A stretch of 64,000 nt of DNA from a virus (Duplodnaviria > Caudoviricetes): the IMG/VR virus record IMGVR_UViG_3300026546_000001, positions 32,001-96,000 of that record, one strand, 5' to 3'. Each line of letters opens with the position of its first letter. Positions within the stretch are counted from its first letter, which is position 1. The notes under the pieces were generated by a model, which made no database searches, was not told where the DNA came from, and saw only the letters and a program-made list of their open reading frames with translations. Shown in pieces: positions 1 through 64,000 of this stretch. Both the position numbers and the translations under genes were made by a program.

Positions 1-363
1 GATGATAATGAATCTACACATAATGTAAAAAAATCTGTTAATTTTGAAGAAGAAGAACCTGTTGTACAAACCAATAATGATATTGAACAAAAATTAAATG
101 ATTGTATAAATGATTGTCAACAAATTTTAAATACATATAATGATGATAAATATAAAGCTGTTATAACACCAGCTGCATCTGCAGTTGAAATATCACAATT
201 ATGTTTAAATACAATTAAACGAAATTATGGTCCAGTTTCTGATATAAAAAATGTAACTAAGAAAATGTTACAACAATGCTCACAAGATTTTAAAAAAAAT
301 AGCCATATAGAAATGGCTATGCAATGTGCTGATAAATGCGATAAATGTATTAGTTCTTTATAA
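1..363 (+). CDS. 3' end of a gene truncated by the window start; Cys-rich helical C-terminus (DUF326/Csp-like spacing)
   Basis: Frame 1 is open from base 1 to TAA at 361-363 and reads ...LNDCINDCQQ...QLCL...QQCS...MQCADKCDKCISSL. It is not in the ORF track because it has no start in the window. Confidence 0.6.
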   Translation, partial: DDNESTHNVKKSVNFEEEEPVVQTNNDIEQKLNDCINDCQQILNTYNDDKYKAVITPAASAVEISQLCLNTIKRNYGPVSDIKNVTKKMLQQCSQDFKKNSHIEMAMQCADKCDKCISSL

Positions 364-414
364 TGTTTGTTTTCATAATTCTTTTTATTTTAACAAGTAA
401 ATATTTAAAAATAT

Positions 415-1593
415 TTACTTGTTTTTTTTTACATCAACATCAAATTGTTTAGCTAAAATGTTTTTAGCACCATCATATCCTTGTAAAATATATTTTCTAC
501 TTCCACGAGTTTCCAATATTTCTAAAGTAGTTAACACCTTAAAAAATTCTTTAGCTTCTGATTCAGATATAAATATTCCTTCTAATTTACAATTTGTAAC
601 AAAATCTTTAGCAGATTGAATTTGATTACCTGATTCTAATACATTAAATTTAGCTCGATATAAAATATCTAACATGTTATCCCACTTATACCATCTAGCT
701 AATTTAGGGTCATTTTGTAATTTTTCGTGCCATTCATCAATACTACGACGTTGAAAATATCTTCTAAACCAAACACCAAATATAATTATTATTTCAAATA
801 TTGATGAAAATATTACAAACTTTTGAGAACTAACTTGTGTTAATTCTGTTTGTTTTTCACTTTTTGTTGTAATATGTTCTTCAGCGTTTTTTATATCAGC
901 ATCCCTATCATCACGTAATTTTTGAATTTGTGCATCAACATCAGCTAATTCTTTATTATATCTTTCAATCGTTGCATCATAAGATGGTTTAAGAGACTCA
1001 ACTAAATCTTTATCTGTTTTCCAGGCCCGTTGTGAATATCGTTCAACTGCTTGGTTATACATTTTTATTGTTGGATCATTTAATTGACGTTCAACAATAG
1101 TATTTTTAATAGAATCATATTTTAAAATCTGTTGTTCATATTTATTATAAATAGAATCTCGTACTACATTTATATCCTGAAACGTTTCTTCTGATATTTT
1201 AGTAGTTTTATCTGCAAACTGCATTGCACCATTTAAACTAACATAAAAACTACCTGAATATAATAATAATGATACTAATGACAAAATTAAAAATTCTCCC
1301 GATGATTTTATACCATTTTTAACAACATCTTGAGCCCATTTATCAGTTATACTTCTTTTAAATATTTCATAAGCAGTTAAAAATGATAAAGAAATTGCAC
1401 CAATTAACCAAGGACTCCAATCTGGTTCAACGTTATATATTACATTATACACATAAAAAAATCCAAATGCTATAATAGCACCTTGAGCTAAATAACTAAA
1501 TAAAAAAGCACCGTTTTTTATACCAACCCAGTTTGTATAATAATCATTTGAATCTAATCTTTGTTTTAATTGTTTAAATTTACTAAAATCCAT
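415..1593 (-). CDS. Membrane protein with coiled coil (three N-terminal TM helices, long coiled coil, one further TM helix, soluble C-terminal domain)
   Basis: Hydrophobic segments at about aa 28-50, 60-78, 100-120 and 258-276; heptad-rich middle. Confidence 0.65.
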   Translation of the reverse strand: MDFSKFKQLKQRLDSNDYYTNWVGIKNGAFLFSYLAQGAIIAFGFFYVYNVIYNVEPDWSPWLIGAISLSFLTAYEIFKRSITDKWAQDVVKNGIKSSGEFLILSLVSLLLYSGSFYVSLNGAMQFADKTTKISEETFQDINVVRDSIYNKYEQQILKYDSIKNTIVERQLNDPTIKMYNQAVERYSQRAWKTDKDLVESLKPSYDATIERYNKELADVDAQIQKLRDDRDADIKNAEEHITTKSEKQTELTQVSSQKFVIFSSIFEIIIIFGVWFRRYFQRRSIDEWHEKLQNDPKLARWYKWDNMLDILYRAKFNVLESGNQIQSAKDFVTNCKLEGIFISESEAKEFFKVLTTLEILETRGSRKYILQGYDGAKNILAKQFDVDVKKNK

Positions 1594-1618
1594 AAATTTT
1601 ACATATCTTTATTATAGT

Positions 1619-1644
1619 TTATATAAAAATAAACTTATTTGTTT
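1619..1644 (-). promoter_or_regulatory. Putative phage promoter AAAC-N16-ATATAA
   Basis: Exact 16-nt spacing shared with at least ten other upstream regions. Confidence 0.6.
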
Positions 1645-1670
1645 AATACAGTATATATTTATACAAATTA

Positions 1671-1973
1671 TTATTTTATGTTAAATAATTTTTTATACCA
1701 CGGTTTACATTTTCGTAAACGCTTATGTAATTGTTTAATTATATGTCCATTTAAAGTCAATTTATGTTTAGTAGTTTCTAATTCTGTTGTAGTATAATTT
1801 AACTTATTTTCTAATTCATGTATCTTATGCTTAAGACTAGATTGTTCACTGTACATTTCACGCAATAAAGACTTAAAGCCCAATAAAAAATATTTATATT
1901 CGGCATCACTAAATTTTTCATTAAAATCATTAGTTAATAAAAAATCATATAAATCTTCTTTACTTTCAAACAT
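1671..1973 (-). CDS. Hypothetical coiled-coil protein
   Basis: 100-aa ORF starting 2 nt after the PolB stop. Confidence 0.6.
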   Translation of the reverse strand: MFESKEDLYDFLLTNDFNEKFSDAEYKYFLLGFKSLLREMYSEQSSLKHKIHELENKLNYTTTELETTKHKLTLNGHIIKQLHKRLRKCKPWYKKLFNIK

Positions 1974-1975
1974 AT

Positions 1976-3142
1976 TTAAAATAACGATAAATTAAATGTA
2001 AGTCTTGAATTTAATCTAGGTAATCCTAATGCTTCAATAAACATATTAACAATATTTAACACAGTTCTTTCAAATTGTTCGTCAACATCTATTTCAGGTG
2101 CAAATTCTTTTGGAAATAAACCTCTTGAATATGCAAATACATTATTACGTCTATCTTTACAATAATAATATTTAATTTTTTGTCCAGATGTTAATAAATT
2201 ATATTTCTTTTTATATTTTGAATTTTGATTAAGTAAATAATTGTGAAATATTGCAGCTTTAATATGAAATGGTGTTCCTAATGCATATTTAAATTCAACT
2301 TGATCATCTATACACCATTTATCATAATTATTTACACTACTTGTAGATGATATATCTTCAATATCAGCCATTATAAATTGTTGTTTAATTTCTCTAACTT
2401 TTTTATTCAATTCGCTAATTGACAATTCATGACGTGTATCTAAAATATATTTCATTAATTCTGTTAATTTTTCACGAACAAATAGTGGTGTTGATGATTT
2501 AACTAATTCTACACCTTTAGCATAAATATATTCTAAACGGTTGTAATAATAACCATCTTCATATACAATATTTTGAACATATCGTTTCTTTTCTAAAAAT
2601 AGTACAGATTCATCTATTCTTTCAAGTTCAAAATCTTGTATATTTTCTACGCCGTATTTATGTGCATATTCATCTAATTTTTCTTTAAAATAATCAGATA
2701 ATCTATGCTTATTTACTAATTCAACAAATTCAAGTGGTTCTCTATTCCAATTACAACTATCCATACCTGGTTGAAATCCAACAAATAATGAATCAGTATC
2801 TATATAAATACTAACTGGTTCTTTTTCTTTATCTAATTTTCTAGGCTTTTCAATTTGTAATGCTTTATGTAATTCATAATCAACATGCCACATATTATAC
2901 CAATAATATTCATTTACTTTATCCATATAATTAATTATTTCACGTCCCATTGATGTAATAGCATTTGCAATTTGCGGATTTGAAAAAACAAAATGAGAAT
3001 TTGCCATTGCTCCATATTCTCCATTAATAACTAATTTAAGTGCTAATTGCATAGCTTTATATCTATCTGCGTCGCGTTGAGCATCATTAATACGTTTTTC
3101 TAATTCTGCTATTTTATTTTTAGTTTCTTGAATATTAATCAT
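1976..3142 (-). CDS. Family B DNA polymerase, C-terminal subunit of a split enzyme (fingers/palm/thumb)
   Basis: Motif B ALKLVINGEYG, motif C YIDTDS, KKRY and KGVELVKSSTP as in T4 gp43. Exonuclease domain and motif A are absent. Confidence 0.9.
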   Translation of the reverse strand: MINIQETKNKIAELEKRINDAQRDADRYKAMQLALKLVINGEYGAMANSHFVFSNPQIANAITSMGREIINYMDKVNEYYWYNMWHVDYELHKALQIEKPRKLDKEKEPVSIYIDTDSLFVGFQPGMDSCNWNREPLEFVELVNKHRLSDYFKEKLDEYAHKYGVENIQDFELERIDESVLFLEKKRYVQNIVYEDGYYYNRLEYIYAKGVELVKSSTPLFVREKLTELMKYILDTRHELSISELNKKVREIKQQFIMADIEDISSTSSVNNYDKWCIDDQVEFKYALGTPFHIKAAIFHNYLLNQNSKYKKKYNLLTSGQKIKYYYCKDRRNNVFAYSRGLFPKEFAPEIDVDEQFERTVLNIVNMFIEALGLPRLNSRLTFNLSLF

Positions 3143-3166
3143 ATATTAAGATTATAAAATTTATTG

Positions 3167-3192
3167 TTATATTAAATATGTTTAAATTGTTT
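3167..3192 (-). promoter_or_regulatory. Putative phage promoter AAAC-N16-ATATAA upstream of the PolB C-terminal subunit
   Basis: Minus strand AAAC aatttaaacatattta ATATAA. Confidence 0.6.
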
Positions 3193-3209
3193 TTAATAAA
3201 TAATGTTTA

Positions 3210-3542
3210 TTAAAGTGAATTGATATATTTTAGATGTTTATTTCGTAAATATTCAGATTTAGAAAAACTTTTAATTAATTTTGATAATTTAAATATAAAA
3301 TCATTATGTTTTTTATTATACAATATCCATTCATTAAGAGCTGCTTTATAATTTTCTATTGGTTTAGTTATTTTTAAATCATTTTTATTTCTTAATATCA
3401 TCCATAAAATTAATTTATCATCATCATCAATTTTATTTAAAACATATTTACTTAAATATAATGTTGAATTATAATATTTTATTAATGAATATGATGGTTC
3501 AATTATTTTTATATTATATAATTCTGGTAAATCATCAAACAT
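3210..3542 (-). CDS. Hypothetical protein
   Basis: ORF with an AAAC-N16-ATATAA motif upstream (3570-3595). Confidence 0.55.
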   Translation of the reverse strand: MFDDLPELYNIKIIEPSYSLIKYYNSTLYLSKYVLNKIDDDDKLILWMILRNKNDLKITKPIENYKAALNEWILYNKKHNDFIFKLSKLIKSFSKSEYLRNKHLKYINSL

Positions 3543-3629
3543 AATTAAAGATATTATTCTTTCTTTATTTTATATAAATAAATTTATTTAAGTTTTTAAT
3601 TAAAATATATAATTAAACATATATTAGTT

Positions 3630-3986
3630 ATGTTAAAATATAAAAAGCTTATCTACAACAATAAAAATATAACTCTTCCTTCTGAAATTAAAAAAATATT
3701 ATATGCTAATAATTTTGATTGGTTATTAAAAGCAGAAATTGAAAATTCAATAATTGAAATAACTGAAAATGGAAATTTTATATGGCATATGGGATCTTGG
3801 TATAGAGGACATTGGTATGGACAACATTGGATTGATGGTGTTTGGTATGATGGTTATTGGCATCAAGGTGAATGGCATGATGGCATTTGGTATAATGGAG
3901 TTTGGATAAGTGGCATTTGGTATAACGGAGTTTGGAAAAAAGGAGTATGGAAAAATGGTGAGAAAAAAAACACCTATACCATATAA
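3630..3986 (+). CDS. WxxGx pentapeptide-repeat protein
   Basis: 12 consecutive five-residue repeats beginning with Trp (WHMGS WYRGH ... WKNGE). Confidence 0.75.
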   Translation: MLKYKKLIYNNKNITLPSEIKKILYANNFDWLLKAEIENSIIEITENGNFIWHMGSWYRGHWYGQHWIDGVWYDGYWHQGEWHDGIWYNGVWISGIWYNGVWKKGVWKNGEKKNTYTI

Positions 3987-4032
3987 TATTTCTATATAAC
4001 TGCATTAGCAGTATAAAATCTAATTAACTTTT

Positions 4033-4500
4033 ATGAAAACACTAAGAAATCGGCCAGAAGTTATTAATTACACTGATAACGTTATTTACGATAGCGATAT
4101 TGTAACAATTATTAACGAAGAAAATAAAAAATTATTTTTCCATATTAAGGATCGTCAATATTACACAGAAACATATAATGTTGCAGAAGCAGTTGCAATA
4201 TTAATGAGAATTAAATCTTTAAATTCAGATAATATATTATGGAATATAAAATTATCATCTGATGATAAAGAAATTGAATCGACATGTAATGTTATTTTAT
4301 GGTTAACTGGTGGACAAAAAACTTGGAATAAATTAAATTTAGATTGGTTAGATTATTATAATCATTTGGATTATGAATATAATTATCAAATTAAAAATAT
4401 TTTAAAAATGTCATCAAAATTAAAAGATGTAAAAATATTATTTGAAGATATTTTAAGTTTTGATAAATTATATAATTCAATTTTAAAATATTCAATTTAA
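4033..4500 (+). CDS. Hypothetical protein
   Basis: 155-aa ORF followed by a terminator. Confidence 0.6.
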   Translation: MKTLRNRPEVINYTDNVIYDSDIVTIINEENKKLFFHIKDRQYYTETYNVAEAVAILMRIKSLNSDNILWNIKLSSDDKEIESTCNVILWLTGGQKTWNKLNLDWLDYYNHLDYEYNYQIKNILKMSSKLKDVKILFEDILSFDKLYNSILKYSI

Positions 4501-4520
4501 AAGAAAAATAATTATTTACT

Positions 4521-4548
4521 AACGGCATTCAAATGAATGCCGTTTTTT
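4521..4548 (+). terminator. Intrinsic terminator
   Basis: AACGGCATTC-AAAT-GAATGCCGTT followed by a T-tract. Confidence 0.8.
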
Positions 4549-4575
4549 ATTACTACATATTTTAATATATACTTT

Positions 4576-5385
4576 ATGAAAAGAATTCATATTATTAATT
4601 TATTAAGTGTTATTAATGTTAAATATAAAATTGAAATATTTAATAAAAATAAGCCATATAAAATATTACTTAAATTACCATTTAGTGATTATGAACTTTT
4701 AAAATCAGGTTGGCAAAAATATAATAAACAAATTTTTTATAATGGTAATAAATTTTGGCTACATCCAAATATAATGACTAAATTAAAAATAACTAGTAAT
4801 GATTTATCTCAAATTGGATTAAGAATAAGTAATAATGAACAAAAAAAATATAAAATTAATACTTCAATATTAAAATTAATTCCTAGAAATGAACAAATTG
4901 TATTTATCGTTGAAGAATCAAATCTTTTTTCTATTAAAAACTATATTATTGATGAAATAGAAAATGAATTAAAAAATAAAGGATATAATATATTTCAATT
5001 TAAAACACTTCAAGAATATTATGAAAAAGGACTTATAACAGCACAAGTTTTATTAGAATATTTAACAGGACATAAAATAAAAAATGATAAATTTATAGAA
5101 ACGCCAGTTACACAATTTAACAAAGTAAATTATTACGATTCAGATCCTGATATTTTAAATTACATGAGTAATTTAGATGAATTATTAAAAAAATATTATG
5201 ATTCTTCTGATAAAGATATAAAAACAGATATTTATAGTGATTTAAAATATTCAGAAAGTAATTATTATTTAACATTATACCAAATTTTACCAAATAAGAA
5301 AAACTTAGTTAAAAAAGAATCTATAAAATTAGGAATACTTGATAAATTTAATTACTTAGAATCATTTTCAAGTTTCAATTCATAA
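4576..5385 (+). CDS. Hypothetical protein (start moved to ATG 4576)
   Basis: The track start at 4537 lies inside the terminator; ATG 4576 follows an AATATATA motif. Confidence 0.6.
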   Translation: MKRIHIINLLSVINVKYKIEIFNKNKPYKILLKLPFSDYELLKSGWQKYNKQIFYNGNKFWLHPNIMTKLKITSNDLSQIGLRISNNEQKKYKINTSILKLIPRNEQIVFIVEESNLFSIKNYIIDEIENELKNKGYNIFQFKTLQEYYEKGLITAQVLLEYLTGHKIKNDKFIETPVTQFNKVNYYDSDPDILNYMSNLDELLKKYYDSSDKDIKTDIYSDLKYSESNYYLTLYQILPNKKNLVKKESIKLGILDKFNYLESFSSFNS

Positions 5386-5409
5386 ACATTTTTACATTTA
5401 TTTTTATAA
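5384..5409 (+). promoter_or_regulatory. Putative phage promoter AAAC-N16-TTATAA upstream of the dCMP hydroxymethylase
   Basis: Same motif and spacing as the other replication-gene promoters. Confidence 0.55.
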
Positions 5410-5430
5410 TAATAAAATACTAATTAGTAT

Positions 5431-6138
5431 ATGATACAAAATGAATATGTTTTATTGTCTGAAATTTTTGATAAATTGTTTTCAAAATTAATAAATGAAG
5501 ATTTTATAATTGATGAACATGGTAATAAAACAATTGAATTAATAGCGCCAAGATTAGAGTTAAATCCAACTCAATATATACTAAATTTTAATGGACGAAA
5601 AACGCCTGTAAATTATTGTAAAGCTGAAGTTGAATGGTATAATTCACAAAGTTTATATGTTAAAGACATTCCTGGAAAAGTTCCAAAAATATGGGAAATA
5701 ATTGCAGATAAAAATGGAAAAATTAATAGTAATTATGGTTGGTGTATATATTCTGATGAAAATTATAATCAATATGAATCTTCATTACAAACATTATTAA
5801 ATGATAAAAATTCAAGACGTGCAACAATGATATATACACGTCCATCAATACAAGTAGATTATAATAAAGATGGTATGTCAGATTTTATATGTACATTTGC
5901 AACTCAACAACTTATTAGAAATAATGAATTACATTATATTGTAATGATGCGTTCTCAGGACGCAATATATGGATTTTTTAACGATTTTTATTGGCAAGGT
6001 GTAGTATATGAAAAATTTTATAATGATTTAAAGAAAAAATATTCTGATTTAAAAATTGGAAAAATGATTTGGATAGCTAATTCATTTCATGTATATGAAC
6101 GTCATTTTGATATGTTAAGAAAAATTATAAAAACTTAA
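5431..6138 (+). CDS. dCMP hydroxymethylase (T4 gp42 orthologue)
   Basis: Long blocks match T4 gp42 as I recall it: EWY.S.SL.VKDIPG..PKIW, INSNYGW, SRR..MIYTRPS.Q.DYNKDGMSDF.CT (catalytic Cys), MRS.D...GF.ND (dCMP-specifying Asp), HVY.RHF. Confidence 0.9.
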   Translation: MIQNEYVLLSEIFDKLFSKLINEDFIIDEHGNKTIELIAPRLELNPTQYILNFNGRKTPVNYCKAEVEWYNSQSLYVKDIPGKVPKIWEIIADKNGKINSNYGWCIYSDENYNQYESSLQTLLNDKNSRRATMIYTRPSIQVDYNKDGMSDFICTFATQQLIRNNELHYIVMMRSQDAIYGFFNDFYWQGVVYEKFYNDLKKKYSDLKIGKMIWIANSFHVYERHFDMLRKIIKT

Positions 6139-6530
6139 CGAATTAATTCTAATATGAAACTACACGAAAAATCTAAATCATATGTTACAGGATCAAATAA
6201 AAAATCTACAGAATATCTAGTTATTTGTGGAGTATAATCACTTTCATTTATAACTTTATCTAGTAATTTTCTAATTATAATTATATTTGTAATATTAAAA
6301 TTATTACTTGAAATATAATCTTCTATTTTAAAATTTAATGAATCGGCATCATATAATTGTATTGTTGTTTCTTTAGTTAAAGATAATTTTATATGATATT
6401 CGTATTTTTTATCAGAATACGAAATTATTTTTTGAATATCAAATACTTCATGTTTTTTTAAATACTCTTTAAAATCATTTAAAAAGTTTGGATTGTAGTT
6501 ATTTAAATATATTAAATCTAATATTTCCAT
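6135..6530 (-). CDS. Hypothetical protein
   Basis: Coupled to the deaminase by a TAATG overlap. Confidence 0.55.
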   Translation of the reverse strand: MEILDLIYLNNYNPNFLNDFKEYLKKHEVFDIQKIISYSDKKYEYHIKLSLTKETTIQLYDADSLNFKIEDYISSNNFNITNIIIIRKLLDKVINESDYTPQITRYSVDFLFDPVTYDLDFSCSFILELIR

Positions 6531-6955
6531 TATTCTAAGTCTGATTCATCTACTTTAACAACTTCAATATTATTAATTCTTAAAAAATCTAATCCTTCAG
6601 TATTTCTATATTCTTTAACATATAATATTCTTTTTATACCAGACTGAATTATTAATTTAGAACATTCTTTACACGGAGACATTGTGATATAAAGCGTAGC
6701 ATCTTTACAAGATATACCATTTTTTGCACATTTTAAAATTGCATTTGCTTCTGCATGTAATACATACCAATGTGTATTATTATGTTTATCTTCACATTTA
6801 TTTTCGTATTTAGATGGTGTTCCATTATATCCATCTGAAATAATCATTTTATCCTTTACAATCAATGCGCCAACTTTATTTCTTTTACAATAAGATAATT
6901 CAGACCAAGTTCCACACATTTTCAAATATGCTTTATCAAATTTAGATATATTCAT
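6530..6955 (-). CDS. dCMP deaminase
   Basis: Zinc motifs HAEANA and SPCKEC; VGALIV...GYNG; AAAC-N16-ATATAA upstream (6976-7001). Confidence 0.92.
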   Translation of the reverse strand: MNISKFDKAYLKMCGTWSELSYCKRNKVGALIVKDKMIISDGYNGTPSKYENKCEDKHNNTHWYVLHAEANAILKCAKNGISCKDATLYITMSPCKECSKLIIQSGIKRILYVKEYRNTEGLDFLRINNIEVVKVDESDLE

Positions 6956-6999
6956 ATAAATTATTATTTTAAAAATTATATAATATAATCTTATATTGT

Positions 7000-7260
7000 T
7001 TAAATAGACTTAGTAATTGCAACTCCAAACATTAATCCATCAGATTTTACAAATTTTGCACCATATTGAGCATTTTTACTATTATCAGCTCTTTTAGCAT
7101 AAGCAATACTTGTTAAACCTTTACTACTATTTTCAATAGTTTGTTCATCAATTACTTTTTGATCTTCTATTTTTTTAACTTCAACTTCAATATCATCATT
7201 TTCAGTTGAATCATCAATGGTTAAATAATCATCAATTCGTTGTGGTATTATTTTACTCAT
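7000..7260 (-). CDS. Hypothetical protein
   Basis: ATGA overlap with the upstream gene. Confidence 0.55.
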   Translation of the reverse strand: MSKIIPQRIDDYLTIDDSTENDDIEVEVKKIEDQKVIDEQTIENSSKGLTSIAYAKRADNSKNAQYGAKFVKSDGLMFGVAITKSI

Positions 7261-8015
7261 ATCTTTAAATTAGGTTTTTTGATTGGTTCAAACCACCAAT
7301 TAAAATACCAAAAATCAGATCCCTTTATTGAATATTCTTTATTATCTTTAAGTATTTTAATAACTTGATTTCTACTTACGGTATTATTATTGTTTAAATG
7401 TGTTGCAACAACTTTTACTTTATCACCTTGTTTTAAAAATTCTTTATTACCAATATTATTCCAAACACTTAAATTATCTTTTAATAAAACATAATCTCCA
7501 CGTTTTGGTTTAAACCATTTTTCTAATGTATGCTTTATCAAACCTGAAATTTTATTTACAAAAACTCTATTATTTGATTCAGATAAATTAGTTATAAATT
7601 TTGCCTTATAGTGACTTCCCCAATCTTTAAACGCACCATTATACACTTTATCAGGATCATCTTTAAATGAATATTCAAAATAAATATCAATACTTTCATT
7701 GTTATTGCGGTACATTCTATTTATTTTAAATTTATCTAATTTATAATCTTTATATTGAGATCCAATTTTAGATCCATCATCTACTGCAAAAACAGATTTT
7801 AAAATATCCATTAATCTATTTTGAGCATTTACAACATTATTTTTCCATCTATCAAATCCATTAGTAGATAATTGTGGATCATTTGGTTGTGTTGAGTCAG
7901 ATGCAATACCAGATCCTGATACACCAGTTGCAGATATATGATTAAAACCAAATTCAGTTAAATTTTCAACAATTTTTAATTCTTCCGAATATTCTTTAAA
8001 TCTTAATAATTTCAT
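7257..8015 (-). CDS. Hypothetical protein with CTS-like leader (putative virion protein)
   Basis: N-terminus MKLLRFKEYSEE; AATATATA upstream. Confidence 0.6.
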   Translation of the reverse strand: MKLLRFKEYSEELKIVENLTEFGFNHISATGVSGSGIASDSTQPNDPQLSTNGFDRWKNNVVNAQNRLMDILKSVFAVDDGSKIGSQYKDYKLDKFKINRMYRNNNESIDIYFEYSFKDDPDKVYNGAFKDWGSHYKAKFITNLSESNNRVFVNKISGLIKHTLEKWFKPKRGDYVLLKDNLSVWNNIGNKEFLKQGDKVKVVATHLNNNNTVSRNQVIKILKDNKEYSIKGSDFWYFNWWFEPIKKPNLKI

Positions 8016-8047
8016 ATATTATATATTAATACATAAAATTATAGTTT

Positions 8048-8626
8048 TTATAATGAAATATTATATGATAATCTATGAAATTCAGTATATCCATGCTCTT
8101 TAACTGCTAATTTATGATTTTTAGTTGGATATCCCTTATTTTTTTTCCATTCATACATAGGATATTGATCATCTAAATCTTTCATTAATCTATCACGATA
8201 TACTTTTGCTAAAATAGATGCTGCAGCGATTGATAAATATTTTCCATCACCTTTAACAATACATTCATATGGAATATTATTAAATTTTTTAAATTGATTT
8301 CCATCTACTAAAATAAATTCTGGTTTAGTTTTCAATTTACTAATTGCAGTATGCATTGCTAATATAGATGCTTCTAATATATTTATTCTATCAATTACAG
8401 ATTCACTTATTTGTGCTATAGCATAATCTATTGAATCATTTATAATAATGTTATAGAGATGCTCTCGTTGCTTTTCAGTTAATTTTTTTGAATCCTTTAT
8501 AAGATCATTCTTATAATCTTTAGGTAATATAACTGCTGCAGCAACAACGGGTCCTGCAATACAGCCACGACCTACTTCATCGCAGCCACATTCTAAATCT
8601 TTTCCTGAATAATTTGATTGTAACAT
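8048..8626 (-). CDS. rnhB: Ribonuclease HII
   Basis: GCDEVGRGCIAGPV, DSKKL, LVDGN, KGDGKYLSIAAASILAKVYRD, NKGYPT. Confidence 0.95.
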   Translation of the reverse strand: MLQSNYSGKDLECGCDEVGRGCIAGPVVAAAVILPKDYKNDLIKDSKKLTEKQREHLYNIIINDSIDYAIAQISESVIDRINILEASILAMHTAISKLKTKPEFILVDGNQFKKFNNIPYECIVKGDGKYLSIAAASILAKVYRDRLMKDLDDQYPMYEWKKNKGYPTKNHKLAVKEHGYTEFHRLSYNISL

Positions 8627-8655
8627 ATTACTTATATTTTTTTATAAATAAAAGT

Positions 8656-9549
8656 TTATTTTATTCTTCTTTTAAATGTAGATGTAGATGTAGATTTAGA
8701 TGGTCTACTATAAGATTTAGTACTTCTTTTAAATGTACTAGAATTTCTACTTGGACGTTTATATGAATTAGTGTATCTTTTTATTGTACTACTAGATTTA
8801 TATCTATTATACATTGGTCTTTTATATGTTGACGACCTAGTTGTTTTATATCTACTTAATGCAGATTTATTTGATGATTTATAAATTTTATTATAATTTG
8901 TATATCGTTTTGTTGTTGTATTTACTTTATTTGTAACAGATTTTACAAAACTAGAATTATTTTTATTATGCGTTTGTTTAACATTATTATTAGATGATAT
9001 TGAATTTAACAATACTGATTTATTAGTTCTTCTAGATTTTCGATTTGATATATTATTATTTATACTATGATTAAAATCTTTTCTAGGACCATAAATAACA
9101 TTATTATTAGTTCTAAAAGTATTATAATATGGAGAATACCAATAATTATAATATGGAGAATACATATAAAAATTATTATACAAATAATAATTATATGCAT
9201 AATATCGTGCAAATGATATTGGAAATCCGTAAAATCTTAACGTAGTATAAATATTATAAGGTGTATATCCATAAAAATAATTATCATACCAAAAATATGA
9301 TTCTATCCAATAAGGATCAAAAAACACATCATATAATGAATAATCATAATATGAATAAAATCCAGTATTATACGTCCAATTATACTTTAAATTATAATTA
9401 TTGTAATGTTCGTCAATTAATGAATCTTGTTCTGTTTTATAATTTGGATTATAATATAAGTCATCAATATATTGGGTGTTTTTAAATGATGAACAATTTG
9501 TAAATAATAATCCAAATAAAATGAATAATAATATATGTAATGATTTCAT
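8656..9549 (-). CDS. Putative lipoprotein with Tyr-rich core and Ser/Thr/Arg/Lys-rich tail
   Basis: Hydrophobic signal peptide ending LFTNC; low-complexity basic C-terminus. Confidence 0.65.
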   Translation of the reverse strand: MKSLHILLFILFGLLFTNCSSFKNTQYIDDLYYNPNYKTEQDSLIDEHYNNYNLKYNWTYNTGFYSYYDYSLYDVFFDPYWIESYFWYDNYFYGYTPYNIYTTLRFYGFPISFARYYAYNYYLYNNFYMYSPYYNYWYSPYYNTFRTNNNVIYGPRKDFNHSINNNISNRKSRRTNKSVLLNSISSNNNVKQTHNKNNSSFVKSVTNKVNTTTKRYTNYNKIYKSSNKSALSRYKTTRSSTYKRPMYNRYKSSSTIKRYTNSYKRPSRNSSTFKRSTKSYSRPSKSTSTSTFKRRIK

Positions 9550-9583
9550 AATCTTTTATTTATATTTTGTACATTATATATTT

Positions 9584-9609
9584 AAACAATATTAATATAT
9601 GTTATATAA
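9584..9609 (+). promoter_or_regulatory. Putative phage promoter AAAC-N16-ATATAA upstream of the recombinase
   Basis: AAAC aatattaatatatgtt ATATAA. Confidence 0.6.
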
Positions 9610-9628
9610 AAAATAAAAAATATATTAT

Positions 9629-10846
9629 ATGGCAAAAAAAGCAAAAAAAACAGTATCGTTTAGTGATATTGGAAAAATTGTAGAAGATTCAATTGGTAAA
9701 ACTTCAATTATTTTAGAAGATGAAGAACATTCTACACCAGTTAAATATACTGATACTGGAATTTATTTATTAAACGCATTATTTACAACAGATATATTTA
9801 AAGGTATACCATCTAATAGAATTATTGCATTAGCGGGAGCTGAAGGAGTTGGTAAAAGTTTTCTTTGTTATAATATTGCGCGTGAAGCGCAACGTGATAA
9901 TGGATACGTAATATTTATTGATACTGAATATTCAATTGAAATTGAAAAGTTAAAACCATTTGGAATTGATACAAGTAAAGATAAATTTAAATTAATACGT
10001 TCAAATGTAATAGAAGATATTAAAATATGGTTTGCTAAATTTCTTAAAAATATAAAAGAATTAAAACAAACTGGTGCTGAATTACCAAACATTACAATAT
10101 TTTTAGATTCAGCTGGTGCGTTAGCAAGTAGAAAAGAAATGACTGATGCACAAGAAGGTAAAGAAAAAGCTGATATGACAAGAGCTAAAGTTATGGGAAG
10201 TCTCTTCCGCATTATTATGTCAGATTTAGGTTATTTAGGAATTCCATTAATTGTAACTAATCATACATATTTAACAACAGATTTATTTCCACAAGAAATA
10301 ATGAAAGGTGGTAAAGGTTTGTATTATAGTGCTAGTATTATTGTATTTATGTCTAAAGCTAAATTAAAAACAGGCGCTGAAAGTACTATGGATATGGGGC
10401 AATCTGGAATTGTTGTAACAGCTAAATCAAAGAAAAATAGATTAGCAAAACCTAAACAAATAAAATTTGAAATAGATTTTACTAAAGGTTGTAATCCATA
10501 TAAGGGTTTAGAAGCATTTTGTTTACCACAATTTTTTGATAAAGTTGGTATTGCGAAAGGTAAATTTGATAAAGATGGTAATTTTGTACCAGGTGGAAAT
10601 AAGTGGGCAATAAAGCATTTAAACAAAACAGTTTGGGAAAAACAATTACATACACCTGAAATTTTCACAGAAGATGTATTAAAAGCACTTCAACCAATTA
10701 TTAAAGATTATTTTTCTTATAAAGATCATCAAGAATTAGAAGAAATGTGGAATGAAGTAAAAGATTTAGAACAAGAATATGAACAAGAATTAGAATCATT
10801 AGGAGTTGCAGCAGATGATATATCAGATACTGATTTATTTGAATAA
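9629..10846 (+). CDS. uvsX: UvsX/RecA-like recombinase
   Basis: Walker A GAEGVGKS, FIDTEYS, IFLDS, KADMTRAK, VTNHTY, MKGGKGLYYSAS (T4 UvsX-like); acidic tail. Confidence 0.88.
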   Translation: MAKKAKKTVSFSDIGKIVEDSIGKTSIILEDEEHSTPVKYTDTGIYLLNALFTTDIFKGIPSNRIIALAGAEGVGKSFLCYNIAREAQRDNGYVIFIDTEYSIEIEKLKPFGIDTSKDKFKLIRSNVIEDIKIWFAKFLKNIKELKQTGAELPNITIFLDSAGALASRKEMTDAQEGKEKADMTRAKVMGSLFRIIMSDLGYLGIPLIVTNHTYLTTDLFPQEIMKGGKGLYYSASIIVFMSKAKLKTGAESTMDMGQSGIVVTAKSKKNRLAKPKQIKFEIDFTKGCNPYKGLEAFCLPQFFDKVGIAKGKFDKDGNFVPGGNKWAIKHLNKTVWEKQLHTPEIFTEDVLKALQPIIKDYFSYKDHQELEEMWNEVKDLEQEYEQELESLGVAADDISDTDLFE

Positions 10847-10866
10847 TACATTATCATAATTTTTTT

Positions 10867-10901
10867 AAAAAAATCGCTAATTTAAATTAGTGATTTTTTT
10901 T
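10867..10901 (+). terminator. Intrinsic terminator
   Basis: AAAATCGCTAATT...AATTAGTGATTTT stem followed by a T-tract. Confidence 0.65.
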
Positions 10902-10925
10902 ATATAATAAAAATAGCTTTAAGTA

Positions 10926-11288
10926 ATGCAACATTCTATATTTGAAACAGATTTTTTTAAAAAAATCGAAAAAGATCCAAAAGCAATTACAATACCATAT
11001 ATGAAATCATATGGGCCAATTATAACTGATGAAAATATAAATAAATTACTTGAAGAACTAATGATAGATTATTTTGTTAAAAAAGATTTAATTCAACAAC
11101 ATTATAAAGAATATAAACCATTAAGAAGTGATTATTATCAAATGAATTTTTTTGAAAAAGAATTACGATCTAGAATTGGTAAACAACAATTAAAAATGGA
11201 CTTTTTAAATATTGATCCTACACATAATATAAAAGAACAATTTGAAAAAATAATTAATGATAATAATTTTGAATATTTTCTCATATAA
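10926..11288 (+). CDS. Hypothetical protein
   Basis: 120-aa ORF. Confidence 0.6.
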   Translation: MQHSIFETDFFKKIEKDPKAITIPYMKSYGPIITDENINKLLEELMIDYFVKKDLIQQHYKEYKPLRSDYYQMNFFEKELRSRIGKQQLKMDFLNIDPTHNIKEQFEKIINDNNFEYFLI

Positions 11289-11384
11289 TTAATATATTAA
11301 AATATAATTGTTGAATAAAAAATAATTTATTATTAATATTATATATAATGATTAATTTAATATATAAAAAAACTATAAATACGA

Positions 11385-12116
11385 ATGCCAATTAAAGGAA
11401 AACATCTTGTTGATAATACAATATCACAGGAAAAATTAAATATTACAACAGACTCGGTTATTTATGATACAGATATAACTAATAAAGAATACGTTGATTC
11501 TGTAATTGATGATCAAGTATCTAATATTAGATATAATAAATTAAATAGAAACATGCAGGCTTTAAACGCAGGAGTTGGAGACAAAGCGTGTGAAGATGCA
11601 ATCATTGAATTTAATATTACTAACGTTAGAGTAACAGTTAATGGTGTTGATGTAAATGTTGGTCCTGGACTTGACTGCTATTTTTCAAATGATGGTGGTA
11701 TAACAGCAAAAGAATTAGGACAAGAACAAAAGGGTGATTTTTTATACTGGAATTCAAGCAAATATATGCTAGATTCTTCTGATGAAATTGATTTTATTTA
11801 CCTAGTTGCGTATGAATATTTAGTTGAAGGAGCAAATGGAACTATTATAGTTGATCCAACATATGACAATGTTGTAGTTGAATACACTGGAGATCCTGGT
11901 ACCACATCAATTGTTACGATAGAAGATGAAGATTTTATTGTAGGAAATGTGAATGGTAATTTTGTTTGGGATATTGGTGGAACAAATGAACATACATTTA
12001 CATCTGTAAATGAATCTATAGTTCAAAATATAAATGGAAATGATTATACTATTTGGTATGATGGACAAGGTAGTTTAATATTCAGTGTTGCTAAAGGTAA
12101 TCACACAATGATTTAA
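11385..12116 (+). CDS. Putative virion structural protein (short form)
   Basis: Beta-rich and acidic, with an NKEYVD fibre-type motif; in frame with the downstream BACON array across TAA 12114-12116. Confidence 0.7.
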   Translation: MPIKGKHLVDNTISQEKLNITTDSVIYDTDITNKEYVDSVIDDQVSNIRYNKLNRNMQALNAGVGDKACEDAIIEFNITNVRVTVNGVDVNVGPGLDCYFSNDGGITAKELGQEQKGDFLYWNSSKYMLDSSDEIDFIYLVAYEYLVEGANGTIIVDPTYDNVVVEYTGDPGTTSIVTIEDEDFIVGNVNGNFVWDIGGTNEHTFTSVNESIVQNINGNDYTIWYDGQGSLIFSVAKGNHTMI

Positions 12117-13481
12117 TATTATTTAAATGCAACTCCTACAACATTTAATTTATCAAGTTCATCATCAAATAATAATCAAATTAATATAAATAGTAATGTT
12201 AATTGGTCTGCAAGCGTAACACAAGGTTCTGATTTTATAACATTAAATGTAACAAATGGCACAGATGATGGAACAGTTACGTTTAATGTTAATGAAAACA
12301 CTAATGTTGAAACAAGTAGATCTGGAAAAATAACAATTGTAAATGATAGTGGAATTGTTGATGATATTATTATAACAATTAATCAAGAAGGAGAATATGC
12401 GTATCTTAGTGTTGATCCTTCTAGTTTTTATTATGATAGTAATTCTCATTATAATGAAGATATATCAGTGTCATCAAATAACGATTGGACTGTAGTGTCT
12501 GGAGATGATATATGGATAAATTTAAGTAATGATAGTGGAAGTGGAAATGGAACAATTAGTTTTGATATAGAAGAAAATACATCAACTGACAATAGGAGCA
12601 CGTATATATATGTTGAAGATTCATTTGGAAATAGTGAGAATATTACAATTGATCAAGATGGAGCACCTGCATACATAAACGTTAGTCCAACATATTTTTC
12701 TGTACCTTACAATTCTAGCAATGGAGAAATAATTAATGTATCATCTAATAATTCTTGGTCAGCATCATGTAATGATTCATGGATAACTATAACAACTGCA
12801 AGTGGAAATAATGATGGATCTATTGATTTTGATATATCAGAAAATACATCGACTGATAGTAGAAATACGTATATATATGTTGAAGATTCATTTGGAAATT
12901 ACCAAACAGTTAATATTGATCAAGACGGTGCACCATCCTATATAAGTGCTAATCCAACATCATTTTCGTTTGATTACAATAGTCAAAATGGTCAATCAAT
13001 TAGTATTAGTTCCAATGATACATGGAATGCATCATGTAATGATTCATGGATAAATATTCAAACAAGTAATGGTACTGGAAATGGTCCAGTTGATTTTGAT
13101 GTTGAAGAAAATACAGATACAAGTTCATCTAGATCAACAACAATAGAAATAAGTACAAATGGAGGTGAATCAGTAAGTGTTACAATTGATCAAGATCCAG
13201 CGCCAGTTCAATTAGATGCTTCACCTCAATCGTTTTCCTTTGATTCATCTAGTCATTATGATGAATATATAGATATCACATCAAATACTAGTTGGAGTGC
13301 ATATTCAAATGAATCTTGGATTTTAGTTAATACTTCTTCAGGAACTGGAAATGGTTCAGTTGATTTCAATGTCGAAGAAAATACAGATCAATCTCAACGA
13401 AGTGGATCAATTGTGATATCTGATGATGATGGAAATATTAGTATTACTGTTACAATTGATCAAGATGGAGCAGTTATTTAA
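12117..13481 (+). CDS. Five tandem BACON (Ig-like) domains; in-frame extension of 11385..12116
   Basis: The frame is open from 12117. Five repeats of about 90 aa (YLxVxP...SNxxW...WI...GxGxG.V.F.V.EN....R...I...Q). The track's GTG start at 12468 falls inside repeat 2. Confidence 0.8.
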   Translation, partial: YYLNATPTTFNLSSSSSNNNQININSNVNWSASVTQGSDFITLNVTNGTDDGTVTFNVNENTNVETSRSGKITIVNDSGIVDDIIITINQEGEYAYLSVDPSSFYYDSNSHYNEDISVSSNNDWTVVSGDDIWINLSNDSGSGNGTISFDIEENTSTDNRSTYIYVEDSFGNSENITIDQDGAPAYINVSPTYFSVPYNSSNGEIINVSSNNSWSASCNDSWITITTASGNNDGSIDFDISENTSTDSRNTYIYVEDSFGNYQTVNIDQDGAPSYISANPTSFSFDYNSQNGQSISISSNDTWNASCNDSWINIQTSNGTGNGPVDFDVEENTDTSSSRSTTIEISTNGGESVSVTIDQDPAPVQLDASPQSFSFDSSSHYDEYIDITSNTSWSAYSNESWILVNTSSGTGNGSVDFNVEENTDQSQRSGSIVISDDDGNISITVTIDQDGAVI

Positions 13482-13483
13482 TA

Positions 13484-13891
13484 TTAAATTTCTATATAAA
13501 CACTATACAAATGGTACGACATCATAGTCGTACCATTTAATGTTGCTATACCTATAGGTTCAAGTGTAGCATATTCTAATGCGTCATAAAATGCTTGTTG
13601 TGTAATAAACTTATTTGTAATATATTTAATTTTACCATACACGCCAATATTATCTTTAAAAGGATAAAATAATCCAATAACATCAAATAAACTTAATTCT
13701 AAATTTTCAGGTTTTGAATGTGTTATAAATATATTAGAAGCAAATATAACATTTTTTGAATACTTTACATCAGTATATAATTCACTATAATAATCATCAA
13801 ATTTAAAAAGATACATTTTTTCATAATCTTCAAAATGATTATCATAAAAGAATTCATTATTATTGTTTGTATATCTAATATATTTTTTCAT
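13484..13891 (-). CDS. Hypothetical protein
   Basis: Follows nusG by 3 nt. Confidence 0.55.
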   Translation of the reverse strand: MKKYIRYTNNNNEFFYDNHFEDYEKMYLFKFDDYYSELYTDVKYSKNVIFASNIFITHSKPENLELSLFDVIGLFYPFKDNIGVYGKIKYITNKFITQQAFYDALEYATLEPIGIATLNGTTMMSYHLYSVYIEI

Positions 13892-13894
13892 TAA

Positions 13895-14416
13895 TTAATA
13901 TACTTTTTTAATAGAATCAAAAGATAATTCAACATCAGTTGGACGTCCAAAAATTTTAACTTCTACATTAACTCTTCCTTTACTTTCATCAACTTTTGTA
14001 ATAACACCTTCAAATGTTGAAAATGGTCCATCTACTATTGATATTTTTTCACCTTCCATCCAAATAGAATCTGTGTTTATTTTTTCCATTTTACCTAATA
14101 AACGTGTAATTTCATTTTCTGGAATTCGTGTTGGAACTGCGCGTTTTTCACCCATAAATCCTAATACACCTGGAACAGATAGTAATGATTTAATAACATA
14201 ATCCTTTGAAAGATCTGCGTTTAATATTACATATCCAGGTAATAATGGACGTTCCTTTGTTACGCGTTTATGTTTTTTAATTTCTAAATATTTTTCCATC
14301 GGAACAATAACTTGAGAAACGTATTCAGATAAATTATCAAGTTTTATTTTATTTTCTAAATTAGACTTAACTTTATTATCTTGTCCTTTTGCAACTTTCA
14401 ATATATACCAATTCAT
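13895..14416 (-). CDS. nusG: Transcription elongation/antitermination factor NusG
   Basis: NGN domain (WYILKV, LLPGYV, VPGVLGF) and KOW domain (IVDGPFSTFEG...KIFGRPTDVELSF). Confidence 0.93.
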   Translation of the reverse strand: MNWYILKVAKGQDNKVKSNLENKIKLDNLSEYVSQVIVPMEKYLEIKKHKRVTKERPLLPGYVILNADLSKDYVIKSLLSVPGVLGFMGEKRAVPTRIPENEITRLLGKMEKINTDSIWMEGEKISIVDGPFSTFEGVITKVDESKGRVNVEVKIFGRPTDVELSFDSIKKVY

Positions 14417-14525
14417 AATATAAGATTTATTTTTTTAATAAGAAATTTATAATTGGGAAATTATAAGAATATATTTTATATATGAAAAATATTTGTTTAT
14501 GTTTAATTATTTAAAAATATTTTTT

Positions 14526-14533
14526 TATATTTG
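14526..14533 (+). promoter_or_regulatory. Bacteroidota-type -7 promoter element TAnnTTTG
   Basis: TATATTTG 22 nt before ATG 14556. Same element at 16028-16035(-), 18785-18792(-), 40719-40726, 42962-42969, 50606-50613 and 54471-54478(-). Confidence 0.65.
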
Positions 14534-14555
14534 TATGTAATAAAATTAAATTAAA

Positions 14556-14780
14556 ATGGGAAGATCAAATAACAAAGTTCACGTTCAAATTAATTCATTA
14601 GAAGCACTTGAAAGATTACTTGGTAATGATGCTGAATTTGAATTTGATATTAGAAATAATATAGTTCAAAAATTTACAGAAAAACATTTAAAACAAGTTG
14701 CTAATTCTGAATTAATGAAAGCAGCTGAAGAAAAAATTAAAGAATATATTTATAAAAAAAAGGTTATAAAACTGTGTTAA
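14556..14780 (+). CDS. Hypothetical protein; N-terminal part of a possible -1 frameshift product
   Basis: Contains A AAA AAG (14756-14762) six codons before its stop. Confidence 0.6.
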   Translation: MGRSNNKVHVQINSLEALERLLGNDAEFEFDIRNNIVQKFTEKHLKQVANSELMKAAEEKIKEYIYKKKVIKLC

Positions 14781-15064
14781 ATCCTAAATTTGCAAAAAAA
14801 ATTGAAGATGAAGTTAATTTTGTATATAAACAAATGTTAAATAAGAAATTTTATGATTTAAAACAAATACATTTAAATTCTTTAAATGAAAGATTAAAAG
14901 ATTTTGAAGATAATGTATTAGAATCATATATTGATGAAAAAATTAACACAAAACTTAAAAAAGTTGTTGATGCCAAAGTTGATGCTAAAATAAAAAGAAT
15001 AATTAGATTAATAAATGAAGATGAAACTGGAGATAAAAAAGTTAGTTCCATGTCTAATCTTTAA
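14774..15064 (+). CDS. Hypothetical coiled-coil protein; -1 frame continuation of 14556..14780
   Basis: The -1 frame opens right after TAA 14753-14755; its first start is a GTG. Confidence 0.55.
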   Translation: MLNPKFAKKIEDEVNFVYKQMLNKKFYDLKQIHLNSLNERLKDFEDNVLESYIDEKINTKLKKVVDAKVDAKIKRIIRLINEDETGDKKVSSMSNL

Positions 15065-15495
15065 TCTGTTATAGAATCTAATGGAACATTATAATCCATA
15101 CATAAATTATAATAAAATTCTAAAAAATTTTCTAATTCGACATTAATATTTTTAATGTCGATTTTTTTTGAAAATGTTACAACATTATCTGCCCAATTGT
15201 TAGTTTCATATGTTATTTTTTCAAAAAAATATTCATTTTTTTCAAAGTAAATTTGTAATTTTTCAATTGCATCTAATGATAATCTAAAATATTTTAATGG
15301 AATATCATAAATCTTTTGCATTTCAGTTACGATATTTACATATCGCAATTTTTTATTTAAATGACTTATTTCAAATGAAGCTACTACTAAATCATCATCT
15401 CTTTTTCTTTCAAAAAATCTAAATATTAATATATGATCTATTTGATCTAATCCATGTTTTTTAACTAAATTGTTAACTTCATTTTTTAATAACAT
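15061..15495 (-). CDS. Hypothetical protein
   Basis: 144-aa ORF. Confidence 0.55.
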   Translation of the reverse strand: MLLKNEVNNLVKKHGLDQIDHILIFRFFERKRDDDLVVASFEISHLNKKLRYVNIVTEMQKIYDIPLKYFRLSLDAIEKLQIYFEKNEYFFEKITYETNNWADNVVTFSKKIDIKNINVELENFLEFYYNLCMDYNVPLDSITD

Positions 15496-15499
15496 TAAT

Positions 15500-16000
15500 T
15501 TAATTACTATTTTTTCTTTCTTCCTTAAGACGTTCCATGTTTTTATGATGAAAATATCTTAATTCATCTACTTCTTTTTTTAAAGCATCTTTATATGCAA
15601 TTGCTAACATTGTAAAAAATTTTTTAAAAGTGTAATAAATATAAACTAATTTTGGTTGTTCATTTTTATATTTTAACACCTTAATTATATTTAATTTATT
15701 ATCACTAAAAAAAGTTCTAATGCCATAAACTCTTACATTATATATTCCAGGTTTTTGTAATTTTTGCCAATCTTCATCAGCATCTAAATTTAATAGTATT
15801 AAATTTTTAAAAAAAGCTAAATTTAAATCTCTATCATATGGAACATAAAAAATATGTTTATCTGTTGTTATAACTTTTCTTATAATTTTACCATTTTCGG
15901 TTGTTTGAACAGCTTTAACAACATTAATTGTTATATTTTTATAACTTGCAAAAAATATAACAATAATTAAAATTGAAGTGTAAAAAATTATTTTTCTCAT
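15500..16000 (-). CDS. Membrane-anchored hypothetical protein
   Basis: N-terminal hydrophobic anchor; TAnnTTTG upstream. Confidence 0.6.
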   Translation of the reverse strand: MRKIIFYTSILIIVIFFASYKNITINVVKAVQTTENGKIIRKVITTDKHIFYVPYDRDLNLAFFKNLILLNLDADEDWQKLQKPGIYNVRVYGIRTFFSDNKLNIIKVLKYKNEQPKLVYIYYTFKKFFTMLAIAYKDALKKEVDELRYFHHKNMERLKEERKNSN

Positions 16001-16064
16001 GATTACTTATTTATTCGTTTGTTTATACAAATATAATAAATATTCATAAAATAAAAAAATATTT

Positions 16065-16532
16065 TTAATTATTTTTTAATAAATTTTCGCGTATTCTCAT
16101 TAATAATATTCCAAGTTTATTTTCACCAATTCCATATCTTGTATCAACACCCCAATAATTATCATGCCAATTATTACCTTCAATTAATATATATCCAACA
16201 GTATTTAAAAGATCTTGAGCAAGTTTTGTACCAGGCGCAAATTTTTGAATTAATGCTTCAGTCATAAATTTTAATTTAACAGTATCCCAATCAAGCCTAT
16301 AATCTAATTCATCTTCAAAAATTCGTTTACCAAATAATTTAGCATCCTTAGGTTCTAATATAGACGCAACATGTTTATGAACATTAATATCATAACTTTT
16401 CATTGCTTGATAATAATGTTCTACAGATGGATACATTATTTGATTTTCATCCTTAATTATACATGGATAAAAATTAGATAAAAATCTATATTGTTTCCTA
16501 AAACTTGTTATTGCACCTTTAGAAATATCCAT
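16065..16532 (-). CDS. NADAR (YbiA/DUF1768) family ADP-ribosylglycohydrolase
   Basis: FLSNFYP, SVEHYYQAMK, W...K...M...L.QKF, LIEGNNWHDNYWG, GENKLGILLM.IRE. Confidence 0.92.
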   Translation of the reverse strand: MDISKGAITSFRKQYRFLSNFYPCIIKDENQIMYPSVEHYYQAMKSYDINVHKHVASILEPKDAKLFGKRIFEDELDYRLDWDTVKLKFMTEALIQKFAPGTKLAQDLLNTVGYILIEGNNWHDNYWGVDTRYGIGENKLGILLMRIRENLLKNN

Positions 16533-16735
16533 TACCCCACGCGTGAACGTATTACAATACCATTGTTTATGTCTAAGTTTATTCTTTTTGGATTATAATC
16601 AGCTGAAACTATTAGTGGATTTCCATCTTTTTCTGTAATTCTATAAACTGCTCCAGCTTTTTCAATTCTTTTTTTTGCATCTTCAAATTTCATATTCACA
16701 CAACTTTCTGCAACTTTATCTAAAATTCCTAACAT
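16532..16735 (-). CDS. Small protein resembling I78/potato-inhibitor-I-type protease inhibitors
   Basis: VYRI...SADYNPKRINL...NGIV...VG pattern. Confidence 0.5.
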   Translation of the reverse strand: MLGILDKVAESCVNMKFEDAKKRIEKAGAVYRITEKDGNPLIVSADYNPKRINLDINNGIVIRSRVG

Positions 16736-16766
16736 AATAATATTTTATTTTTATATTATAAAAAAA

Positions 16767-17468
16767 TTATCCAAAATGTTTTGTATTTTTAGAATGCATA
16801 TATACATCTTCTATTTTTTCTCTATCAGAAGCGTTGTAAATTCTACTTAAATCTATTCCATCTTCTCTTAATAAATTTACACATTTTTTAACGCGTTCAA
16901 TATAAATTTCAGATGTTCCTTTACCTAAATGCGTATTATATTCAGATTTCCAATATTCTGCTCTTTCTTCTAATGTTTTAGGAATTGGTTTTGTATCAAT
17001 TAATATTAACATTCTTGCTGCAATAGCTCCAAATAATGCTGTATTACATAATTCAACACTTGTATTTAACCAATCAATACCAAAATGTTTTAAATTTTTA
17101 TAATATTTTAATAATGATCTATGTGATTTATAATTTTTAGTTTCATTAAATCCTACTTCATTCATTTGAAATGGACCTCTATCTTTATGTCCTAGTCTAA
17201 AAGTTTGAGGATGTGTACCTAACATACTTTCAACCATTGCTATTTCTAATAAAAATAAATGTCCACCTATATTTTTATTTGGATTTAACATTTTAATAGC
17301 AGTGTTTATTGATTTACTTATTAATTTATAATTATTTCCAATATTATTAATTCCTTTTTTAGGAACAACTGCAAGTTTAAATATTTTGTGATTTGGTAAA
17401 TTACTTAAATCTTCTTTAAATTGTTGTATTGGAGACATTGCATATTCATTAAATGCGTAAATTTTCAT
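16767..17468 (-). CDS. Lysozyme-fold peptidoglycan hydrolase-like protein with CTS-like leader
   Basis: EIAMVES (candidate catalytic Glu), GPFQM, YWK..YNT..GKG; N-terminus MKIYAFNEY. Confidence 0.6.
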   Translation of the reverse strand: MKIYAFNEYAMSPIQQFKEDLSNLPNHKIFKLAVVPKKGINNIGNNYKLISKSINTAIKMLNPNKNIGGHLFLLEIAMVESMLGTHPQTFRLGHKDRGPFQMNEVGFNETKNYKSHRSLLKYYKNLKHFGIDWLNTSVELCNTALFGAIAARMLILIDTKPIPKTLEERAEYWKSEYNTHLGKGTSEIYIERVKKCVNLLREDGIDLSRIYNASDREKIEDVYMHSKNTKHFG

Positions 17469-17501
17469 TATAAAAATATAATTTTAATTATATATTAAAA
17501 T

Positions 17502-17534
17502 AAAAAAAGAGATATATTAAAAATATATCTCTTT
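17502..17534 (-). terminator. Terminator directly after the tmRNA
   Basis: Minus strand AAAGAGATATAT-TTTTA-ATATATCTCTTT followed by a U-tract. Confidence 0.75.
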
Positions 17535-17535
17535 G

Positions 17536-17881
17536 TGGACGTTACGGGAGTCGAACCCGTGTCCGATACGTTGTCATAAGTATAATCTACATGCTTAGTA
17601 TTTTTAAGGTAAAATACAAACCATAAAATTTGTCATTTTTATTAATTCATTTTAGTAATAAAATAACAAAAAATACTAAAATATAACTTCTTTATGACTA
17701 CCAATATGATTTAACGAAGTTATTAAATCTAGTAGTTTGCATTGTAATTCTTAATCACGCTGCAAATGCAAAAGTTTCTTTGCCATTTATAATTGTTCTG
17801 CAAAAAGTTTAACGAGATTATTACAATTACTCGACATGCATATACTTATAATCAATGTACGTCAAAAGCCAAATAACGCCC
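17536..17881 (-). ncRNA. ssrA: tmRNA, tag (A)GKETFAFAA
   Basis: 5' GGGCGTTATTTGGCTTTTGAC; 3' GGACACGGGTTCGACTCCCGTAACGTCCA. Acceptor stem GGGCGTT/AACGTCC with the G3-U70 alanine determinant. Helix 2 pairs (TATAAGTATA/TATACTTATG). Tag ORF 17784-17755 GGC AAA GAA ACT TTT GCA TTT GCA GCG TGA follows ATAAAT. Confidence 0.93.
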
Positions 17882-17897
17882 ATATTTTAACTATATA

Positions 17898-18758
17898 TTA
17901 TAATTTACTATGATATTCATCAAGTATTTTTTGTTCATCTTTCGTTAAAGATTTAATTCCTCTTTTATTTATTTTATCTAATATTTTATCTATTCTATAT
18001 TGTAATGGTACATCTCGTTCTATAGGTTTAACGTTATTAGTTAATAACCTATATTTTTTTGACTTAAATTTAGATAAATCTATATTTTTATTAACACCAG
18101 TTTTATGCAATATTTTTGTAAATGGCATAAGTATATCACGAAATCTTAATCGATAATATGCGTATATTAATCCAAATAAACCACCACCCAAATGTGAAAT
18201 TTTACCAGCAGTATTACTTTTAAAATCTATTATAACACCTAAAACAACTAATATTATAGCGATCCATTTTAATTTAACTGGACCAAATATAAATAAATTT
18301 ACAGTATAATTTGGTCTATAATATGCAGTTGCAACCATTATAGCATATATTGATCCACTAGCACCTAATAATACGCCACCACTGTTAAAAAATAATATTG
18401 TTAATAATGCAGCTGATATTCCACCTACAATATAAATACTTAATGTTGTTGTTTTATCAAAAAATAATTGTGTAAGTCGCCCAAACAACCATAAAATTAT
18501 CATATTATTAAACAAATGCCAAAAACTTAAATGTAAAAATTGATATGTTAAAAACGTCCAAATTTTACTAAATGCAGATGTTGAAAGTGGTAATGCTATA
18601 TAATTTGCAAAAAAACTTCCTAAATTAAAAAAATTAACTGATATATTAGCAAATAAAAATATTATTGTATTAACAATAATAAGTTTAATATACATATCAT
18701 TTATAGTTGTTGGTCGATATGATTTTTGAACATTTCTATTATAATATAGTCCTCTCAT
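17898..18758 (-). CDS. Rhomboid intramembrane serine protease
   Basis: FLH...HLFNNM, GASG (catalytic Ser), SHLGG (His); C-terminal IDKILDKI...SLT..E domain typical of Bacteroidota rhomboids. Confidence 0.9.
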   Translation of the reverse strand: MRGLYYNRNVQKSYRPTTINDMYIKLIIVNTIIFLFANISVNFFNLGSFFANYIALPLSTSAFSKIWTFLTYQFLHLSFWHLFNNMIILWLFGRLTQLFFDKTTTLSIYIVGGISAALLTILFFNSGGVLLGASGSIYAIMVATAYYRPNYTVNLFIFGPVKLKWIAIILVVLGVIIDFKSNTAGKISHLGGGLFGLIYAYYRLRFRDILMPFTKILHKTGVNKNIDLSKFKSKKYRLLTNNVKPIERDVPLQYRIDKILDKINKRGIKSLTKDEQKILDEYHSKL

Positions 18759-18816
18759 AATATTAAGTTTTATAAATTACAGGACAAATATAATAAAAAT
18801 AACTAAAATAAAAAAA

Positions 18817-19281
18817 TTATAATGATATAATAAAAACAATCATATCCTTTAATTCTTCTGCTATTATATTTTGTATTATATTCCAATCACCACCAGCTAA
18901 ACCAGATCCAATTTTAGGTAATCCAATTTTTTTATGTGGATATTTAAAATTTATTTTTCTTAAACATAATCTTAATGCGTCATAATCAACATAACGAATA
19001 TTATTACGTCCATAATTATACTGAATATAACAATTAATAACTATAACTTTTTTACCATTAACACTATCAACGTTTGCATATGTATAATTACCTAATTTAT
19101 TATAATCACCTGGAATAGTTTTTAAATCTGCTTCATACACGCTAGGATATTCTTTAGATATTTGCGCAGCTAAACCAGATTTCATTTTACAAAAACAATT
19201 GCAACCATGTACAACAATATCAAACGTTCCGTATTTAATATGTGTAATTATATCTCCTTTTATATTTACCAAATTTCCCAT
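18817..19281 (-). CDS. Macrodomain ADP-ribose hydrolase (Poa1p/DarG-like)
   Basis: KGDI, VHGCNCFCKMKSGLA, PKIGSGLAGGDW. Confidence 0.9.
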   Translation of the reverse strand: MGNLVNIKGDIITHIKYGTFDIVVHGCNCFCKMKSGLAAQISKEYPSVYEADLKTIPGDYNKLGNYTYANVDSVNGKKVIVINCYIQYNYGRNNIRYVDYDALRLCLRKINFKYPHKKIGLPKIGSGLAGGDWNIIQNIIAEELKDMIVFIISL

Positions 19282-19469
19282 AAATAATTAACATTTTTAT
19301 AATTAAAACCAGATTTAAATTCATCAACCCACTTACCAATTAATATTCCAAATTCATATGGATAAACTAATATTAATAAAAAAACAATAATTAAAAATAT
19401 TATTAATAATATTTTAGGCCATTTTCGTTTATATGGTAACATTTCTGTAGATACTTTTATATTATTCAT
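19266..19469 (-). CDS. Small membrane protein
   Basis: Single hydrophobic helix. Confidence 0.5.
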   Translation of the reverse strand: MNNIKVSTEMLPYKRKWPKILLIIFLIIVFLLILVYPYEFGILIGKWVDEFKSGFNYKNVNYLWEIW

Positions 19470-21207
19470 TTTCTATAAAAAACAATTTTCTTTTACTTTT
19501 ATTTACATGTAAAACTTTAAGTTTTACAAAATCACCAATTTTATATTTTTTCTTACTATTTTTAAATTTAAGAACACCATTTATTAAATATTCACTACGT
19601 ATTTTATATTCATTATTTTTTATTGATATTATTTGTCCATTAACTTTAACATCATTATATTCCAAATATTTAAATGTTTGATAATAAAATAATTTATTTT
19701 CAATTTTACTAATTAATAGTTCTTTTGAATTTATATGTTTAATAATATTATTTTGTATTTTAATAGGTTTTTTATTATATAAAATAGCATTTAACATTCT
19801 ATGAACTAATATATCAGTGTATCGTCTTATTGGACTTGTAAAATGAGTATAATATGATCTGTTTAATGCAAAATGACCATTATCAGATAATGAATAATAT
19901 GCTTTTTGTTGAATACTTAATAAATAATAACTAATTAAATATTTATATTTTAAATCTTTTTCTAATAATAAATCATAAATTTCATTAAATGTATCTTCAT
20001 TTTTAAATTCATAACCTATTTTTTTAAGTTCTTCTTTTAAAATATTAAGTTTTTTATTATTAGGAGAATTATGAATTCGTAATAAATTATGTTCATAATA
20101 TTTTGATAAATGTGTCGCAATATATGTATTAGTTAAAATCATTAATTCTTCAATAATTTTTTCAGCATCGCCTTTTTCTTTTAATATTGGAACATATTTA
20201 TTATCATCGTCGAGTTCTAATTTTAATTTTGGTTCTAATATTTTTAATCTTTTATTTTTAACTATATTATCTACTATTGTTTTAATATTATTAAAATATT
20301 CAAAATCTTCATGGTTATCATCCTTTAATATTTTATTTACCTGATTATATGATAAATTTTGTATTACATTTATTGCTGATTTTTTAATTTCATAATCTAT
20401 AATATTATAATCTAAATTTATTTTAAATAATACGGATATAGTTAATTTTAATTCATTTTCCTTTAATGAACAAATACCATTACTTAATTTGTGTGGTAAC
20501 ATTGGAACTAAAGCATTAGGAAAATATAATGTAAAACTACGTCTGAACGCTTCTAGATCAACTAAACTATGTTCAGTTATAAATTCAGTGACATCAGAAA
20601 TATGTACGCCTAAAACGTATTCTGTACCATTAAATTCTAAAGATATTGCGTCATCAAAATCTCTACTATTTTTAGGATCAATAGTATAACACTTTAAATG
20701 AGTTAAATCTATTCTATGTTTTAAATGTTTTGTTGATATTTTAATATCTTCAATTTCATTTATGATATTTTCTGAAAATTTAAACGGTAAAAATTTTTTA
20801 AATATTTGACGTTCAGATTCATTAGATTTTGATAATATATTTACAATTTTACCATATGGTAATCGTTGACCTTCTTCCCACTTATAAAATTCTACTTCAA
20901 CAATATCACCATGTCTTGCACCATTCATTTGTTTATGATTTATAATAAAATCAGTATATGATTGTTGTCCTTTAGTTAATACAAATCCAGTTTTATTAAC
21001 ATATTCATATAATCCAACATATTTACATGTAGAACGATTTAATATTTTAGATACACGTGTTTTTCGTCTAACGACTGTAAGTTGCACTTTATCATTAAAT
21101 AAAGCACCATTTAAATTTTCATTTTTTATTTTATAACGTTTTCCTTCGTCAGATATTAATAATGACCATTTATCACTTATATATGTAATTGTTCCAATTA
21201 TTTGCAT
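19462..21207 (-). CDS. rnr: RNase R / RNase II family exoribonuclease
   Basis: Two cold-shock-like domains, TIDPKNSRDFDDAIS catalytic motif, IEELMI, YTHFTSPIRRYTD, C-terminal S1-like domain. Confidence 0.88.
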   Translation of the reverse strand: MQIIGTITYISDKWSLLISDEGKRYKIKNENLNGALFNDKVQLTVVRRKTRVSKILNRSTCKYVGLYEYVNKTGFVLTKGQQSYTDFIINHKQMNGARHGDIVEVEFYKWEEGQRLPYGKIVNILSKSNESERQIFKKFLPFKFSENIINEIEDIKISTKHLKHRIDLTHLKCYTIDPKNSRDFDDAISLEFNGTEYVLGVHISDVTEFITEHSLVDLEAFRRSFTLYFPNALVPMLPHKLSNGICSLKENELKLTISVLFKINLDYNIIDYEIKKSAINVIQNLSYNQVNKILKDDNHEDFEYFNNIKTIVDNIVKNKRLKILEPKLKLELDDDNKYVPILKEKGDAEKIIEELMILTNTYIATHLSKYYEHNLLRIHNSPNNKKLNILKEELKKIGYEFKNEDTFNEIYDLLLEKDLKYKYLISYYLLSIQQKAYYSLSDNGHFALNRSYYTHFTSPIRRYTDILVHRMLNAILYNKKPIKIQNNIIKHINSKELLISKIENKLFYYQTFKYLEYNDVKVNGQIISIKNNEYKIRSEYLINGVLKFKNSKKKYKIGDFVKLKVLHVNKSKRKLFFIENE

Positions 21208-21701
21208 TATAAATCTTCAATTGTATTTATATGTTCATTGTTATATGAAAATTGTTCCATTTTTTTAACAAATGTATTAAAATAATAATCACTATTATAA
21301 TTATATCTAAAAATATACAAACTAAATAATTTTTGTTTAAACATCTTAAAATCTACACTAGAAATTTTAATCATACGCCAAAATTTATTTTCAACATTTG
21401 AATTATTTTTATCATTATAATAATAAGGTAATATTACAATTGTACATACATAAAAACTTTTATCATAAAATAAATTAAATTTAGCAGTAACGTCATATTG
21501 TTTAATTAAATCATTTGAATACATTAATGGTTCTAATGATGCAATATGTGCATTTGGTTTTTCATCAACATTTTCAATTGTAAACCTAATTTCAAATCTA
21601 TTTTCATGTTCAAATGTAACATCAAAATAATTAAAATTAGTTCTATCATTTAATATATTATGTAATATCTCTATAATTTGTTCATCTAATTTATTATTCA
21701 T
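21207..21701 (-). CDS. Hypothetical protein
   Basis: Translationally coupled on both sides. Confidence 0.55.
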   Translation of the reverse strand: MNNKLDEQIIEILHNILNDRTNFNYFDVTFEHENRFEIRFTIENVDEKPNAHIASLEPLMYSNDLIKQYDVTAKFNLFYDKSFYVCTIVILPYYYNDKNNSNVENKFWRMIKISSVDFKMFKQKLFSLYIFRYNYNSDYYFNTFVKKMEQFSYNNEHINTIEDL

Positions 21702-23041
21702 AATTTTTCATTTAATTCATTTAAATCATCAATATACATTTGTTTTGGAACTAACTTTTTAATTTTATTTAATTCCTTAGTTTTTGTTTTAATTAAATTT
21801 TGTAATTCCGTGTATTTTTCATATGTTAAACTATTTATATTCATATTTAGTAAATAGTTATATGAATCTTGATACATTTCAATTTTTAATTTAACTAAAT
21901 CTTTTTCAATAACTAATCTTTTACGTTTTGTTACAATTAATTTACCATCTACAATAGCTTTAATAAATTTAGCTTTATTACTTAAAACAAATAAATCATG
22001 TTCTAATTTATCAATCATATATTGTTTTCGTAACTCATAAAAATTCAACCTAAAATCTACAAAATATTTTATAATATCTTCAGCTGATTCAAATATTTTT
22101 AATTTACCATTTTCATCTAATGTATTATAATCTTCAGTATATGATTCTGATAACTTAAATAATTTAATAATATCTTCTTCTGTCAATGATCTTAATGTTT
22201 GTCTATTAAATTTTATAACATACTCTATATAATCTTTTGAATTATCATCATAAGATACTATTGTTTTATTTGTTACTAAATTTTCTAATATATTTTCAAA
22301 TTTTTCAAATGTCATTGATGGTGACAATTCAGTTATTTTTAATGTTGTAGTATTAACTTTTTCAAATGTTCCAGCAGCGACCCACTTTTTTGGATTATTT
22401 TTATCCTTAATAAATTTACCATTAAAAAACTTCATCTTAGGTTTAATTGTTCTAAGTGGTTTATCGTTTAAATAATTTAAGCATTGTTTTATTACATCTT
22501 TTGGATCTCTTAATAAAATATTTGCCGCATATCCAACTGCTATACCTTTTGATCCATTTACAAGTATCATAGGAATTATAGGAAGAAAATATTTAGGTTC
22601 AATTTTAGTTCCTTCTTCTTCTTTTAATTCTAATAATTCAAAATCTTTATAAACTAATCTAAAATTTTTATGAAGTTTTGTTGAAATATATCTTGGAGCT
22701 CCTGCATCTGGTGCTCGTAATGATCCAAATTGACCAATTTCTTCTAATAGCGGTAAGTTATTTTTAAAATGTTGAGCCATGTTTATAATAGCTGAATACA
22801 ACCCAGCATCACCATGGTGATAGTATACATCATGCGCTATTTTACCTCCCAATTGAAAAATTTTCATTGGTTTTTCATTTCCAGTTTTCCAAATTTTGCT
22901 AGCTACATGTATTATTTTACGTTGTGTTGGTTTTAATCCATCTATAACACTTGATAGTGCTCGTGACTCAATAACATACATTGCATAATTTGTATATTCA
23001 TTATTTAAATATTCGCTTATAGTTCTAGTTTTTCCTATCAT
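21698..23041 (-). CDS. Type IIA topoisomerase, DNA-cleavage subunit (T4 gp52-like)
   Basis: DGLKPTQRK, YHHGD, GQFGS, APRYI (catalytic Tyr), LVNGSKGIAVG. Confidence 0.95.
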   Translation of the reverse strand: MIGKTRTISEYLNNEYTNYAMYVIESRALSSVIDGLKPTQRKIIHVASKIWKTGNEKPMKIFQLGGKIAHDVYYHHGDAGLYSAIINMAQHFKNNLPLLEEIGQFGSLRAPDAGAPRYISTKLHKNFRLVYKDFELLELKEEEGTKIEPKYFLPIIPMILVNGSKGIAVGYAANILLRDPKDVIKQCLNYLNDKPLRTIKPKMKFFNGKFIKDKNNPKKWVAAGTFEKVNTTTLKITELSPSMTFEKFENILENLVTNKTIVSYDDNSKDYIEYVIKFNRQTLRSLTEEDIIKLFKLSESYTEDYNTLDENGKLKIFESAEDIIKYFVDFRLNFYELRKQYMIDKLEHDLFVLSNKAKFIKAIVDGKLIVTKRKRLVIEKDLVKLKIEMYQDSYNYLLNMNINSLTYEKYTELQNLIKTKTKELNKIKKLVPKQMYIDDLNELNEKL

Positions 23042-23742
23042 GTTGTTAATACATTTATCATTTTTTTACTATATGCTTCTTCTAAGTCAGTAATATTTTT
23101 AATAGTATATTCTGAATTATATAACATTGGTATTATATGTATTTTATATTCATTAAAATCATTAAAGTTTATATTTTGTCTTAATGAACCATTAATGTAT
23201 TTTGGATACCACGTATTTTCAGTATATAATTTTGAATAATCATAAATAAAAAGTCTTGTTGCTCTATTACTAGGAACAAACACGTCTTTTATTTTAGTAT
23301 GTTCTGTTCTAACTAAAATTTTTTCTTTATCAAATATAATATATTCATTAACTTTTATATTTTCAGGATTAAATATTAAATACATTCCAACTTTTTTAAA
23401 ATTAATATTTTTATTTATTTTAAGTTTTTTAACTACTGCATGATATGAATTTAAAATTTGTCCAAGATGATGAAATATTAAAATATTTTTATCTTTAACA
23501 ATATAAAATCTACCAATTGATATTTCTTTTTTATTAATACGCGTTCTTAATGTTCTTGGATGTGTTCTATAATCAGAAAAAATCAGTCTTTTATTTTTAA
23601 TATTATCATTTATACCATCTTCAATATTTGATTCTAATATATCATAAGAATATAAATAATATTTAGATGACCGTCTTTTTTTATAATCCTCACGAGCTGC
23701 TTCAAGTATAATGTTACTAACTAAATCAATTAATTCGTTCAT
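23038..23742 (-). CDS. Hypothetical protein, paralogue of 23744..24460
   Basis: Shares VPSNR.TR.F, YP..IN.S, IPMLYN and I.D.EE.YS with its neighbour. Confidence 0.7.
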   Translation of the reverse strand: MNELIDLVSNIILEAAREDYKKRRSSKYYLYSYDILESNIEDGINDNIKNKRLIFSDYRTHPRTLRTRINKKEISIGRFYIVKDKNILIFHHLGQILNSYHAVVKKLKINKNINFKKVGMYLIFNPENIKVNEYIIFDKEKILVRTEHTKIKDVFVPSNRATRLFIYDYSKLYTENTWYPKYINGSLRQNINFNDFNEYKIHIIPMLYNSEYTIKNITDLEEAYSKKMINVLTT

Positions 23743-23743
23743 A

Positions 23744-24460
23744 TTATGATGTTAAATTTTTTACTAATAATTGAGAATAATGTTCTTCTACATCCTTTAT
23801 TGTTTTATGTTGTGGTTGTATGTTATATAACATTGGTATTAAATCTAAATTATGTTGTATTATATTATTTTTTATCATTTCTGAATAAACACTTTCATTT
23901 ATTATTATAGGATAACGATGAGATTCTGCATACAAATAGTTGTAAGATAATACAAATATTCTAGTAGATCTATTACTTGGAACATACATTGTTTTTATTT
24001 GTGTATATGGTGACTTTATAACATATCGTTTATTTGAAAGTTCTACAGGTTTATTAATTTTTATTGAATTTTTTTCTTTTTCAAATATTATAAATGGCCC
24101 AGCATGTTTATGATCATATGATGAATCATTAATAAATCTTTTTATTGCAACATACATTGAAAAATCAGGATAAATATGATTATATACTAAAATTTCTTTA
24201 TATAAATAAAAAATACCAATAGTCATATTTTTTTTATATTTATACATTGCATTTATTGCAGAATTTAATTTATAAAAATCTGCTTTTATTTCATATCGTT
24301 TATAATATTTAAATTCAATTGGATTAATGTCTCTAATTATTTTGCAATATCTATGAACATTTTGTTCCTGCATTTTATGTGTAATTGCAAGTTCAATTAT
24401 TATATTTAATTCGTCCATTAAATCTTCTAAATTAAAGTCATTAACAAAACCTAAATTCAT
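23744..24460 (-). CDS. Hypothetical protein, paralogue of 23038..23742
   Basis: Same shared motifs. Confidence 0.7.
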   Translation of the reverse strand: MNLGFVNDFNLEDLMDELNIIIELAITHKMQEQNVHRYCKIIRDINPIEFKYYKRYEIKADFYKLNSAINAMYKYKKNMTIGIFYLYKEILVYNHIYPDFSMYVAIKRFINDSSYDHKHAGPFIIFEKEKNSIKINKPVELSNKRYVIKSPYTQIKTMYVPSNRSTRIFVLSYNYLYAESHRYPIIINESVYSEMIKNNIIQHNLDLIPMLYNIQPQHKTIKDVEEHYSQLLVKNLTS

Positions 24461-26316
24461 GTTAATAATTTTTCCTTTCTTAATTTACTATTATTGCCAA
24501 ACCAACATGATAAATTTTCTTTAGTGTCATTGTCAATTTTTATTTCAACTGCATATGGATTTCTAATCATGTCTTTATATTCAACATCTTCCAAACTTGC
24601 TAAACCTTTTTTATATTCTAAATTCCATTTACTTAAATCTGTTTTCTGTGCCCACTTTTCAAAATCATGCTCATTATAAAAATATTTAACTCTTTTACCA
24701 TTTTTTGCAACCATTAATGGCGTATAAACTTTATAAATTCTTTTTTGTTCAAATAATTCAGGCCAAAATTTATAAAAGAAATTTATTAATAACGCTGAAA
24801 TAGCATCACCATCAACATCTGCGTCAGCTGTAATATAAATCTTTTTATATCTTAATTCTTCTTCATTTACTTCTTGTCCAATATGCAATCCTATAGATGC
24901 TATTAAATTTTTTGCTTCTTCATTTTCAATAACTTTAGAAGCTTTTATTTCTGATACATTTATAAATTTTCCTTTAAGTGGAAATGCACCTTGCGTTTGA
25001 GGATCTCTAAATTTTCTAAAACTTGATAATGCAGATAATCCTTCAAATATAAATAATTCTTTATCAGTGTTTTTAGTAGATTTAGCATCAATTAATTTTG
25101 CAACTTTAATCTTTTTTAATTTCTTACTTTGTCTATTTAATTCTTGTAATTCTCTTGCTTCAATCCAATCTATAATTGTTTGACAAATATCAGATTTTAC
25201 AATTTTTTTAATAAATTGATCTTTAAATTCTAAATCTAATATTTCTTTTGTTATTGTTGTTGTTAAATATTCCTTTGTCTGTGTGTCAAATGTTGGATTT
25301 GGAACTTTAGCAATTACAAATAGAAATAAATTACTTTTTACATTATTCCAAGTAAATTTTAATTTTTTATGTTTTTTAGCTAATTGTTCATATACAATTT
25401 TTGATAATTCCATTGATATTTTGTTAATATGCGTTCCACCTCTATGAGTTGAAATACCATTAACAACACTAATTTGATCAAAAATTGAATCACTTGATTT
25501 AGCAACACCAATTTCCCAATTTTTATCTAATTTATCATAATAAAAATCAGTTTCATCTTCTAAATGCATTGTCATCCAATCTTTAATACTTTTAATTGGA
25601 ATAACTTTACCATTATAACTAACTTGAACTGCTGGACAATAAGCAGCAACATCTATTATACGTTTCAATAATATTGATAATGTATCATCATCTAATTCTG
25701 TCATTTCAAATTTTTCCCAATCAGGCCAATACTTAACTTTTGTATAATTTCTATTTGTTTCAGATATACTTGGACGACCTTTTTTACGAGGATGCATATT
25801 TTGTTGAAATGATTGTCTATATTTATGAATACCATCTGCTGTTTCAACAATAAATTTAGTAGAAAATATATTTGTTAATTTTGCTCCTAATCCATTTCGT
25901 CCTCCACCAAAACGAACTTCATCATCATTAAAATTTGATCCAGCTAATAAATGACCAAATATCAATTCTGGTATATAAACACGTTCTTTTTTATGTTTTT
26001 TAATTGGAATACCTTGACCGTCATTATATACTTCAAATTTTTCACCATCAAACGTAATCTTAATTTTTTTAACAGACTTAGTTCTCCAATAATGATCAGA
26101 TGCATTTGTTAATATTTCATCAAATATCTTAATAAATGCTGGTGTATATTTAACAGATTTTTTAACAATTTTAATATTATTAAGATCACGTGGATTTTCT
26201 AAAACCCACATATCTGTTATAATTGGTTTAACACTTCCAACATATGTATCAGGTCTTTTTAAAACGTGTTCTCGTTGAGTTAATTTTTGATATGTTTGTT
26301 CTAATGTACTTGGCAC
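24457..26316 (-). CDS. Type IIA topoisomerase ATPase + TOPRIM subunit (gp39+gp60 fused), GTG start
   Basis: EHVLKRPDTYVGS, EILTNASD, GGRNGLGAKLTN, FEGLSA, PLKGK, DADVDG, YKKGL. Confidence 0.95.
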   Translation of the reverse strand: MPSTLEQTYQKLTQREHVLKRPDTYVGSVKPIITDMWVLENPRDLNNIKIVKKSVKYTPAFIKIFDEILTNASDHYWRTKSVKKIKITFDGEKFEVYNDGQGIPIKKHKKERVYIPELIFGHLLAGSNFNDDEVRFGGGRNGLGAKLTNIFSTKFIVETADGIHKYRQSFQQNMHPRKKGRPSISETNRNYTKVKYWPDWEKFEMTELDDDTLSILLKRIIDVAAYCPAVQVSYNGKVIPIKSIKDWMTMHLEDETDFYYDKLDKNWEIGVAKSSDSIFDQISVVNGISTHRGGTHINKISMELSKIVYEQLAKKHKKLKFTWNNVKSNLFLFVIAKVPNPTFDTQTKEYLTTTITKEILDLEFKDQFIKKIVKSDICQTIIDWIEARELQELNRQSKKLKKIKVAKLIDAKSTKNTDKELFIFEGLSALSSFRKFRDPQTQGAFPLKGKFINVSEIKASKVIENEEAKNLIASIGLHIGQEVNEEELRYKKIYITADADVDGDAISALLINFFYKFWPELFEQKRIYKVYTPLMVAKNGKRVKYFYNEHDFEKWAQKTDLSKWNLEYKKGLASLEDVEYKDMIRNPYAVEIKIDNDTKENLSCWFGNNSKLRKEKLLT

Positions 26317-26402
26317 TATATTAATATTATTTTTTCAGTTTTTATATATAAACTAAAAATTAAAATAGTTTTAAAACATCTATTTTAACTTTACTTAATA
26401 AA

Positions 26403-26729
26403 ATGAAAAATATTAAATCTTTTAATGAATATATTAATCGTTCATATGTTTGGGAACCAATAAGAATACCTTCTGAAGAACGATATATGCCTGATGATGA
26501 AAATAAAAAATTATATCAAAAATCTGTTATTGAAGAAATATCAGAAATATTAAAAACTGTATATGAATTATCAGATAAAGAAATAATTAAAATTCAAAAA
26601 GATATATGGTCAAAATATTTTAAAGATTGGAAACATATTTTAGTTGATAGTATGGTAAATTGGGATACACCATCTCAATGTGCTCAAAAAATTATTAACG
26701 TTATAAAAACAAATTTTAATTTAACATGA
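26403..26729 (+). CDS. Hypothetical protein with CTS-like leader
   Basis: N-terminus MKNIKSFNEYIN. Confidence 0.6.
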   Translation: MKNIKSFNEYINRSYVWEPIRIPSEERYMPDDENKKLYQKSVIEEISEILKTVYELSDKEIIKIQKDIWSKYFKDWKHILVDSMVNWDTPSQCAQKIINVIKTNFNLT

Positions 26730-27694
26730 AACATTTAGATAAACTTAATGATTATGTAAATAAAAACAATATAAGTTATACAAGTAGTTATGCTATATAT
26801 GATGAAAAAAATATTAAAAATACACTTGAAAGTATATTTGAAGAATTAGCTAAAAAAAATGGTTATAAATATACAAGTTGTCCAAGTTATTCAGCACTTG
26901 TAAAAGATAATGAAGATTTAGATTATGATTTTGAATTTATTAAAAATAAATTAGAAGAGAAAAATTATAATTTAAATGATTTAAAAAATTATTTAGATAA
27001 AAACATAAAATTAAAAATTAAATTATCTGAATCTTGTGGTTATGCTGATTTACTGCTTTATAAATTATATGATGATCCAGATTATTTATATGGAATGAAT
27101 ATTGTTTATGATTTAATGGAATTTGATGATGAAGATGACAATAATGATAATACATTAAAATTAAAATATGAATATGGATGGCATACAAATAAATATGGAC
27201 AATTAGTGTTAAAACGAGATTTTGGATCTGTTGAAAATTTCATTAAAGAATATAAAGAAAAAGTATTACATGAAAATGAAGAAGTAAATAATGATCTTAT
27301 TACAAAATCTACATCAAATATTAAAATTCAATTTCATAATGAATACTATGATTCATTTAATAATATTCCACTTGAAACTTTAAATATTAATGAAATTTTA
27401 AATATTGTACAAAATTATAACAACAATAATATTAAAGAAATTGATATTTATATAGAAGGTTCAAAAAGTGTTGTAATTGAAATTGAAGATGTATCAAATC
27501 ATCTTGTTACGCTTGAATATTATAATAATCAATATAGTAATAAATATTTTAATATCTGTAATCAAAGCGCATCAGAAAAAACAAAAACAATATTAAAAAC
27601 TAAATATAATAATTATTCTTCACAAACAACAAAATTATTAAAATTTTTACTCGACAATTACGAACATTTTACATATATAAATTGTGATGAGTAA
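26726..27694 (+). CDS. Hypothetical protein
   Basis: 322-aa ORF, N-terminus MKHLDKLNDY. Confidence 0.6.
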   Translation: MKHLDKLNDYVNKNNISYTSSYAIYDEKNIKNTLESIFEELAKKNGYKYTSCPSYSALVKDNEDLDYDFEFIKNKLEEKNYNLNDLKNYLDKNIKLKIKLSESCGYADLLLYKLYDDPDYLYGMNIVYDLMEFDDEDDNNDNTLKLKYEYGWHTNKYGQLVLKRDFGSVENFIKEYKEKVLHENEEVNNDLITKSTSNIKIQFHNEYYDSFNNIPLETLNINEILNIVQNYNNNNIKEIDIYIEGSKSVVIEIEDVSNHLVTLEYYNNQYSNKYFNICNQSASEKTKTILKTKYNNYSSQTTKLLKFLLDNYEHFTYINCDE

Positions 27695-28682
27695 TTATTC
27701 AAAATCAGATATAAATTTTATACTTTATAATAATCGAAGTATTAATGGAACTGTTAAAAATTTTCTAAATGAATTTAATTTTAATGGATTATATATTACT
27801 GCATTAGATGATATGCTAAGTAAGTATAAAAAAAAATGGAAAAAATGGAAAACTACTATAATAGAAACAACAAATTTAAATTTAAAATCTAATGATATAA
27901 TAGTAACTCCAAATGATATTAAAAAATTAACACCAAACATATTAAAATCTAATACTGAATTATTAAACAATTTAAAATATAATTTTGAATTAAATTGGAT
28001 ATTAAATAGAGGATTTACAATAGATATTATCAAAAAATGGCAATTAGGAAGTTTACAATATTTACTTGGTACATGCTCTAAACGAGAATTAGAAATATTA
28101 GGTATAACAACACATCCATTACTAACAAATTTACTAAATACTGATATAAGTGGAGGAGGAATTGTTATACCATATTTTAAAAATAACAAATTATTAAATT
28201 GTACAGTAAGACGTATATCAGATACAGGAAAATTAAAATATACACAAGCAATTCCTGATATTTCAATATATGGTTTATGTAAATGTAAAAATTATAATAC
28301 AATTTATATTACTGAAGGTATATTTGATGCTATTGCGTTACATAAACAAGGTAAGTGTGCTGTAAGTGTTAGTAGTGCAGTATGGAGTAGCTTAGAATTA
28401 TATCAATTATTAGAAACAGATGTTAAAAACATTATAATTTTTTCAGATAATGATAAAGTCGGTTTGTCAAGCGCTGCAATATTATATGATTTATTATCAT
28501 TTTTTGATATAAATATATCAGTTATAACAAGTAATAAATGTAAAGATGCATGTGATCATTTTCTAACAAATAATTACACATTTAATGATATTTCTGAAAT
28601 TAAAATAACTGATAATTTAATAAATTCTAAGGAAGAAGTTAAATTTGACTTAGTTGAATATCTTCAAAATAGACAATTTTAA
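27684..28682 (+). CDS. TOPRIM-domain DnaG-like primase without a zinc-binding domain
   Basis: IVIPY...R, YITEGIFDAIAL, IFSDNDKVG, KD..D. Confidence 0.75.
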   Translation: MMSNYSKSDINFILYNNRSINGTVKNFLNEFNFNGLYITALDDMLSKYKKKWKKWKTTIIETTNLNLKSNDIIVTPNDIKKLTPNILKSNTELLNNLKYNFELNWILNRGFTIDIIKKWQLGSLQYLLGTCSKRELEILGITTHPLLTNLLNTDISGGGIVIPYFKNNKLLNCTVRRISDTGKLKYTQAIPDISIYGLCKCKNYNTIYITEGIFDAIALHKQGKCAVSVSSAVWSSLELYQLLETDVKNIIIFSDNDKVGLSSAAILYDLLSFFDINISVITSNKCKDACDHFLTNNYTFNDISEIKITDNLINSKEEVKFDLVEYLQNRQF

Positions 28683-28978
28683 ATAAAATATTATTATATT
28701 AAATTAAAATAAAAAGTTTAATTCACAAAATTCAAGCTATTTTAAAAATTAAATAGAAAAACATATTTATAATGTATTAAAATGAAAAGTTTAATTTTAA
28801 ATGTTAAAATATGTTAAAATATGCTCTATAACATTTTTTGCTCCAGAAAAATATACAAGATTATGATATATATTATTATTAATTTTGTGGGTATCTTAAT
28901 TTTTTTTGTTTTTTTTTTAATTTTTTTGAACTTTTAAAGAATTTTTGTTAAATTTTAAAAGAATTTATTAATTTTAAA
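28683..28978. other. Longest gap with no gene or RNA call; short direct repeats and an A-rich to T-rich switch (origin candidate)
   Basis: TTAAAAT[A/G]AAAAGTTTAATT x2, ATGTTAAAAT x2, TTTTAAA(A)GAATTT x2. Confidence 0.4.
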
Positions 28979-30151
28979 GTGAATATGAAAAAAAAATATA
29001 TTTTGCAATTTTATCCAGAAAAATATGATTACTTAACACATGTAAAAAAAATAGAATATAATGGTAAATATTTAAAAACAGCATATTTAATTGATTTAAT
29101 ACATTATTTTATATCAAAATCATTTTTATTTGGAAAAAAAGAATTTAATTTGTGGAGTCCATTATTACAAAAAAAATATGGAATGAATTACAAATTATAT
29201 TTAAAATGGTTAATGGATGAAAATATTATTGAAGTATCGTCAAAATGGTTTGCCGGAAAAAAAGCTATAACTTATAAAATGTTATTAGATTTTAATAATG
29301 AAACAATAAAACGTTATAAAAATTATGATCCATTTTTACTTAAAAAATTAAAAAATAGAATAATACTTGAAAAATATAATGGTGTTGACGAAAAACTTTT
29401 AAAATTACGAGAAAAAATAATAGAAGATTTATTTCATGTTAATTTAGATTATGATAATGCAATTAAAAAATTAAGTAATGAATATGAAATTAGTTTAATT
29501 GATAAAATGAGTTATGATAAAAATTATATGACATTAGAATCAATAAAACATCGACAAATATATTGGAATTTTGATAAATTTGGCAGATTACATACAAATT
29601 TTACAATACTTAAAAAAAATATTAGAAATAATTATTTAACCATTGATAATCAAAAAATAAAAGAAGTTGATATTCCTAATTCACAACCGTATTTTTTATC
29701 ATTATTGTTAAATGATATTTTAAGTGATGAAGATAAACAAACAAATGAATATAATGAATTTATATTAAGAATAAAAAATTCAACATTTTACGAATCATTT
29801 GATTATTTAGATGTACCTCGTAAAGAAAAAAAAGAATTAGTATATAAAGTATTTTTTGATGTAAATAATATGAATGAAAAACGTAATAGAATATTTCGTA
29901 ATCGATGGCCATTATTATGGAAATGGATTAAAAAATGGAAAGAATCACAAAATAATTATGCTGCATTAGCCTGGGAATTACAGCGTCGTGAAAGTAATTT
30001 AATTTTTAATAATATTTGTAATGATATAAAAGAAGAACATCCTTATATTAAAATATTTACTGTTCATGATTCAGTATTTTATCCAGCTAAATATGATACA
30101 ATTGTTAAAAAAATATTTAATAATTATTTACCACACCTAAATTTAGTGTAA
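28979..30151 (+). CDS. Small family-A polymerase-like (T7-RNAP/TV-Pol-like palm) protein with N-terminal wHTH-like region
   Basis: FGRLHT, motif A EVDIPNSQP, motif-B-like RKEKKELVY, LQRRES, motif C TVHDS. Confidence 0.7.
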   Translation: MNMKKKYILQFYPEKYDYLTHVKKIEYNGKYLKTAYLIDLIHYFISKSFLFGKKEFNLWSPLLQKKYGMNYKLYLKWLMDENIIEVSSKWFAGKKAITYKMLLDFNNETIKRYKNYDPFLLKKLKNRIILEKYNGVDEKLLKLREKIIEDLFHVNLDYDNAIKKLSNEYEISLIDKMSYDKNYMTLESIKHRQIYWNFDKFGRLHTNFTILKKNIRNNYLTIDNQKIKEVDIPNSQPYFLSLLLNDILSDEDKQTNEYNEFILRIKNSTFYESFDYLDVPRKEKKELVYKVFFDVNNMNEKRNRIFRNRWPLLWKWIKKWKESQNNYAALAWELQRRESNLIFNNICNDIKEEHPYIKIFTVHDSVFYPAKYDTIVKKIFNNYLPHLNLV

Positions 30152-30456
30152 TGGCATCATTAGAATTTAAAATAAGAGAATTAACTGTAATACATAAATT
30201 AACGCAGAATGTAAAAGGATTATACATTCATCATGTATTTACAACAGAAGAAAATACTTTATATTTTATATTTCAACATCATATTGTATTATATATTAAT
30301 ATTTATATTAATTATTTTTTTAATGATAATAATGAAGAATATTATATTAATATTTTTGACAAACGCGAATTTATTACTACATATACAACATATGATGCTA
30401 ATTCAGTAATAGAATTTTTAAATGATTTTTTTAATGAACATTATTTAAATATATAA
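30151..30456 (+). CDS. Hypothetical protein
   Basis: TAATG coupling to the upstream gene. Confidence 0.5.
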   Translation: MASLEFKIRELTVIHKLTQNVKGLYIHHVFTTEENTLYFIFQHHIVLYINIYINYFFNDNNEEYYINIFDKREFITTYTTYDANSVIEFLNDFFNEHYLNI

Positions 30457-30473
30457 TAAAATGATTTTTTTAT

Positions 30474-31589
30474 ATGTTAAAACATATTTCTAATTTTAAT
30501 AAATTTAAAAATAAAATATTTGAACAAATTAATATAAATCATATTTGTTATATACCATTGGAATTATTTAAAAATGAATTTATAAAAGAATATAATATAC
30601 AATTAGATAATTTAGAAGAAGAATATCCTGAACCAGATGAAACTGATAAAACTAAATTATCATTTAAAGATACATTTTATCCAGATTTAGATACTTTAGA
30701 AAATAAGTTGTATTTTGAAAAAGATGATAATAATAATATTATTATTGAATATTCACATATTGTAAATTTTAATAATTATAGATTAATTATATTTGTAAAA
30801 TTTATATTTAATTGTAAATTAAAAACATTCACATTGAATTTTAATTATAAAATATATGATATCATAAATAATAAATATTATGATGAAGAAACTAGAACTA
30901 TCACATTAATTAAAAATACAAGTGATTTTAAAAAATTAGTTGATGCATTTATATATGGTTCATTATATGTTGGTGATATAACAAGTGATAAGTGGATAAA
31001 AAAATATAAACGAAGTACTATGAAATATTTAAAAGAATATTATGAATTTAATAAATTAGATATGCCAATAAATTCAAACTTTATATCATATGAAAATTAT
31101 AAAAATTATTTAGATAATGAAGAAGTATTTGAATTAGTAAATCAACTAAATAATTTATATTGGGAAATGGAACAAGAAGCAATTGATGATGAAACTGCAA
31201 ATGAATACGCAGAAGAAATAGAACAATTGGAAAATGAATTATATGAAACTATTAAAAAATTAAGAATTACTAATAAAATTAGTGAAATAGAACAAGCAGA
31301 TAATGCAATTATCAATGATTTTAAACAAAATTTAGAAAATATAATTGATAATTATTCAATTGAATCAACATCAATTGAAAATGGTAATGTTGTAATATTA
31401 TTAAATATTAATGACGAAGAATATGAAATTAATATAGATTCAGATGGTAATGCATTTTTACATGATGCAGAATATATAGTACCAATAGGTAATATTTACG
31501 AATATAATGTAGGTAAAATATTAAAAAATATCATTAGTTTATATGGTGTAGAATATATAAACTACTTAAAAAATAATAGTATACAATGA
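30474..31589 (+). CDS. Hypothetical acidic protein with two CTS-like leaders
   Basis: MLKHISNFNKF at the start and in-frame MKYLKEYYEF at 31020. Confidence 0.6.
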   Translation: MLKHISNFNKFKNKIFEQININHICYIPLELFKNEFIKEYNIQLDNLEEEYPEPDETDKTKLSFKDTFYPDLDTLENKLYFEKDDNNNIIIEYSHIVNFNNYRLIIFVKFIFNCKLKTFTLNFNYKIYDIINNKYYDEETRTITLIKNTSDFKKLVDAFIYGSLYVGDITSDKWIKKYKRSTMKYLKEYYEFNKLDMPINSNFISYENYKNYLDNEEVFELVNQLNNLYWEMEQEAIDDETANEYAEEIEQLENELYETIKKLRITNKISEIEQADNAIINDFKQNLENIIDNYSIESTSIENGNVVILLNINDEEYEINIDSDGNAFLHDAEYIVPIGNIYEYNVGKILKNIISLYGVEYINYLKNNSIQ

Positions 31590-31879
31590 AACATGTAGTT
31601 GATTATGCTGATTTTTCTTCAATAGATTCACCAAATGGTAAAGAAGCAAAAAAATTAAATAATCCATATAATTGGTCTGCAGTACCAGATGAAAATAGAT
31701 ATGACATTCCACATTATCCTGATAAAGAAACTTTTCAAATAGAAATTGGTGATCCTGATCCAATTACAAAATTTAGAAAATGGAATAAAAATTACTGGGA
31801 AACTGAATACTACAAAAAGAAAAGAGAAAAACGACAACAAAAAGGAGAAACTGATAACAACGCAAGAGTTGAACCATAA
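31586..31879 (+). CDS. Hypothetical protein
   Basis: ATGA overlap; ends at a terminator. Confidence 0.6.
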   Translation: MKHVVDYADFSSIDSPNGKEAKKLNNPYNWSAVPDENRYDIPHYPDKETFQIEIGDPDPITKFRKWNKNYWETEYYKKKREKRQQKGETDNNARVEP

Positions 31880-31910
31880 AAAAAGAGATGAATTTTTTTC
31901 ATCTCTTTTT
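31878..31910. terminator. Bidirectional terminator
   Basis: AAAAAGAGATGAA...TTCATCTCTTTTT between convergent genes. Confidence 0.75.
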
Positions 31911-31928
31911 ATTTTTTTTAATATATTT

Positions 31929-32447
31929 TTACATACTAGAAACAGCAACATCATCACCTTCAGTTGCAGCCATTTCCATATTGATTGGCACTGGTGCTTC
32001 TTCTTGCATTGGTCCTTCTATTGTACCTAAATCAGGTGATTTTGCTAATAATCCAGATTTTTTAATAGATTCACTTTTAATTTCATCATTTATAATTTTA
32101 TCAGCTATATTATCAGTAGTACTTGTATTAATATTAAAAAACTTTCTATTTAACAAATTAAAATAAAAACGTTTTGCTTCATATTCTTCTACAGCTAATT
32201 TATATTTGCCAAAATTTATAATACCAGGCAATAATTTATTTTTATATAATTTTATTGATAATTTAACTGAACTGATATTATCAATATCATCTATTCTATC
32301 TGAATTAGAATAAACATAACACGCAATTTTATTATAATCTTTAGTGGATTTAACTTTAAAATTTTGAATGTCAGCATTTTCATTAATTATAATATTTGAC
32401 AAATAATATAACATTTCATTCATTGAATTTTTAATTTTGTTATTCAT
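31929..32447 (-). CDS. Hypothetical protein
   Basis: AAAC-N16-ATATAA upstream (32465-32490). Confidence 0.6.
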   Translation of the reverse strand: MNNKIKNSMNEMLYYLSNIIINENADIQNFKVKSTKDYNKIACYVYSNSDRIDDIDNISSVKLSIKLYKNKLLPGIINFGKYKLAVEEYEAKRFYFNLLNRKFFNINTSTTDNIADKIINDEIKSESIKKSGLLAKSPDLGTIEGPMQEEAPVPINMEMAATEGDDVAVSSM

Positions 32448-32507
32448 AATTATTTTTTTTATTTTTATATTAATAAAACAAAAAATGTTTATAATATTAT
32501 AAGTAAT

Positions 32508-33971
32508 ATGAGAAATTTAAAAAAAATATGTGCTGATTACACTGAAGCTGAAATATATTATCATATCGATTTAGATGGTGTTACTAGTGCAATAATTATA
32601 CGTGAAATATTAAAAAGATATAATGTTAAAATAGTAGCAGCGCATTCAATTCAATATGGAGATAGAGAATGGGCTATACCTGAACCTAAAAAAAATAGAT
32701 TATTAGTTCTTGTAGATTTTGCGCATGGAAAAAGTATGTTTCATATTCATACAGATCATCATGATAGACAAGTTGGTGTAAATACAAAGTATACATTATT
32801 TAAAAAAGCTAGAAGTAATGCTGAATCTTTAGATTTTTTATATAATCAATGTTTTCCATCATTAGATTTAGAAATTATAAATACAGTTGATAGTGCTGAT
32901 TTTGTTAAACATAAACTTAAACCAAAACAATTAAGAAATTTTATTATCAAAGATAAATTAACAAATAATTCATATAAAAACAGATGGTTATTAGGATTAG
33001 CATGTAATAAATTATTATTAACATATAAAAATAAACCACATTTTTTAGATTTAATTGTATTACATTCAAATCCAAGTTTATTAAGTATTTATATTCATGC
33101 AAGATTTTTACAAAAACGATTTGGATTTCCATCTTTAGAAGAAACACAATTAAATAGTAATTTGTATAAAAATAGAATGAAAGAATACGAATATTTAGAA
33201 TATAATGCAATTTATAAAATTGTTAGACAATTTGGTGGTGGATTTATGTTTGATTCAGGAAGTTATGATAGATATATTGTATTTGAAAATCATCCAAGAG
33301 CAGATTTTTTAATTATAATTTGGCCAATGGGTTTGTTACAAGTGTCATTTAATCCATTTAAAAAGAAACAACTTGAAAATGTAAATTTAGGTGAAATAAC
33401 AGATTATATACTAGATAAACACAAAAAACAATTACAAAATATATTAATTGATTTATTTAGTATAAAAATGGAAAATGAAAAAAGAATTTTAAAGGAACGT
33501 AGAAAAGCTTTAAAAAATGGATATGTTGATGTAGAAAGGGTTGGATTTAAAACTAATGATTTATTAGTATTATATAAAGATAATATTATTATAAATAAAG
33601 ATAATAAATTAATAAAATTTGATTATAATAAACATTATAAATTTATTGAAAAATTATCTTATATTTTAGATAAAAGAGTATATGAAATAACTAATAATGA
33701 GGCAGATAAATTACGTCATATTTATATATCAGCATATGATTTAATTAAAAATAATTCTGGTGGACATTCAGCTATTACTAATATTTCAGGTTTTAATTAT
33801 ATGGATTGGAATAAAAAAGGAATATATCAAGAATATGGTGTAAATTCATTTGAAGAAGTTATGAAAATAATGTCACAAGATTTCTATGAAATATTAAAAG
33901 ATAAAATAATAAAAAACGCAAAAAAGAAAAAGGCAAAAGTTGATTTAAATTGGTCTTTATATTCAATATAA
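32508..33971 (+). CDS. DHH-family phosphoesterase/nuclease
   Basis: YHIDLDG, LVDF, TDHHD, C-terminal GGHS. Confidence 0.78.
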   Translation: MRNLKKICADYTEAEIYYHIDLDGVTSAIIIREILKRYNVKIVAAHSIQYGDREWAIPEPKKNRLLVLVDFAHGKSMFHIHTDHHDRQVGVNTKYTLFKKARSNAESLDFLYNQCFPSLDLEIINTVDSADFVKHKLKPKQLRNFIIKDKLTNNSYKNRWLLGLACNKLLLTYKNKPHFLDLIVLHSNPSLLSIYIHARFLQKRFGFPSLEETQLNSNLYKNRMKEYEYLEYNAIYKIVRQFGGGFMFDSGSYDRYIVFENHPRADFLIIIWPMGLLQVSFNPFKKKQLENVNLGEITDYILDKHKKQLQNILIDLFSIKMENEKRILKERRKALKNGYVDVERVGFKTNDLLVLYKDNIIINKDNKLIKFDYNKHYKFIEKLSYILDKRVYEITNNEADKLRHIYISAYDLIKNNSGGHSAITNISGFNYMDWNKKGIYQEYGVNSFEEVMKIMSQDFYEILKDKIIKNAKKKKAKVDLNWSLYSI

Positions 33972-33990
33972 CTCTTATATATAATTTGTT

Positions 33991-34542
33991 ATGGAAAAGA
34001 ATAAATTAGAAATAATATTTGATTACGCTCATCAAAATTATGATGAATTAACGATAACTGTGACTGATCAAGATATAATAAAATATACTATATTTATAAA
34101 TGATTTTAATAATACAAATGAATTATTTAATGAATCAGGTATTCCAATATCTTTATGTTATGATAGAAAATTAGACTTACATTATATTGAATGTTGTTCA
34201 ATTAAAACATATTTACAAAAAGATATATTTTTAACATATAAAAATGTGTTTATGATTAAATATTATACATTATTAAATGAAGAAAAAACTGCAAATATGA
34301 TTCAATTAAATAAATTATATGATAAAATTAAAGAAAAAAATGAAGAAAAAAATAGAAATGCATTATCAGAAATTATTAGAAATCACACATATCAATTTTA
34401 TAATATCGATGCAGAAGCAGAATTAACTAGAATTTTACGTGATGAAATACAACAAAATTTTAGAAATAATATGTTAAATACATATGGATTTAATGAAGAT
34501 GATTTTAATACTGAAATTGATGCAGATGATATTAATTTGTAA
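33991..34542 (+). CDS. Hypothetical protein
   Basis: 183-aa ORF. Confidence 0.55.
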   Translation: MEKNKLEIIFDYAHQNYDELTITVTDQDIIKYTIFINDFNNTNELFNESGIPISLCYDRKLDLHYIECCSIKTYLQKDIFLTYKNVFMIKYYTLLNEEKTANMIQLNKLYDKIKEKNEEKNRNALSEIIRNHTYQFYNIDAEAELTRILRDEIQQNFRNNMLNTYGFNEDDFNTEIDADDINL

Positions 34543-35110
34543 CTTTTATTTTTAAATTTTTTACATTATTTAATATTTTTAATAATTCATCTAAATCTAA
34601 TATTTTTTTAAATATATTTGTTTTATCACGAGTGTTTTGAAGTTCCCAATTTTTACCACCATTATATGTTACATAAATATAAGTTTTACCACTATTTTTA
34701 TCAGTAACTTTAATTATTTTATTAGTTAGTTTATTAAAAAATTGTTTTAAATTCTTTGTTACATCAAATAATCTAATTTTATCTGAACTTTCTTCTTGTA
34801 ATAAAATATATTTAGTTTTTTGCATTTTATTTTTTGGATTATCATTTATAACATTTAATAATACATATTTAAAATCTTTATCTGCTAATGTTGCAAAATC
34901 CTTCGTGTCTTTAATATCTGTTGCAACTAAATCATTTTCATTTAATTCTTTTAAAAACTTTGGATTTTCTAATAAATGATCTAAGTCTGTGTCAAATGTA
35001 TTAAACACTGATTCAAAATCTAATTCAATTAATTTTGAATTTTTAATTAATTCATTTAAATCTATATGTAAATCATTATGATATTGTTCAAATGTTTTTA
35101 TTATATTCAT
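34532..35110 (-). CDS. Hypothetical protein with CTS-like leader
   Basis: Probable start ATG 35110, giving MNIIKTFEQY. Confidence 0.6.
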   Translation of the reverse strand: MNIIKTFEQYHNDLHIDLNELIKNSKLIELDFESVFNTFDTDLDHLLENPKFLKELNENDLVATDIKDTKDFATLADKDFKYVLLNVINDNPKNKMQKTKYILLQEESSDKIRLFDVTKNLKQFFNKLTNKIIKVTDKNSGKTYIYVTYNGGKNWELQNTRDKTNIFKKILDLDELLKILNNVKNLKIKVTN

Positions 35111-35157
35111 ATAATATAACAATACTTTTAATATATATTAAAAGTGATATATAATTT

Positions 35158-36279
35158 ATGAAAAAACTAACTGATGTAATTTTAGAAAAAAAATATATTG
35201 AAAATACTGATATTATATTAGGTTTAGCATTAGTTAATCCATCATTATTAGATTTTGTAATAGATATAAGAAATAAGTATATTGTAAAATGGAATGTGTT
35301 ACAAAGTATGATGAAATATACTGTTATGAAATATGGTGATAAATTAAAGTGGGAAATACCAAATACAATTAATAATATTGAATTAGATATTGAAAAAAAT
35401 TGGAATATGCTTAAAAAAATTAAACAAAAGGCTGATATATTAAGAAATAAATATGAAGAAATTAAAAATGTTACATTTACAAAAAATGGTTTAATTATAA
35501 ATAATGATGATAAAATATTTTTCAATGATACTAAAAAATATACATCTAAAAAAATATTTGACACATTATTTGGAATAAATGATAGTTTAATATATTCGCA
35601 AGAACAAAAATTAGATACATTAGTTAGATATTGGTTAAAATTAGTGTTTATGCATGCATCTCCTGAAACTAGAAATTATATTGAAAATTTTATATTTGAT
35701 AATGTAATAAATCAAGTTACATTTAAAGAATATTTTAAAATAACTGCAAATGAAGATTATAAATATTTAGGTGTTAGAATTAAAAGTTTAGATAAAAATT
35801 TTAAAAAATTACATCAGTTATTAGCAGTATTATATAAAAATCCAGCATATTGGATAGATTATAAAGGGTTTAGAGAAAAATGGCAATATATTAAAAATAC
35901 AATATTAAATAAACAAATTATATTACCAATTTTAAATGAACAAGTTGATAATAAAAAATTAAAAAATAATGTATTACATTTTTTAGCTGATCACTTTAAT
36001 ATTAAAGATGATTCGTATACTGATATAAATACATTACAACAATTACCAAGCAAAAATCAATTTTTAAATACTAAAGTTAAATTAGTAATATCATATTGGA
36101 ATAATGAACAATTTGATTTTGTTTATATTATTAAATGCTTAACATTAGATGATAAAGAATTAGGATCTATAGAAATAGAAATCGGATGGCCATCTGGCAC
36201 ACCCGAATATCGTTTATCGGCAAAAGCTAAATTACATAAATTAAATGTAAAAAATATTATAGAGAATATATCCACTTAG
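35158..36279 (+). CDS. Hypothetical protein
   Basis: 373-aa ORF transcribed away from the palindrome TTTTAATATATATTAAAA. Confidence 0.6.
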   Translation: MKKLTDVILEKKYIENTDIILGLALVNPSLLDFVIDIRNKYIVKWNVLQSMMKYTVMKYGDKLKWEIPNTINNIELDIEKNWNMLKKIKQKADILRNKYEEIKNVTFTKNGLIINNDDKIFFNDTKKYTSKKIFDTLFGINDSLIYSQEQKLDTLVRYWLKLVFMHASPETRNYIENFIFDNVINQVTFKEYFKITANEDYKYLGVRIKSLDKNFKKLHQLLAVLYKNPAYWIDYKGFREKWQYIKNTILNKQIILPILNEQVDNKKLKNNVLHFLADHFNIKDDSYTDINTLQQLPSKNQFLNTKVKLVISYWNNEQFDFVYIIKCLTLDDKELGSIEIEIGWPSGTPEYRLSAKAKLHKLNVKNIIENIST

Positions 36280-38104
36280 AATTACCTGCATTATAACATC
36301 TATAATATCCTAATTCTAACATTATATCATGTTCAGATTTGTTTTTATCGTATCCTAATTGTATTAATCTATGTTTTGTCCAATTGTATCTATGTTCACG
36401 AATATTATTTATTACATAATAATAGCCTACTTTAGTATATTTTTCAAATTTCATACCAAGTTTTGAATATACTTCACCATCACCCCATTCTAAATTTGCA
36501 TATGATATAACATATGTTATATCATATAAATTAATTATATGCTTAAATAATTTTGAAATTCCTCCTATAACATTATAATTTATTTTACTACAAAAACGTA
36601 ATAATTCATAATTTTTATTTAATTTATAACCTAATGATTTTCTAGTTTTTCCAATGCCCATAGCTGAAACTAATTCTCCATTATAAAATAATCCATATTT
36701 ATATTGAGATGGTATATATCCTTGTAAATGATTATTTTCTAAAAATATTTTATATTCTTTATTAGTTAATTTTTTTATATTACATTTACGTGCGTATATT
36801 TTATATTCAATTTTATTTAAAATATTTTTTAATCTAGATTTAACTATATCTTGTTTGTTTTTCCAATCATCTTCCCATATTTGAATTAATTTTATTTCTT
36901 TATCTTTACATTTTAAATATTTATTTTTATGATAATTTATATCTCCTTTTTGTAATTCACTATGCCAATATATTCCATTAACTTCAATTGCAATATTATA
37001 ATCAGGTAATACAATATCTAATTCCAATGGATTTATTATATTTCTATCATTTTGTATAATATTAGTTATATTAATAGATTTTAAAAAATTTATTACTTCA
37101 TTTTCAAATGACGACTGAGAATATCTTGGATTGCATATTAAACATGGATCTAAATTACCTAAAGTGTAACGTTGATAATAAAAATAAAATGATAATTCTG
37201 ATATATTATTACATTTATTACATTTGTATATAATTGTTCTATTTGTGAAATTTACATCTATTACATTTTTATTTTCACTTAATATTTTATTTTTATAATT
37301 TGTTTGATTTGTTTGCTTAACTTTTTCATGAAATTCTTTTAATGATGTAACTTCCTCAACACCATAACGATTTAAATTTGTTTGTCGACGTTTTTCATGA
37401 ATTATGTTTGATGATAATGATTCTTCAACACCATATTTTTCTAAATTTGTTTGTTTTCTTTTTTCTCTTATACAATCAGCAGATAGTACTTCTTCAACAC
37501 CATATTTTTTCAAATTTGTTTGTCGACGTTTTTCAATATTTTGATTAATTATTTTTTTAACAGATTTAGATATTTTTTTCTTAATTTCATCATTTTGAGT
37601 TGGAATTTCAACACCATATCGTTCTAAATTAGTTTGTTTTCTTTTTTCTTTAATTTCATTAGAATCCATTGGCGTTTCAACACCATATTTATTTTTTAAT
37701 GTTTGTTTTCTTTTTTCTTTAATATCTGTTCTTTGAAATGTATATTCTACACCATATTTTTTTAAATTGTTTTCTTTTTTAAGATTTTTAATTAATTTAG
37801 AACTATTAGCACATTTTTTACTACAAAATAATTTATATCCTTTTACTTTATTAACAAATTTAACATTGTTATTACAATTTTCATTTTTACATTTAGGTAT
37901 TGAATTAATATCATTTAATGCATGATACATTTTTTGTTTAAATGGTAAATTATTTAAATTGTATTTTTTACAATAATTAATAATATAATTATATTCATCA
38001 ATAAAATGATCTTTAAGATATTTTTCATTTGCATATTTAGCAGCAGATTTACCTTTTACATTTTTCAAAAATAATAAATTATTATTAAATGAATTCAATT
38101 CCAT
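36257..38104 (-). CDS. Free-standing homing-endonuclease-like protein (zinc ribbons, KQTNLxKYGVE repeats, Vsr/DUF559-type nuclease)
   Basis: Cys pairs; six ..T/NNL.[KR]YGVE repeats; ELDIVLP...AIEVNGIYWHS...IWEDDW; C-terminal FL..NHLQG...ELLRF domain. Confidence 0.75.
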   Translation of the reverse strand: MELNSFNNNLLFLKNVKGKSAAKYANEKYLKDHFIDEYNYIINYCKKYNLNNLPFKQKMYHALNDINSIPKCKNENCNNNVKFVNKVKGYKLFCSKKCANSSKLIKNLKKENNLKKYGVEYTFQRTDIKEKRKQTLKNKYGVETPMDSNEIKEKRKQTNLERYGVEIPTQNDEIKKKISKSVKKIINQNIEKRRQTNLKKYGVEEVLSADCIREKRKQTNLEKYGVEESLSSNIIHEKRRQTNLNRYGVEEVTSLKEFHEKVKQTNQTNYKNKILSENKNVIDVNFTNRTIIYKCNKCNNISELSFYFYYQRYTLGNLDPCLICNPRYSQSSFENEVINFLKSINITNIIQNDRNIINPLELDIVLPDYNIAIEVNGIYWHSELQKGDINYHKNKYLKCKDKEIKLIQIWEDDWKNKQDIVKSRLKNILNKIEYKIYARKCNIKKLTNKEYKIFLENNHLQGYIPSQYKYGLFYNGELVSAMGIGKTRKSLGYKLNKNYELLRFCSKINYNVIGGISKLFKHIINLYDITYVISYANLEWGDGEVYSKLGMKFEKYTKVGYYYVINNIREHRYNWTKHRLIQLGYDKNKSEHDIMLELGYYRCYNAGNSKWIYSL

Positions 38105-38750
38105 CTATTTTACTTATATTATATTTTGTAGATAATTCTTTTACTATTTTAGTTCCCCATTTTTGATCAAGTAATTTGAACATGTTAAGTTCATTTTCTG
38201 AAAAATAGTATGAAAGTTCTATGAAAACTTCACTATGTGAATATATTGACATATCTAAATTTTCCATTAATAATTCATAATATAAATTAAAATCATTTCT
38301 TCCAGGTTTGCGTCTATTAGCTTTTAAATTTATATCTGTTTTAGATGTTATTATATTATAAATATCTTGTTTTAGATTTTTTAATCTTACATATTCTTCA
38401 AATTCATATGTAGCATTCCATTCGCTACTACCTCTATCAATTTCAAACCCTTCTGTTCTATGTGAAATAGTATATTCATTTGTATCTTCTTCTTCATCTT
38501 GTTTACCTTTAAATATTGAATCATATTTTAATTTATGTTTACCAGGTATTTTATGTTTATTTTGCCATCTATTCCAACCACGTTTAGGTTTTTCAGCTGG
38601 CTTTTCTTCAACTTGTTCTGACTTTTGTTCTGTTGTAGTATTTTCAGATTCTTTATTTATATTTTCGTTTATAACATTATCAGAATTTGTTGTATCATTT
38701 ACATTTTTTTGTTGTTCATTATTTTCTGTATTAAGTGTTTTTTTGTCCAT
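38085..38750 (-). CDS. Hypothetical protein downstream of the helicase
   Basis: Disordered N-terminus, folded C-terminus. Confidence 0.6.
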   Translation of the reverse strand: MDKKTLNTENNEQQKNVNDTTNSDNVINENINKESENTTTEQKSEQVEEKPAEKPKRGWNRWQNKHKIPGKHKLKYDSIFKGKQDEEEDTNEYTISHRTEGFEIDRGSSEWNATYEFEEYVRLKNLKQDIYNIITSKTDINLKANRRKPGRNDFNLYYELLMENLDMSIYSHSEVFIELSYYFSENELNMFKLLDQKWGTKIVKELSTKYNISKIDGIEFI

Positions 38751-38767
38751 GTTTATATTAATATTTT

Positions 38768-40117
38768 TTATTCTTCTATTATATTTTCTTCTTCTAAGAT
38801 TAAGTATTTTTTATTTAATTTAAATCTAGCTTTTATCCATTTAAATTCTCCATCGCGTAATTTAATAGCTTTTATGTGATACACACTTTCTTTTTGCATT
38901 TCTGGTGTTCTAATAATACCAAATAATGTATCAGCAGTTTCTAATATTGCTTTAGATTCACTAATATCTTTAGCTGTTATATCATTTGCATCGAATGCAT
39001 CCTTAGCAACTTGCATTGCAGATATAGTAACTAGATTATATTTTTGAGCAATTGCACGTAAACCTTCTGCTAATACTTTACCATTCATATATAATGAATT
39101 ATTATTTTTTATATTTGAATTCATTATCGTTAAATAGTCAACTATTAATACATCAATATTTATACCAGTTCTTTCTTGATATTTTTTAATATAATCATCT
39201 ATATCATATATAGTTGCTGTACCTGATGGATATTCTTTTATATTTATTTTGCCAATTTTATTTTCAAACATATCAGATCCTTTAGCGAATCCATGTTTTA
39301 ATTCAATTAGCTTTTGTTTTATAAAATTATGATCTTTACTTAATTCATCATATTCATATATTGGTATACGTAATCTAGCAGAACCAATACGTTTCATTAC
39401 TTTCTTTTCACTCATTTCTAATGTTATAATCATTACATTTTTTCCAGCATTTGCTGCATTAACTGCGCAATTACCTAACCATAATGATTTTCCAACATTA
39501 GATGGTGCCATAAATATATTTAATGTTTTTCTATCCCAACCACCATTTAATAAATTATCAAAATTAGTCCATCCACTTGATATTTTATTAGCTATTGTAT
39601 CTTGTTCATGATCTTCTGGTTCATCAAAATCTAAACCTAAATCATCATTGTCATATGTTATTAAACTAGTATCACCAACAATATCTTTAATTTCATGATA
39701 AACTTCAAGTGCTGTATCATAATCAATATTTGTATCATCTAAGTTTCTTAGTTTATCAATAGATTGAATCATTTTATCGCGAATTCCTTTTTCTATAATC
39801 CAACCTTTTATTTTTTGAGTTAACCATAAATCATCAGCACTATCTTGATATTCACCTACATCTGTTTTTAAAATAGTTTTAAGTAATTCATCTGATATTT
39901 TTTCTTTTGTTCTATCTTCTAATCTAACTAATTCAACAATTTTTTTAGGAGATGGAATAATTCTATTTTTTTGTGATAAGTAATGTTTTTTAACAACTGA
40001 ATATACAAATTTAACATATTCATTATCAAAATAATGTTCAGATACTTTTTCAAAAAAACTAGGATTTTCAAGTATGTAAGCAAAAAATACTCGTTCTAAA
40101 TTTGGTGTTACTGGCAT
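38768..40117 (-). CDS. Replicative DnaB-like helicase (T4 gp41-like)
   Basis: APSNVGKS, ITLEMSE, IKEYP, IVDYL, AMQ, DISES; AAAC-N16-TTATAA upstream (40148-40173). Confidence 0.92.
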   Translation of the reverse strand: MPVTPNLERVFFAYILENPSFFEKVSEHYFDNEYVKFVYSVVKKHYLSQKNRIIPSPKKIVELVRLEDRTKEKISDELLKTILKTDVGEYQDSADDLWLTQKIKGWIIEKGIRDKMIQSIDKLRNLDDTNIDYDTALEVYHEIKDIVGDTSLITYDNDDLGLDFDEPEDHEQDTIANKISSGWTNFDNLLNGGWDRKTLNIFMAPSNVGKSLWLGNCAVNAANAGKNVMIITLEMSEKKVMKRIGSARLRIPIYEYDELSKDHNFIKQKLIELKHGFAKGSDMFENKIGKINIKEYPSGTATIYDIDDYIKKYQERTGINIDVLIVDYLTIMNSNIKNNNSLYMNGKVLAEGLRAIAQKYNLVTISAMQVAKDAFDANDITAKDISESKAILETADTLFGIIRTPEMQKESVYHIKAIKLRDGEFKWIKARFKLNKKYLILEEENIIEE

Positions 40118-40226
40118 ATATTAACTTTTAAATAATTAATTTAATATTTATAATAAAATACGTATATTTGTTTATACTTTTTAAAATTACTTTTTTATAT
40201 ATAATAAAAAGAATAAAGGTTTAGTT

Positions 40227-40643
40227 GTGATTAAAAACTGGAATGAATATATTAAAATATTAGAAGATACTAATACAGTTCAACCTGATACTTCAGTTGA
40301 ACAAGAATTAACAAATAGAAACACTGATTTAACAGCTGTTAAAAATGATGTAGCAAATATAACTAACATTGCAACTCAATTAAATGGATCTACAAATATT
40401 GAAGAAATAACTAAAAAAGTTGAAGATGCAATTAATTCTTATAATGATCGTAAAGATTCATATATAACATTAGCATTAACATATCTTAAAACTATTGCAG
40501 ATAAACGTGTAATAGAATTAAAATTGGAACAATATAAAACTCAAATACCTGAACTTCAAAATGAATTAAAAACTAAAATTGAAGAATTAAATGCTGAAAT
40601 ACAAAAAGGTCAAGAAGCAAGTTCTTCAGAGATAACAACTTAA
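40227..40643 (+). CDS. Coiled-coil protein with CTS-like leader
   Basis: GTG start; N-terminus MIKNWNEYIKILE. Confidence 0.6.
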   Translation: MIKNWNEYIKILEDTNTVQPDTSVEQELTNRNTDLTAVKNDVANITNIATQLNGSTNIEEITKKVEDAINSYNDRKDSYITLALTYLKTIADKRVIELKLEQYKTQIPELQNELKTKIEELNAEIQKGQEASSSEITT

Positions 40644-40768
40644 TAGTTTTTAATAATATTTTTATTATTTTTATTCACTTTTTTTATATAAATGTTTTCA
40701 TATATTAAACTTTTGTATTATATTTGCATATAAATCTTAAGTAAAATTTAAAAACAGACTAAATTTTA

Positions 40769-42904
40769 ATGTATATGGAAAACGAAAACAAAAAAAGAAA
40801 TTTATATCGAAATAATCGATATGATATTCAAAACAATTTTGATTCATCAGCGAGTTTTGAAGATGAACCAGCAGATGCTGAAGGTATGAATCCAGTTAGT
40901 AGTAAACCTACTAAAGATAATGCGAGTAAAAGTGACACACCTGCATTAGATAGTTTTGGACGTGATTTAACTAAACTTGCAACTGAAGGTAAAATTGATC
41001 CTATTATAGGTAGAGATCGTGAAATTAGCCGAGTTGCACAAATTCTTGGACGTAGAAAGAAAAACAATGTATTACTTATTGGTGATGCTGGTGTTGGTAA
41101 AACTGCAATTGGTGAAGGTTTAGCACTTAAAATTTCACAGAAAAAAGTTTCACGAACATTATTTGATAAACGTATTGTTTCACTTGATCTTGGATCAATT
41201 GTTGCTGGAACAAAATATCGTGGTCAATTTGAAGAAAGAATGAAAGTTATTATGCAAGAACTTGCAGATAACCCAAATATCATTCTATTTATTGATGAAA
41301 TTCATACAATTGTTGGTGCTGGTGGAAGTAGTGGTTCATTAGATGCTGCTAATATGTTTAAACCTGCACTTGCAAGAGGTGAAATTCAATGTATTGGCGC
41401 CACAACACTTGATGAATATCGTGAAAATATTGAAAAAGATGGTGCACTTGATCGTAGATTTCAACGTGTAATGGTTGATCCAACTACTGTTGAAGAAACT
41501 AAAGAAATACTTGATAATATTAAGGTATTTTACGAAGATTTTCATAGAGTTGAATATACAGATGAAGCAATTGACCAATGCGTTAAATTAGCTGAACGTT
41601 ATATTACTGATAGAGCTTTTCCTGATAAAGCTATTGATATAATGGATGAAGCAGGATCAAGAGTTCACATTGATAATATTCAAGTTCCTAATACAATTGT
41701 TAAATTGGAAGAAGAAATTGAAGAAGTAATTGAAGAAAAAAATGATGTTGTAAAAGCACAACAATATGAAGCAGCTGCTAAACTTCGTGATAAAGAAGTT
41801 GAATTGAAAGAAGAGCTTGAAAAAGCTAAACTTGATTGGGAAGAAGAATTAAAATTGCACCGTGAAACTGTAACTGGCGATAATATCGCAGATGTTGTTT
41901 CAATTATGACTGGTATTCCAGTTAGTAAAGTTGGTGAAGATGAAGCGACAAAAATTCTTAATCTTGAAAAATCACTTAAAAAAGTAGTTGTTGGACAAGA
42001 TAAAGCAATTGAAAAAATTAGTAAAGCAATACGTAGAAGTAGAGTTGGCTTGAAAAGAAAAACTAAACCAATTGGTTCATTTATTTTCTTAGGCCCAACT
42101 GGTGTTGGTAAAACATATCTTGCAAAAATGCTTGCAAAACAATTGTTTGATGATGAAGACAATATTATACGAGTTGATATGTCTGAATACCAAGAAAAAT
42201 TTAGTATCAGTCGTATGGTTGGAGCACCTCCGGGATATGTTGGATATGAAAAAGGTGGTTCTGATTTCTCTGAAAAAGTAAGAAGAAAGCCTTATTCAGT
42301 TGTACTTCTTGATGAAATTGAAAAAGCGCACCCAGATGTATTTAATGTATTACTTCAAGTACTTGACGAAGGACACTTAACTGATTCGCTTGGACGTAAA
42401 GTAAACTTTAAAAACACAGTTCTTATTATGACAAGCAATATTGGAGTAAAAGAACTTGCACAACGTGGTACTTCATTTGGATTTACAGCTGGAAATAAGG
42501 AAGAACAAGAAAATGAAGAACAAAAAGCATTCTTGAAAAAGAAACTTAAAAACCATTTTTCTCCTGAATTTTTAAATCGTGTAGATGATGTAATTTTATT
42601 CAATTCATTACGTAAAAAACAACTTCACGATATCGTTGAACTTAGTATGAAAGATCTTAAAGATCGAGTTAACGAACTTGGATTTTCAGTTGAATTAACT
42701 GAAGACGCTAAAGACTTTATTTTAAATAAAGGATATGATAAAGAATACGGTGCACGTCCTTTGAACAGAGCAATTGAGAAATATATTGAAGATGTTCTTG
42801 CAGAAGAAATGCTCGTTGGTAACATACCTCAAAACTCTAAAGTTGTATTGGATGTATCTAAAGATAAAAAATCTTTGGAAGTATCTGAAGTCAAAAAAGA
42901 GTAG
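40769..42904 (+). CDS. clpC: ClpC-type AAA+ unfoldase lacking the N-terminal Clp-repeat domain
   Basis: TPALDSFGRDLT, GDAGVGKT, FIDEIH, UVR coiled coil (QQYEAAAKLRD), GPTGVGKT, LDEIEKAHPDV, FGF ClpP-binding loop, GARPL. Confidence 0.93.
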   Translation: MYMENENKKRNLYRNNRYDIQNNFDSSASFEDEPADAEGMNPVSSKPTKDNASKSDTPALDSFGRDLTKLATEGKIDPIIGRDREISRVAQILGRRKKNNVLLIGDAGVGKTAIGEGLALKISQKKVSRTLFDKRIVSLDLGSIVAGTKYRGQFEERMKVIMQELADNPNIILFIDEIHTIVGAGGSSGSLDAANMFKPALARGEIQCIGATTLDEYRENIEKDGALDRRFQRVMVDPTTVEETKEILDNIKVFYEDFHRVEYTDEAIDQCVKLAERYITDRAFPDKAIDIMDEAGSRVHIDNIQVPNTIVKLEEEIEEVIEEKNDVVKAQQYEAAAKLRDKEVELKEELEKAKLDWEEELKLHRETVTGDNIADVVSIMTGIPVSKVGEDEATKILNLEKSLKKVVVGQDKAIEKISKAIRRSRVGLKRKTKPIGSFIFLGPTGVGKTYLAKMLAKQLFDDEDNIIRVDMSEYQEKFSISRMVGAPPGYVGYEKGGSDFSEKVRRKPYSVVLLDEIEKAHPDVFNVLLQVLDEGHLTDSLGRKVNFKNTVLIMTSNIGVKELAQRGTSFGFTAGNKEEQENEEQKAFLKKKLKNHFSPEFLNRVDDVILFNSLRKKQLHDIVELSMKDLKDRVNELGFSVELTEDAKDFILNKGYDKEYGARPLNRAIEKYIEDVLAEEMLVGNIPQNSKVVLDVSKDKKSLEVSEVKKE

Positions 42905-42925
42905 TTCATAGTCTGTTTGTAAATT

Positions 42926-42962
42926 AAATGCTTCATAATTTTTATTATGAAGCATTTTTTTT
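42926..42962 (+). terminator. Intrinsic terminator after clpC
   Basis: AAATGCTTCATAAT...ATTATGAAGCATTT followed by a T-tract. Confidence 0.8.
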
Positions 42963-42973
42963 ATATTTGTAAT

Positions 42974-43840
42974 ATGAAAGTAAATGATATAGTAAATCCA
43001 TATGGTAGAATAACTAGAATTTCAGATTATTATGTTTGGTTTGGAAAAAAACGTTATTCAAAGAAAACAATATCTGAATTTCCAATTATATACGCTAAAA
43101 GTCCAAATGTTAAAATAGATTGGACTAATGAAAAAGAAGTTGACGAATATTATAAATCATTTAATGAATGGAGTGTTCCAATTAGAATGGGTGATAATAG
43201 AAATTATGAAATATTTAAAATAAAAAATAATAAAGTATATAAAAATGGTGAATATTATCTTCCATTAAAGTTTGAAAATTCAATTCCAAGTAAAGTAAAA
43301 TATGAAGATGGGTATGCATATGGATTTTGTATTACTAAAAAAAATGCATGGTATGATAATATGGATGCTGAATATGTTAATATCTATATGGTAAATAAGT
43401 TATTAACAGATGAATTTATTGAAAAACGAAAATTAAAAATGTTTCTTAGAAATGAATTTATAAGTAATACTGAATATATTAAATATTTAGATTATAATCA
43501 TTTAGATGAATACGATTTACATTTAATTAAACAAAATTTTACTGAAATACTTAAAGATTATTTACCATATAAATATAAAGATGTTTTTATTGATTATGGA
43601 CAATTTTACAACGTAGTTGTGAAATATGAATCAATGATTGGTTATTTAACTATTGATAATAGTTATCATGGACAGCAGCCGTATGGAGAAGATTACGGAT
43701 TAATAATAAAAATTAATCCATTTTTTACAAATGAAATGAAATATTATATACAAGTTGATAATATAAAAAAATTAAATAAACAAGTGCTTAATGCTATTGC
43801 AAAAGAATTAATTAAAAAATGGTCAAAATATAAATATTAA
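42974..43840 (+). CDS. Hypothetical protein (start moved to 42974)
   Basis: The track start lies in the terminator; ATG 42974 follows TATATTTG. Confidence 0.6.
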   Translation: MKVNDIVNPYGRITRISDYYVWFGKKRYSKKTISEFPIIYAKSPNVKIDWTNEKEVDEYYKSFNEWSVPIRMGDNRNYEIFKIKNNKVYKNGEYYLPLKFENSIPSKVKYEDGYAYGFCITKKNAWYDNMDAEYVNIYMVNKLLTDEFIEKRKLKMFLRNEFISNTEYIKYLDYNHLDEYDLHLIKQNFTEILKDYLPYKYKDVFIDYGQFYNVVVKYESMIGYLTIDNSYHGQQPYGEDYGLIIKINPFFTNEMKYYIQVDNIKKLNKQVLNAIAKELIKKWSKYKY

Positions 43841-43879
43841 TTTTTAAAATTAATATATAATAAAAAATAATACATTTAA

Positions 43880-44098
43880 ATGGACAAGTTTTCTAAAATT
43901 TTAGAAAGAGGCGGATTAGGACATAATTTTGATATTTCTGCTGATGTTGTAATGAAAAATAATCAAAAATTTAAAGTATCATTTGTTGTTAATTCGTTAA
44001 ATGAAAAAACTGCAATTAAAGATGCTTATAAATTATTAGAAGAAGCAGATTATATTTCATCTGTTAAAAAAATGTATGAACCTAAAAAAATATTATAA
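43880..44098 (+). CDS. Hypothetical protein
   Basis: AATATATA upstream; N-terminus MDKFSKILE. Confidence 0.55.
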   Translation: MDKFSKILERGGLGHNFDISADVVMKNNQKFKVSFVVNSLNEKTAIKDAYKLLEEADYISSVKKMYEPKKIL

Positions 44099-44104
44099 TA
44101 TACT

Positions 44105-44416
44105 ATGAAAAAATTAACAGATCTATTTAATAATAACGAAACTAAAATAAATACAAGTACAAATCCAATAAAAAACATTTTAGAAGATAAATTGGTTGTT
44201 GAAAGTGTAAATGAAGATTTAACTAATCACAATATAAATATTGTTGGAATTGATGAAGCAGTTAACGAATTAGAAAAAGAATTTGCAATTAGACTAATAA
44301 AAGAACAAATCAAAATGTGTTCAAATATTTATAATAATTTTAGAGTTGGACAATTTGAGTATTTAGATAAATTAACTGAATCATTACATAATACATTAAA
44401 TAAACTTCAAGCATAA
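44105..44416 (+). CDS. Hypothetical protein
   Basis: 103-aa ORF. Confidence 0.55.
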   Translation: MKKLTDLFNNNETKINTSTNPIKNILEDKLVVESVNEDLTNHNINIVGIDEAVNELEKEFAIRLIKEQIKMCSNIYNNFRVGQFEYLDKLTESLHNTLNKLQA

Positions 44417-44460
44417 AACAATTTTAAATTTTATTCATATATAAAATAAAATAAAATGAT

Positions 44461-44991
44461 ATGAATAAAAGTTCTTATAATGAAATTGTTAGATTAATTA
44501 AACAAATTTGGGATAAAGCTTTAACTGATTTAGATGATATATCTATGCATATTGCGTTATATACACCAAACGCATTATATCCAGTGTTAGAAGAACATCA
44601 AAGTGTTTACGAATATACAATAACATTTTTAAATCCATTATTATATAGAGATTTATATGCATATGCTAGTAAAATAGATTCATTAACGTATTGGTATAAT
44701 ATTGAAATGTTTTCAATGTATAAAGAAACATTTGAAAATATTGATGTTTTTTATTTAAAATGGGGTTCATTTATTGAAATAAATATATCTGAAGAAGAAT
44801 TTAATAAATGGAAACAAATATTTATTAAAAATATGAGAGCTGTTTCATATAAATCAACAATATCAAAAGATAATTTAAAAATATTAAGATATTTAAATCA
44901 ATATATTTATAATAATATGGATTCAATAGATAATATAAATGAAATACTTGATAATGAAACAGAAGAAACAGAAGAAACAAAAGAAAATTAA
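44461..44991 (+). CDS. Hypothetical protein
   Basis: 176-aa ORF. Confidence 0.55.
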   Translation: MNKSSYNEIVRLIKQIWDKALTDLDDISMHIALYTPNALYPVLEEHQSVYEYTITFLNPLLYRDLYAYASKIDSLTYWYNIEMFSMYKETFENIDVFYLKWGSFIEINISEEEFNKWKQIFIKNMRAVSYKSTISKDNLKILRYLNQYIYNNMDSIDNINEILDNETEETEETKEN

Positions 44992-45108
44992 ATTAAAAAA
45001 CATAAAAAAATTTAAAGAATTTAAAAATAAATCTGAAGAAGAAGAATATTATACTGGAACATCAACTCCATATTTTGCGCAAAATTATCCATCGTATTTA
45101 AAAAATTT

Positions 45109-45137
45109 AAAAAATCACTCAAAAGAGTGATTTTTTT
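45109..45137 (+). terminator. Intrinsic terminator
   Basis: AAAAATCACTC-AAAA-GAGTGATTTTT. Confidence 0.75.
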
Positions 45138-45207
45138 ATTAAAACAAATTAAGAGACATATATATATCTGATAAATAAACAATAATAAAAAATAAATTTA
45201 AATAATT

Positions 45208-45525
45208 ATGAATGATAATGATATTTTATATGCAATAGGATATAATAACAGAATAAGCGATAATTTAGTTGTTTACATTACACCATATGGATATTGGAAA
45301 AAAAATAAAGATATAGCATATGAATATGATGATGAAATGTATGATACTATATATGAAATGACTAATCATGTAAATTTAATTCAATTAATGGAAGGTGTAT
45401 ATGAAACATCTGATCCATATATTGAATTAGAAGAATTAGAAAGTGAATTGATAAATGCTGGATTTATAAAAGATGAAGAATTTATAAATTTTATTGAAGA
45501 AACTGAATTTACTGAAACTGTTTAA
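45208..45525 (+). CDS. Acidic hypothetical protein
   Basis: 105-aa ORF. Confidence 0.55.
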   Translation: MNDNDILYAIGYNNRISDNLVVYITPYGYWKKNKDIAYEYDDEMYDTIYEMTNHVNLIQLMEGVYETSDPYIELEELESELINAGFIKDEEFINFIEETEFTETV

Positions 45526-45526
45526 T

Positions 45527-45552
45527 AAACATTTTTAAAATTATTAATATAT
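45527..45552 (+). promoter_or_regulatory. Putative phage promoter AAAC-N16-ATATAT upstream of the glycosyltransferase/thyA operon
   Basis: AAAC atttttaaaattatta ATATAT. Confidence 0.5.
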
Positions 45553-45573
45553 TAAATAAATTCACATTAATTA

Positions 45574-46683
45574 ATGGATAATATTACAATAACCCATAAA
45601 GCTGGAGCTAAAGTTGAAATAAAAGGTAATAGTAACAAACAATATCATATACAATTTATTGATGATGATACAAATGAATTAATAAATGAAGGTACTATAA
45701 ATGTAAATAGGTCAATTTCAGCAAAACCAGAATATTATATAAAATGGAGAATAATAATTTCTACTAATAATAAAGTAATATCTGATACTGTTTTAAATTT
45801 AGAAGGTAAAAATGTATTAATATCATTTGAATCATCTGCATTAGGTGACACTATATCTTGGATACCATATGTTTTAGAATTTAAACGTAAACATAAATGT
45901 AATGTGTATTGTGCAACATTTAAAAATAAATTATTTGAAAAAGAATACCCAGAAATAAATTTTATAACAAGAAGCACTGTTGTACCAGATGTAATGACTG
46001 TTTATAGAATTGGTTGGTTTGGAAGAGGTGAAAAAAATCACAGAAATAAAATTGATTGTAGAACAATTCCATTACAACAATTAGTATGTGAAACTTTAGG
46101 TTTAGAATATAAAGAAATTAGACCAAAAATAACATTTGATAAACGTGCTCCATTAGTTAATAATTCAAATTATGTTGCAATTAGTACAGATTCAACTGCT
46201 CAAGCAAAATATTGGAATAGAAAAGGCGCGTGGCAAGAATTAGTGAATTGGTTAAATGATCGTGGATATACTGTAGTTAACATGAGTAAACAACAAAATA
46301 ATTTAAAAAATGTCGTTGATAAAACTGGTATAGCACCTTTAGAAAATTTAGTTAATATTGCACAGTATGCAAAATTTTATATTGGTTTAAGTTCAGGATT
46401 AGCATGGATGTCGTGGGCATTAGGTAAAAAAGTTGTAATGATAGCAGGATTTACTGCAAAATGGTTTGAATTTCAAGAAAATAATTATAGAGTTCGCAAT
46501 GATTCAGTTTGTAACTCGTGTTTTACAGATACAAGATATTGGTTCAACAGAGGAGATTGGATGTGGTGTCCTGTACATAAAGGAACACCAAAACATTTTA
46601 TATGTCATAAGTCTATTACACCTGAAATGGTAGAGGAAAAAATTATTCAACTTGAACAAGATTTAGAAAAAGAAAAAGCATAG
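45574..46683 (+). CDS. GT-B glycosyltransferase, autotransporter heptosyltransferase (Aah/TibC)-like
   Basis: SSALGDTISW, STAQAKYWN, YIGLSSGLAW, VVMIAGFT, Cys cluster VCNSCF...WCP.H...FIC..SIT. Confidence 0.8.
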   Translation: MDNITITHKAGAKVEIKGNSNKQYHIQFIDDDTNELINEGTINVNRSISAKPEYYIKWRIIISTNNKVISDTVLNLEGKNVLISFESSALGDTISWIPYVLEFKRKHKCNVYCATFKNKLFEKEYPEINFITRSTVVPDVMTVYRIGWFGRGEKNHRNKIDCRTIPLQQLVCETLGLEYKEIRPKITFDKRAPLVNNSNYVAISTDSTAQAKYWNRKGAWQELVNWLNDRGYTVVNMSKQQNNLKNVVDKTGIAPLENLVNIAQYAKFYIGLSSGLAWMSWALGKKVVMIAGFTAKWFEFQENNYRVRNDSVCNSCFTDTRYWFNRGDWMWCPVHKGTPKHFICHKSITPEMVEEKIIQLEQDLEKEKA

Positions 46684-46685
46684 TT

Positions 46686-47009
46686 ATGGCTGATAATATA
46701 CATCCATTTGACAAATTGCCAGAAGATACAGCTATTAATAAAATTATAGATGAATTTGATTTTGAATTAGTTAGATCATATATGATGATTAATAATTGGA
46801 AAGTTGCAACTGCGCATGATTATGATTTAGTTATACCAACTATAGATGATTTAAAAAAAACTGCTCGTGATATATTAGAAAGCGCCGAAGCAATAGAAAA
46901 TAATCCTTCATTTGTGTATACTGCAGGATTAATGGCAACAAAATGGGGTGATGAGTTATCATTATATTTTATAATAGAAAATAAAACGGAAATAAGAAAA
47001 TTTGAATAA
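46686..47009 (+). CDS. Hypothetical phage protein
   Basis: 107-aa ORF within the operon. Confidence 0.55.
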   Translation: MADNIHPFDKLPEDTAINKIIDEFDFELVRSYMMINNWKVATAHDYDLVIPTIDDLKKTARDILESAEAIENNPSFVYTAGLMATKWGDELSLYFIIENKTEIRKFE

Positions 47010-47012
47010 ATT

Positions 47013-47696
47013 ATGAAAATATGGATTACAATACCAACGTGGAATAGGAAAAAAACTGCAGAAACAATTATTCCAATTACATATAAACATAAAAAAGATC
47101 ATTTTTTACATATTACAGATGATTATTCAACTGAATATAACGCATTTGAATTATTTAAAAATCATGCTGATCAAATTGAACGGCCACCTAAAAAATTAGG
47201 AGTTCAATTATTAAGATGTTGGGAATTTAGAAAGTTTTTAGAAACAGATTATGATCTTATTTATATGACTGATTCTGATGCATTACATGATCCTAATTTT
47301 ACTGATAGATTATTGGAATTATATGATGTAACAAAACATCCAGTTTGTATATACAATACAAACTGGCATATACGCGCAACAATAAATTACAATGAAAAAT
47401 ATAATTTTTATTGGCGTCGAACAATGCCAGGTGTTAGTCAATTATATGATAGAAGTATGGTTGAAAAGATAGTTAAAGAATTAGATAAACGAGGTGATCC
47501 AGTGTATGCATGGGATTATAGAGTTTTAGAATACTTAGGAATGAAAAGTGCAACTAGTAAAACTTCATACATGCAACATTTTGGAGGACCTGGAAGTATA
47601 CATAATAAAACTTTAACTAGTGATACTGCGCTTGAACCAACTGAATATTTAAAAAGTATGTGGAATCCAATATTAAAACAAATTACAAAAAGATGA
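47013..47696 (+). CDS. GT-A (GT2-like) glycosyltransferase
   Basis: ITIPTWNR, DDYSTE, DxD motif MTDSD, WD, QH.G; paralogue of 48844..49572. Confidence 0.8.
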   Translation: MKIWITIPTWNRKKTAETIIPITYKHKKDHFLHITDDYSTEYNAFELFKNHADQIERPPKKLGVQLLRCWEFRKFLETDYDLIYMTDSDALHDPNFTDRLLELYDVTKHPVCIYNTNWHIRATINYNEKYNFYWRRTMPGVSQLYDRSMVEKIVKELDKRGDPVYAWDYRVLEYLGMKSATSKTSYMQHFGGPGSIHNKTLTSDTALEPTEYLKSMWNPILKQITKR

Positions 47697-47998
47697 AAGA
47701 CGGTGAAGAATTTCTACAATCAAAAAAAATATTTCATCATCCATGGGTTTATTCAACAAATGAAAAAACTGGATATGAAATAGCGTCGTTATTAGATGAA
47801 TATGCAGATTATGTTTTAAAAGAACATAAAATAAAGTCAGTTAGCGAACGATTTGATGATGACAAATTTATATTCAATGTCTGTCTTAGTTATCGTCACG
47901 ATTTTGGACTATTAACAGATAAACAACAAAAAGAAATAATTTTTGAATGTAAAGAGTGGATGAGAGCTATAAAAAATAATGAACCATATAATTTATAA
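47693..47998 (+). CDS. Hypothetical protein
   Basis: Probable ATGA-coupled start at 47693. Confidence 0.5.
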   Translation: MKDGEEFLQSKKIFHHPWVYSTNEKTGYEIASLLDEYADYVLKEHKIKSVSERFDDDKFIFNVCLSYRHDFGLLTDKQQKEIIFECKEWMRAIKNNEPYNL

Positions 47999-48001
47999 AT
48001 T

Positions 48002-48847
48002 ATGCATTTTGAATTACAATACTTAAATTTAATAGATACTATTTTAAAAAATGGCATTTTAAAGGAAAATAGAACAGGTGTTAGTGCATACACAATTGCA
48101 CATACAATGCTTCAACATGATATGCAAAATGGATTTCCATTATTAACTACTAAAAAAATGGGAATAAAAAGTATATCCGCAGAACTTGAATTTTTCATAA
48201 AGGGGTTAACTGATAAACAATGGTTAAAGGATAGAAAATGTTCAATCTGGAATGAATGGTGTAATCCTAAAAAAATACCTAATGATTTAACAGATGATGA
48301 AAGAAAAGCTTATCAACTCACTGAAAATGACTTAGGGCCTATATATGGGTACCAGTGGAGAAACTTTAATAGTAGTGGATATGATCAACTTAAACATATA
48401 GTAAATACTCTTAAAACGAATCCAAATGATCGTAGAATGGTATGTTCAAGTTGGAATCCTCTTGAAATGGATAGTATGGCATTACCGCCGTGTCATGTTT
48501 TATGGCATGTTACAGTTATTGGTAATAAATTAAATTTAAGTTGGTTTCAAAGATCTTGTGATGTAGGAGCAGGTATTCCATATAATATGGCATCATACGC
48601 CATATTATTAAAATTGTTAGCTAAAGAATCTAATTTAGAAGAAGGTATAATAACTGGATTTTTATCTGATGTTCATATTTATGAAAATCATGTTGATCAA
48701 CTGAAAGAGCAAATAACTAGAACAAATTATGATGAACCACAATTAGAAATTTTAAATTTTACAAATATATTTAATTGGAAATATACAGATTTAAAACTTC
48801 ATAATTACAATTATCATCCTAAAATATATTTACCAATAGCGGTATGA
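48002..48847 (+). CDS. thyA: Thymidylate synthase
   Basis: NRTG, FPLLTTKK, LGPIYGYQWR, MALPPCH, QRSCD...PYN (dUMP-specifying Asn), DVHIYENH. Confidence 0.96.
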   Translation: MHFELQYLNLIDTILKNGILKENRTGVSAYTIAHTMLQHDMQNGFPLLTTKKMGIKSISAELEFFIKGLTDKQWLKDRKCSIWNEWCNPKKIPNDLTDDERKAYQLTENDLGPIYGYQWRNFNSSGYDQLKHIVNTLKTNPNDRRMVCSSWNPLEMDSMALPPCHVLWHVTVIGNKLNLSWFQRSCDVGAGIPYNMASYAILLKLLAKESNLEEGIITGFLSDVHIYENHVDQLKEQITRTNYDEPQLEILNFTNIFNWKYTDLKLHNYNYHPKIYLPIAV

Positions 48848-49572
48848 AAATAAGAATTGATGTTCCGTGTTATAATAGAAAAAATATAACTGAATTAGTA
48901 TTAAATCAGTTATATAAATTTAAAACTAATAATGCTGATATTAGAATTTATAATGATAATTCAACTGAATATGATAATAAATGGTTAGAACAATGGGGTG
49001 ATGTTATAACATATGAAATGCCTAAACAAGACAAATGGAAAAATATTCACACTATTCGATATAAGGCGTATTTAGATTTTTTAGATGAAGATTATGATTT
49101 TTTATACATGACTGATAATGACGCATTTCATGATCCAAATTATATAAATGTATTATTAGATTTATATTCAAAAACTAAATTACCAGTATGTGGTTATAAA
49201 TCATATTTTATGAGCACTTTTTCTCCACAATATCGTCGCGCAATAAGACTAAATAAAGAATATCATATTATGAAAAATACTAATGGTGGAATTAGTGTTT
49301 TTTTATCTAAACGTTTAGTTGAAAAATTAATGAAATATTATAATAAAAATACTATAATGTGGGATTGTGATACTTGGAAATATTTAGGTAATACATATGC
49401 TCTTCCTAAAAATAGTATATTAGATCATTATGGTAAAGGAGGATTACATAATAAAGATTGGAATTTTGATTACGCACTATATCCAACAGAATATTTAGCA
49501 AAAGTTAGACCATATATAATAAAATATTTAGAAGGTGAAATAACTAAAGAAAATATTGATAATATTATTTAA
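48844..49572 (+). CDS. GT-A (GT2-like) glycosyltransferase
   Basis: VPCYNR, NDNSTE, MTDNDAFHDP, WD, DHYG..G.HN; ATGA overlap with thyA. Confidence 0.8.
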   Translation: MKIRIDVPCYNRKNITELVLNQLYKFKTNNADIRIYNDNSTEYDNKWLEQWGDVITYEMPKQDKWKNIHTIRYKAYLDFLDEDYDFLYMTDNDAFHDPNYINVLLDLYSKTKLPVCGYKSYFMSTFSPQYRRAIRLNKEYHIMKNTNGGISVFLSKRLVEKLMKYYNKNTIMWDCDTWKYLGNTYALPKNSILDHYGKGGLHNKDWNFDYALYPTEYLAKVRPYIIKYLEGEITKENIDNII

Positions 49573-49829
49573 TTATTTTTATTATGTATCATTTTTAAAA
49601 GTATAGATTGAATCATTTCTTGTGAATATACTGATTTATCATTTAATTCTTCAACATATTTTATAAATGTTGAACAAAATTCATCATATGAATATTTTTT
49701 TGATTCATCTGTTGATATGCTAATAGCTTCATTAGTATTTTTTATGATATTTTTCCAAAAATCATAATCATTTACAAAACTATTTGTTAAATTATCAATA
49801 ATTTTGTTATATTTGTCATTATTATTCAT
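49569..49829 (-). CDS. Hypothetical protein
   Basis: 86-aa ORF with AATATATA upstream. Confidence 0.5.
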   Translation of the reverse strand: MNNNDKYNKIIDNLTNSFVNDYDFWKNIIKNTNEAISISTDESKKYSYDEFCSTFIKYVEELNDKSVYSQEMIQSILLKMIHNKNN

Positions 49830-49855
49830 AATTTATATATTAAAATTTTATTATT

Positions 49856-50581
49856 ATGCAAAAAATAATTTTTATAATTTCAATAATAAGTGTTATATTA
49901 TTATCAATTTTTATAACTACAGTTATACCACATTTTTTTAATGTAAGTTCAACTATTTATAATATAGTTGCATTAATATTAACGATTTATGTGTTGTTAT
50001 ATTTATTAAGAATTATAAAAGTTAAACATTTTGAACATTATCATATTTTAGATAAAAAAATGACTAAGAACATTTTAACTTTTACATTTTTATTATTTTT
50101 AATATTTATTACTATTGAATATTTTTATGATACAATTTTAGTTGCTAATATAGTTATATCATTAATGATTGGATTTTATGCAGGTGATATTAATAGAAAA
50201 ATTGAAAGGTATTATACTAATAAAAAAAATAAACGAAATGATATAATTGCAGAAAAATATTATAATATGATAAGTGATTATATGAATAGAAATGGTTACT
50301 ATATGATTGGCGATATAAATAAAAACGATATATATCAAATTAAAATAAATTTTCATGTTAAACACGCAGATAAAATTGTTAATTTTTTACAGTATTTAGT
50401 TTCAAATCCAAATAAAGCATATTTAACAAATCAAATATTTAATCATATTGACATTAGTGACGATGGATCAGTAATGTTAGATGGTGAAGTTATAACAAAT
50501 CCGTCTAAATTAGGTTTATTTATTTTACAAAAAATAGATGAAAAAAATTATGATGTAACAGTTAATTTAACTGATGCTTAA
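49856..50581 (+). CDS. Membrane protein (four TM helices plus soluble C-terminus)
   Basis: Four hydrophobic segments in the first 110 aa. Confidence 0.6.
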   Translation: MQKIIFIISIISVILLSIFITTVIPHFFNVSSTIYNIVALILTIYVLLYLLRIIKVKHFEHYHILDKKMTKNILTFTFLLFLIFITIEYFYDTILVANIVISLMIGFYAGDINRKIERYYTNKKNKRNDIIAEKYYNMISDYMNRNGYYMIGDINKNDIYQIKINFHVKHADKIVNFLQYLVSNPNKAYLTNQIFNHIDISDDGSVMLDGEVITNPSKLGLFILQKIDEKNYDVTVNLTDA

Positions 50582-50640
50582 TTTTTTTAATTAAATATTT
50601 TTTGTTATATTTGTATCGAATTTTAAAAAACAAAACAATT

Positions 50641-51948
50641 ATGAAAAAAGTTATTGAAGAACTACAATGGAGAGGATTGTTACATCAAACAACACCTGAA
50701 TTAATTAACAAAAATTCAAAAAAAATTACTGTTTATGCTGGATTTGATCCAACTGCAGATTCACTACATATTGGAAATCTTGCGCCAATAATGTTACTTA
50801 AACATTTACAAAACGCAGGTGCAAATATTATAGCTCTTGTTGGCGGAGCAACTGGTATGATTGGTGATCCATCTGGAAAAAAATCAGAAAGAAAATTTTT
50901 AGATGAAAAAACATTAGATAAAAATTTTGATGCAATTCGCAATCAAATACATGAATTACTTCCTAAAAATAATTCAGATGCTAATATACCAAAAATGGTT
51001 AATAACTATAATTGGTATAAAGATATGAATATTCTTTTCTTTTTGCGTAACGTTGGTAAATATATTACTGTTAATACTATGATGTCTAAAGATTCTGTTA
51101 AAAATAGAATTAATGGTGAAAATAATGCTGGAATTAGTTTTACTGAATTTACATATCAATTAATTCAAGCTCAGGATTTTAGGCACTTAAATAATAAATA
51201 TGGTTGTAATTTACAGGTTGGTGGTTCTGATCAATGGGGTAATATGACTGCAGGAATTGAATTGCTTCGTAAAGCTGATAGCGTAGAAGTTGATGCATTA
51301 ACATGTCCATTAATAACAAAAACAGATGGTTCAAAATTTGGTAAAAGTGAAAATGGAAATGTTTGGTTAGATGCAAATAAAACATCACCATATAATTTTT
51401 ATCAATTTTGGTTTAATCAAACTGATGAAGATGCTGCAAAATTTATTAAAATATTTACATTTTTGACAAAATCAGAAATTGATAATATTATTAATGAACA
51501 CAACGCAGCACCACACAAACGTTTATTACAAAAAAGATTAGCAGAAGAAGTAACTAAAATGATACATGGTGAAGAAGGATTACAAGAAGCATTAGTTGCT
51601 ACTGATTTTCTTTTTTCAAAAAAGAATGTTGATATTAATTCATTAGAAAGAATATCAGATACTTCATTTGAAAGAATATTTTCATCTGTTCCAAATACAC
51701 ATATTAATAAAATAATATTTGATTCTGCAACAGACATTTATGATTTATTAAGCGAAAAAACAAATTTTGAAATTTTTAAATCTAAAGGAGATATTCGCAG
51801 ATTAATAAAAAATAATGGTTTGTCAATAAATCTTTCAAAAATTAAAAATGATACAAATTTGACAGATCTTAAAACAATTCATTCAAAATATATTATAATA
51901 CAAAAAGGAAAGAAAAATTTTCACTTATTAAAAATAGTAAATGAATGA
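50641..51948 (+). CDS. tyrS: Tyrosyl-tRNA synthetase
   Basis: YAGFDPTADSLHIGN (HIGH), QVGGSDQWGN, KFGKS (KMSKS), C-terminal S4 domain; probable start ATG 50641. Confidence 0.96.
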   Translation: MKKVIEELQWRGLLHQTTPELINKNSKKITVYAGFDPTADSLHIGNLAPIMLLKHLQNAGANIIALVGGATGMIGDPSGKKSERKFLDEKTLDKNFDAIRNQIHELLPKNNSDANIPKMVNNYNWYKDMNILFFLRNVGKYITVNTMMSKDSVKNRINGENNAGISFTEFTYQLIQAQDFRHLNNKYGCNLQVGGSDQWGNMTAGIELLRKADSVEVDALTCPLITKTDGSKFGKSENGNVWLDANKTSPYNFYQFWFNQTDEDAAKFIKIFTFLTKSEIDNIINEHNAAPHKRLLQKRLAEEVTKMIHGEEGLQEALVATDFLFSKKNVDINSLERISDTSFERIFSSVPNTHINKIIFDSATDIYDLLSEKTNFEIFKSKGDIRRLIKNNGLSINLSKIKNDTNLTDLKTIHSKYIIIQKGKKNFHLLKIVNE

Positions 51949-52618
51949 TACAGCAACATTATTATCAAATTTAACACATGATATGAAATCATATCTGTCT
52001 GTTATAGATGCAATTATATCTAATTTAAAAAATACAAAATTAACAGACGAACAACAATCATTGTTAAATTTGTTGAAACATACTAAAAACTCAATGTGTT
52101 CGATGGTTAATAACACATTGAGTTTTTCTAAATTAGAAAATAAACAACTAACTCTTAAAAATACTATATTTGATATTAACGAATTATTAAATATAACATA
52201 TTCAATGTTATTATATACTGCTAGTAATAATAATGTTAAACTTATAAAAGATTTTAATCATACTATTAAAAATGTTAGGGGTGATAAGATAAGATTTCAA
52301 CAAATTTTAATGAACATTTTATCAAATGCTGTTAAATTTACTGCAAATGGTACTATATCAATAAAAACTTCATCAAAAATCGTTAATAACAATATTGTTT
52401 TTAACTGTGAAATTTCAGACACTGGAATTGGAATTGAAGAATATAAATTAAATAATATTTTTAATAAAAATGTTACATATGATCCAGTTGATGGCACAGG
52501 ATTAGGTCTTTATATTACAAAAGAATTAATTGAATTAATGGATGGTGAAATAACTATTATATCTGAAGTTAATGAAGGAACTACTTTTAAGTTTAATGTT
52601 AAATTTGAATTAATATAA
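51941..52618 (+). CDS. Sensor-less histidine kinase (HisKA + HATPase_c)
   Basis: H box THDMKS, N box NILSNAVKFT, G1 DTGIG, G2 GTGLGL. Confidence 0.88.
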   Translation: MNDTATLLSNLTHDMKSYLSVIDAIISNLKNTKLTDEQQSLLNLLKHTKNSMCSMVNNTLSFSKLENKQLTLKNTIFDINELLNITYSMLLYTASNNNVKLIKDFNHTIKNVRGDKIRFQQILMNILSNAVKFTANGTISIKTSSKIVNNNIVFNCEISDTGIGIEEYKLNNIFNKNVTYDPVDGTGLGLYITKELIELMDGEITIISEVNEGTTFKFNVKFELI

Positions 52619-52918
52619 ATCATTTATATTGTGAATAATTTCTTCATTTTTTAAATTATTTAAATCATATTTTTTTATAACTTTATTAATATCAGTAAAA
52701 ATTGATGTTTTATTATGATATTCAAGATAACACTCCTCTTCATTATTTGAATAATCTTTAGAAAATTCGCTATAATAAACAGTATAAAAATTATCTTCAT
52801 TATATTTAACTATTTTAATATAATATACTGTATCATCGTTATTATATTTAATATATTCATAATCTTCTTCGTGTGAATGATGCACGTTTTTATTTTTTGT
52901 CCAAATTCCTTTAGTCAT
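52610..52918 (-). CDS. Array gene 6
   Basis: MTKGIW...KYDLNNLKNEEIIHNINDLY. Confidence 0.75.
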   Translation of the reverse strand: MTKGIWTKNKNVHHSHEEDYEYIKYNNDDTVYYIKIVKYNEDNFYTVYYSEFSKDYSNNEEECYLEYHNKTSIFTDINKVIKKYDLNNLKNEEIIHNINDLY

Positions 52919-53222
52919 ATAAATCATTTATATCGTGAATTATTTCTTTATTTTTTAAATTATTTAAATCATATAATTCAATTGCGTCTTTTAATGTGTA
53001 TACTATATGATCAATATTAGCTGTTTCAATATATTGTTTCTCACCATATTTAAAGCCTATAAATGAAAATTTACTGAAAAATACACTATAATATTTATGA
53101 TGTGGATATTTAACAACTCTAACTCTATCAACTGTATTATCTTTACTAACATAGCGTTCATAAATATAGTCTTCAAATCCAGTAGATTCAACGTTTTTTT
53201 TGTACCATATATCTTTAGTCAT
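52911..53222 (-). CDS. Array gene 5
   Basis: MTKDIW...LYDLNNLKNKEIIHDINDLYD. Confidence 0.75.
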   Translation of the reverse strand: MTKDIWYKKNVESTGFEDYIYERYVSKDNTVDRVRVVKYPHHKYYSVFFSKFSFIGFKYGEKQYIETANIDHIVYTLKDAIELYDLNNLKNKEIIHDINDLYD

Positions 53223-53508
53223 ATAAGTCGTTAATATTATTTATAGTCGATTTATTAATATTATATTTATTTTTTATTTCATCATCAGTTAAAAATTCTT
53301 GCAAAGTTTCTCCAGTAAAAAATGTTGTATTATTTCTATCAACTGGAATTAATTCAGTATAATATACTTCTCTTAATTTAATTTTATTATCTTTATTTTT
53401 TGTTACTTTTAAAAAATATAATTTATTATTATATTCTTTATAATATTCTTTTATAATAGAGCCATCGTCTTTATAAATTCTTGATAATTCAAATTGATTA
53501 TTCATCAT
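53215..53508 (-). CDS. Array gene 4
   Basis: ...KYNINKSTINNINDLYD. Confidence 0.7.
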   Translation of the reverse strand: MMNNQFELSRIYKDDGSIIKEYYKEYNNKLYFLKVTKNKDNKIKLREVYYTELIPVDRNNTTFFTGETLQEFLTDDEIKNKYNINKSTINNINDLYD

Positions 53509-53818
53509 ATAAATCGTGTATATTATTTATTAAATCACTTTTAGTATTGTTTAAATCATATTTTTCATTTAAAATGTTAATTATTTTATTTAAACTAATA
53601 TTTGCATATGTTATTTTATTAACGGTATTTATAAAGTTTTTATTGTCTTTATTAAATTTAAAATATTCAACATCATATTCAATTGATTTGCTAATTATAT
53701 ATCTTTTTATTATAAGTTTTTCGTTTGATCCATCAGAATTATTTCTTATCCAGCATTTATAACAATCGTATATTTTACCAAATTTCGTTTTATCATACCA
53801 TATATCTTTAGTAATCAT
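53498..53818 (-). CDS. Array gene 3
   Basis: MITKDIW...KYDLNNTKSDLINNIHDLYDE. Confidence 0.75.
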   Translation of the reverse strand: MITKDIWYDKTKFGKIYDCYKCWIRNNSDGSNEKLIIKRYIISKSIEYDVEYFKFNKDNKNFINTVNKITYANISLNKIINILNEKYDLNNTKSDLINNIHDLYDE

Positions 53819-54137
53819 ATAAATCATTTATATTATTAATAAATTTAATTTTTTGATTATTTAAATCATATTTTTTATTTAAAATATCAATTATTTTATT
53901 TATATGAATATTTATGTAAGTATAACGTACAGATGTATGAGGCATACATCTGTACGTATGTTCATTTTTAATAAATTTAAAATAATTAACCATATATTCA
54001 ATATTTTTATTTTTAAATGTTTTTTTAATAGTAATTTTTTCATATGATAAATCATCATTTAATTTTAACCAATATTTATAATATTTAAATTTTTTTTGAA
54101 AAATGTCGTGATGAATCCAAATGTTTTTAGTCGCCAT
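53808..54137 (-). CDS. Array gene 2
   Basis: MATKNIW...KYDLNNQKIKFINNINDLYDY. Confidence 0.75.
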   Translation of the reverse strand: MATKNIWIHHDIFQKKFKYYKYWLKLNDDLSYEKITIKKTFKNKNIEYMVNYFKFIKNEHTYRCMPHTSVRYTYINIHINKIIDILNKKYDLNNQKIKFINNINDLYDY

Positions 54138-54447
54138 AAATATCACTTATATTATTAATAATTGTTTTTTTATTGTTTAAATCAAATTTATTAATAATTT
54201 CATCGTATGTTTTAAATTTATATTTTTTAACTTCTAATAAGTTGAAAATATCACCTTTAACTCTTTTATAAATTTGTAAATTAACATTATATTCATTAAG
54301 GTGCGTGAAATTATCAATGTATAATAATTTTAAAATATCATTACTTTGATATTTAGTGTAAACAACGCTTGTAAATTTAGAATTTTTTTTAATTCTATTA
54401 ACTGATTTAATCCAATATGATTTATATTTAGTTTTATTAACAAGCAT
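54127..54447 (-). CDS. Array gene 1
   Basis: ...KFDLNNKKTIINNISDIYGD; TAnnTTTG upstream (54471-54478). Confidence 0.7.
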   Translation of the reverse strand: MLVNKTKYKSYWIKSVNRIKKNSKFTSVVYTKYQSNDILKLLYIDNFTHLNEYNVNLQIYKRVKGDIFNLLEVKKYKFKTYDEIINKFDLNNKKTIINNISDIYGD

Positions 54448-54563
54448 AAATATTATTTGTATATTAATAACAAAAATAATAATAATTTTTTAAAATAGGA
54501 AATAGTTTCATATAAACTTTTAAGTTATTATTATTATAAATACTAATAGTTAAATTATTTAAT

Positions 54564-56345
54564 ATGAAATATAAAGGAAAAGAAGTTAAAATTACACCTC
54601 AAGAAATAAATTCAAAATTAGATGAATTAATTGCTAAAGATACATTTGGTGAAGATTTTATATTTAGACCGAATCAACGTAAAACAGTAGTTAAAATAGC
54701 ATTTTTATACTTAAACCAACTATGTGATAATGTAATTTTAGACGCTCCAACTGGAAGTGGTAAGTCTATTATAGCTATAGTGACATCTAAGCTTCTTAGA
54801 GAATGGAAAAAAGAAGGTTATATAATAACATCTAATTTAGAATTACAAGCTCAATATGAGCGTGATGTGAATAAAATGAATTTACAATGGGGTAGTATAA
54901 AAGGAATGGCTAATTATAATTGTGACGTAAATGGTAAATCTTTTCCACAAGGAGAATGTAAAGTTAGAGGTTTTTCAAATGAAAAAATACAAAAATTAGC
55001 GTGTTATAATACATGTAATTATTATATGAGTCGTCTTAAAGCAATTCATTCAAGTATTTCAATATTAAATTATTCTTATTATTTATTACAAAGAAATTAT
55101 GTTGCAGAACGTCAAAAATATGCAAATGAAACAATTGCATTTAAGGAACGCGATTTTGTGTTTTTTGATGAAGCACATAAAATAGACGATATAGTTCAAA
55201 ATCATTTTAGAGTTCGTTTTTCGCAACAAACTCTTGAAAGATTAACTGAACTTATGGAATTATTAGAGGATGAAGGCTTATTAAAATCTGAAATTGATAC
55301 AACTAATTTAATGTTAGATTATTCAGCAATTATGGATGAAGAAGATTTTGATGAAAATATGCAAGCATTACGTAATATTAGAAAAGTTTTAAAATCACTA
55401 GTAGATACAACGCCTGATATTAGATCAAAAATTAATAAAGATCATCCATTAAATTTAAAAAACAAAAAAGATATACCAAAAGTATATACAAAAATACTAT
55501 CTGGATTAGAGCTTATAAAAGACATAAACTGTAAAATAGAAGATTATGTTGAAATAGTTGAAAAAAATGAAAATACATATGTAAAAACTTTATTTAAAGA
55601 TAAAGAAGAAGTTGTTTATAATTTACTTGAAGATGTTGAATTAATTAAAATGAAATTACATTCTCATGTTAAATTTGGAATTTTTATGTCTGCTACATTT
55701 GGTAATCCAGATGTATGGGCTAATTTAACAGGCACTGAAAATTATGAAGTTATTCAACTTGATACAACTTGGGATTACAGCAAAAGCCCAATTGTTATAA
55801 TGCATACACCAAAATTAACATGGAAAAATAAAGAAAAAAGTTGGCCAACTATTGTAAAAAGATTTGATGAAATATTAAATAAACATAATGATGAACGTGG
55901 TATTGTTCATACTGGAAATTTTTCATTTATGACTAGAATTTTAAAAGATTCAAAACATAAAAAACGTTTGTTTACATATACAAATACAAAGGAAAAAATG
56001 ATAGTAATGCCAAAATTTAAAAAATCTAAAAATGGTGTTTTAATTGGTCCAAGTTTATTAGAAGGTATTGATTTACCAAATGAATTATCACGCTTTCAAA
56101 TATTTTTAAAAGTACCGTATCGTCAAATTACTGATAATTTTACTCAACAAAAAATGCGATACAATTCAAAATGGTATAGTTGGAAAACTGCAATTTCTAT
56201 AACTCAAGGTATAGGACGAAGTATTAGAAATGATGGTGATTATGCAGTAACTTATTTATTAGATGGAAGTTTTAAAGATTTTATAACTTATAATTCAAAT
56301 ATGCTAGAAAAATTTATTGTTGATAGAATGCATTATGAAAGTTAA
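54564..56345 (+). CDS. DinG/XPD-family SF2 helicase with probable Fe-S cluster
   Basis: RPNQ, APTGSGKS, four Cys (NC..EC..AC...C), FDEAH, MSAT, EGIDL, QGIGRSIR; AAAC-N16-TTATAA upstream (54514-54539). Confidence 0.9.
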   Translation: MKYKGKEVKITPQEINSKLDELIAKDTFGEDFIFRPNQRKTVVKIAFLYLNQLCDNVILDAPTGSGKSIIAIVTSKLLREWKKEGYIITSNLELQAQYERDVNKMNLQWGSIKGMANYNCDVNGKSFPQGECKVRGFSNEKIQKLACYNTCNYYMSRLKAIHSSISILNYSYYLLQRNYVAERQKYANETIAFKERDFVFFDEAHKIDDIVQNHFRVRFSQQTLERLTELMELLEDEGLLKSEIDTTNLMLDYSAIMDEEDFDENMQALRNIRKVLKSLVDTTPDIRSKINKDHPLNLKNKKDIPKVYTKILSGLELIKDINCKIEDYVEIVEKNENTYVKTLFKDKEEVVYNLLEDVELIKMKLHSHVKFGIFMSATFGNPDVWANLTGTENYEVIQLDTTWDYSKSPIVIMHTPKLTWKNKEKSWPTIVKRFDEILNKHNDERGIVHTGNFSFMTRILKDSKHKKRLFTYTNTKEKMIVMPKFKKSKNGVLIGPSLLEGIDLPNELSRFQIFLKVPYRQITDNFTQQKMRYNSKWYSWKTAISITQGIGRSIRNDGDYAVTYLLDGSFKDFITYNSNMLEKFIVDRMHYES

Positions 56346-56677
56346 AATAACGTAGAATTATTATAAATAGTTTTAAAATTATTTTCTATCATATTACATT
56401 TTTCAAGAAATGTATTTATATGTTCTTCATTTAAATTATACCATTCACCATCAATTGATTGATCATTATATATACGTTTTAGTGTAGATTCAACTTTAAA
56501 TGGCCAATTAGATTCAAATTCATATAATATTACTAAATCATTAGGATTTGATGTTTTATGTTGTTTTAAACGTTTTTTAGGATTTTTACTAACACCAATT
56601 TTATATTGTGTAATATTATTATAATATGATTCTATTAAATACACTTTTCTTGGTTCTTGAGGTTCAAAATATTTCAT
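56342..56677 (-). CDS. GIY-YIG / T5orf172-type nuclease domain protein
   Basis: VYLI...YKIGVS.NP.KRL..H.TSNP...E..L....GEWY. Confidence 0.8.
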   Translation of the reverse strand: MKYFEPQEPRKVYLIESYYNNITQYKIGVSKNPKKRLKQHKTSNPNDLVILYEFESNWPFKVESTLKRIYNDQSIDGEWYNLNEEHINTFLEKCNMIENNFKTIYNNSTLF

Positions 56678-56738
56678 AAATTATATAGGAAATATTTTTA
56701 ATTACGTCTATATAATTTATGAAATATTTTTTAAAAAA

Positions 56739-59700
56739 TTATCGTTCATCAAAATGTAATAACCAATCTAATGATCGACCAATTAAATTAACTGCGTCAT
56801 CTTCCAGTAATGTGTCATCTCCATATCCAAAAAACACTCTACGTTCAGGTAATGGTATAGAATTTAAATCATCTTCATCTTTTGCCCATGTTAATAATAT
56901 AGATTTATTTGATTCTAATTGTATCGTACCTAAAACATGTGAATCACTTTCATTTAACGTTGTATAATTATATGTTCGTCCATATTTTGTTAATCTAACT
57001 ATTTGATCTTCGTTATAACCATTTGTTATATAATGACCATTATCTGTTATTTGAATAAAATATTGATAATTTATAGAACTATACTGATCACTTGTTATTA
57101 AATTCATATATGATAATACTTCAACTCTATTAATAAAAATTCCAATTGGAGCTGAATTTAATTTATCTTGTATTCTACTATCTCTTGCATTAGATGAAAT
57201 ATAAATTAAATCATAACCAATCCATGAAGTATTTGTTACGTGAATATCTTTTAATAAAGTTGGTATAAATGATTTAGATTGCATCACATTTATAACTTCT
57301 TTATCAGTTGTATCTAGTCTATTATAATTTTCAGTGTTAACGATATATAATACTCTATATGATTTACCAATATTTTTTGTTACATCTACAAATTGTGAAC
57401 TTGATTGACCTGATAATGCTTGTAAAAAATGATGTTCAATATTAACAATTGAAATATCTCCATCATGTGTATCATCTGAATCAGTTGCATCTCGTGTAAT
57501 ATTAATACCAAGTGAAGTATCAGCTCCAATGACTTCTAATTTTGATGAATGTCTAATTGTCATTATATTAGATACATCTATTGGTATAAAATAAGATTGT
57601 ACAACATTACTTGATGATGGTGCAACATGTGTATTTGTAATTTCACCAATTCTATTATCATAAGCTGGAGCGTCACTTTTATTGGTATATACTTGCATAC
57701 CATCTTGTACAATTGCAGCTCTAATTCTAAATTTAAAATTACCACCATTAGAAGAATTAGTTGTAACTTTTAAAATAAACATTAATGGACTACTTGTATC
57801 AGTAATAGTTGGAAAATTTATAACATAATTAAATGTTGTTTTTTGTCCATTTGGCATAGTATTTAAAGGTCTTGCTATATAAAATTCTTGATCTGCCCAA
57901 TATCCTACACTCGTTCCATTGTCATCAATTGGAGTTTGTTGTAATATAGATACATCAAAACCTGGTATAATATTCCATATTCTAGCTGTTCCAAAATGTT
58001 CTCTGAATCCATCTTCACGATATGCAGTAGTATTAAACATTATACCAACTCTATCAATTGCAGTTTTAGTAGTAAATGCTTTAATAACTCTAATACGTGC
58101 CCAATAATGTTCCTTACCATCATCATATATTGGCGCGTGCGCTCTAAACCACATATCCCTAGCAAAACTATCTATGCGAACATTTTCATATAAAAATTTA
58201 AAAAATCTATTTTTACCAGCAGATGAATATGGATTATGTCCATCAGTTACCATATTATTGATAGAGTTCCAAACTTGATTTTCACCATCATATATTTCAA
58301 GTATTAATTCACCTCCATCATTATGATCTAACGGAGATGCAACATCCATCGTAAATGTATGCCATAATATTGGAACATTATTTAATACACTATCACTTGT
58401 GAAATATAAACAATTATCAACTAATGTCGTATCAAATTCAAATTGTTCATCATTATATACAGTTTGTAAACCATCTGTTCCAGCATCCATAGCTGGTCCA
58501 ATTATTAATAATGTGTTTCTATAATCAGCTGCACCATTACCAACACATACTTTACTTCCATGTAAAGAATTACCAACTAAAACATCATTAAAAAAATAAT
58601 TACCCATTCCAACTGTGTTGAATGTAACGTTAAAATTAGCCCAGTTAATAATATCAACATTAACAATTTTAGTTATGTCAAGAGTTGCTGATGCAACAGT
58701 CATTGAACTATTAAACGATAATAATTGAAATTCTGAAACTTTAGTATCTCGTGAATTTAAATTATTAATTGTTATTGAACTATTATTTCCGGTATTAGGT
58801 ATTTGTAATGTTATATTTTTAGTTTCAATTGTAGTATTAGGAATATTAATTTCTGACATTTCATTACATTTATATGCAATATTAATATTTTGTGCATCTA
58901 TAACATCACCTAACACCGAAGATTGATTATCTGCGTATATAATTATACCAGTATTAAATACATATCCAGTTTTTAATAACACAAACGCCCAATTTGCGGT
59001 TACACACGCAATATCTTGTGTTTCATTAAATATTCCAGCGTTATCAATTAAAAAATTTGACATTGATATAAATGAATTATTCTTTGCATCAATAACTATT
59101 GGATTATTATATGCTTTAACTTCATCAAATTGAATATTCATATTTTGTCCGTCTGATAATATACAAATATCATTATTTTCAAAATATGAATTTTTAATAA
59201 ACGCATAAATTTTATCGTCAATTTGAGTAGTGTTAATATTAATTGCATTTTGAAAGGATACAAAATCACAATTGTAAATATTATACGCTCCCATGTTTTG
59301 TAAATCTATAGCAGTAATATTTTTTGACGTTCCATTTGTACCAGATGTTGTATTTATTCCAACATTTTTTAATTGATCTAAAATTTCATTAGTAAATTTT
59401 TTACTTCGTTTATATGGTAAAATGTATTCATTATTATGTAAAGTATAAATATTATCAATATTAAAATCATCAATATTGCCATAAAAACCAATGTTTAATA
59501 TATCACTACCAACATTTTGTGTAGTTGAACTTAATGATAGAATTGGTTCATCAATATTTTTAGGTAATACTAGTGTTGTAGATGATCCTGATCCAGATAT
59601 ATTAATATATTCATTATCAATAATAAGTGGATTTTCTTCTACAAATATACCTGGTAAAATATCAATTTTAACTGGATGAGAACTTGTTGCTATATTTTTT

Positions 59701-60506
59701 GAATATTCTATTGCTGCTTTAATTGTTCTAAATGGAGAAAACATATTAGGATTCATTGTATCGTCGTTACCATTAATTGATACAACAATTGTTTCAACAG
59801 GTGTTCTATTAAATGCACCAATTTCATATAAATTCCAACCAACTTCATTATTTGTATATACTAATTCATATAATCTATTTTTATAATCTTCAGAATCTAT
59901 AACATAAGTTGATTCTCCGCCATCTATCGGAATATTATTATCTGCAATAAATGTAATTGAATGTGTTACATCTTCAATTAATATTCTATTTCTATCACCT
60001 AATAACGGAGTTGTTAAATGAAATTCAATACTATTATTACTAGCGTTTAATAAATAATATTCACCTGGAGTAGAATTATAAACAGCTTCTGATACTTCTA
60101 TATAACTATCTACTAAATCATCTGTTCTATTTTTTAATATGTCTAATGCTTCTTTAACTGATAACATAACATATCCTGCAGTTCCAGATGTACTATATGC
60201 GTCAGCTCCTGTTGAAAAAGTTTCATAATACATATCTGTTGCATTACCTTCAGGATATGTTACAATTACTTCTTCAGGAATATCCCATTTAGATTTGTCA
60301 TGATTTATTAATATATTATGTAATTCATTTTCTTCATCTTGTGTTAATGGATCTGAAAAATGCCACTTAACAATATTTGGTTTAATAAAGTCAATCCATA
60401 AAAATTGACTATTAAATGGATATGATTGAACAATATTCATTGTTTCTTCATTCAATCCATCTACACTTATTTCAGATTTATCTCTATAATCAATATATTC
60501 TACCAT
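56739..60506 (-). CDS. Large virion protein with probable beta-helix (tail spike/fibre-like)
   Basis: GND......PFRTI.AA...I...PG.F.E opening typical of pectin-lyase-like beta-helices; follows the fibre gene. Confidence 0.65.
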   Translation of the reverse strand: MVEYIDYRDKSEISVDGLNEETMNIVQSYPFNSQFLWIDFIKPNIVKWHFSDPLTQDEENELHNILINHDKSKWDIPEEVIVTYPEGNATDMYYETFSTGADAYSTSGTAGYVMLSVKEALDILKNRTDDLVDSYIEVSEAVYNSTPGEYYLLNASNNSIEFHLTTPLLGDRNRILIEDVTHSITFIADNNIPIDGGESTYVIDSEDYKNRLYELVYTNNEVGWNLYEIGAFNRTPVETIVVSINGNDDTMNPNMFSPFRTIKAAIEYSKNIATSSHPVKIDILPGIFVEENPLIIDNEYINISGSGSSTTLVLPKNIDEPILSLSSTTQNVGSDILNIGFYGNIDDFNIDNIYTLHNNEYILPYKRSKKFTNEILDQLKNVGINTTSGTNGTSKNITAIDLQNMGAYNIYNCDFVSFQNAININTTQIDDKIYAFIKNSYFENNDICILSDGQNMNIQFDEVKAYNNPIVIDAKNNSFISMSNFLIDNAGIFNETQDIACVTANWAFVLLKTGYVFNTGIIIYADNQSSVLGDVIDAQNINIAYKCNEMSEINIPNTTIETKNITLQIPNTGNNSSITINNLNSRDTKVSEFQLLSFNSSMTVASATLDITKIVNVDIINWANFNVTFNTVGMGNYFFNDVLVGNSLHGSKVCVGNGAADYRNTLLIIGPAMDAGTDGLQTVYNDEQFEFDTTLVDNCLYFTSDSVLNNVPILWHTFTMDVASPLDHNDGGELILEIYDGENQVWNSINNMVTDGHNPYSSAGKNRFFKFLYENVRIDSFARDMWFRAHAPIYDDGKEHYWARIRVIKAFTTKTAIDRVGIMFNTTAYREDGFREHFGTARIWNIIPGFDVSILQQTPIDDNGTSVGYWADQEFYIARPLNTMPNGQKTTFNYVINFPTITDTSSPLMFILKVTTNSSNGGNFKFRIRAAIVQDGMQVYTNKSDAPAYDNRIGEITNTHVAPSSSNVVQSYFIPIDVSNIMTIRHSSKLEVIGADTSLGINITRDATDSDDTHDGDISIVNIEHHFLQALSGQSSSQFVDVTKNIGKSYRVLYIVNTENYNRLDTTDKEVINVMQSKSFIPTLLKDIHVTNTSWIGYDLIYISSNARDSRIQDKLNSAPIGIFINRVEVLSYMNLITSDQYSSINYQYFIQITDNGHYITNGYNEDQIVRLTKYGRTYNYTTLNESDSHVLGTIQLESNKSILLTWAKDEDDLNSIPLPERRVFFGYGDDTLLEDDAVNLIGRSLDWLLHFDER

Positions 60507-60524
60507 ATATTTTTTAATTTTTTT

Positions 60525-63500
60525 TTATAATTTTAAAATTGATAAACTACTTCCGTTATCTACAGTTTCAAGAGCTCTACCATCAATAACTCTAACATAT
60601 ATAACAACTTTATCATTTGCATTTAATGATATAATAATACTTTTACTAATTGTTCCATATCCATCAGAACTATTTCTATGATAACCAGCTGAAAAAGATC
60701 CATCAATAACATTACTATTTACTTGAATTTCTGCTCCAGATGAAGTTCTACTTGATGTAGTTCCATTTAATGTTATATTATAACCAATTAAATATGTTCC
60801 AGCTGTATTTACTGTTATTTCTGTATCACCTGATGAGAATGTAAAATTAGATCCAACATGTGTTAAACCATCCCACGGAATTGGAGTATTATTTCCATTT
60901 CTAGGAATAGATGTTGTGATTGTATCTTGAAATAATTCTATGTAATTATCTTCTATTTTAGTAACTACCCAATTAGAACCATCCCAATTTAATTTATTAC
61001 CAACCGACGGTGTTACAGTTGTAGTATCTACATCTGCTAATTCATCAATTGACAACGTATTTATATATGATAATACTCTTACATCTGTATAATAAAGATT
61101 ATTTGAACCTTCAGATATATCATCTGTGTCTAATATAACTGTTCCAGTTTCACCATTAACAGAATCAACAGTGTTAACTTCAGCACCATCTTCAATTCCA
61201 GCTAGTTTAGTTCTTTCGGTGTCCGTTATAATTTGGCCACTTCCAGAATCTGTTACGTCATTTAATTCTGTGACTGAATGTGATGAAAGATCAGTTAAAT
61301 CTGTTGGTTTATTTAGTATAAATGCGTCACTACTTGAACTTGTTTCATTCCAATCAGATTGAATGTTAACTTCTGCACCATCTTCAATTCCATCTAATTT
61401 AGTTCTTTCAGTATCAGTGATAATTTTACCTGATCCAGAATCTGTTACGTCATTTAATTCAGTAACTGAATGTGATGAAAGATCTGTAATATCAGTTGGA
61501 ACATTATAAAAATTGTTAAAATCAAATGCATCATCTTCAATATTAGTTGGATCATATACTGATTTTAACATATCTCCATTATTAGTTGATATAGTTGCAG
61601 GTTTCCACATGCTACCATCATATTGTAAAACATTATCAGTAGTTACTCCTGTTGTATCTACATCACTTAAATCATCTAAATTAGTAGGAACTGTTGGTTT
61701 ATTTAATATAAATGCATCACTAGTTGAATTTGTTTCATTCCAATCAGATTGAACATTAACTTCAGCGCCATCCTCAATTCCAGTTAGTTTAGTTCTTTCA
61801 GTATCAGTAATAATTTTACCTGATCCAGCATCAGTTATGTCATTTAATTCAGTAACTGAATGTGATGAAAGATCTGTAATATCAGTTGGTTTATTTAGTA
61901 TTTCTGAATCTCCACTAGTAGAGTTCCAATCTGCATTTACATTAACTTCAGCGCCATCCTCAATTCCAGTTAGTTTAGTTCTTTCAGTATCAGTAATAAT
62001 TTTACCTGATCCAGCATCAGTTATGTCATTTAATTCAGTAACTGAATGTGATGAAAGATCAGTTAAATCTGTTGGTTTATTTAATATAAATGCATCACTA
62101 CTTGAACTAGATTCATTCCAATCAGATTGAATATTAACTTCAGCACCATCTTCAATTCCAGCTAATTTAGTTCTTTCAATATCAGTAATAATTTGGCCAC
62201 TTCCAGAATCTGTGACGTCATTTAATTCAGTAACTGAATGAGATGAAAGATCTGTAATATCAGTTGGTTTATTTAGTATTTCTGAATCTCCACTAGTAGA
62301 GTTCCAATCTGCATTTACATTAACTTCCGCGCCATCTTCAATTCCATCTAATTTAGTTCTTTCAGTATTAGTAATAATTTGGCCTGATCCTGCATCTGTT
62401 ATATTATCTAGTTCTGTTTTATTATTATGTGTGTGTCTTGCATTTGTATTAGCAGATACATCTGAATTTGTTGATACTCTTGTATCTGTATAATAAAGAT
62501 TATTTGAACCTTCAGATATATCATCTGTATCTAATATCACAATTCCAGTTTTACTATTAACAGAATCAACAGTGTTAACTTGCGCGCCATCTTCAATTCC
62601 ATCTAATTTAGTTCTTTCAGTATCGGTGATAATTTTACCTGATCCAGCATTAGTTACGTCATTTAATTCTGTGACTGAATGTGATGAAAGGTCAGTTAAA
62701 TCTGTTGGTTTATTTAGTATTTCTGAATCTCCACTAGTAGAATTCCAGTTTGCATTTACATTAACTTCTGCGCCATCTTCAATTCCATCCAATTTAGTTC
62801 TTTCAATATCAGTGATAATTTTACCTGATCCAGAATCTGTTACGTCATTTAATTCAGTAACTGAATGTGATGAAAGATCTGTAATATCAGTTGGAATATT
62901 ATAAAAATTATTAAAATTAAATACATCATCTTCAATATTAGTTGGATCGTAAACAGATTTTAACATGTCTCCAGCTGTTGAATAATTATCTACTGAAGGT
63001 ACCCAATTAGAACCGTCCCATTTTAAAACATCACCAATACCTGGTGTTATTAAAGTTGTATTTACATCACTTAATTCATTTATTGATGTATTAGATATAA
63101 CAGTTGAAACTCTAGTATCTGTGTAATATAAATTATTTGTCCCTTCTGGTAAATCATCTGTTGTTTGCGGAATATTTATGTTATTTAAATCATTGTTTAA
63201 TTCATCTATAGCAGTTTGAACATCTGTAGAACTTAAACCACTTGTTGAATTATCATATGTTATTAAATCTGCTGAATAATCTCCACTTTCTGCTATAATG
63301 TCTCCAGTTCTTGTGAATACACTTGTCACAAGTGATTCAGGTACGTCTGATGCAACCCAATTAGTTCCATTATATTTCAAGTATTGATCAACTAATACAC
63401 CAACAGTATCAACATTATTTAAATCTTCAATATTAGCTAATGATATTCTAATGTCAACTCTTTCATCTGTGTAATATAGTCCATTTGTTCCTTCAAAAAT

Positions 63501-64000
63501 ATCATTAGTTGTTAAAATAACATCACCAACTTTATTATTAACTGAATCAACTGTGTTTACTTGTGCACCGTCTTCAATGCCTTCTAATTTAGTTCTTTCA
63601 GTATCAGTAATAATTTTACCACTTCCAGCATTAGATACATTATTTAATTCAATAACTGAATGAGATGAAAGATCTGTAATATCAGTTGGAACATTATAAA
63701 AATTGTTATAATCAAATGCATCTGCTTCTATTAAAGTAGGATCATATACAGATTTTAACATATCACCAGAAGTTGAATTTCCTGTTTCATCAATGGATGG
63801 TGTCCAATTTGTTCCGTCCCATTTTAAAATATGACCAACTGAAGGAGAAATTGTAGATGTATCTACGTCACTTAATTCATTAATTGATGATATATTTAAG
63901 TCAGCTAAAAAATATGATCTTTTGTAATATTTGTTAGATGATCCTTCTGGTAAATTATCTGTTGATTTATTAACAAATCTATTATCAAACCGTTGATCAG
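60525..64000 (-). CDS. Long repetitive tail fibre with C1q/BclA-like C-terminal domain (5' end outside the window)
   Basis: The frame stays open from the track's ATG 63761 to the window end. Repeated modules ERTKLxGIEDGA, EGxxNLYYT and LKWDGxNW. C-terminal TAGTYLIGYNI...LNANDKV...LSILKL. Confidence 0.8.
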   Translation of the reverse strand, partial: DQRFDNRFVNKSTDNLPEGSSNKYYKRSYFLADLNISSINELSDVDTSTISPSVGHILKWDGTNWTPSIDETGNSTSGDMLKSVYDPTLIEADAFDYNNFYNVPTDITDLSSHSVIELNNVSNAGSGKIITDTERTKLEGIEDGAQVNTVDSVNNKVGDVILTTNDIFEGTNGLYYTDERVDIRISLANIEDLNNVDTVGVLVDQYLKYNGTNWVASDVPESLVTSVFTRTGDIIAESGDYSADLITYDNSTSGLSSTDVQTAIDELNNDLNNINIPQTTDDLPEGTNNLYYTDTRVSTVISNTSINELSDVNTTLITPGIGDVLKWDGSNWVPSVDNYSTAGDMLKSVYDPTNIEDDVFNFNNFYNIPTDITDLSSHSVTELNDVTDSGSGKIITDIERTKLDGIEDGAEVNVNANWNSTSGDSEILNKPTDLTDLSSHSVTELNDVTNAGSGKIITDTERTKLDGIEDGAQVNTVDSVNSKTGIVILDTDDISEGSNNLYYTDTRVSTNSDVSANTNARHTHNNKTELDNITDAGSGQIITNTERTKLDGIEDGAEVNVNADWNSTSGDSEILNKPTDITDLSSHSVTELNDVTDSGSGQIITDIERTKLAGIEDGAEVNIQSDWNESSSSSDAFILNKPTDLTDLSSHSVTELNDITDAGSGKIITDTERTKLTGIEDGAEVNVNADWNSTSGDSEILNKPTDITDLSSHSVTELNDITDAGSGKIITDTERTKLTGIEDGAEVNVQSDWNETNSTSDAFILNKPTVPTNLDDLSDVDTTGVTTDNVLQYDGSMWKPATISTNNGDMLKSVYDPTNIEDDAFDFNNFYNVPTDITDLSSHSVTELNDVTDSGSGKIITDTERTKLDGIEDGAEVNIQSDWNETSSSSDAFILNKPTDLTDLSSHSVTELNDVTDSGSGQIITDTERTKLAGIEDGAEVNTVDSVNGETGTVILDTDDISEGSNNLYYTDVRVLSYINTLSIDELADVDTTTVTPSVGNKLNWDGSNWVVTKIEDNYIELFQDTITTSIPRNGNNTPIPWDGLTHVGSNFTFSSGDTEITVNTAGTYLIGYNITLNGTTSSRTSSGAEIQVNSNVIDGSFSAGYHRNSSDGYGTISKSIIISLNANDKVVIYVRVIDGRALETVDNGSSLSILKL
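61150..63700 (-). repeat. Coding repeats within the tail fibre gene (boundaries approximate)
   Basis: Nine copies of the (PTDITDLSSHSV)TELND...GSG.IITD.ERTKL.GIEDGA.VN module, several nearly identical at DNA level. Confidence 0.85.

Follow-up and report, generated by a model that had tools for sequence, protein, structure and literature searches.

Comparison of sequences with those of other phages suggests that an operon of three glycosyltransferase (GT) genes is more likely to coat protein than DNA. The operon lies in a 64,000-nucleotide stretch of DNA (the window) from a huge, AT-rich phage with a hydroxymethylcytosine (hmC) pathway, to which a gp42 homologue belongs. We give a probability of roughly 50% to the reading that it is a protein O-glycosylation module, built on the pairing of a TibC/Aah-type enzyme with a GT-A, which is conserved in a lineage of huge phages; an earlier note on this DNA had named protein glycosylation as the alternative to sugars on hmC, and here it ranks first. 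The substrate of P0001 would be a protein that is repetitive or rich in beta structure, and its Ser/Thr hydroxyls would receive the first sugar, most likely a heptose donated by a nucleotide-heptose; the GT-A paralogues P0002 and P0003 would then extend the glycan by one or two sugars. The likeliest candidate acceptors would be the phage's own virion appendages, other possible candidates being a non-structural phage protein or a host protein. The thyA gene of the operon may be a passenger that became fixed there in one sub-lineage.

Layout of the operon, thyA and gp42

The operon (45574-49572, + strand) consists of a TibC-like GT-B gene, a 107-aa open reading frame (ORF), a GT-A gene, a small ORF, thyA and a second GT-A gene, all as the earlier note had described. 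Its junctions are tight, with gaps of 2-3 nt or ATGA overlaps at 47693-47696 and 48844-48847. The GT-B gene P0001 (45574-46683, +; 369 aa) is followed by the ORF for an acidic protein of 107 aa and pI 4.5 (46686-47009, +), which had no match in Pfam, PHROG or NCBIfam. This ORF is kept, at 110 aa, in L014, which is a close relative; by eye, those found at the same place in L013 and L015 bear no evident resemblance to it. After P0002 (47013-47696, +; 227 aa) comes the small ORF (47693-47998, +; 101 aa), whose start is probably the ATG at 47693, overlapping the P0002 stop as ATGA, rather than the listed GTG at 47660 (112 aa); its counterpart in L014 is 81 aa long. The last two genes are thyA (48002-48847, +) and P0003 (48844-49572, +; 242 aa), the start of P0003 overlapping the thyA stop.

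A promoter-like motif, TAAAC-N16-ATATAT (45526-45552, +), heads the operon. The general form TAAAC-N16-WTATAW was observed 15 times in the window, against 2.9 ± 1.75 expected, a count reached in 0 of 100 shuffles, and it also precedes gp42 (5383) and the genes for dCMP deaminase, a DnaB-like helicase and an XPD-like helicase. The claim that the operon shares its head motif with gp42 and the helicase was thus borne out, and these data show that the operon genes are co-transcribed from a promoter-like motif of early/middle type. Moreover, an exact 13-mer, ATAAACATTTTTA, occurs only upstream of gp42 (5382) and upstream of the TibC-like operon.

The common promoter class and 13-mer, together with the setting of the operon among nucleotide-metabolism and replication genes in the window, favor a role in DNA hypermodification. 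P0001 would then glycosylate 5-hydroxymethylcytosine (5hmC) in replicated DNA, the GT-As would extend the product to a di- or trisaccharide, and P0001 would represent a TibC-derived class of DNA glycosyltransferase. We regard this possibility as doubtful. The early/middle type of the promoter, on the other hand, counts against protein O-glycosylation.

The hmC premise of the earlier note was upheld. The gene on which it is based lies outside the operon (5431-6138, +), and its product matched T4 dCMP hydroxymethylase (1b49) with an E value of 2.3e-61. Equivalents of the catalytic Cys148 and Asp179 are kept, an acidic residue occupies the position of E. coli L143, the motifs D-F-I-C and FND are present, and the score was 210 bits to T4 gp42 vs. 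41 bits to MilA. Judged by its sequence, this is a genuine T4-type dCMP hydroxymethylase, and its presence is a point for DNA as the substrate. However, gp42 is 40 kb away from the operon and no recognizable GT adjoins it, unlike known systems, in which DNA GTs adjoin a thymidylate synthase (TS) homologue (PMC13326640); this argues for a protein substrate. In L108, the closest contig-borne relative of gp42, GT4 genes adjoin gp42.

The ThyA protein encoded in the operon (281 aa) is a canonical TS. It matched PF00303 with 305.5 bits and DHFR-TS and TS structures with an E value of 1e-70, it keeps Leu at the position of E. coli L143, the catalytic Cys146 and the dUMP residue Asn177, and it carries the motifs L-P-P-C and PYN and a terminal IAV. 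Hence the TS homologue beside the GT genes is a plain TS and no hydroxymethylase, which argues against DNA modification. The thyA gene is found within the module in one sub-lineage only (the window, L014, L115, L116 and L124); its retention throughout that sub-lineage argues the other way. So does the absence of other candidate enzymes: in 158 kb, 34% of the genome, there was no GT4-type GT-B (PF00534, with a valid control) and no match to the T4 beta-GT family (PF09198), a search that had no positive control. That no other GT was found in this part of the genome of an hmC-making phage also counts against the protein O-glycosylation that we prefer.

The GT-B enzyme and the two GT-A enzymes

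P0001 is a GT9-type enzyme (PF01075) that scored 282.7 bits against the NCBIfam model TIGR04414, 'autotransporter strand-loop-strand O-heptosyltransferase' (cut-off 200), and matched the TibC structure 4rap with an E value of 5e-55, confirming the Aah/TibC-like assignment made before. The AF2 model (pLDDT 94.5) was superposed by Foldseek on 4rap with a TM score of 0.90-0.91 and an rmsd of about 2 Å over 376 columns. [quoted passage not shown] The model thus shows P0001 as a full-length sequence and structural relative of the bacterial autotransporter heptosyltransferases. Next to TibC in the Foldseek ranking were WaaF and WaaC (TM about 0.5), and T4 beta-GT was not among the listed matches; both observations argue against a DNA-directed enzyme.

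The active site is largely retained. The catalytic base Asp110 of TibC corresponds to D92 in P0001, and the sugar-binding Thr226, Lys230 and Trp305 to T208, K212 and W278, all (near-)invariant in 38 relatives. The alignment also places C313, C316, C332 and C344 at the conserved iron-finger cysteines Cys339, Cys342, Cys358 and Cys370. In TibC, the N-terminal barrel is required for heptosylation of TibA and the iron finger helps to bind the protein substrate (PMC4358343). That P0001 passes TIGR04414 and keeps the full TibC protomer except for one element is therefore evidence for a protein substrate.

The missing element is the beta-hairpin thumb with its hydrophobic tip (Phe265/Val266), which TibC needs to form the dodecamer and to act on TibA. 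P0001 is 9 residues shorter than the E. coli BAHT in this segment, and the thumb is also deleted in 37 of 38 phage and metagenome relatives. Arg286 of TibC, which contacts the adenine of ADP-heptose, is Leu259 in P0001 and varies between L, R, I and T in the phage clade, and the position of TibC Pro300 is Ser, as it is in Aah. Because the thumb is deleted and Arg286 is replaced by Leu, P0001 may differ from TibC in its oligomeric state, its donor and its mode of acceptor use. In an E. coli control, the BAHT gene overlapped its autotransporter gene, lying directly upstream of its protein substrate, which confirms the protein-directed role of the family. P0001 is phage-encoded and has GT-A partners; no autotransporter gene adjoins it, and the next gene is the acidic ORF, not one for a beta-helix or repeat protein. 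The deleted thumb, the change of Arg286 and this acidic neighbor all count against protein O-glycosylation. A search of the 158 kb (34% of the genome) for a CTP_transf_like gene of the HldE type gave no match.

P0002 and P0003 share 36% identity (E value 5e-37) and the motif YMTD(S/N)DA(L/F)HDP, and they are paralogues, as the earlier note had proposed. P0003 matched PF00535 with 28.9 bits; P0002, in which the motif reads TDSDA, had a weak match to the glycosyltransferase family phrog_2456 and none to PF00535 at E 0.01. The AF2 model of P0003 (pLDDT 93.8) retrieved GnT-I, POMGnT1, SpsA and TarS/TarP with E values of 1e-7 to 1e-8, which points to a generic GT-A fold, TarP being only at rank 19. 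Residues N11, R12, T90, D91, D93, D97, W173, D174 and H195 (P0003 numbering) are invariants of the family, with T90, D91 and D93 (the DxD motif) unchanged across 27 sequences. These data establish both paralogues as DxD-bearing GT-A enzymes. By reported motifs, the pattern NR...TDxDA...WD in P0003, with no DDD or EDY/F, may differ from the R...DDD...EDY/F of JGT/TarP-like DNA GT-As.

Distribution of the module and its bearing on the substrate

TibC-like enzymes with a GT-A partner (the window, L014, L015/16, G006 and G008) formed one clade with an SH-aLRT of 100, showing that the pairing is ancient and monophyletic. The complete 636-kb genome LR756504 has a TibC-like gene paired with a GT-A gene at similar identity and in the same local gene order; its TS family comprises a canonical TS only, and it has no gp42-like gene. 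G008 (348 kb, rated 100% complete) carries the module and has no TS-family gene at all. No Tet_JBP match was found in either genome, in a search without a positive control. Since these members of the clade lack a gp42-like gene, the clade-wide function cannot depend on hmC, and an orthologous module in such phages supports protein as the substrate.

The wider family gave the same picture. Of the phage genomes with a TibC-like gene, 11 are complete or nearly so, and just one of these has a gp42-like gene; in the 45 records of 40 kb or more that bear a TibC-like gene, the TS matches were all canonical save one, which again favors protein. The proposal that these enzymes build sugars on hmC had come with a refuting test set in advance, namely that the GTs occur independently of gp42 across phages; they do, which speaks against the proposal, while two associations still speak for it. 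The comparison also shows that gene neighborhood alone (thyA, a shared promoter) only weakly indicates a role on DNA.

The first of these associations is G046, where three small ORFs (1.4 kb) separate a gp42-like gene from a truncated TibC-like one, in a cluster that also holds thymidylate-kinase-like, GT25, GT32-like, GT2 and C5-methylase genes. The second is G007, where a TS homologue with Asp at the N177 position and a GT-A homologue (36% identity) are about 6 kb apart. By homology, each of the two enzyme families is linked in this way to a cytosine-type TS homologue. However, the TibC-like copy in G046 lacks the barrel and has a very long branch (1.62), whereas P0001 retains the barrel and the substrate-binding iron finger on a short branch, which argues against DNA as the substrate of P0001.

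Known DNA GTs offer further points of likeness. GTs acting on 5hmC or 5hoC include T4 alpha/beta-GT and the arabinosyltransferases of RB69 and DLP3 (PMC13326640), and those from metaviromes are JGT/TarP-like GT-As and beta-GT/BshA-like GT-Bs (bioRxiv 10.1101/2023.12.21.572611). The operon resembles these systems in combining GT-B and GT-A genes in a phage that makes hmC. Known multi-GT clusters place mono- to trisaccharides on 5hmC, mono- and di-heptosyl-5hmC among them, and some LPS-type GTs have come to act on DNA (Pyle et al. 2023, bioRxiv 10.1101/2023.12.21.572611). A mono- to trisaccharide with possible heptose, as expected if DNA is the substrate, would match these products, and the earlier suggestion of an undescribed base was thus overstated. 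The operon differs in that P0001 is GT9/TibC-like rather than beta-GT/GT4-like, in that it is not beside a TS homologue making hmC, and in that some phages with the module lack a hydroxymethylase altogether. TibC-derived DNA glycosylation, with a heptose-based glycan on 5hmC, a third unrelated origin of DNA GTs and G046 as its second example, seems unlikely to us. If the clade did act on hmC, it would be a new enzyme family in DNA hypermodification, with enzymes useful for 5hmC labelling.

In the GT-A-partnered clade the module is located among replication and auxiliary genes and never adjoins virion genes, its neighbors in all lineages including ClpB/ClpP, NusG, RNase R, TyrRS, a sigma-like factor and a rhomboid. 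This position counts against glycosylation of virion proteins and is consistent with a module that glycosylates a host glycan or a host protein (a surface adhesin, say, or a factor in translation or transcription), blocking superinfection or redirecting metabolism. The early/middle-type promoter and the auxiliary, host-like neighbors would fit such a role, and bacterial BAHTs do modify secreted adhesins while these are in the cytoplasm (PMC4358343). Nevertheless, there are no signal or membrane segments pointing to envelope glycans, no host molecule stands out as a candidate target, and the wider phage TibC-like family is associated with virion genes. To our knowledge, no phage TibC-like enzyme has been found to act on host proteins, and we consider this explanation quite improbable.

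The association with virion genes, which supports protein O-glycosylation, came from a sample of 85 out of at least 591 phage TibC-like loci in IMG/VR, with flanks of 6-10 kb: fibre, sheath or tube genes flanked 35 of them. The fibre genes encode S74 chaperone and collagen-like proteins with S+T of up to 44%. In the phage studied here, large fibre and spike genes, rich in Ser/Thr, make up a 30-kb block that begins 7 kb downstream of the operon. Counting against virion acceptors, other module-bearing phages lack a conserved counterpart of the fibre at 60525-64637, and no Gly-X-Y fibre was found in the 158 kb (34% of the genome).

If virion or other proteins are the targets, O-heptosylation of phage proteins would be widespread, an aspect of phage biology that has gone unstudied and might influence how stable fibres are, which hosts are infected and how phages are recognized by immune systems. 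Searches of the literature for phage TibC-like enzymes turned up no paper. As a compact set of three enzymes, the operon could be expressed for direct assays. TibC-like fusion proteins encoded beside collagen-like or S74 tail-fibre genes in other phages share 40-47% identity with P0001 in the TibC-like domain; like P0001 they are thumb-less, and they come with further GTs or methyltransferases, suggesting glycan extension. These fusions are mostly 700-1450 aa long and lie in structural blocks, whereas P0001 is a stand-alone protein among early/middle genes with its own GT-A partner. One uncharacterized TibC-like fusion, annotated as 'methyltransferase FkbM' (1226 aa), is encoded by Microcystis phage Mel-JY01 (PP395634).

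The glycosyltransferase operon and its enzymes

Six plus-strand ORFs joined by 2-3-nt gaps or ATGA overlaps occupy positions 45574-49572, and a small minus-strand ORF, shared with the close relative L014, closes the operon. The enzymes that the earlier note had named here proved to be real and of the families it gave: a TibC/Aah-type GT-B (P0001, 45574-46683) and two GT-As (P0002, 47013-47696, and P0003, 48844-49572), with thyA (48002-48847) between the GT-As. The thyA product has Leu at the position of E. coli L143 and keeps both the catalytic Cys and the Asn that specifies dUMP, and these canonical thymidylate synthase (TS) residues rule it out as a hydroxymethylase. The small ORFs between the GT-B and GT-A genes were dropped as a conserved partner or acceptor, as those of different lineages look unrelated when compared by eye.

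P0001 scored 282.7 bits (cut-off, 200) on TIGR04414, the model of bacterial autotransporter heptosyltransferases (BAHT), and matched TibC with an E-value of 5e-55; its sequence places it fully within the TibC/Aah family. Its AlphaFold model (pLDDT 94.5) superposed on the TibC protomer, N-terminal beta-barrel included, over 376 columns with a TM-score of 0.90-0.91 and an rmsd of about 2 Å, and the next matches, WaaF and WaaC, were far weaker. In TibC, Asp110 is catalytic and Thr226, Lys230 and Trp305 are sugar or phosphate ligands; the thumb is a beta-hairpin whose Phe265/Val266 tip builds the dodecamer, and Arg286 contacts the adenine (PMC4358343). P0001 keeps those first four residues and the four iron-finger Cys, all of them invariant or nearly so across 38 relatives. 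Unlike TibC, it lacks the beta-hairpin thumb through a nine-residue deletion and has Leu at the Arg286 position, and the thumb-less form was found in 37 of the 38 phage and metagenome relatives. Because the thumb is missing but the catalytic residues are kept, the active site is predicted to work like that of a BAHT, with a putative donor nucleotide, and the quaternary structure probably differs from that of TibC. A CTP_transf_like domain, sought as a mark of phage-encoded ADP-heptose synthesis, was not found in the 158-kb record. The isoelectric point was uninformative as a hint of DNA binding, the proteome being Lys-rich.

P0002 and P0003 are 36% identical (E 5e-37) and share a TD(S/N)DA motif. 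The P0003 model (pLDDT 93.8) has a GT-A fold, and its matches were generic (GnT-I, POMGnT1, SpsA, TarS/TarP and mimivirus R699/R655), so that fold searches did not separate DNA, protein and glycan acceptors. The GT-A family is small: a set of 5.8 billion proteins contains 28 of its clusters. The enzyme families, the fold, the conservation of catalytic residues and the operon structure are direct observations; the donor sugar and the order in which the enzymes act are what we infer from them.

The motif TAAAC-N16-WTATAW lies 5' of the operon, gp42, the dCMP deaminase gene and both helicase genes. It is five-fold enriched in the window (15 sites vs 2.9 ± 1.75 expected), and its sites, for example 5383, 6976 (minus strand), 9583, 32465 (minus), 40148 (minus), 45526 and 54513, precede replication, nucleotide-metabolism and auxiliary genes. 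This observed promoter class is probably early or middle, and the putative timing of the operon would follow it. An exact 13-mer occurs before gp42 and before the operon and nowhere else. The T4 late promoter TATAAATA was rejected as a timing marker, as it showed no enrichment (61 vs 49 expected), and sigma-70 and terminator scans were uninformative at the GC content of the window, about 22%.

The source record, 158,295 bp in IMG/VR, has a CheckV completeness of about 34% and is therefore a fragment of a huge phage. Its replication and nucleotide-metabolism genes in the window are T4-like, and the window encodes a family-B polymerase fragment, RecA-like protein, RNase HII, dCMP deaminase, topoisomerase II subunits, a primase-like Toprim protein, DnaB-like and XPD-like helicases and a ClpB-like ATPase. 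The polymerase (415-1593 and 1976-3142, minus strand) was matched over positions 145-422 of the model only, in an ORF of 388 aa; its homologue in locus L110 has 825 aa, and the window gene may be interrupted or divided between two ORFs. Downstream of the operon, a full tyrosyl-tRNA synthetase (50602-51948, plus strand) is overlapped at its end by a HisKA and HATPase_c histidine-kinase core with no sensor domain (51941-52618, plus strand). A tyrosyl-tRNA synthetase gene also lies near the module in locus L015.

The conserved module and its distribution relative to gp42

The conserved unit across phages is the TibC-like gene plus a GT-A gene, not the whole operon. The two genes adjoin in L013 (genome G006), L014, L015/L016, the complete phage genome LR756504 (L003), G008 (L019) and L122, and five further GT-A/TibC-like homologue pairs had matching longest-contig sizes, which suggests that each pair shares a contig. 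A thyA gene lies inside the module in one sub-lineage only (the window, L014, L115, L116 and L124); G006, L015, L122, G008 and LR756504 carry the module without it. In a quick IQ-TREE analysis of 80 TibC-like domains, those partnered with a GT-A formed a single clade (SH-aLRT 100).

The premise of hydroxymethylcytosine (hmC) comes from gp42 (5431-6138), 40 kb from the operon. Its product matched T4 dCMP hydroxymethylase with an E-value of 2e-61; the catalytic Cys and Asp179 are present, and the position of Leu143 in TS is occupied by an acidic residue. The window protein scored 210 bits to T4 gp42 vs 41 bits to MilA, the protein reported to match RB69-type 5-hydroxy-dCMP synthases best in structure (PMC13326640), and we consider the homologue convincing. 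A 282-aa ORF 5' of gp42 was rejected as a hidden glycosyltransferase: it had no Pfam, PHROG or Atlas match and is not kept beside gp42 elsewhere.

LR756504 (636 kb) has the module and one TS-family gene only, which is a plain TS, the residues at the two diagnostic positions (E. coli L143 and N177) being Leu and Asn. G008 (348 kb, terminal repeats, rated 100% complete) has the module and no TS-family gene. The 45 other viral records searched, which are 40 kb or longer and carry a TibC-like gene, gave canonical TS matches of 174 bits or more (some of them split), with a single exception of 66 bits in genome G046. A gp42-like gene was present in one of the 11 TibC-bearing genomes that are at least 84% complete (G015, G018, G025, G035, G039, G053, G046, G008, LR756504, LR756501 and Mel-JY01). 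The phages without gp42 were also searched, with no positive control, for a Tet/JBP route to 5hmC, and gave no matches. The clade structure and this distribution are direct observations. The earlier note had proposed that the operon enzymes build a new base on hmC, a proposal that occurrence of the glycosyltransferases independently of gp42 was to refute; such independence was found for both the family and the orthologous clade.

Possible glycosylation of hmC

We regard glycosylation of hmC by the operon enzymes as unlikely, though several observations favor it. No GT4-type glycosyltransferase was found in the 158-kb record. Phage glycosyltransferases related to LPS enzymes act on 5hmC, and a metavirome cluster yielded heptosyl- and diheptosyl-5hmC (bioRxiv 10.1101/2023.12.21.572611). 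As heptosyl-5hmC has already been produced, heptosylated hmC would be no new base; the novelty, if true, would lie in its synthesis by a TibC-type enzyme.

G046 carries a co-directional cluster (minus strand, about 4251-14280 of L112, which is IMGVR_UViG_3300043425_001539 bases 141000-159000) of GT25, C5-methylase, GT32-like, thymidylate-kinase-like and gp42-like genes, three small ORFs, a TibC-like gene and GT2-TPR. The gp42-like TS homologue is 34% identical to window gp42 and has Asp at both diagnostic positions, and the TibC-like protein is a 288-aa catalytic domain without the N-terminal barrel. The cluster has the same kinase, TS homologue and glycosyltransferase layout as proven cytosine glycosylation clusters (PMC13326640), and it looks like cytosine glyco-hypermodification with a TibC-derived GT-B. 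However, this TibC-like copy lies outside the window clade, on a branch of 1.62 substitutions per site.

Also in favor, in G007 (IMGVR_UViG_3300037067_009128) a TS homologue whose residue at the N177 position is Asp lies about 6 kb from a gene that joins a GT-A homologue to a methyltransferase; nearby genes encode ThyX, two C5-methylases and a small kinase. The fusion, 687 aa and a homologue of P0003, lies in locus L018 (218-13105), where the TS homologue is divergent and a primase, Methyltransf_24 and DUF2334 also occur. L018, which has no TibC-like gene, may be a DNA-modification cluster. Among contig-borne relatives of gp42, the closest (52% identity) is in L108 (IMGVR_UViG_3300028388_003280, 698-6711). 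Directly ahead of gp42 in the same operon there are genes for a GT4-type GT-B (402 aa), a 232-aa protein, a DegT/EryC1 sugar aminotransferase and a second GT4, together a candidate pathway for modifying hmC with an amino sugar. GT4 genes directly before gp42 are the usual arrangement, which window gp42 lacks.

Candidate protein acceptors

We favor protein O-glycosylation, with virion appendages as the likeliest candidate acceptor, at a probability of about one half. IMG/VR holds at least 591 TibC-like loci, and we clustered the proteins encoded around 85 of them. The commonest neighbors were tail fibres that combine an S74 chaperone domain with collagen-like repeats (25 loci, Ser+Thr up to 44%), followed by tail sheath (16), DUF6165 (16) and tail tube (14). 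A virion gene lay within the flanks in 35 of the 85 loci; that the enzymes act on a host target instead seems improbable. In the E. coli control the enzyme gene overlaps the gene of its autotransporter substrate. Most of these phage TibC-like genes encode fusions of 700-1450 aa that also contain GT4 and FkbM-methyltransferase domains.

In L011 (IMGVR_UViG_3300032116_009585, 8832-13889), three TibC-family ORFs of 918, 218 and 711 aa stand immediately before the gene of a 953-aa collagen-like protein with 44% Ser+Thr, a clear pair of an enzyme beside a candidate substrate.

In the window, a 1370-aa fibre (60525-63998, minus strand, extending to 64637 in the record) has 23% Ser/Thr, repeats of about 50 residues and a BclA_C (C1q/TNF-like) C-terminus. 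Next comes a 1255-aa protein without a Pfam match (56739-60506, minus strand), and the two start an apparently structural block, roughly 30 kb long, whose ORFs are large and on the minus strand. The fibre was rejected as a conserved acceptor, being absent from the other module-bearing phages, and collagen-like Gly-X-Y fibres were rejected as a feature of this record, with none in its 158 kb.

In Microcystis phage Mel-JY01 (L005, PP395634), a 1226-aa protein annotated as "methyltransferase FkbM" (4750-8430) ends in a TibC-like domain 43% identical to P0001, a glycosyltransferase that the record annotation missed. Its gene adjoins that of a "structural protein", with a gene for a "cytidylyltransferase like protein" of 639 aa nearby.
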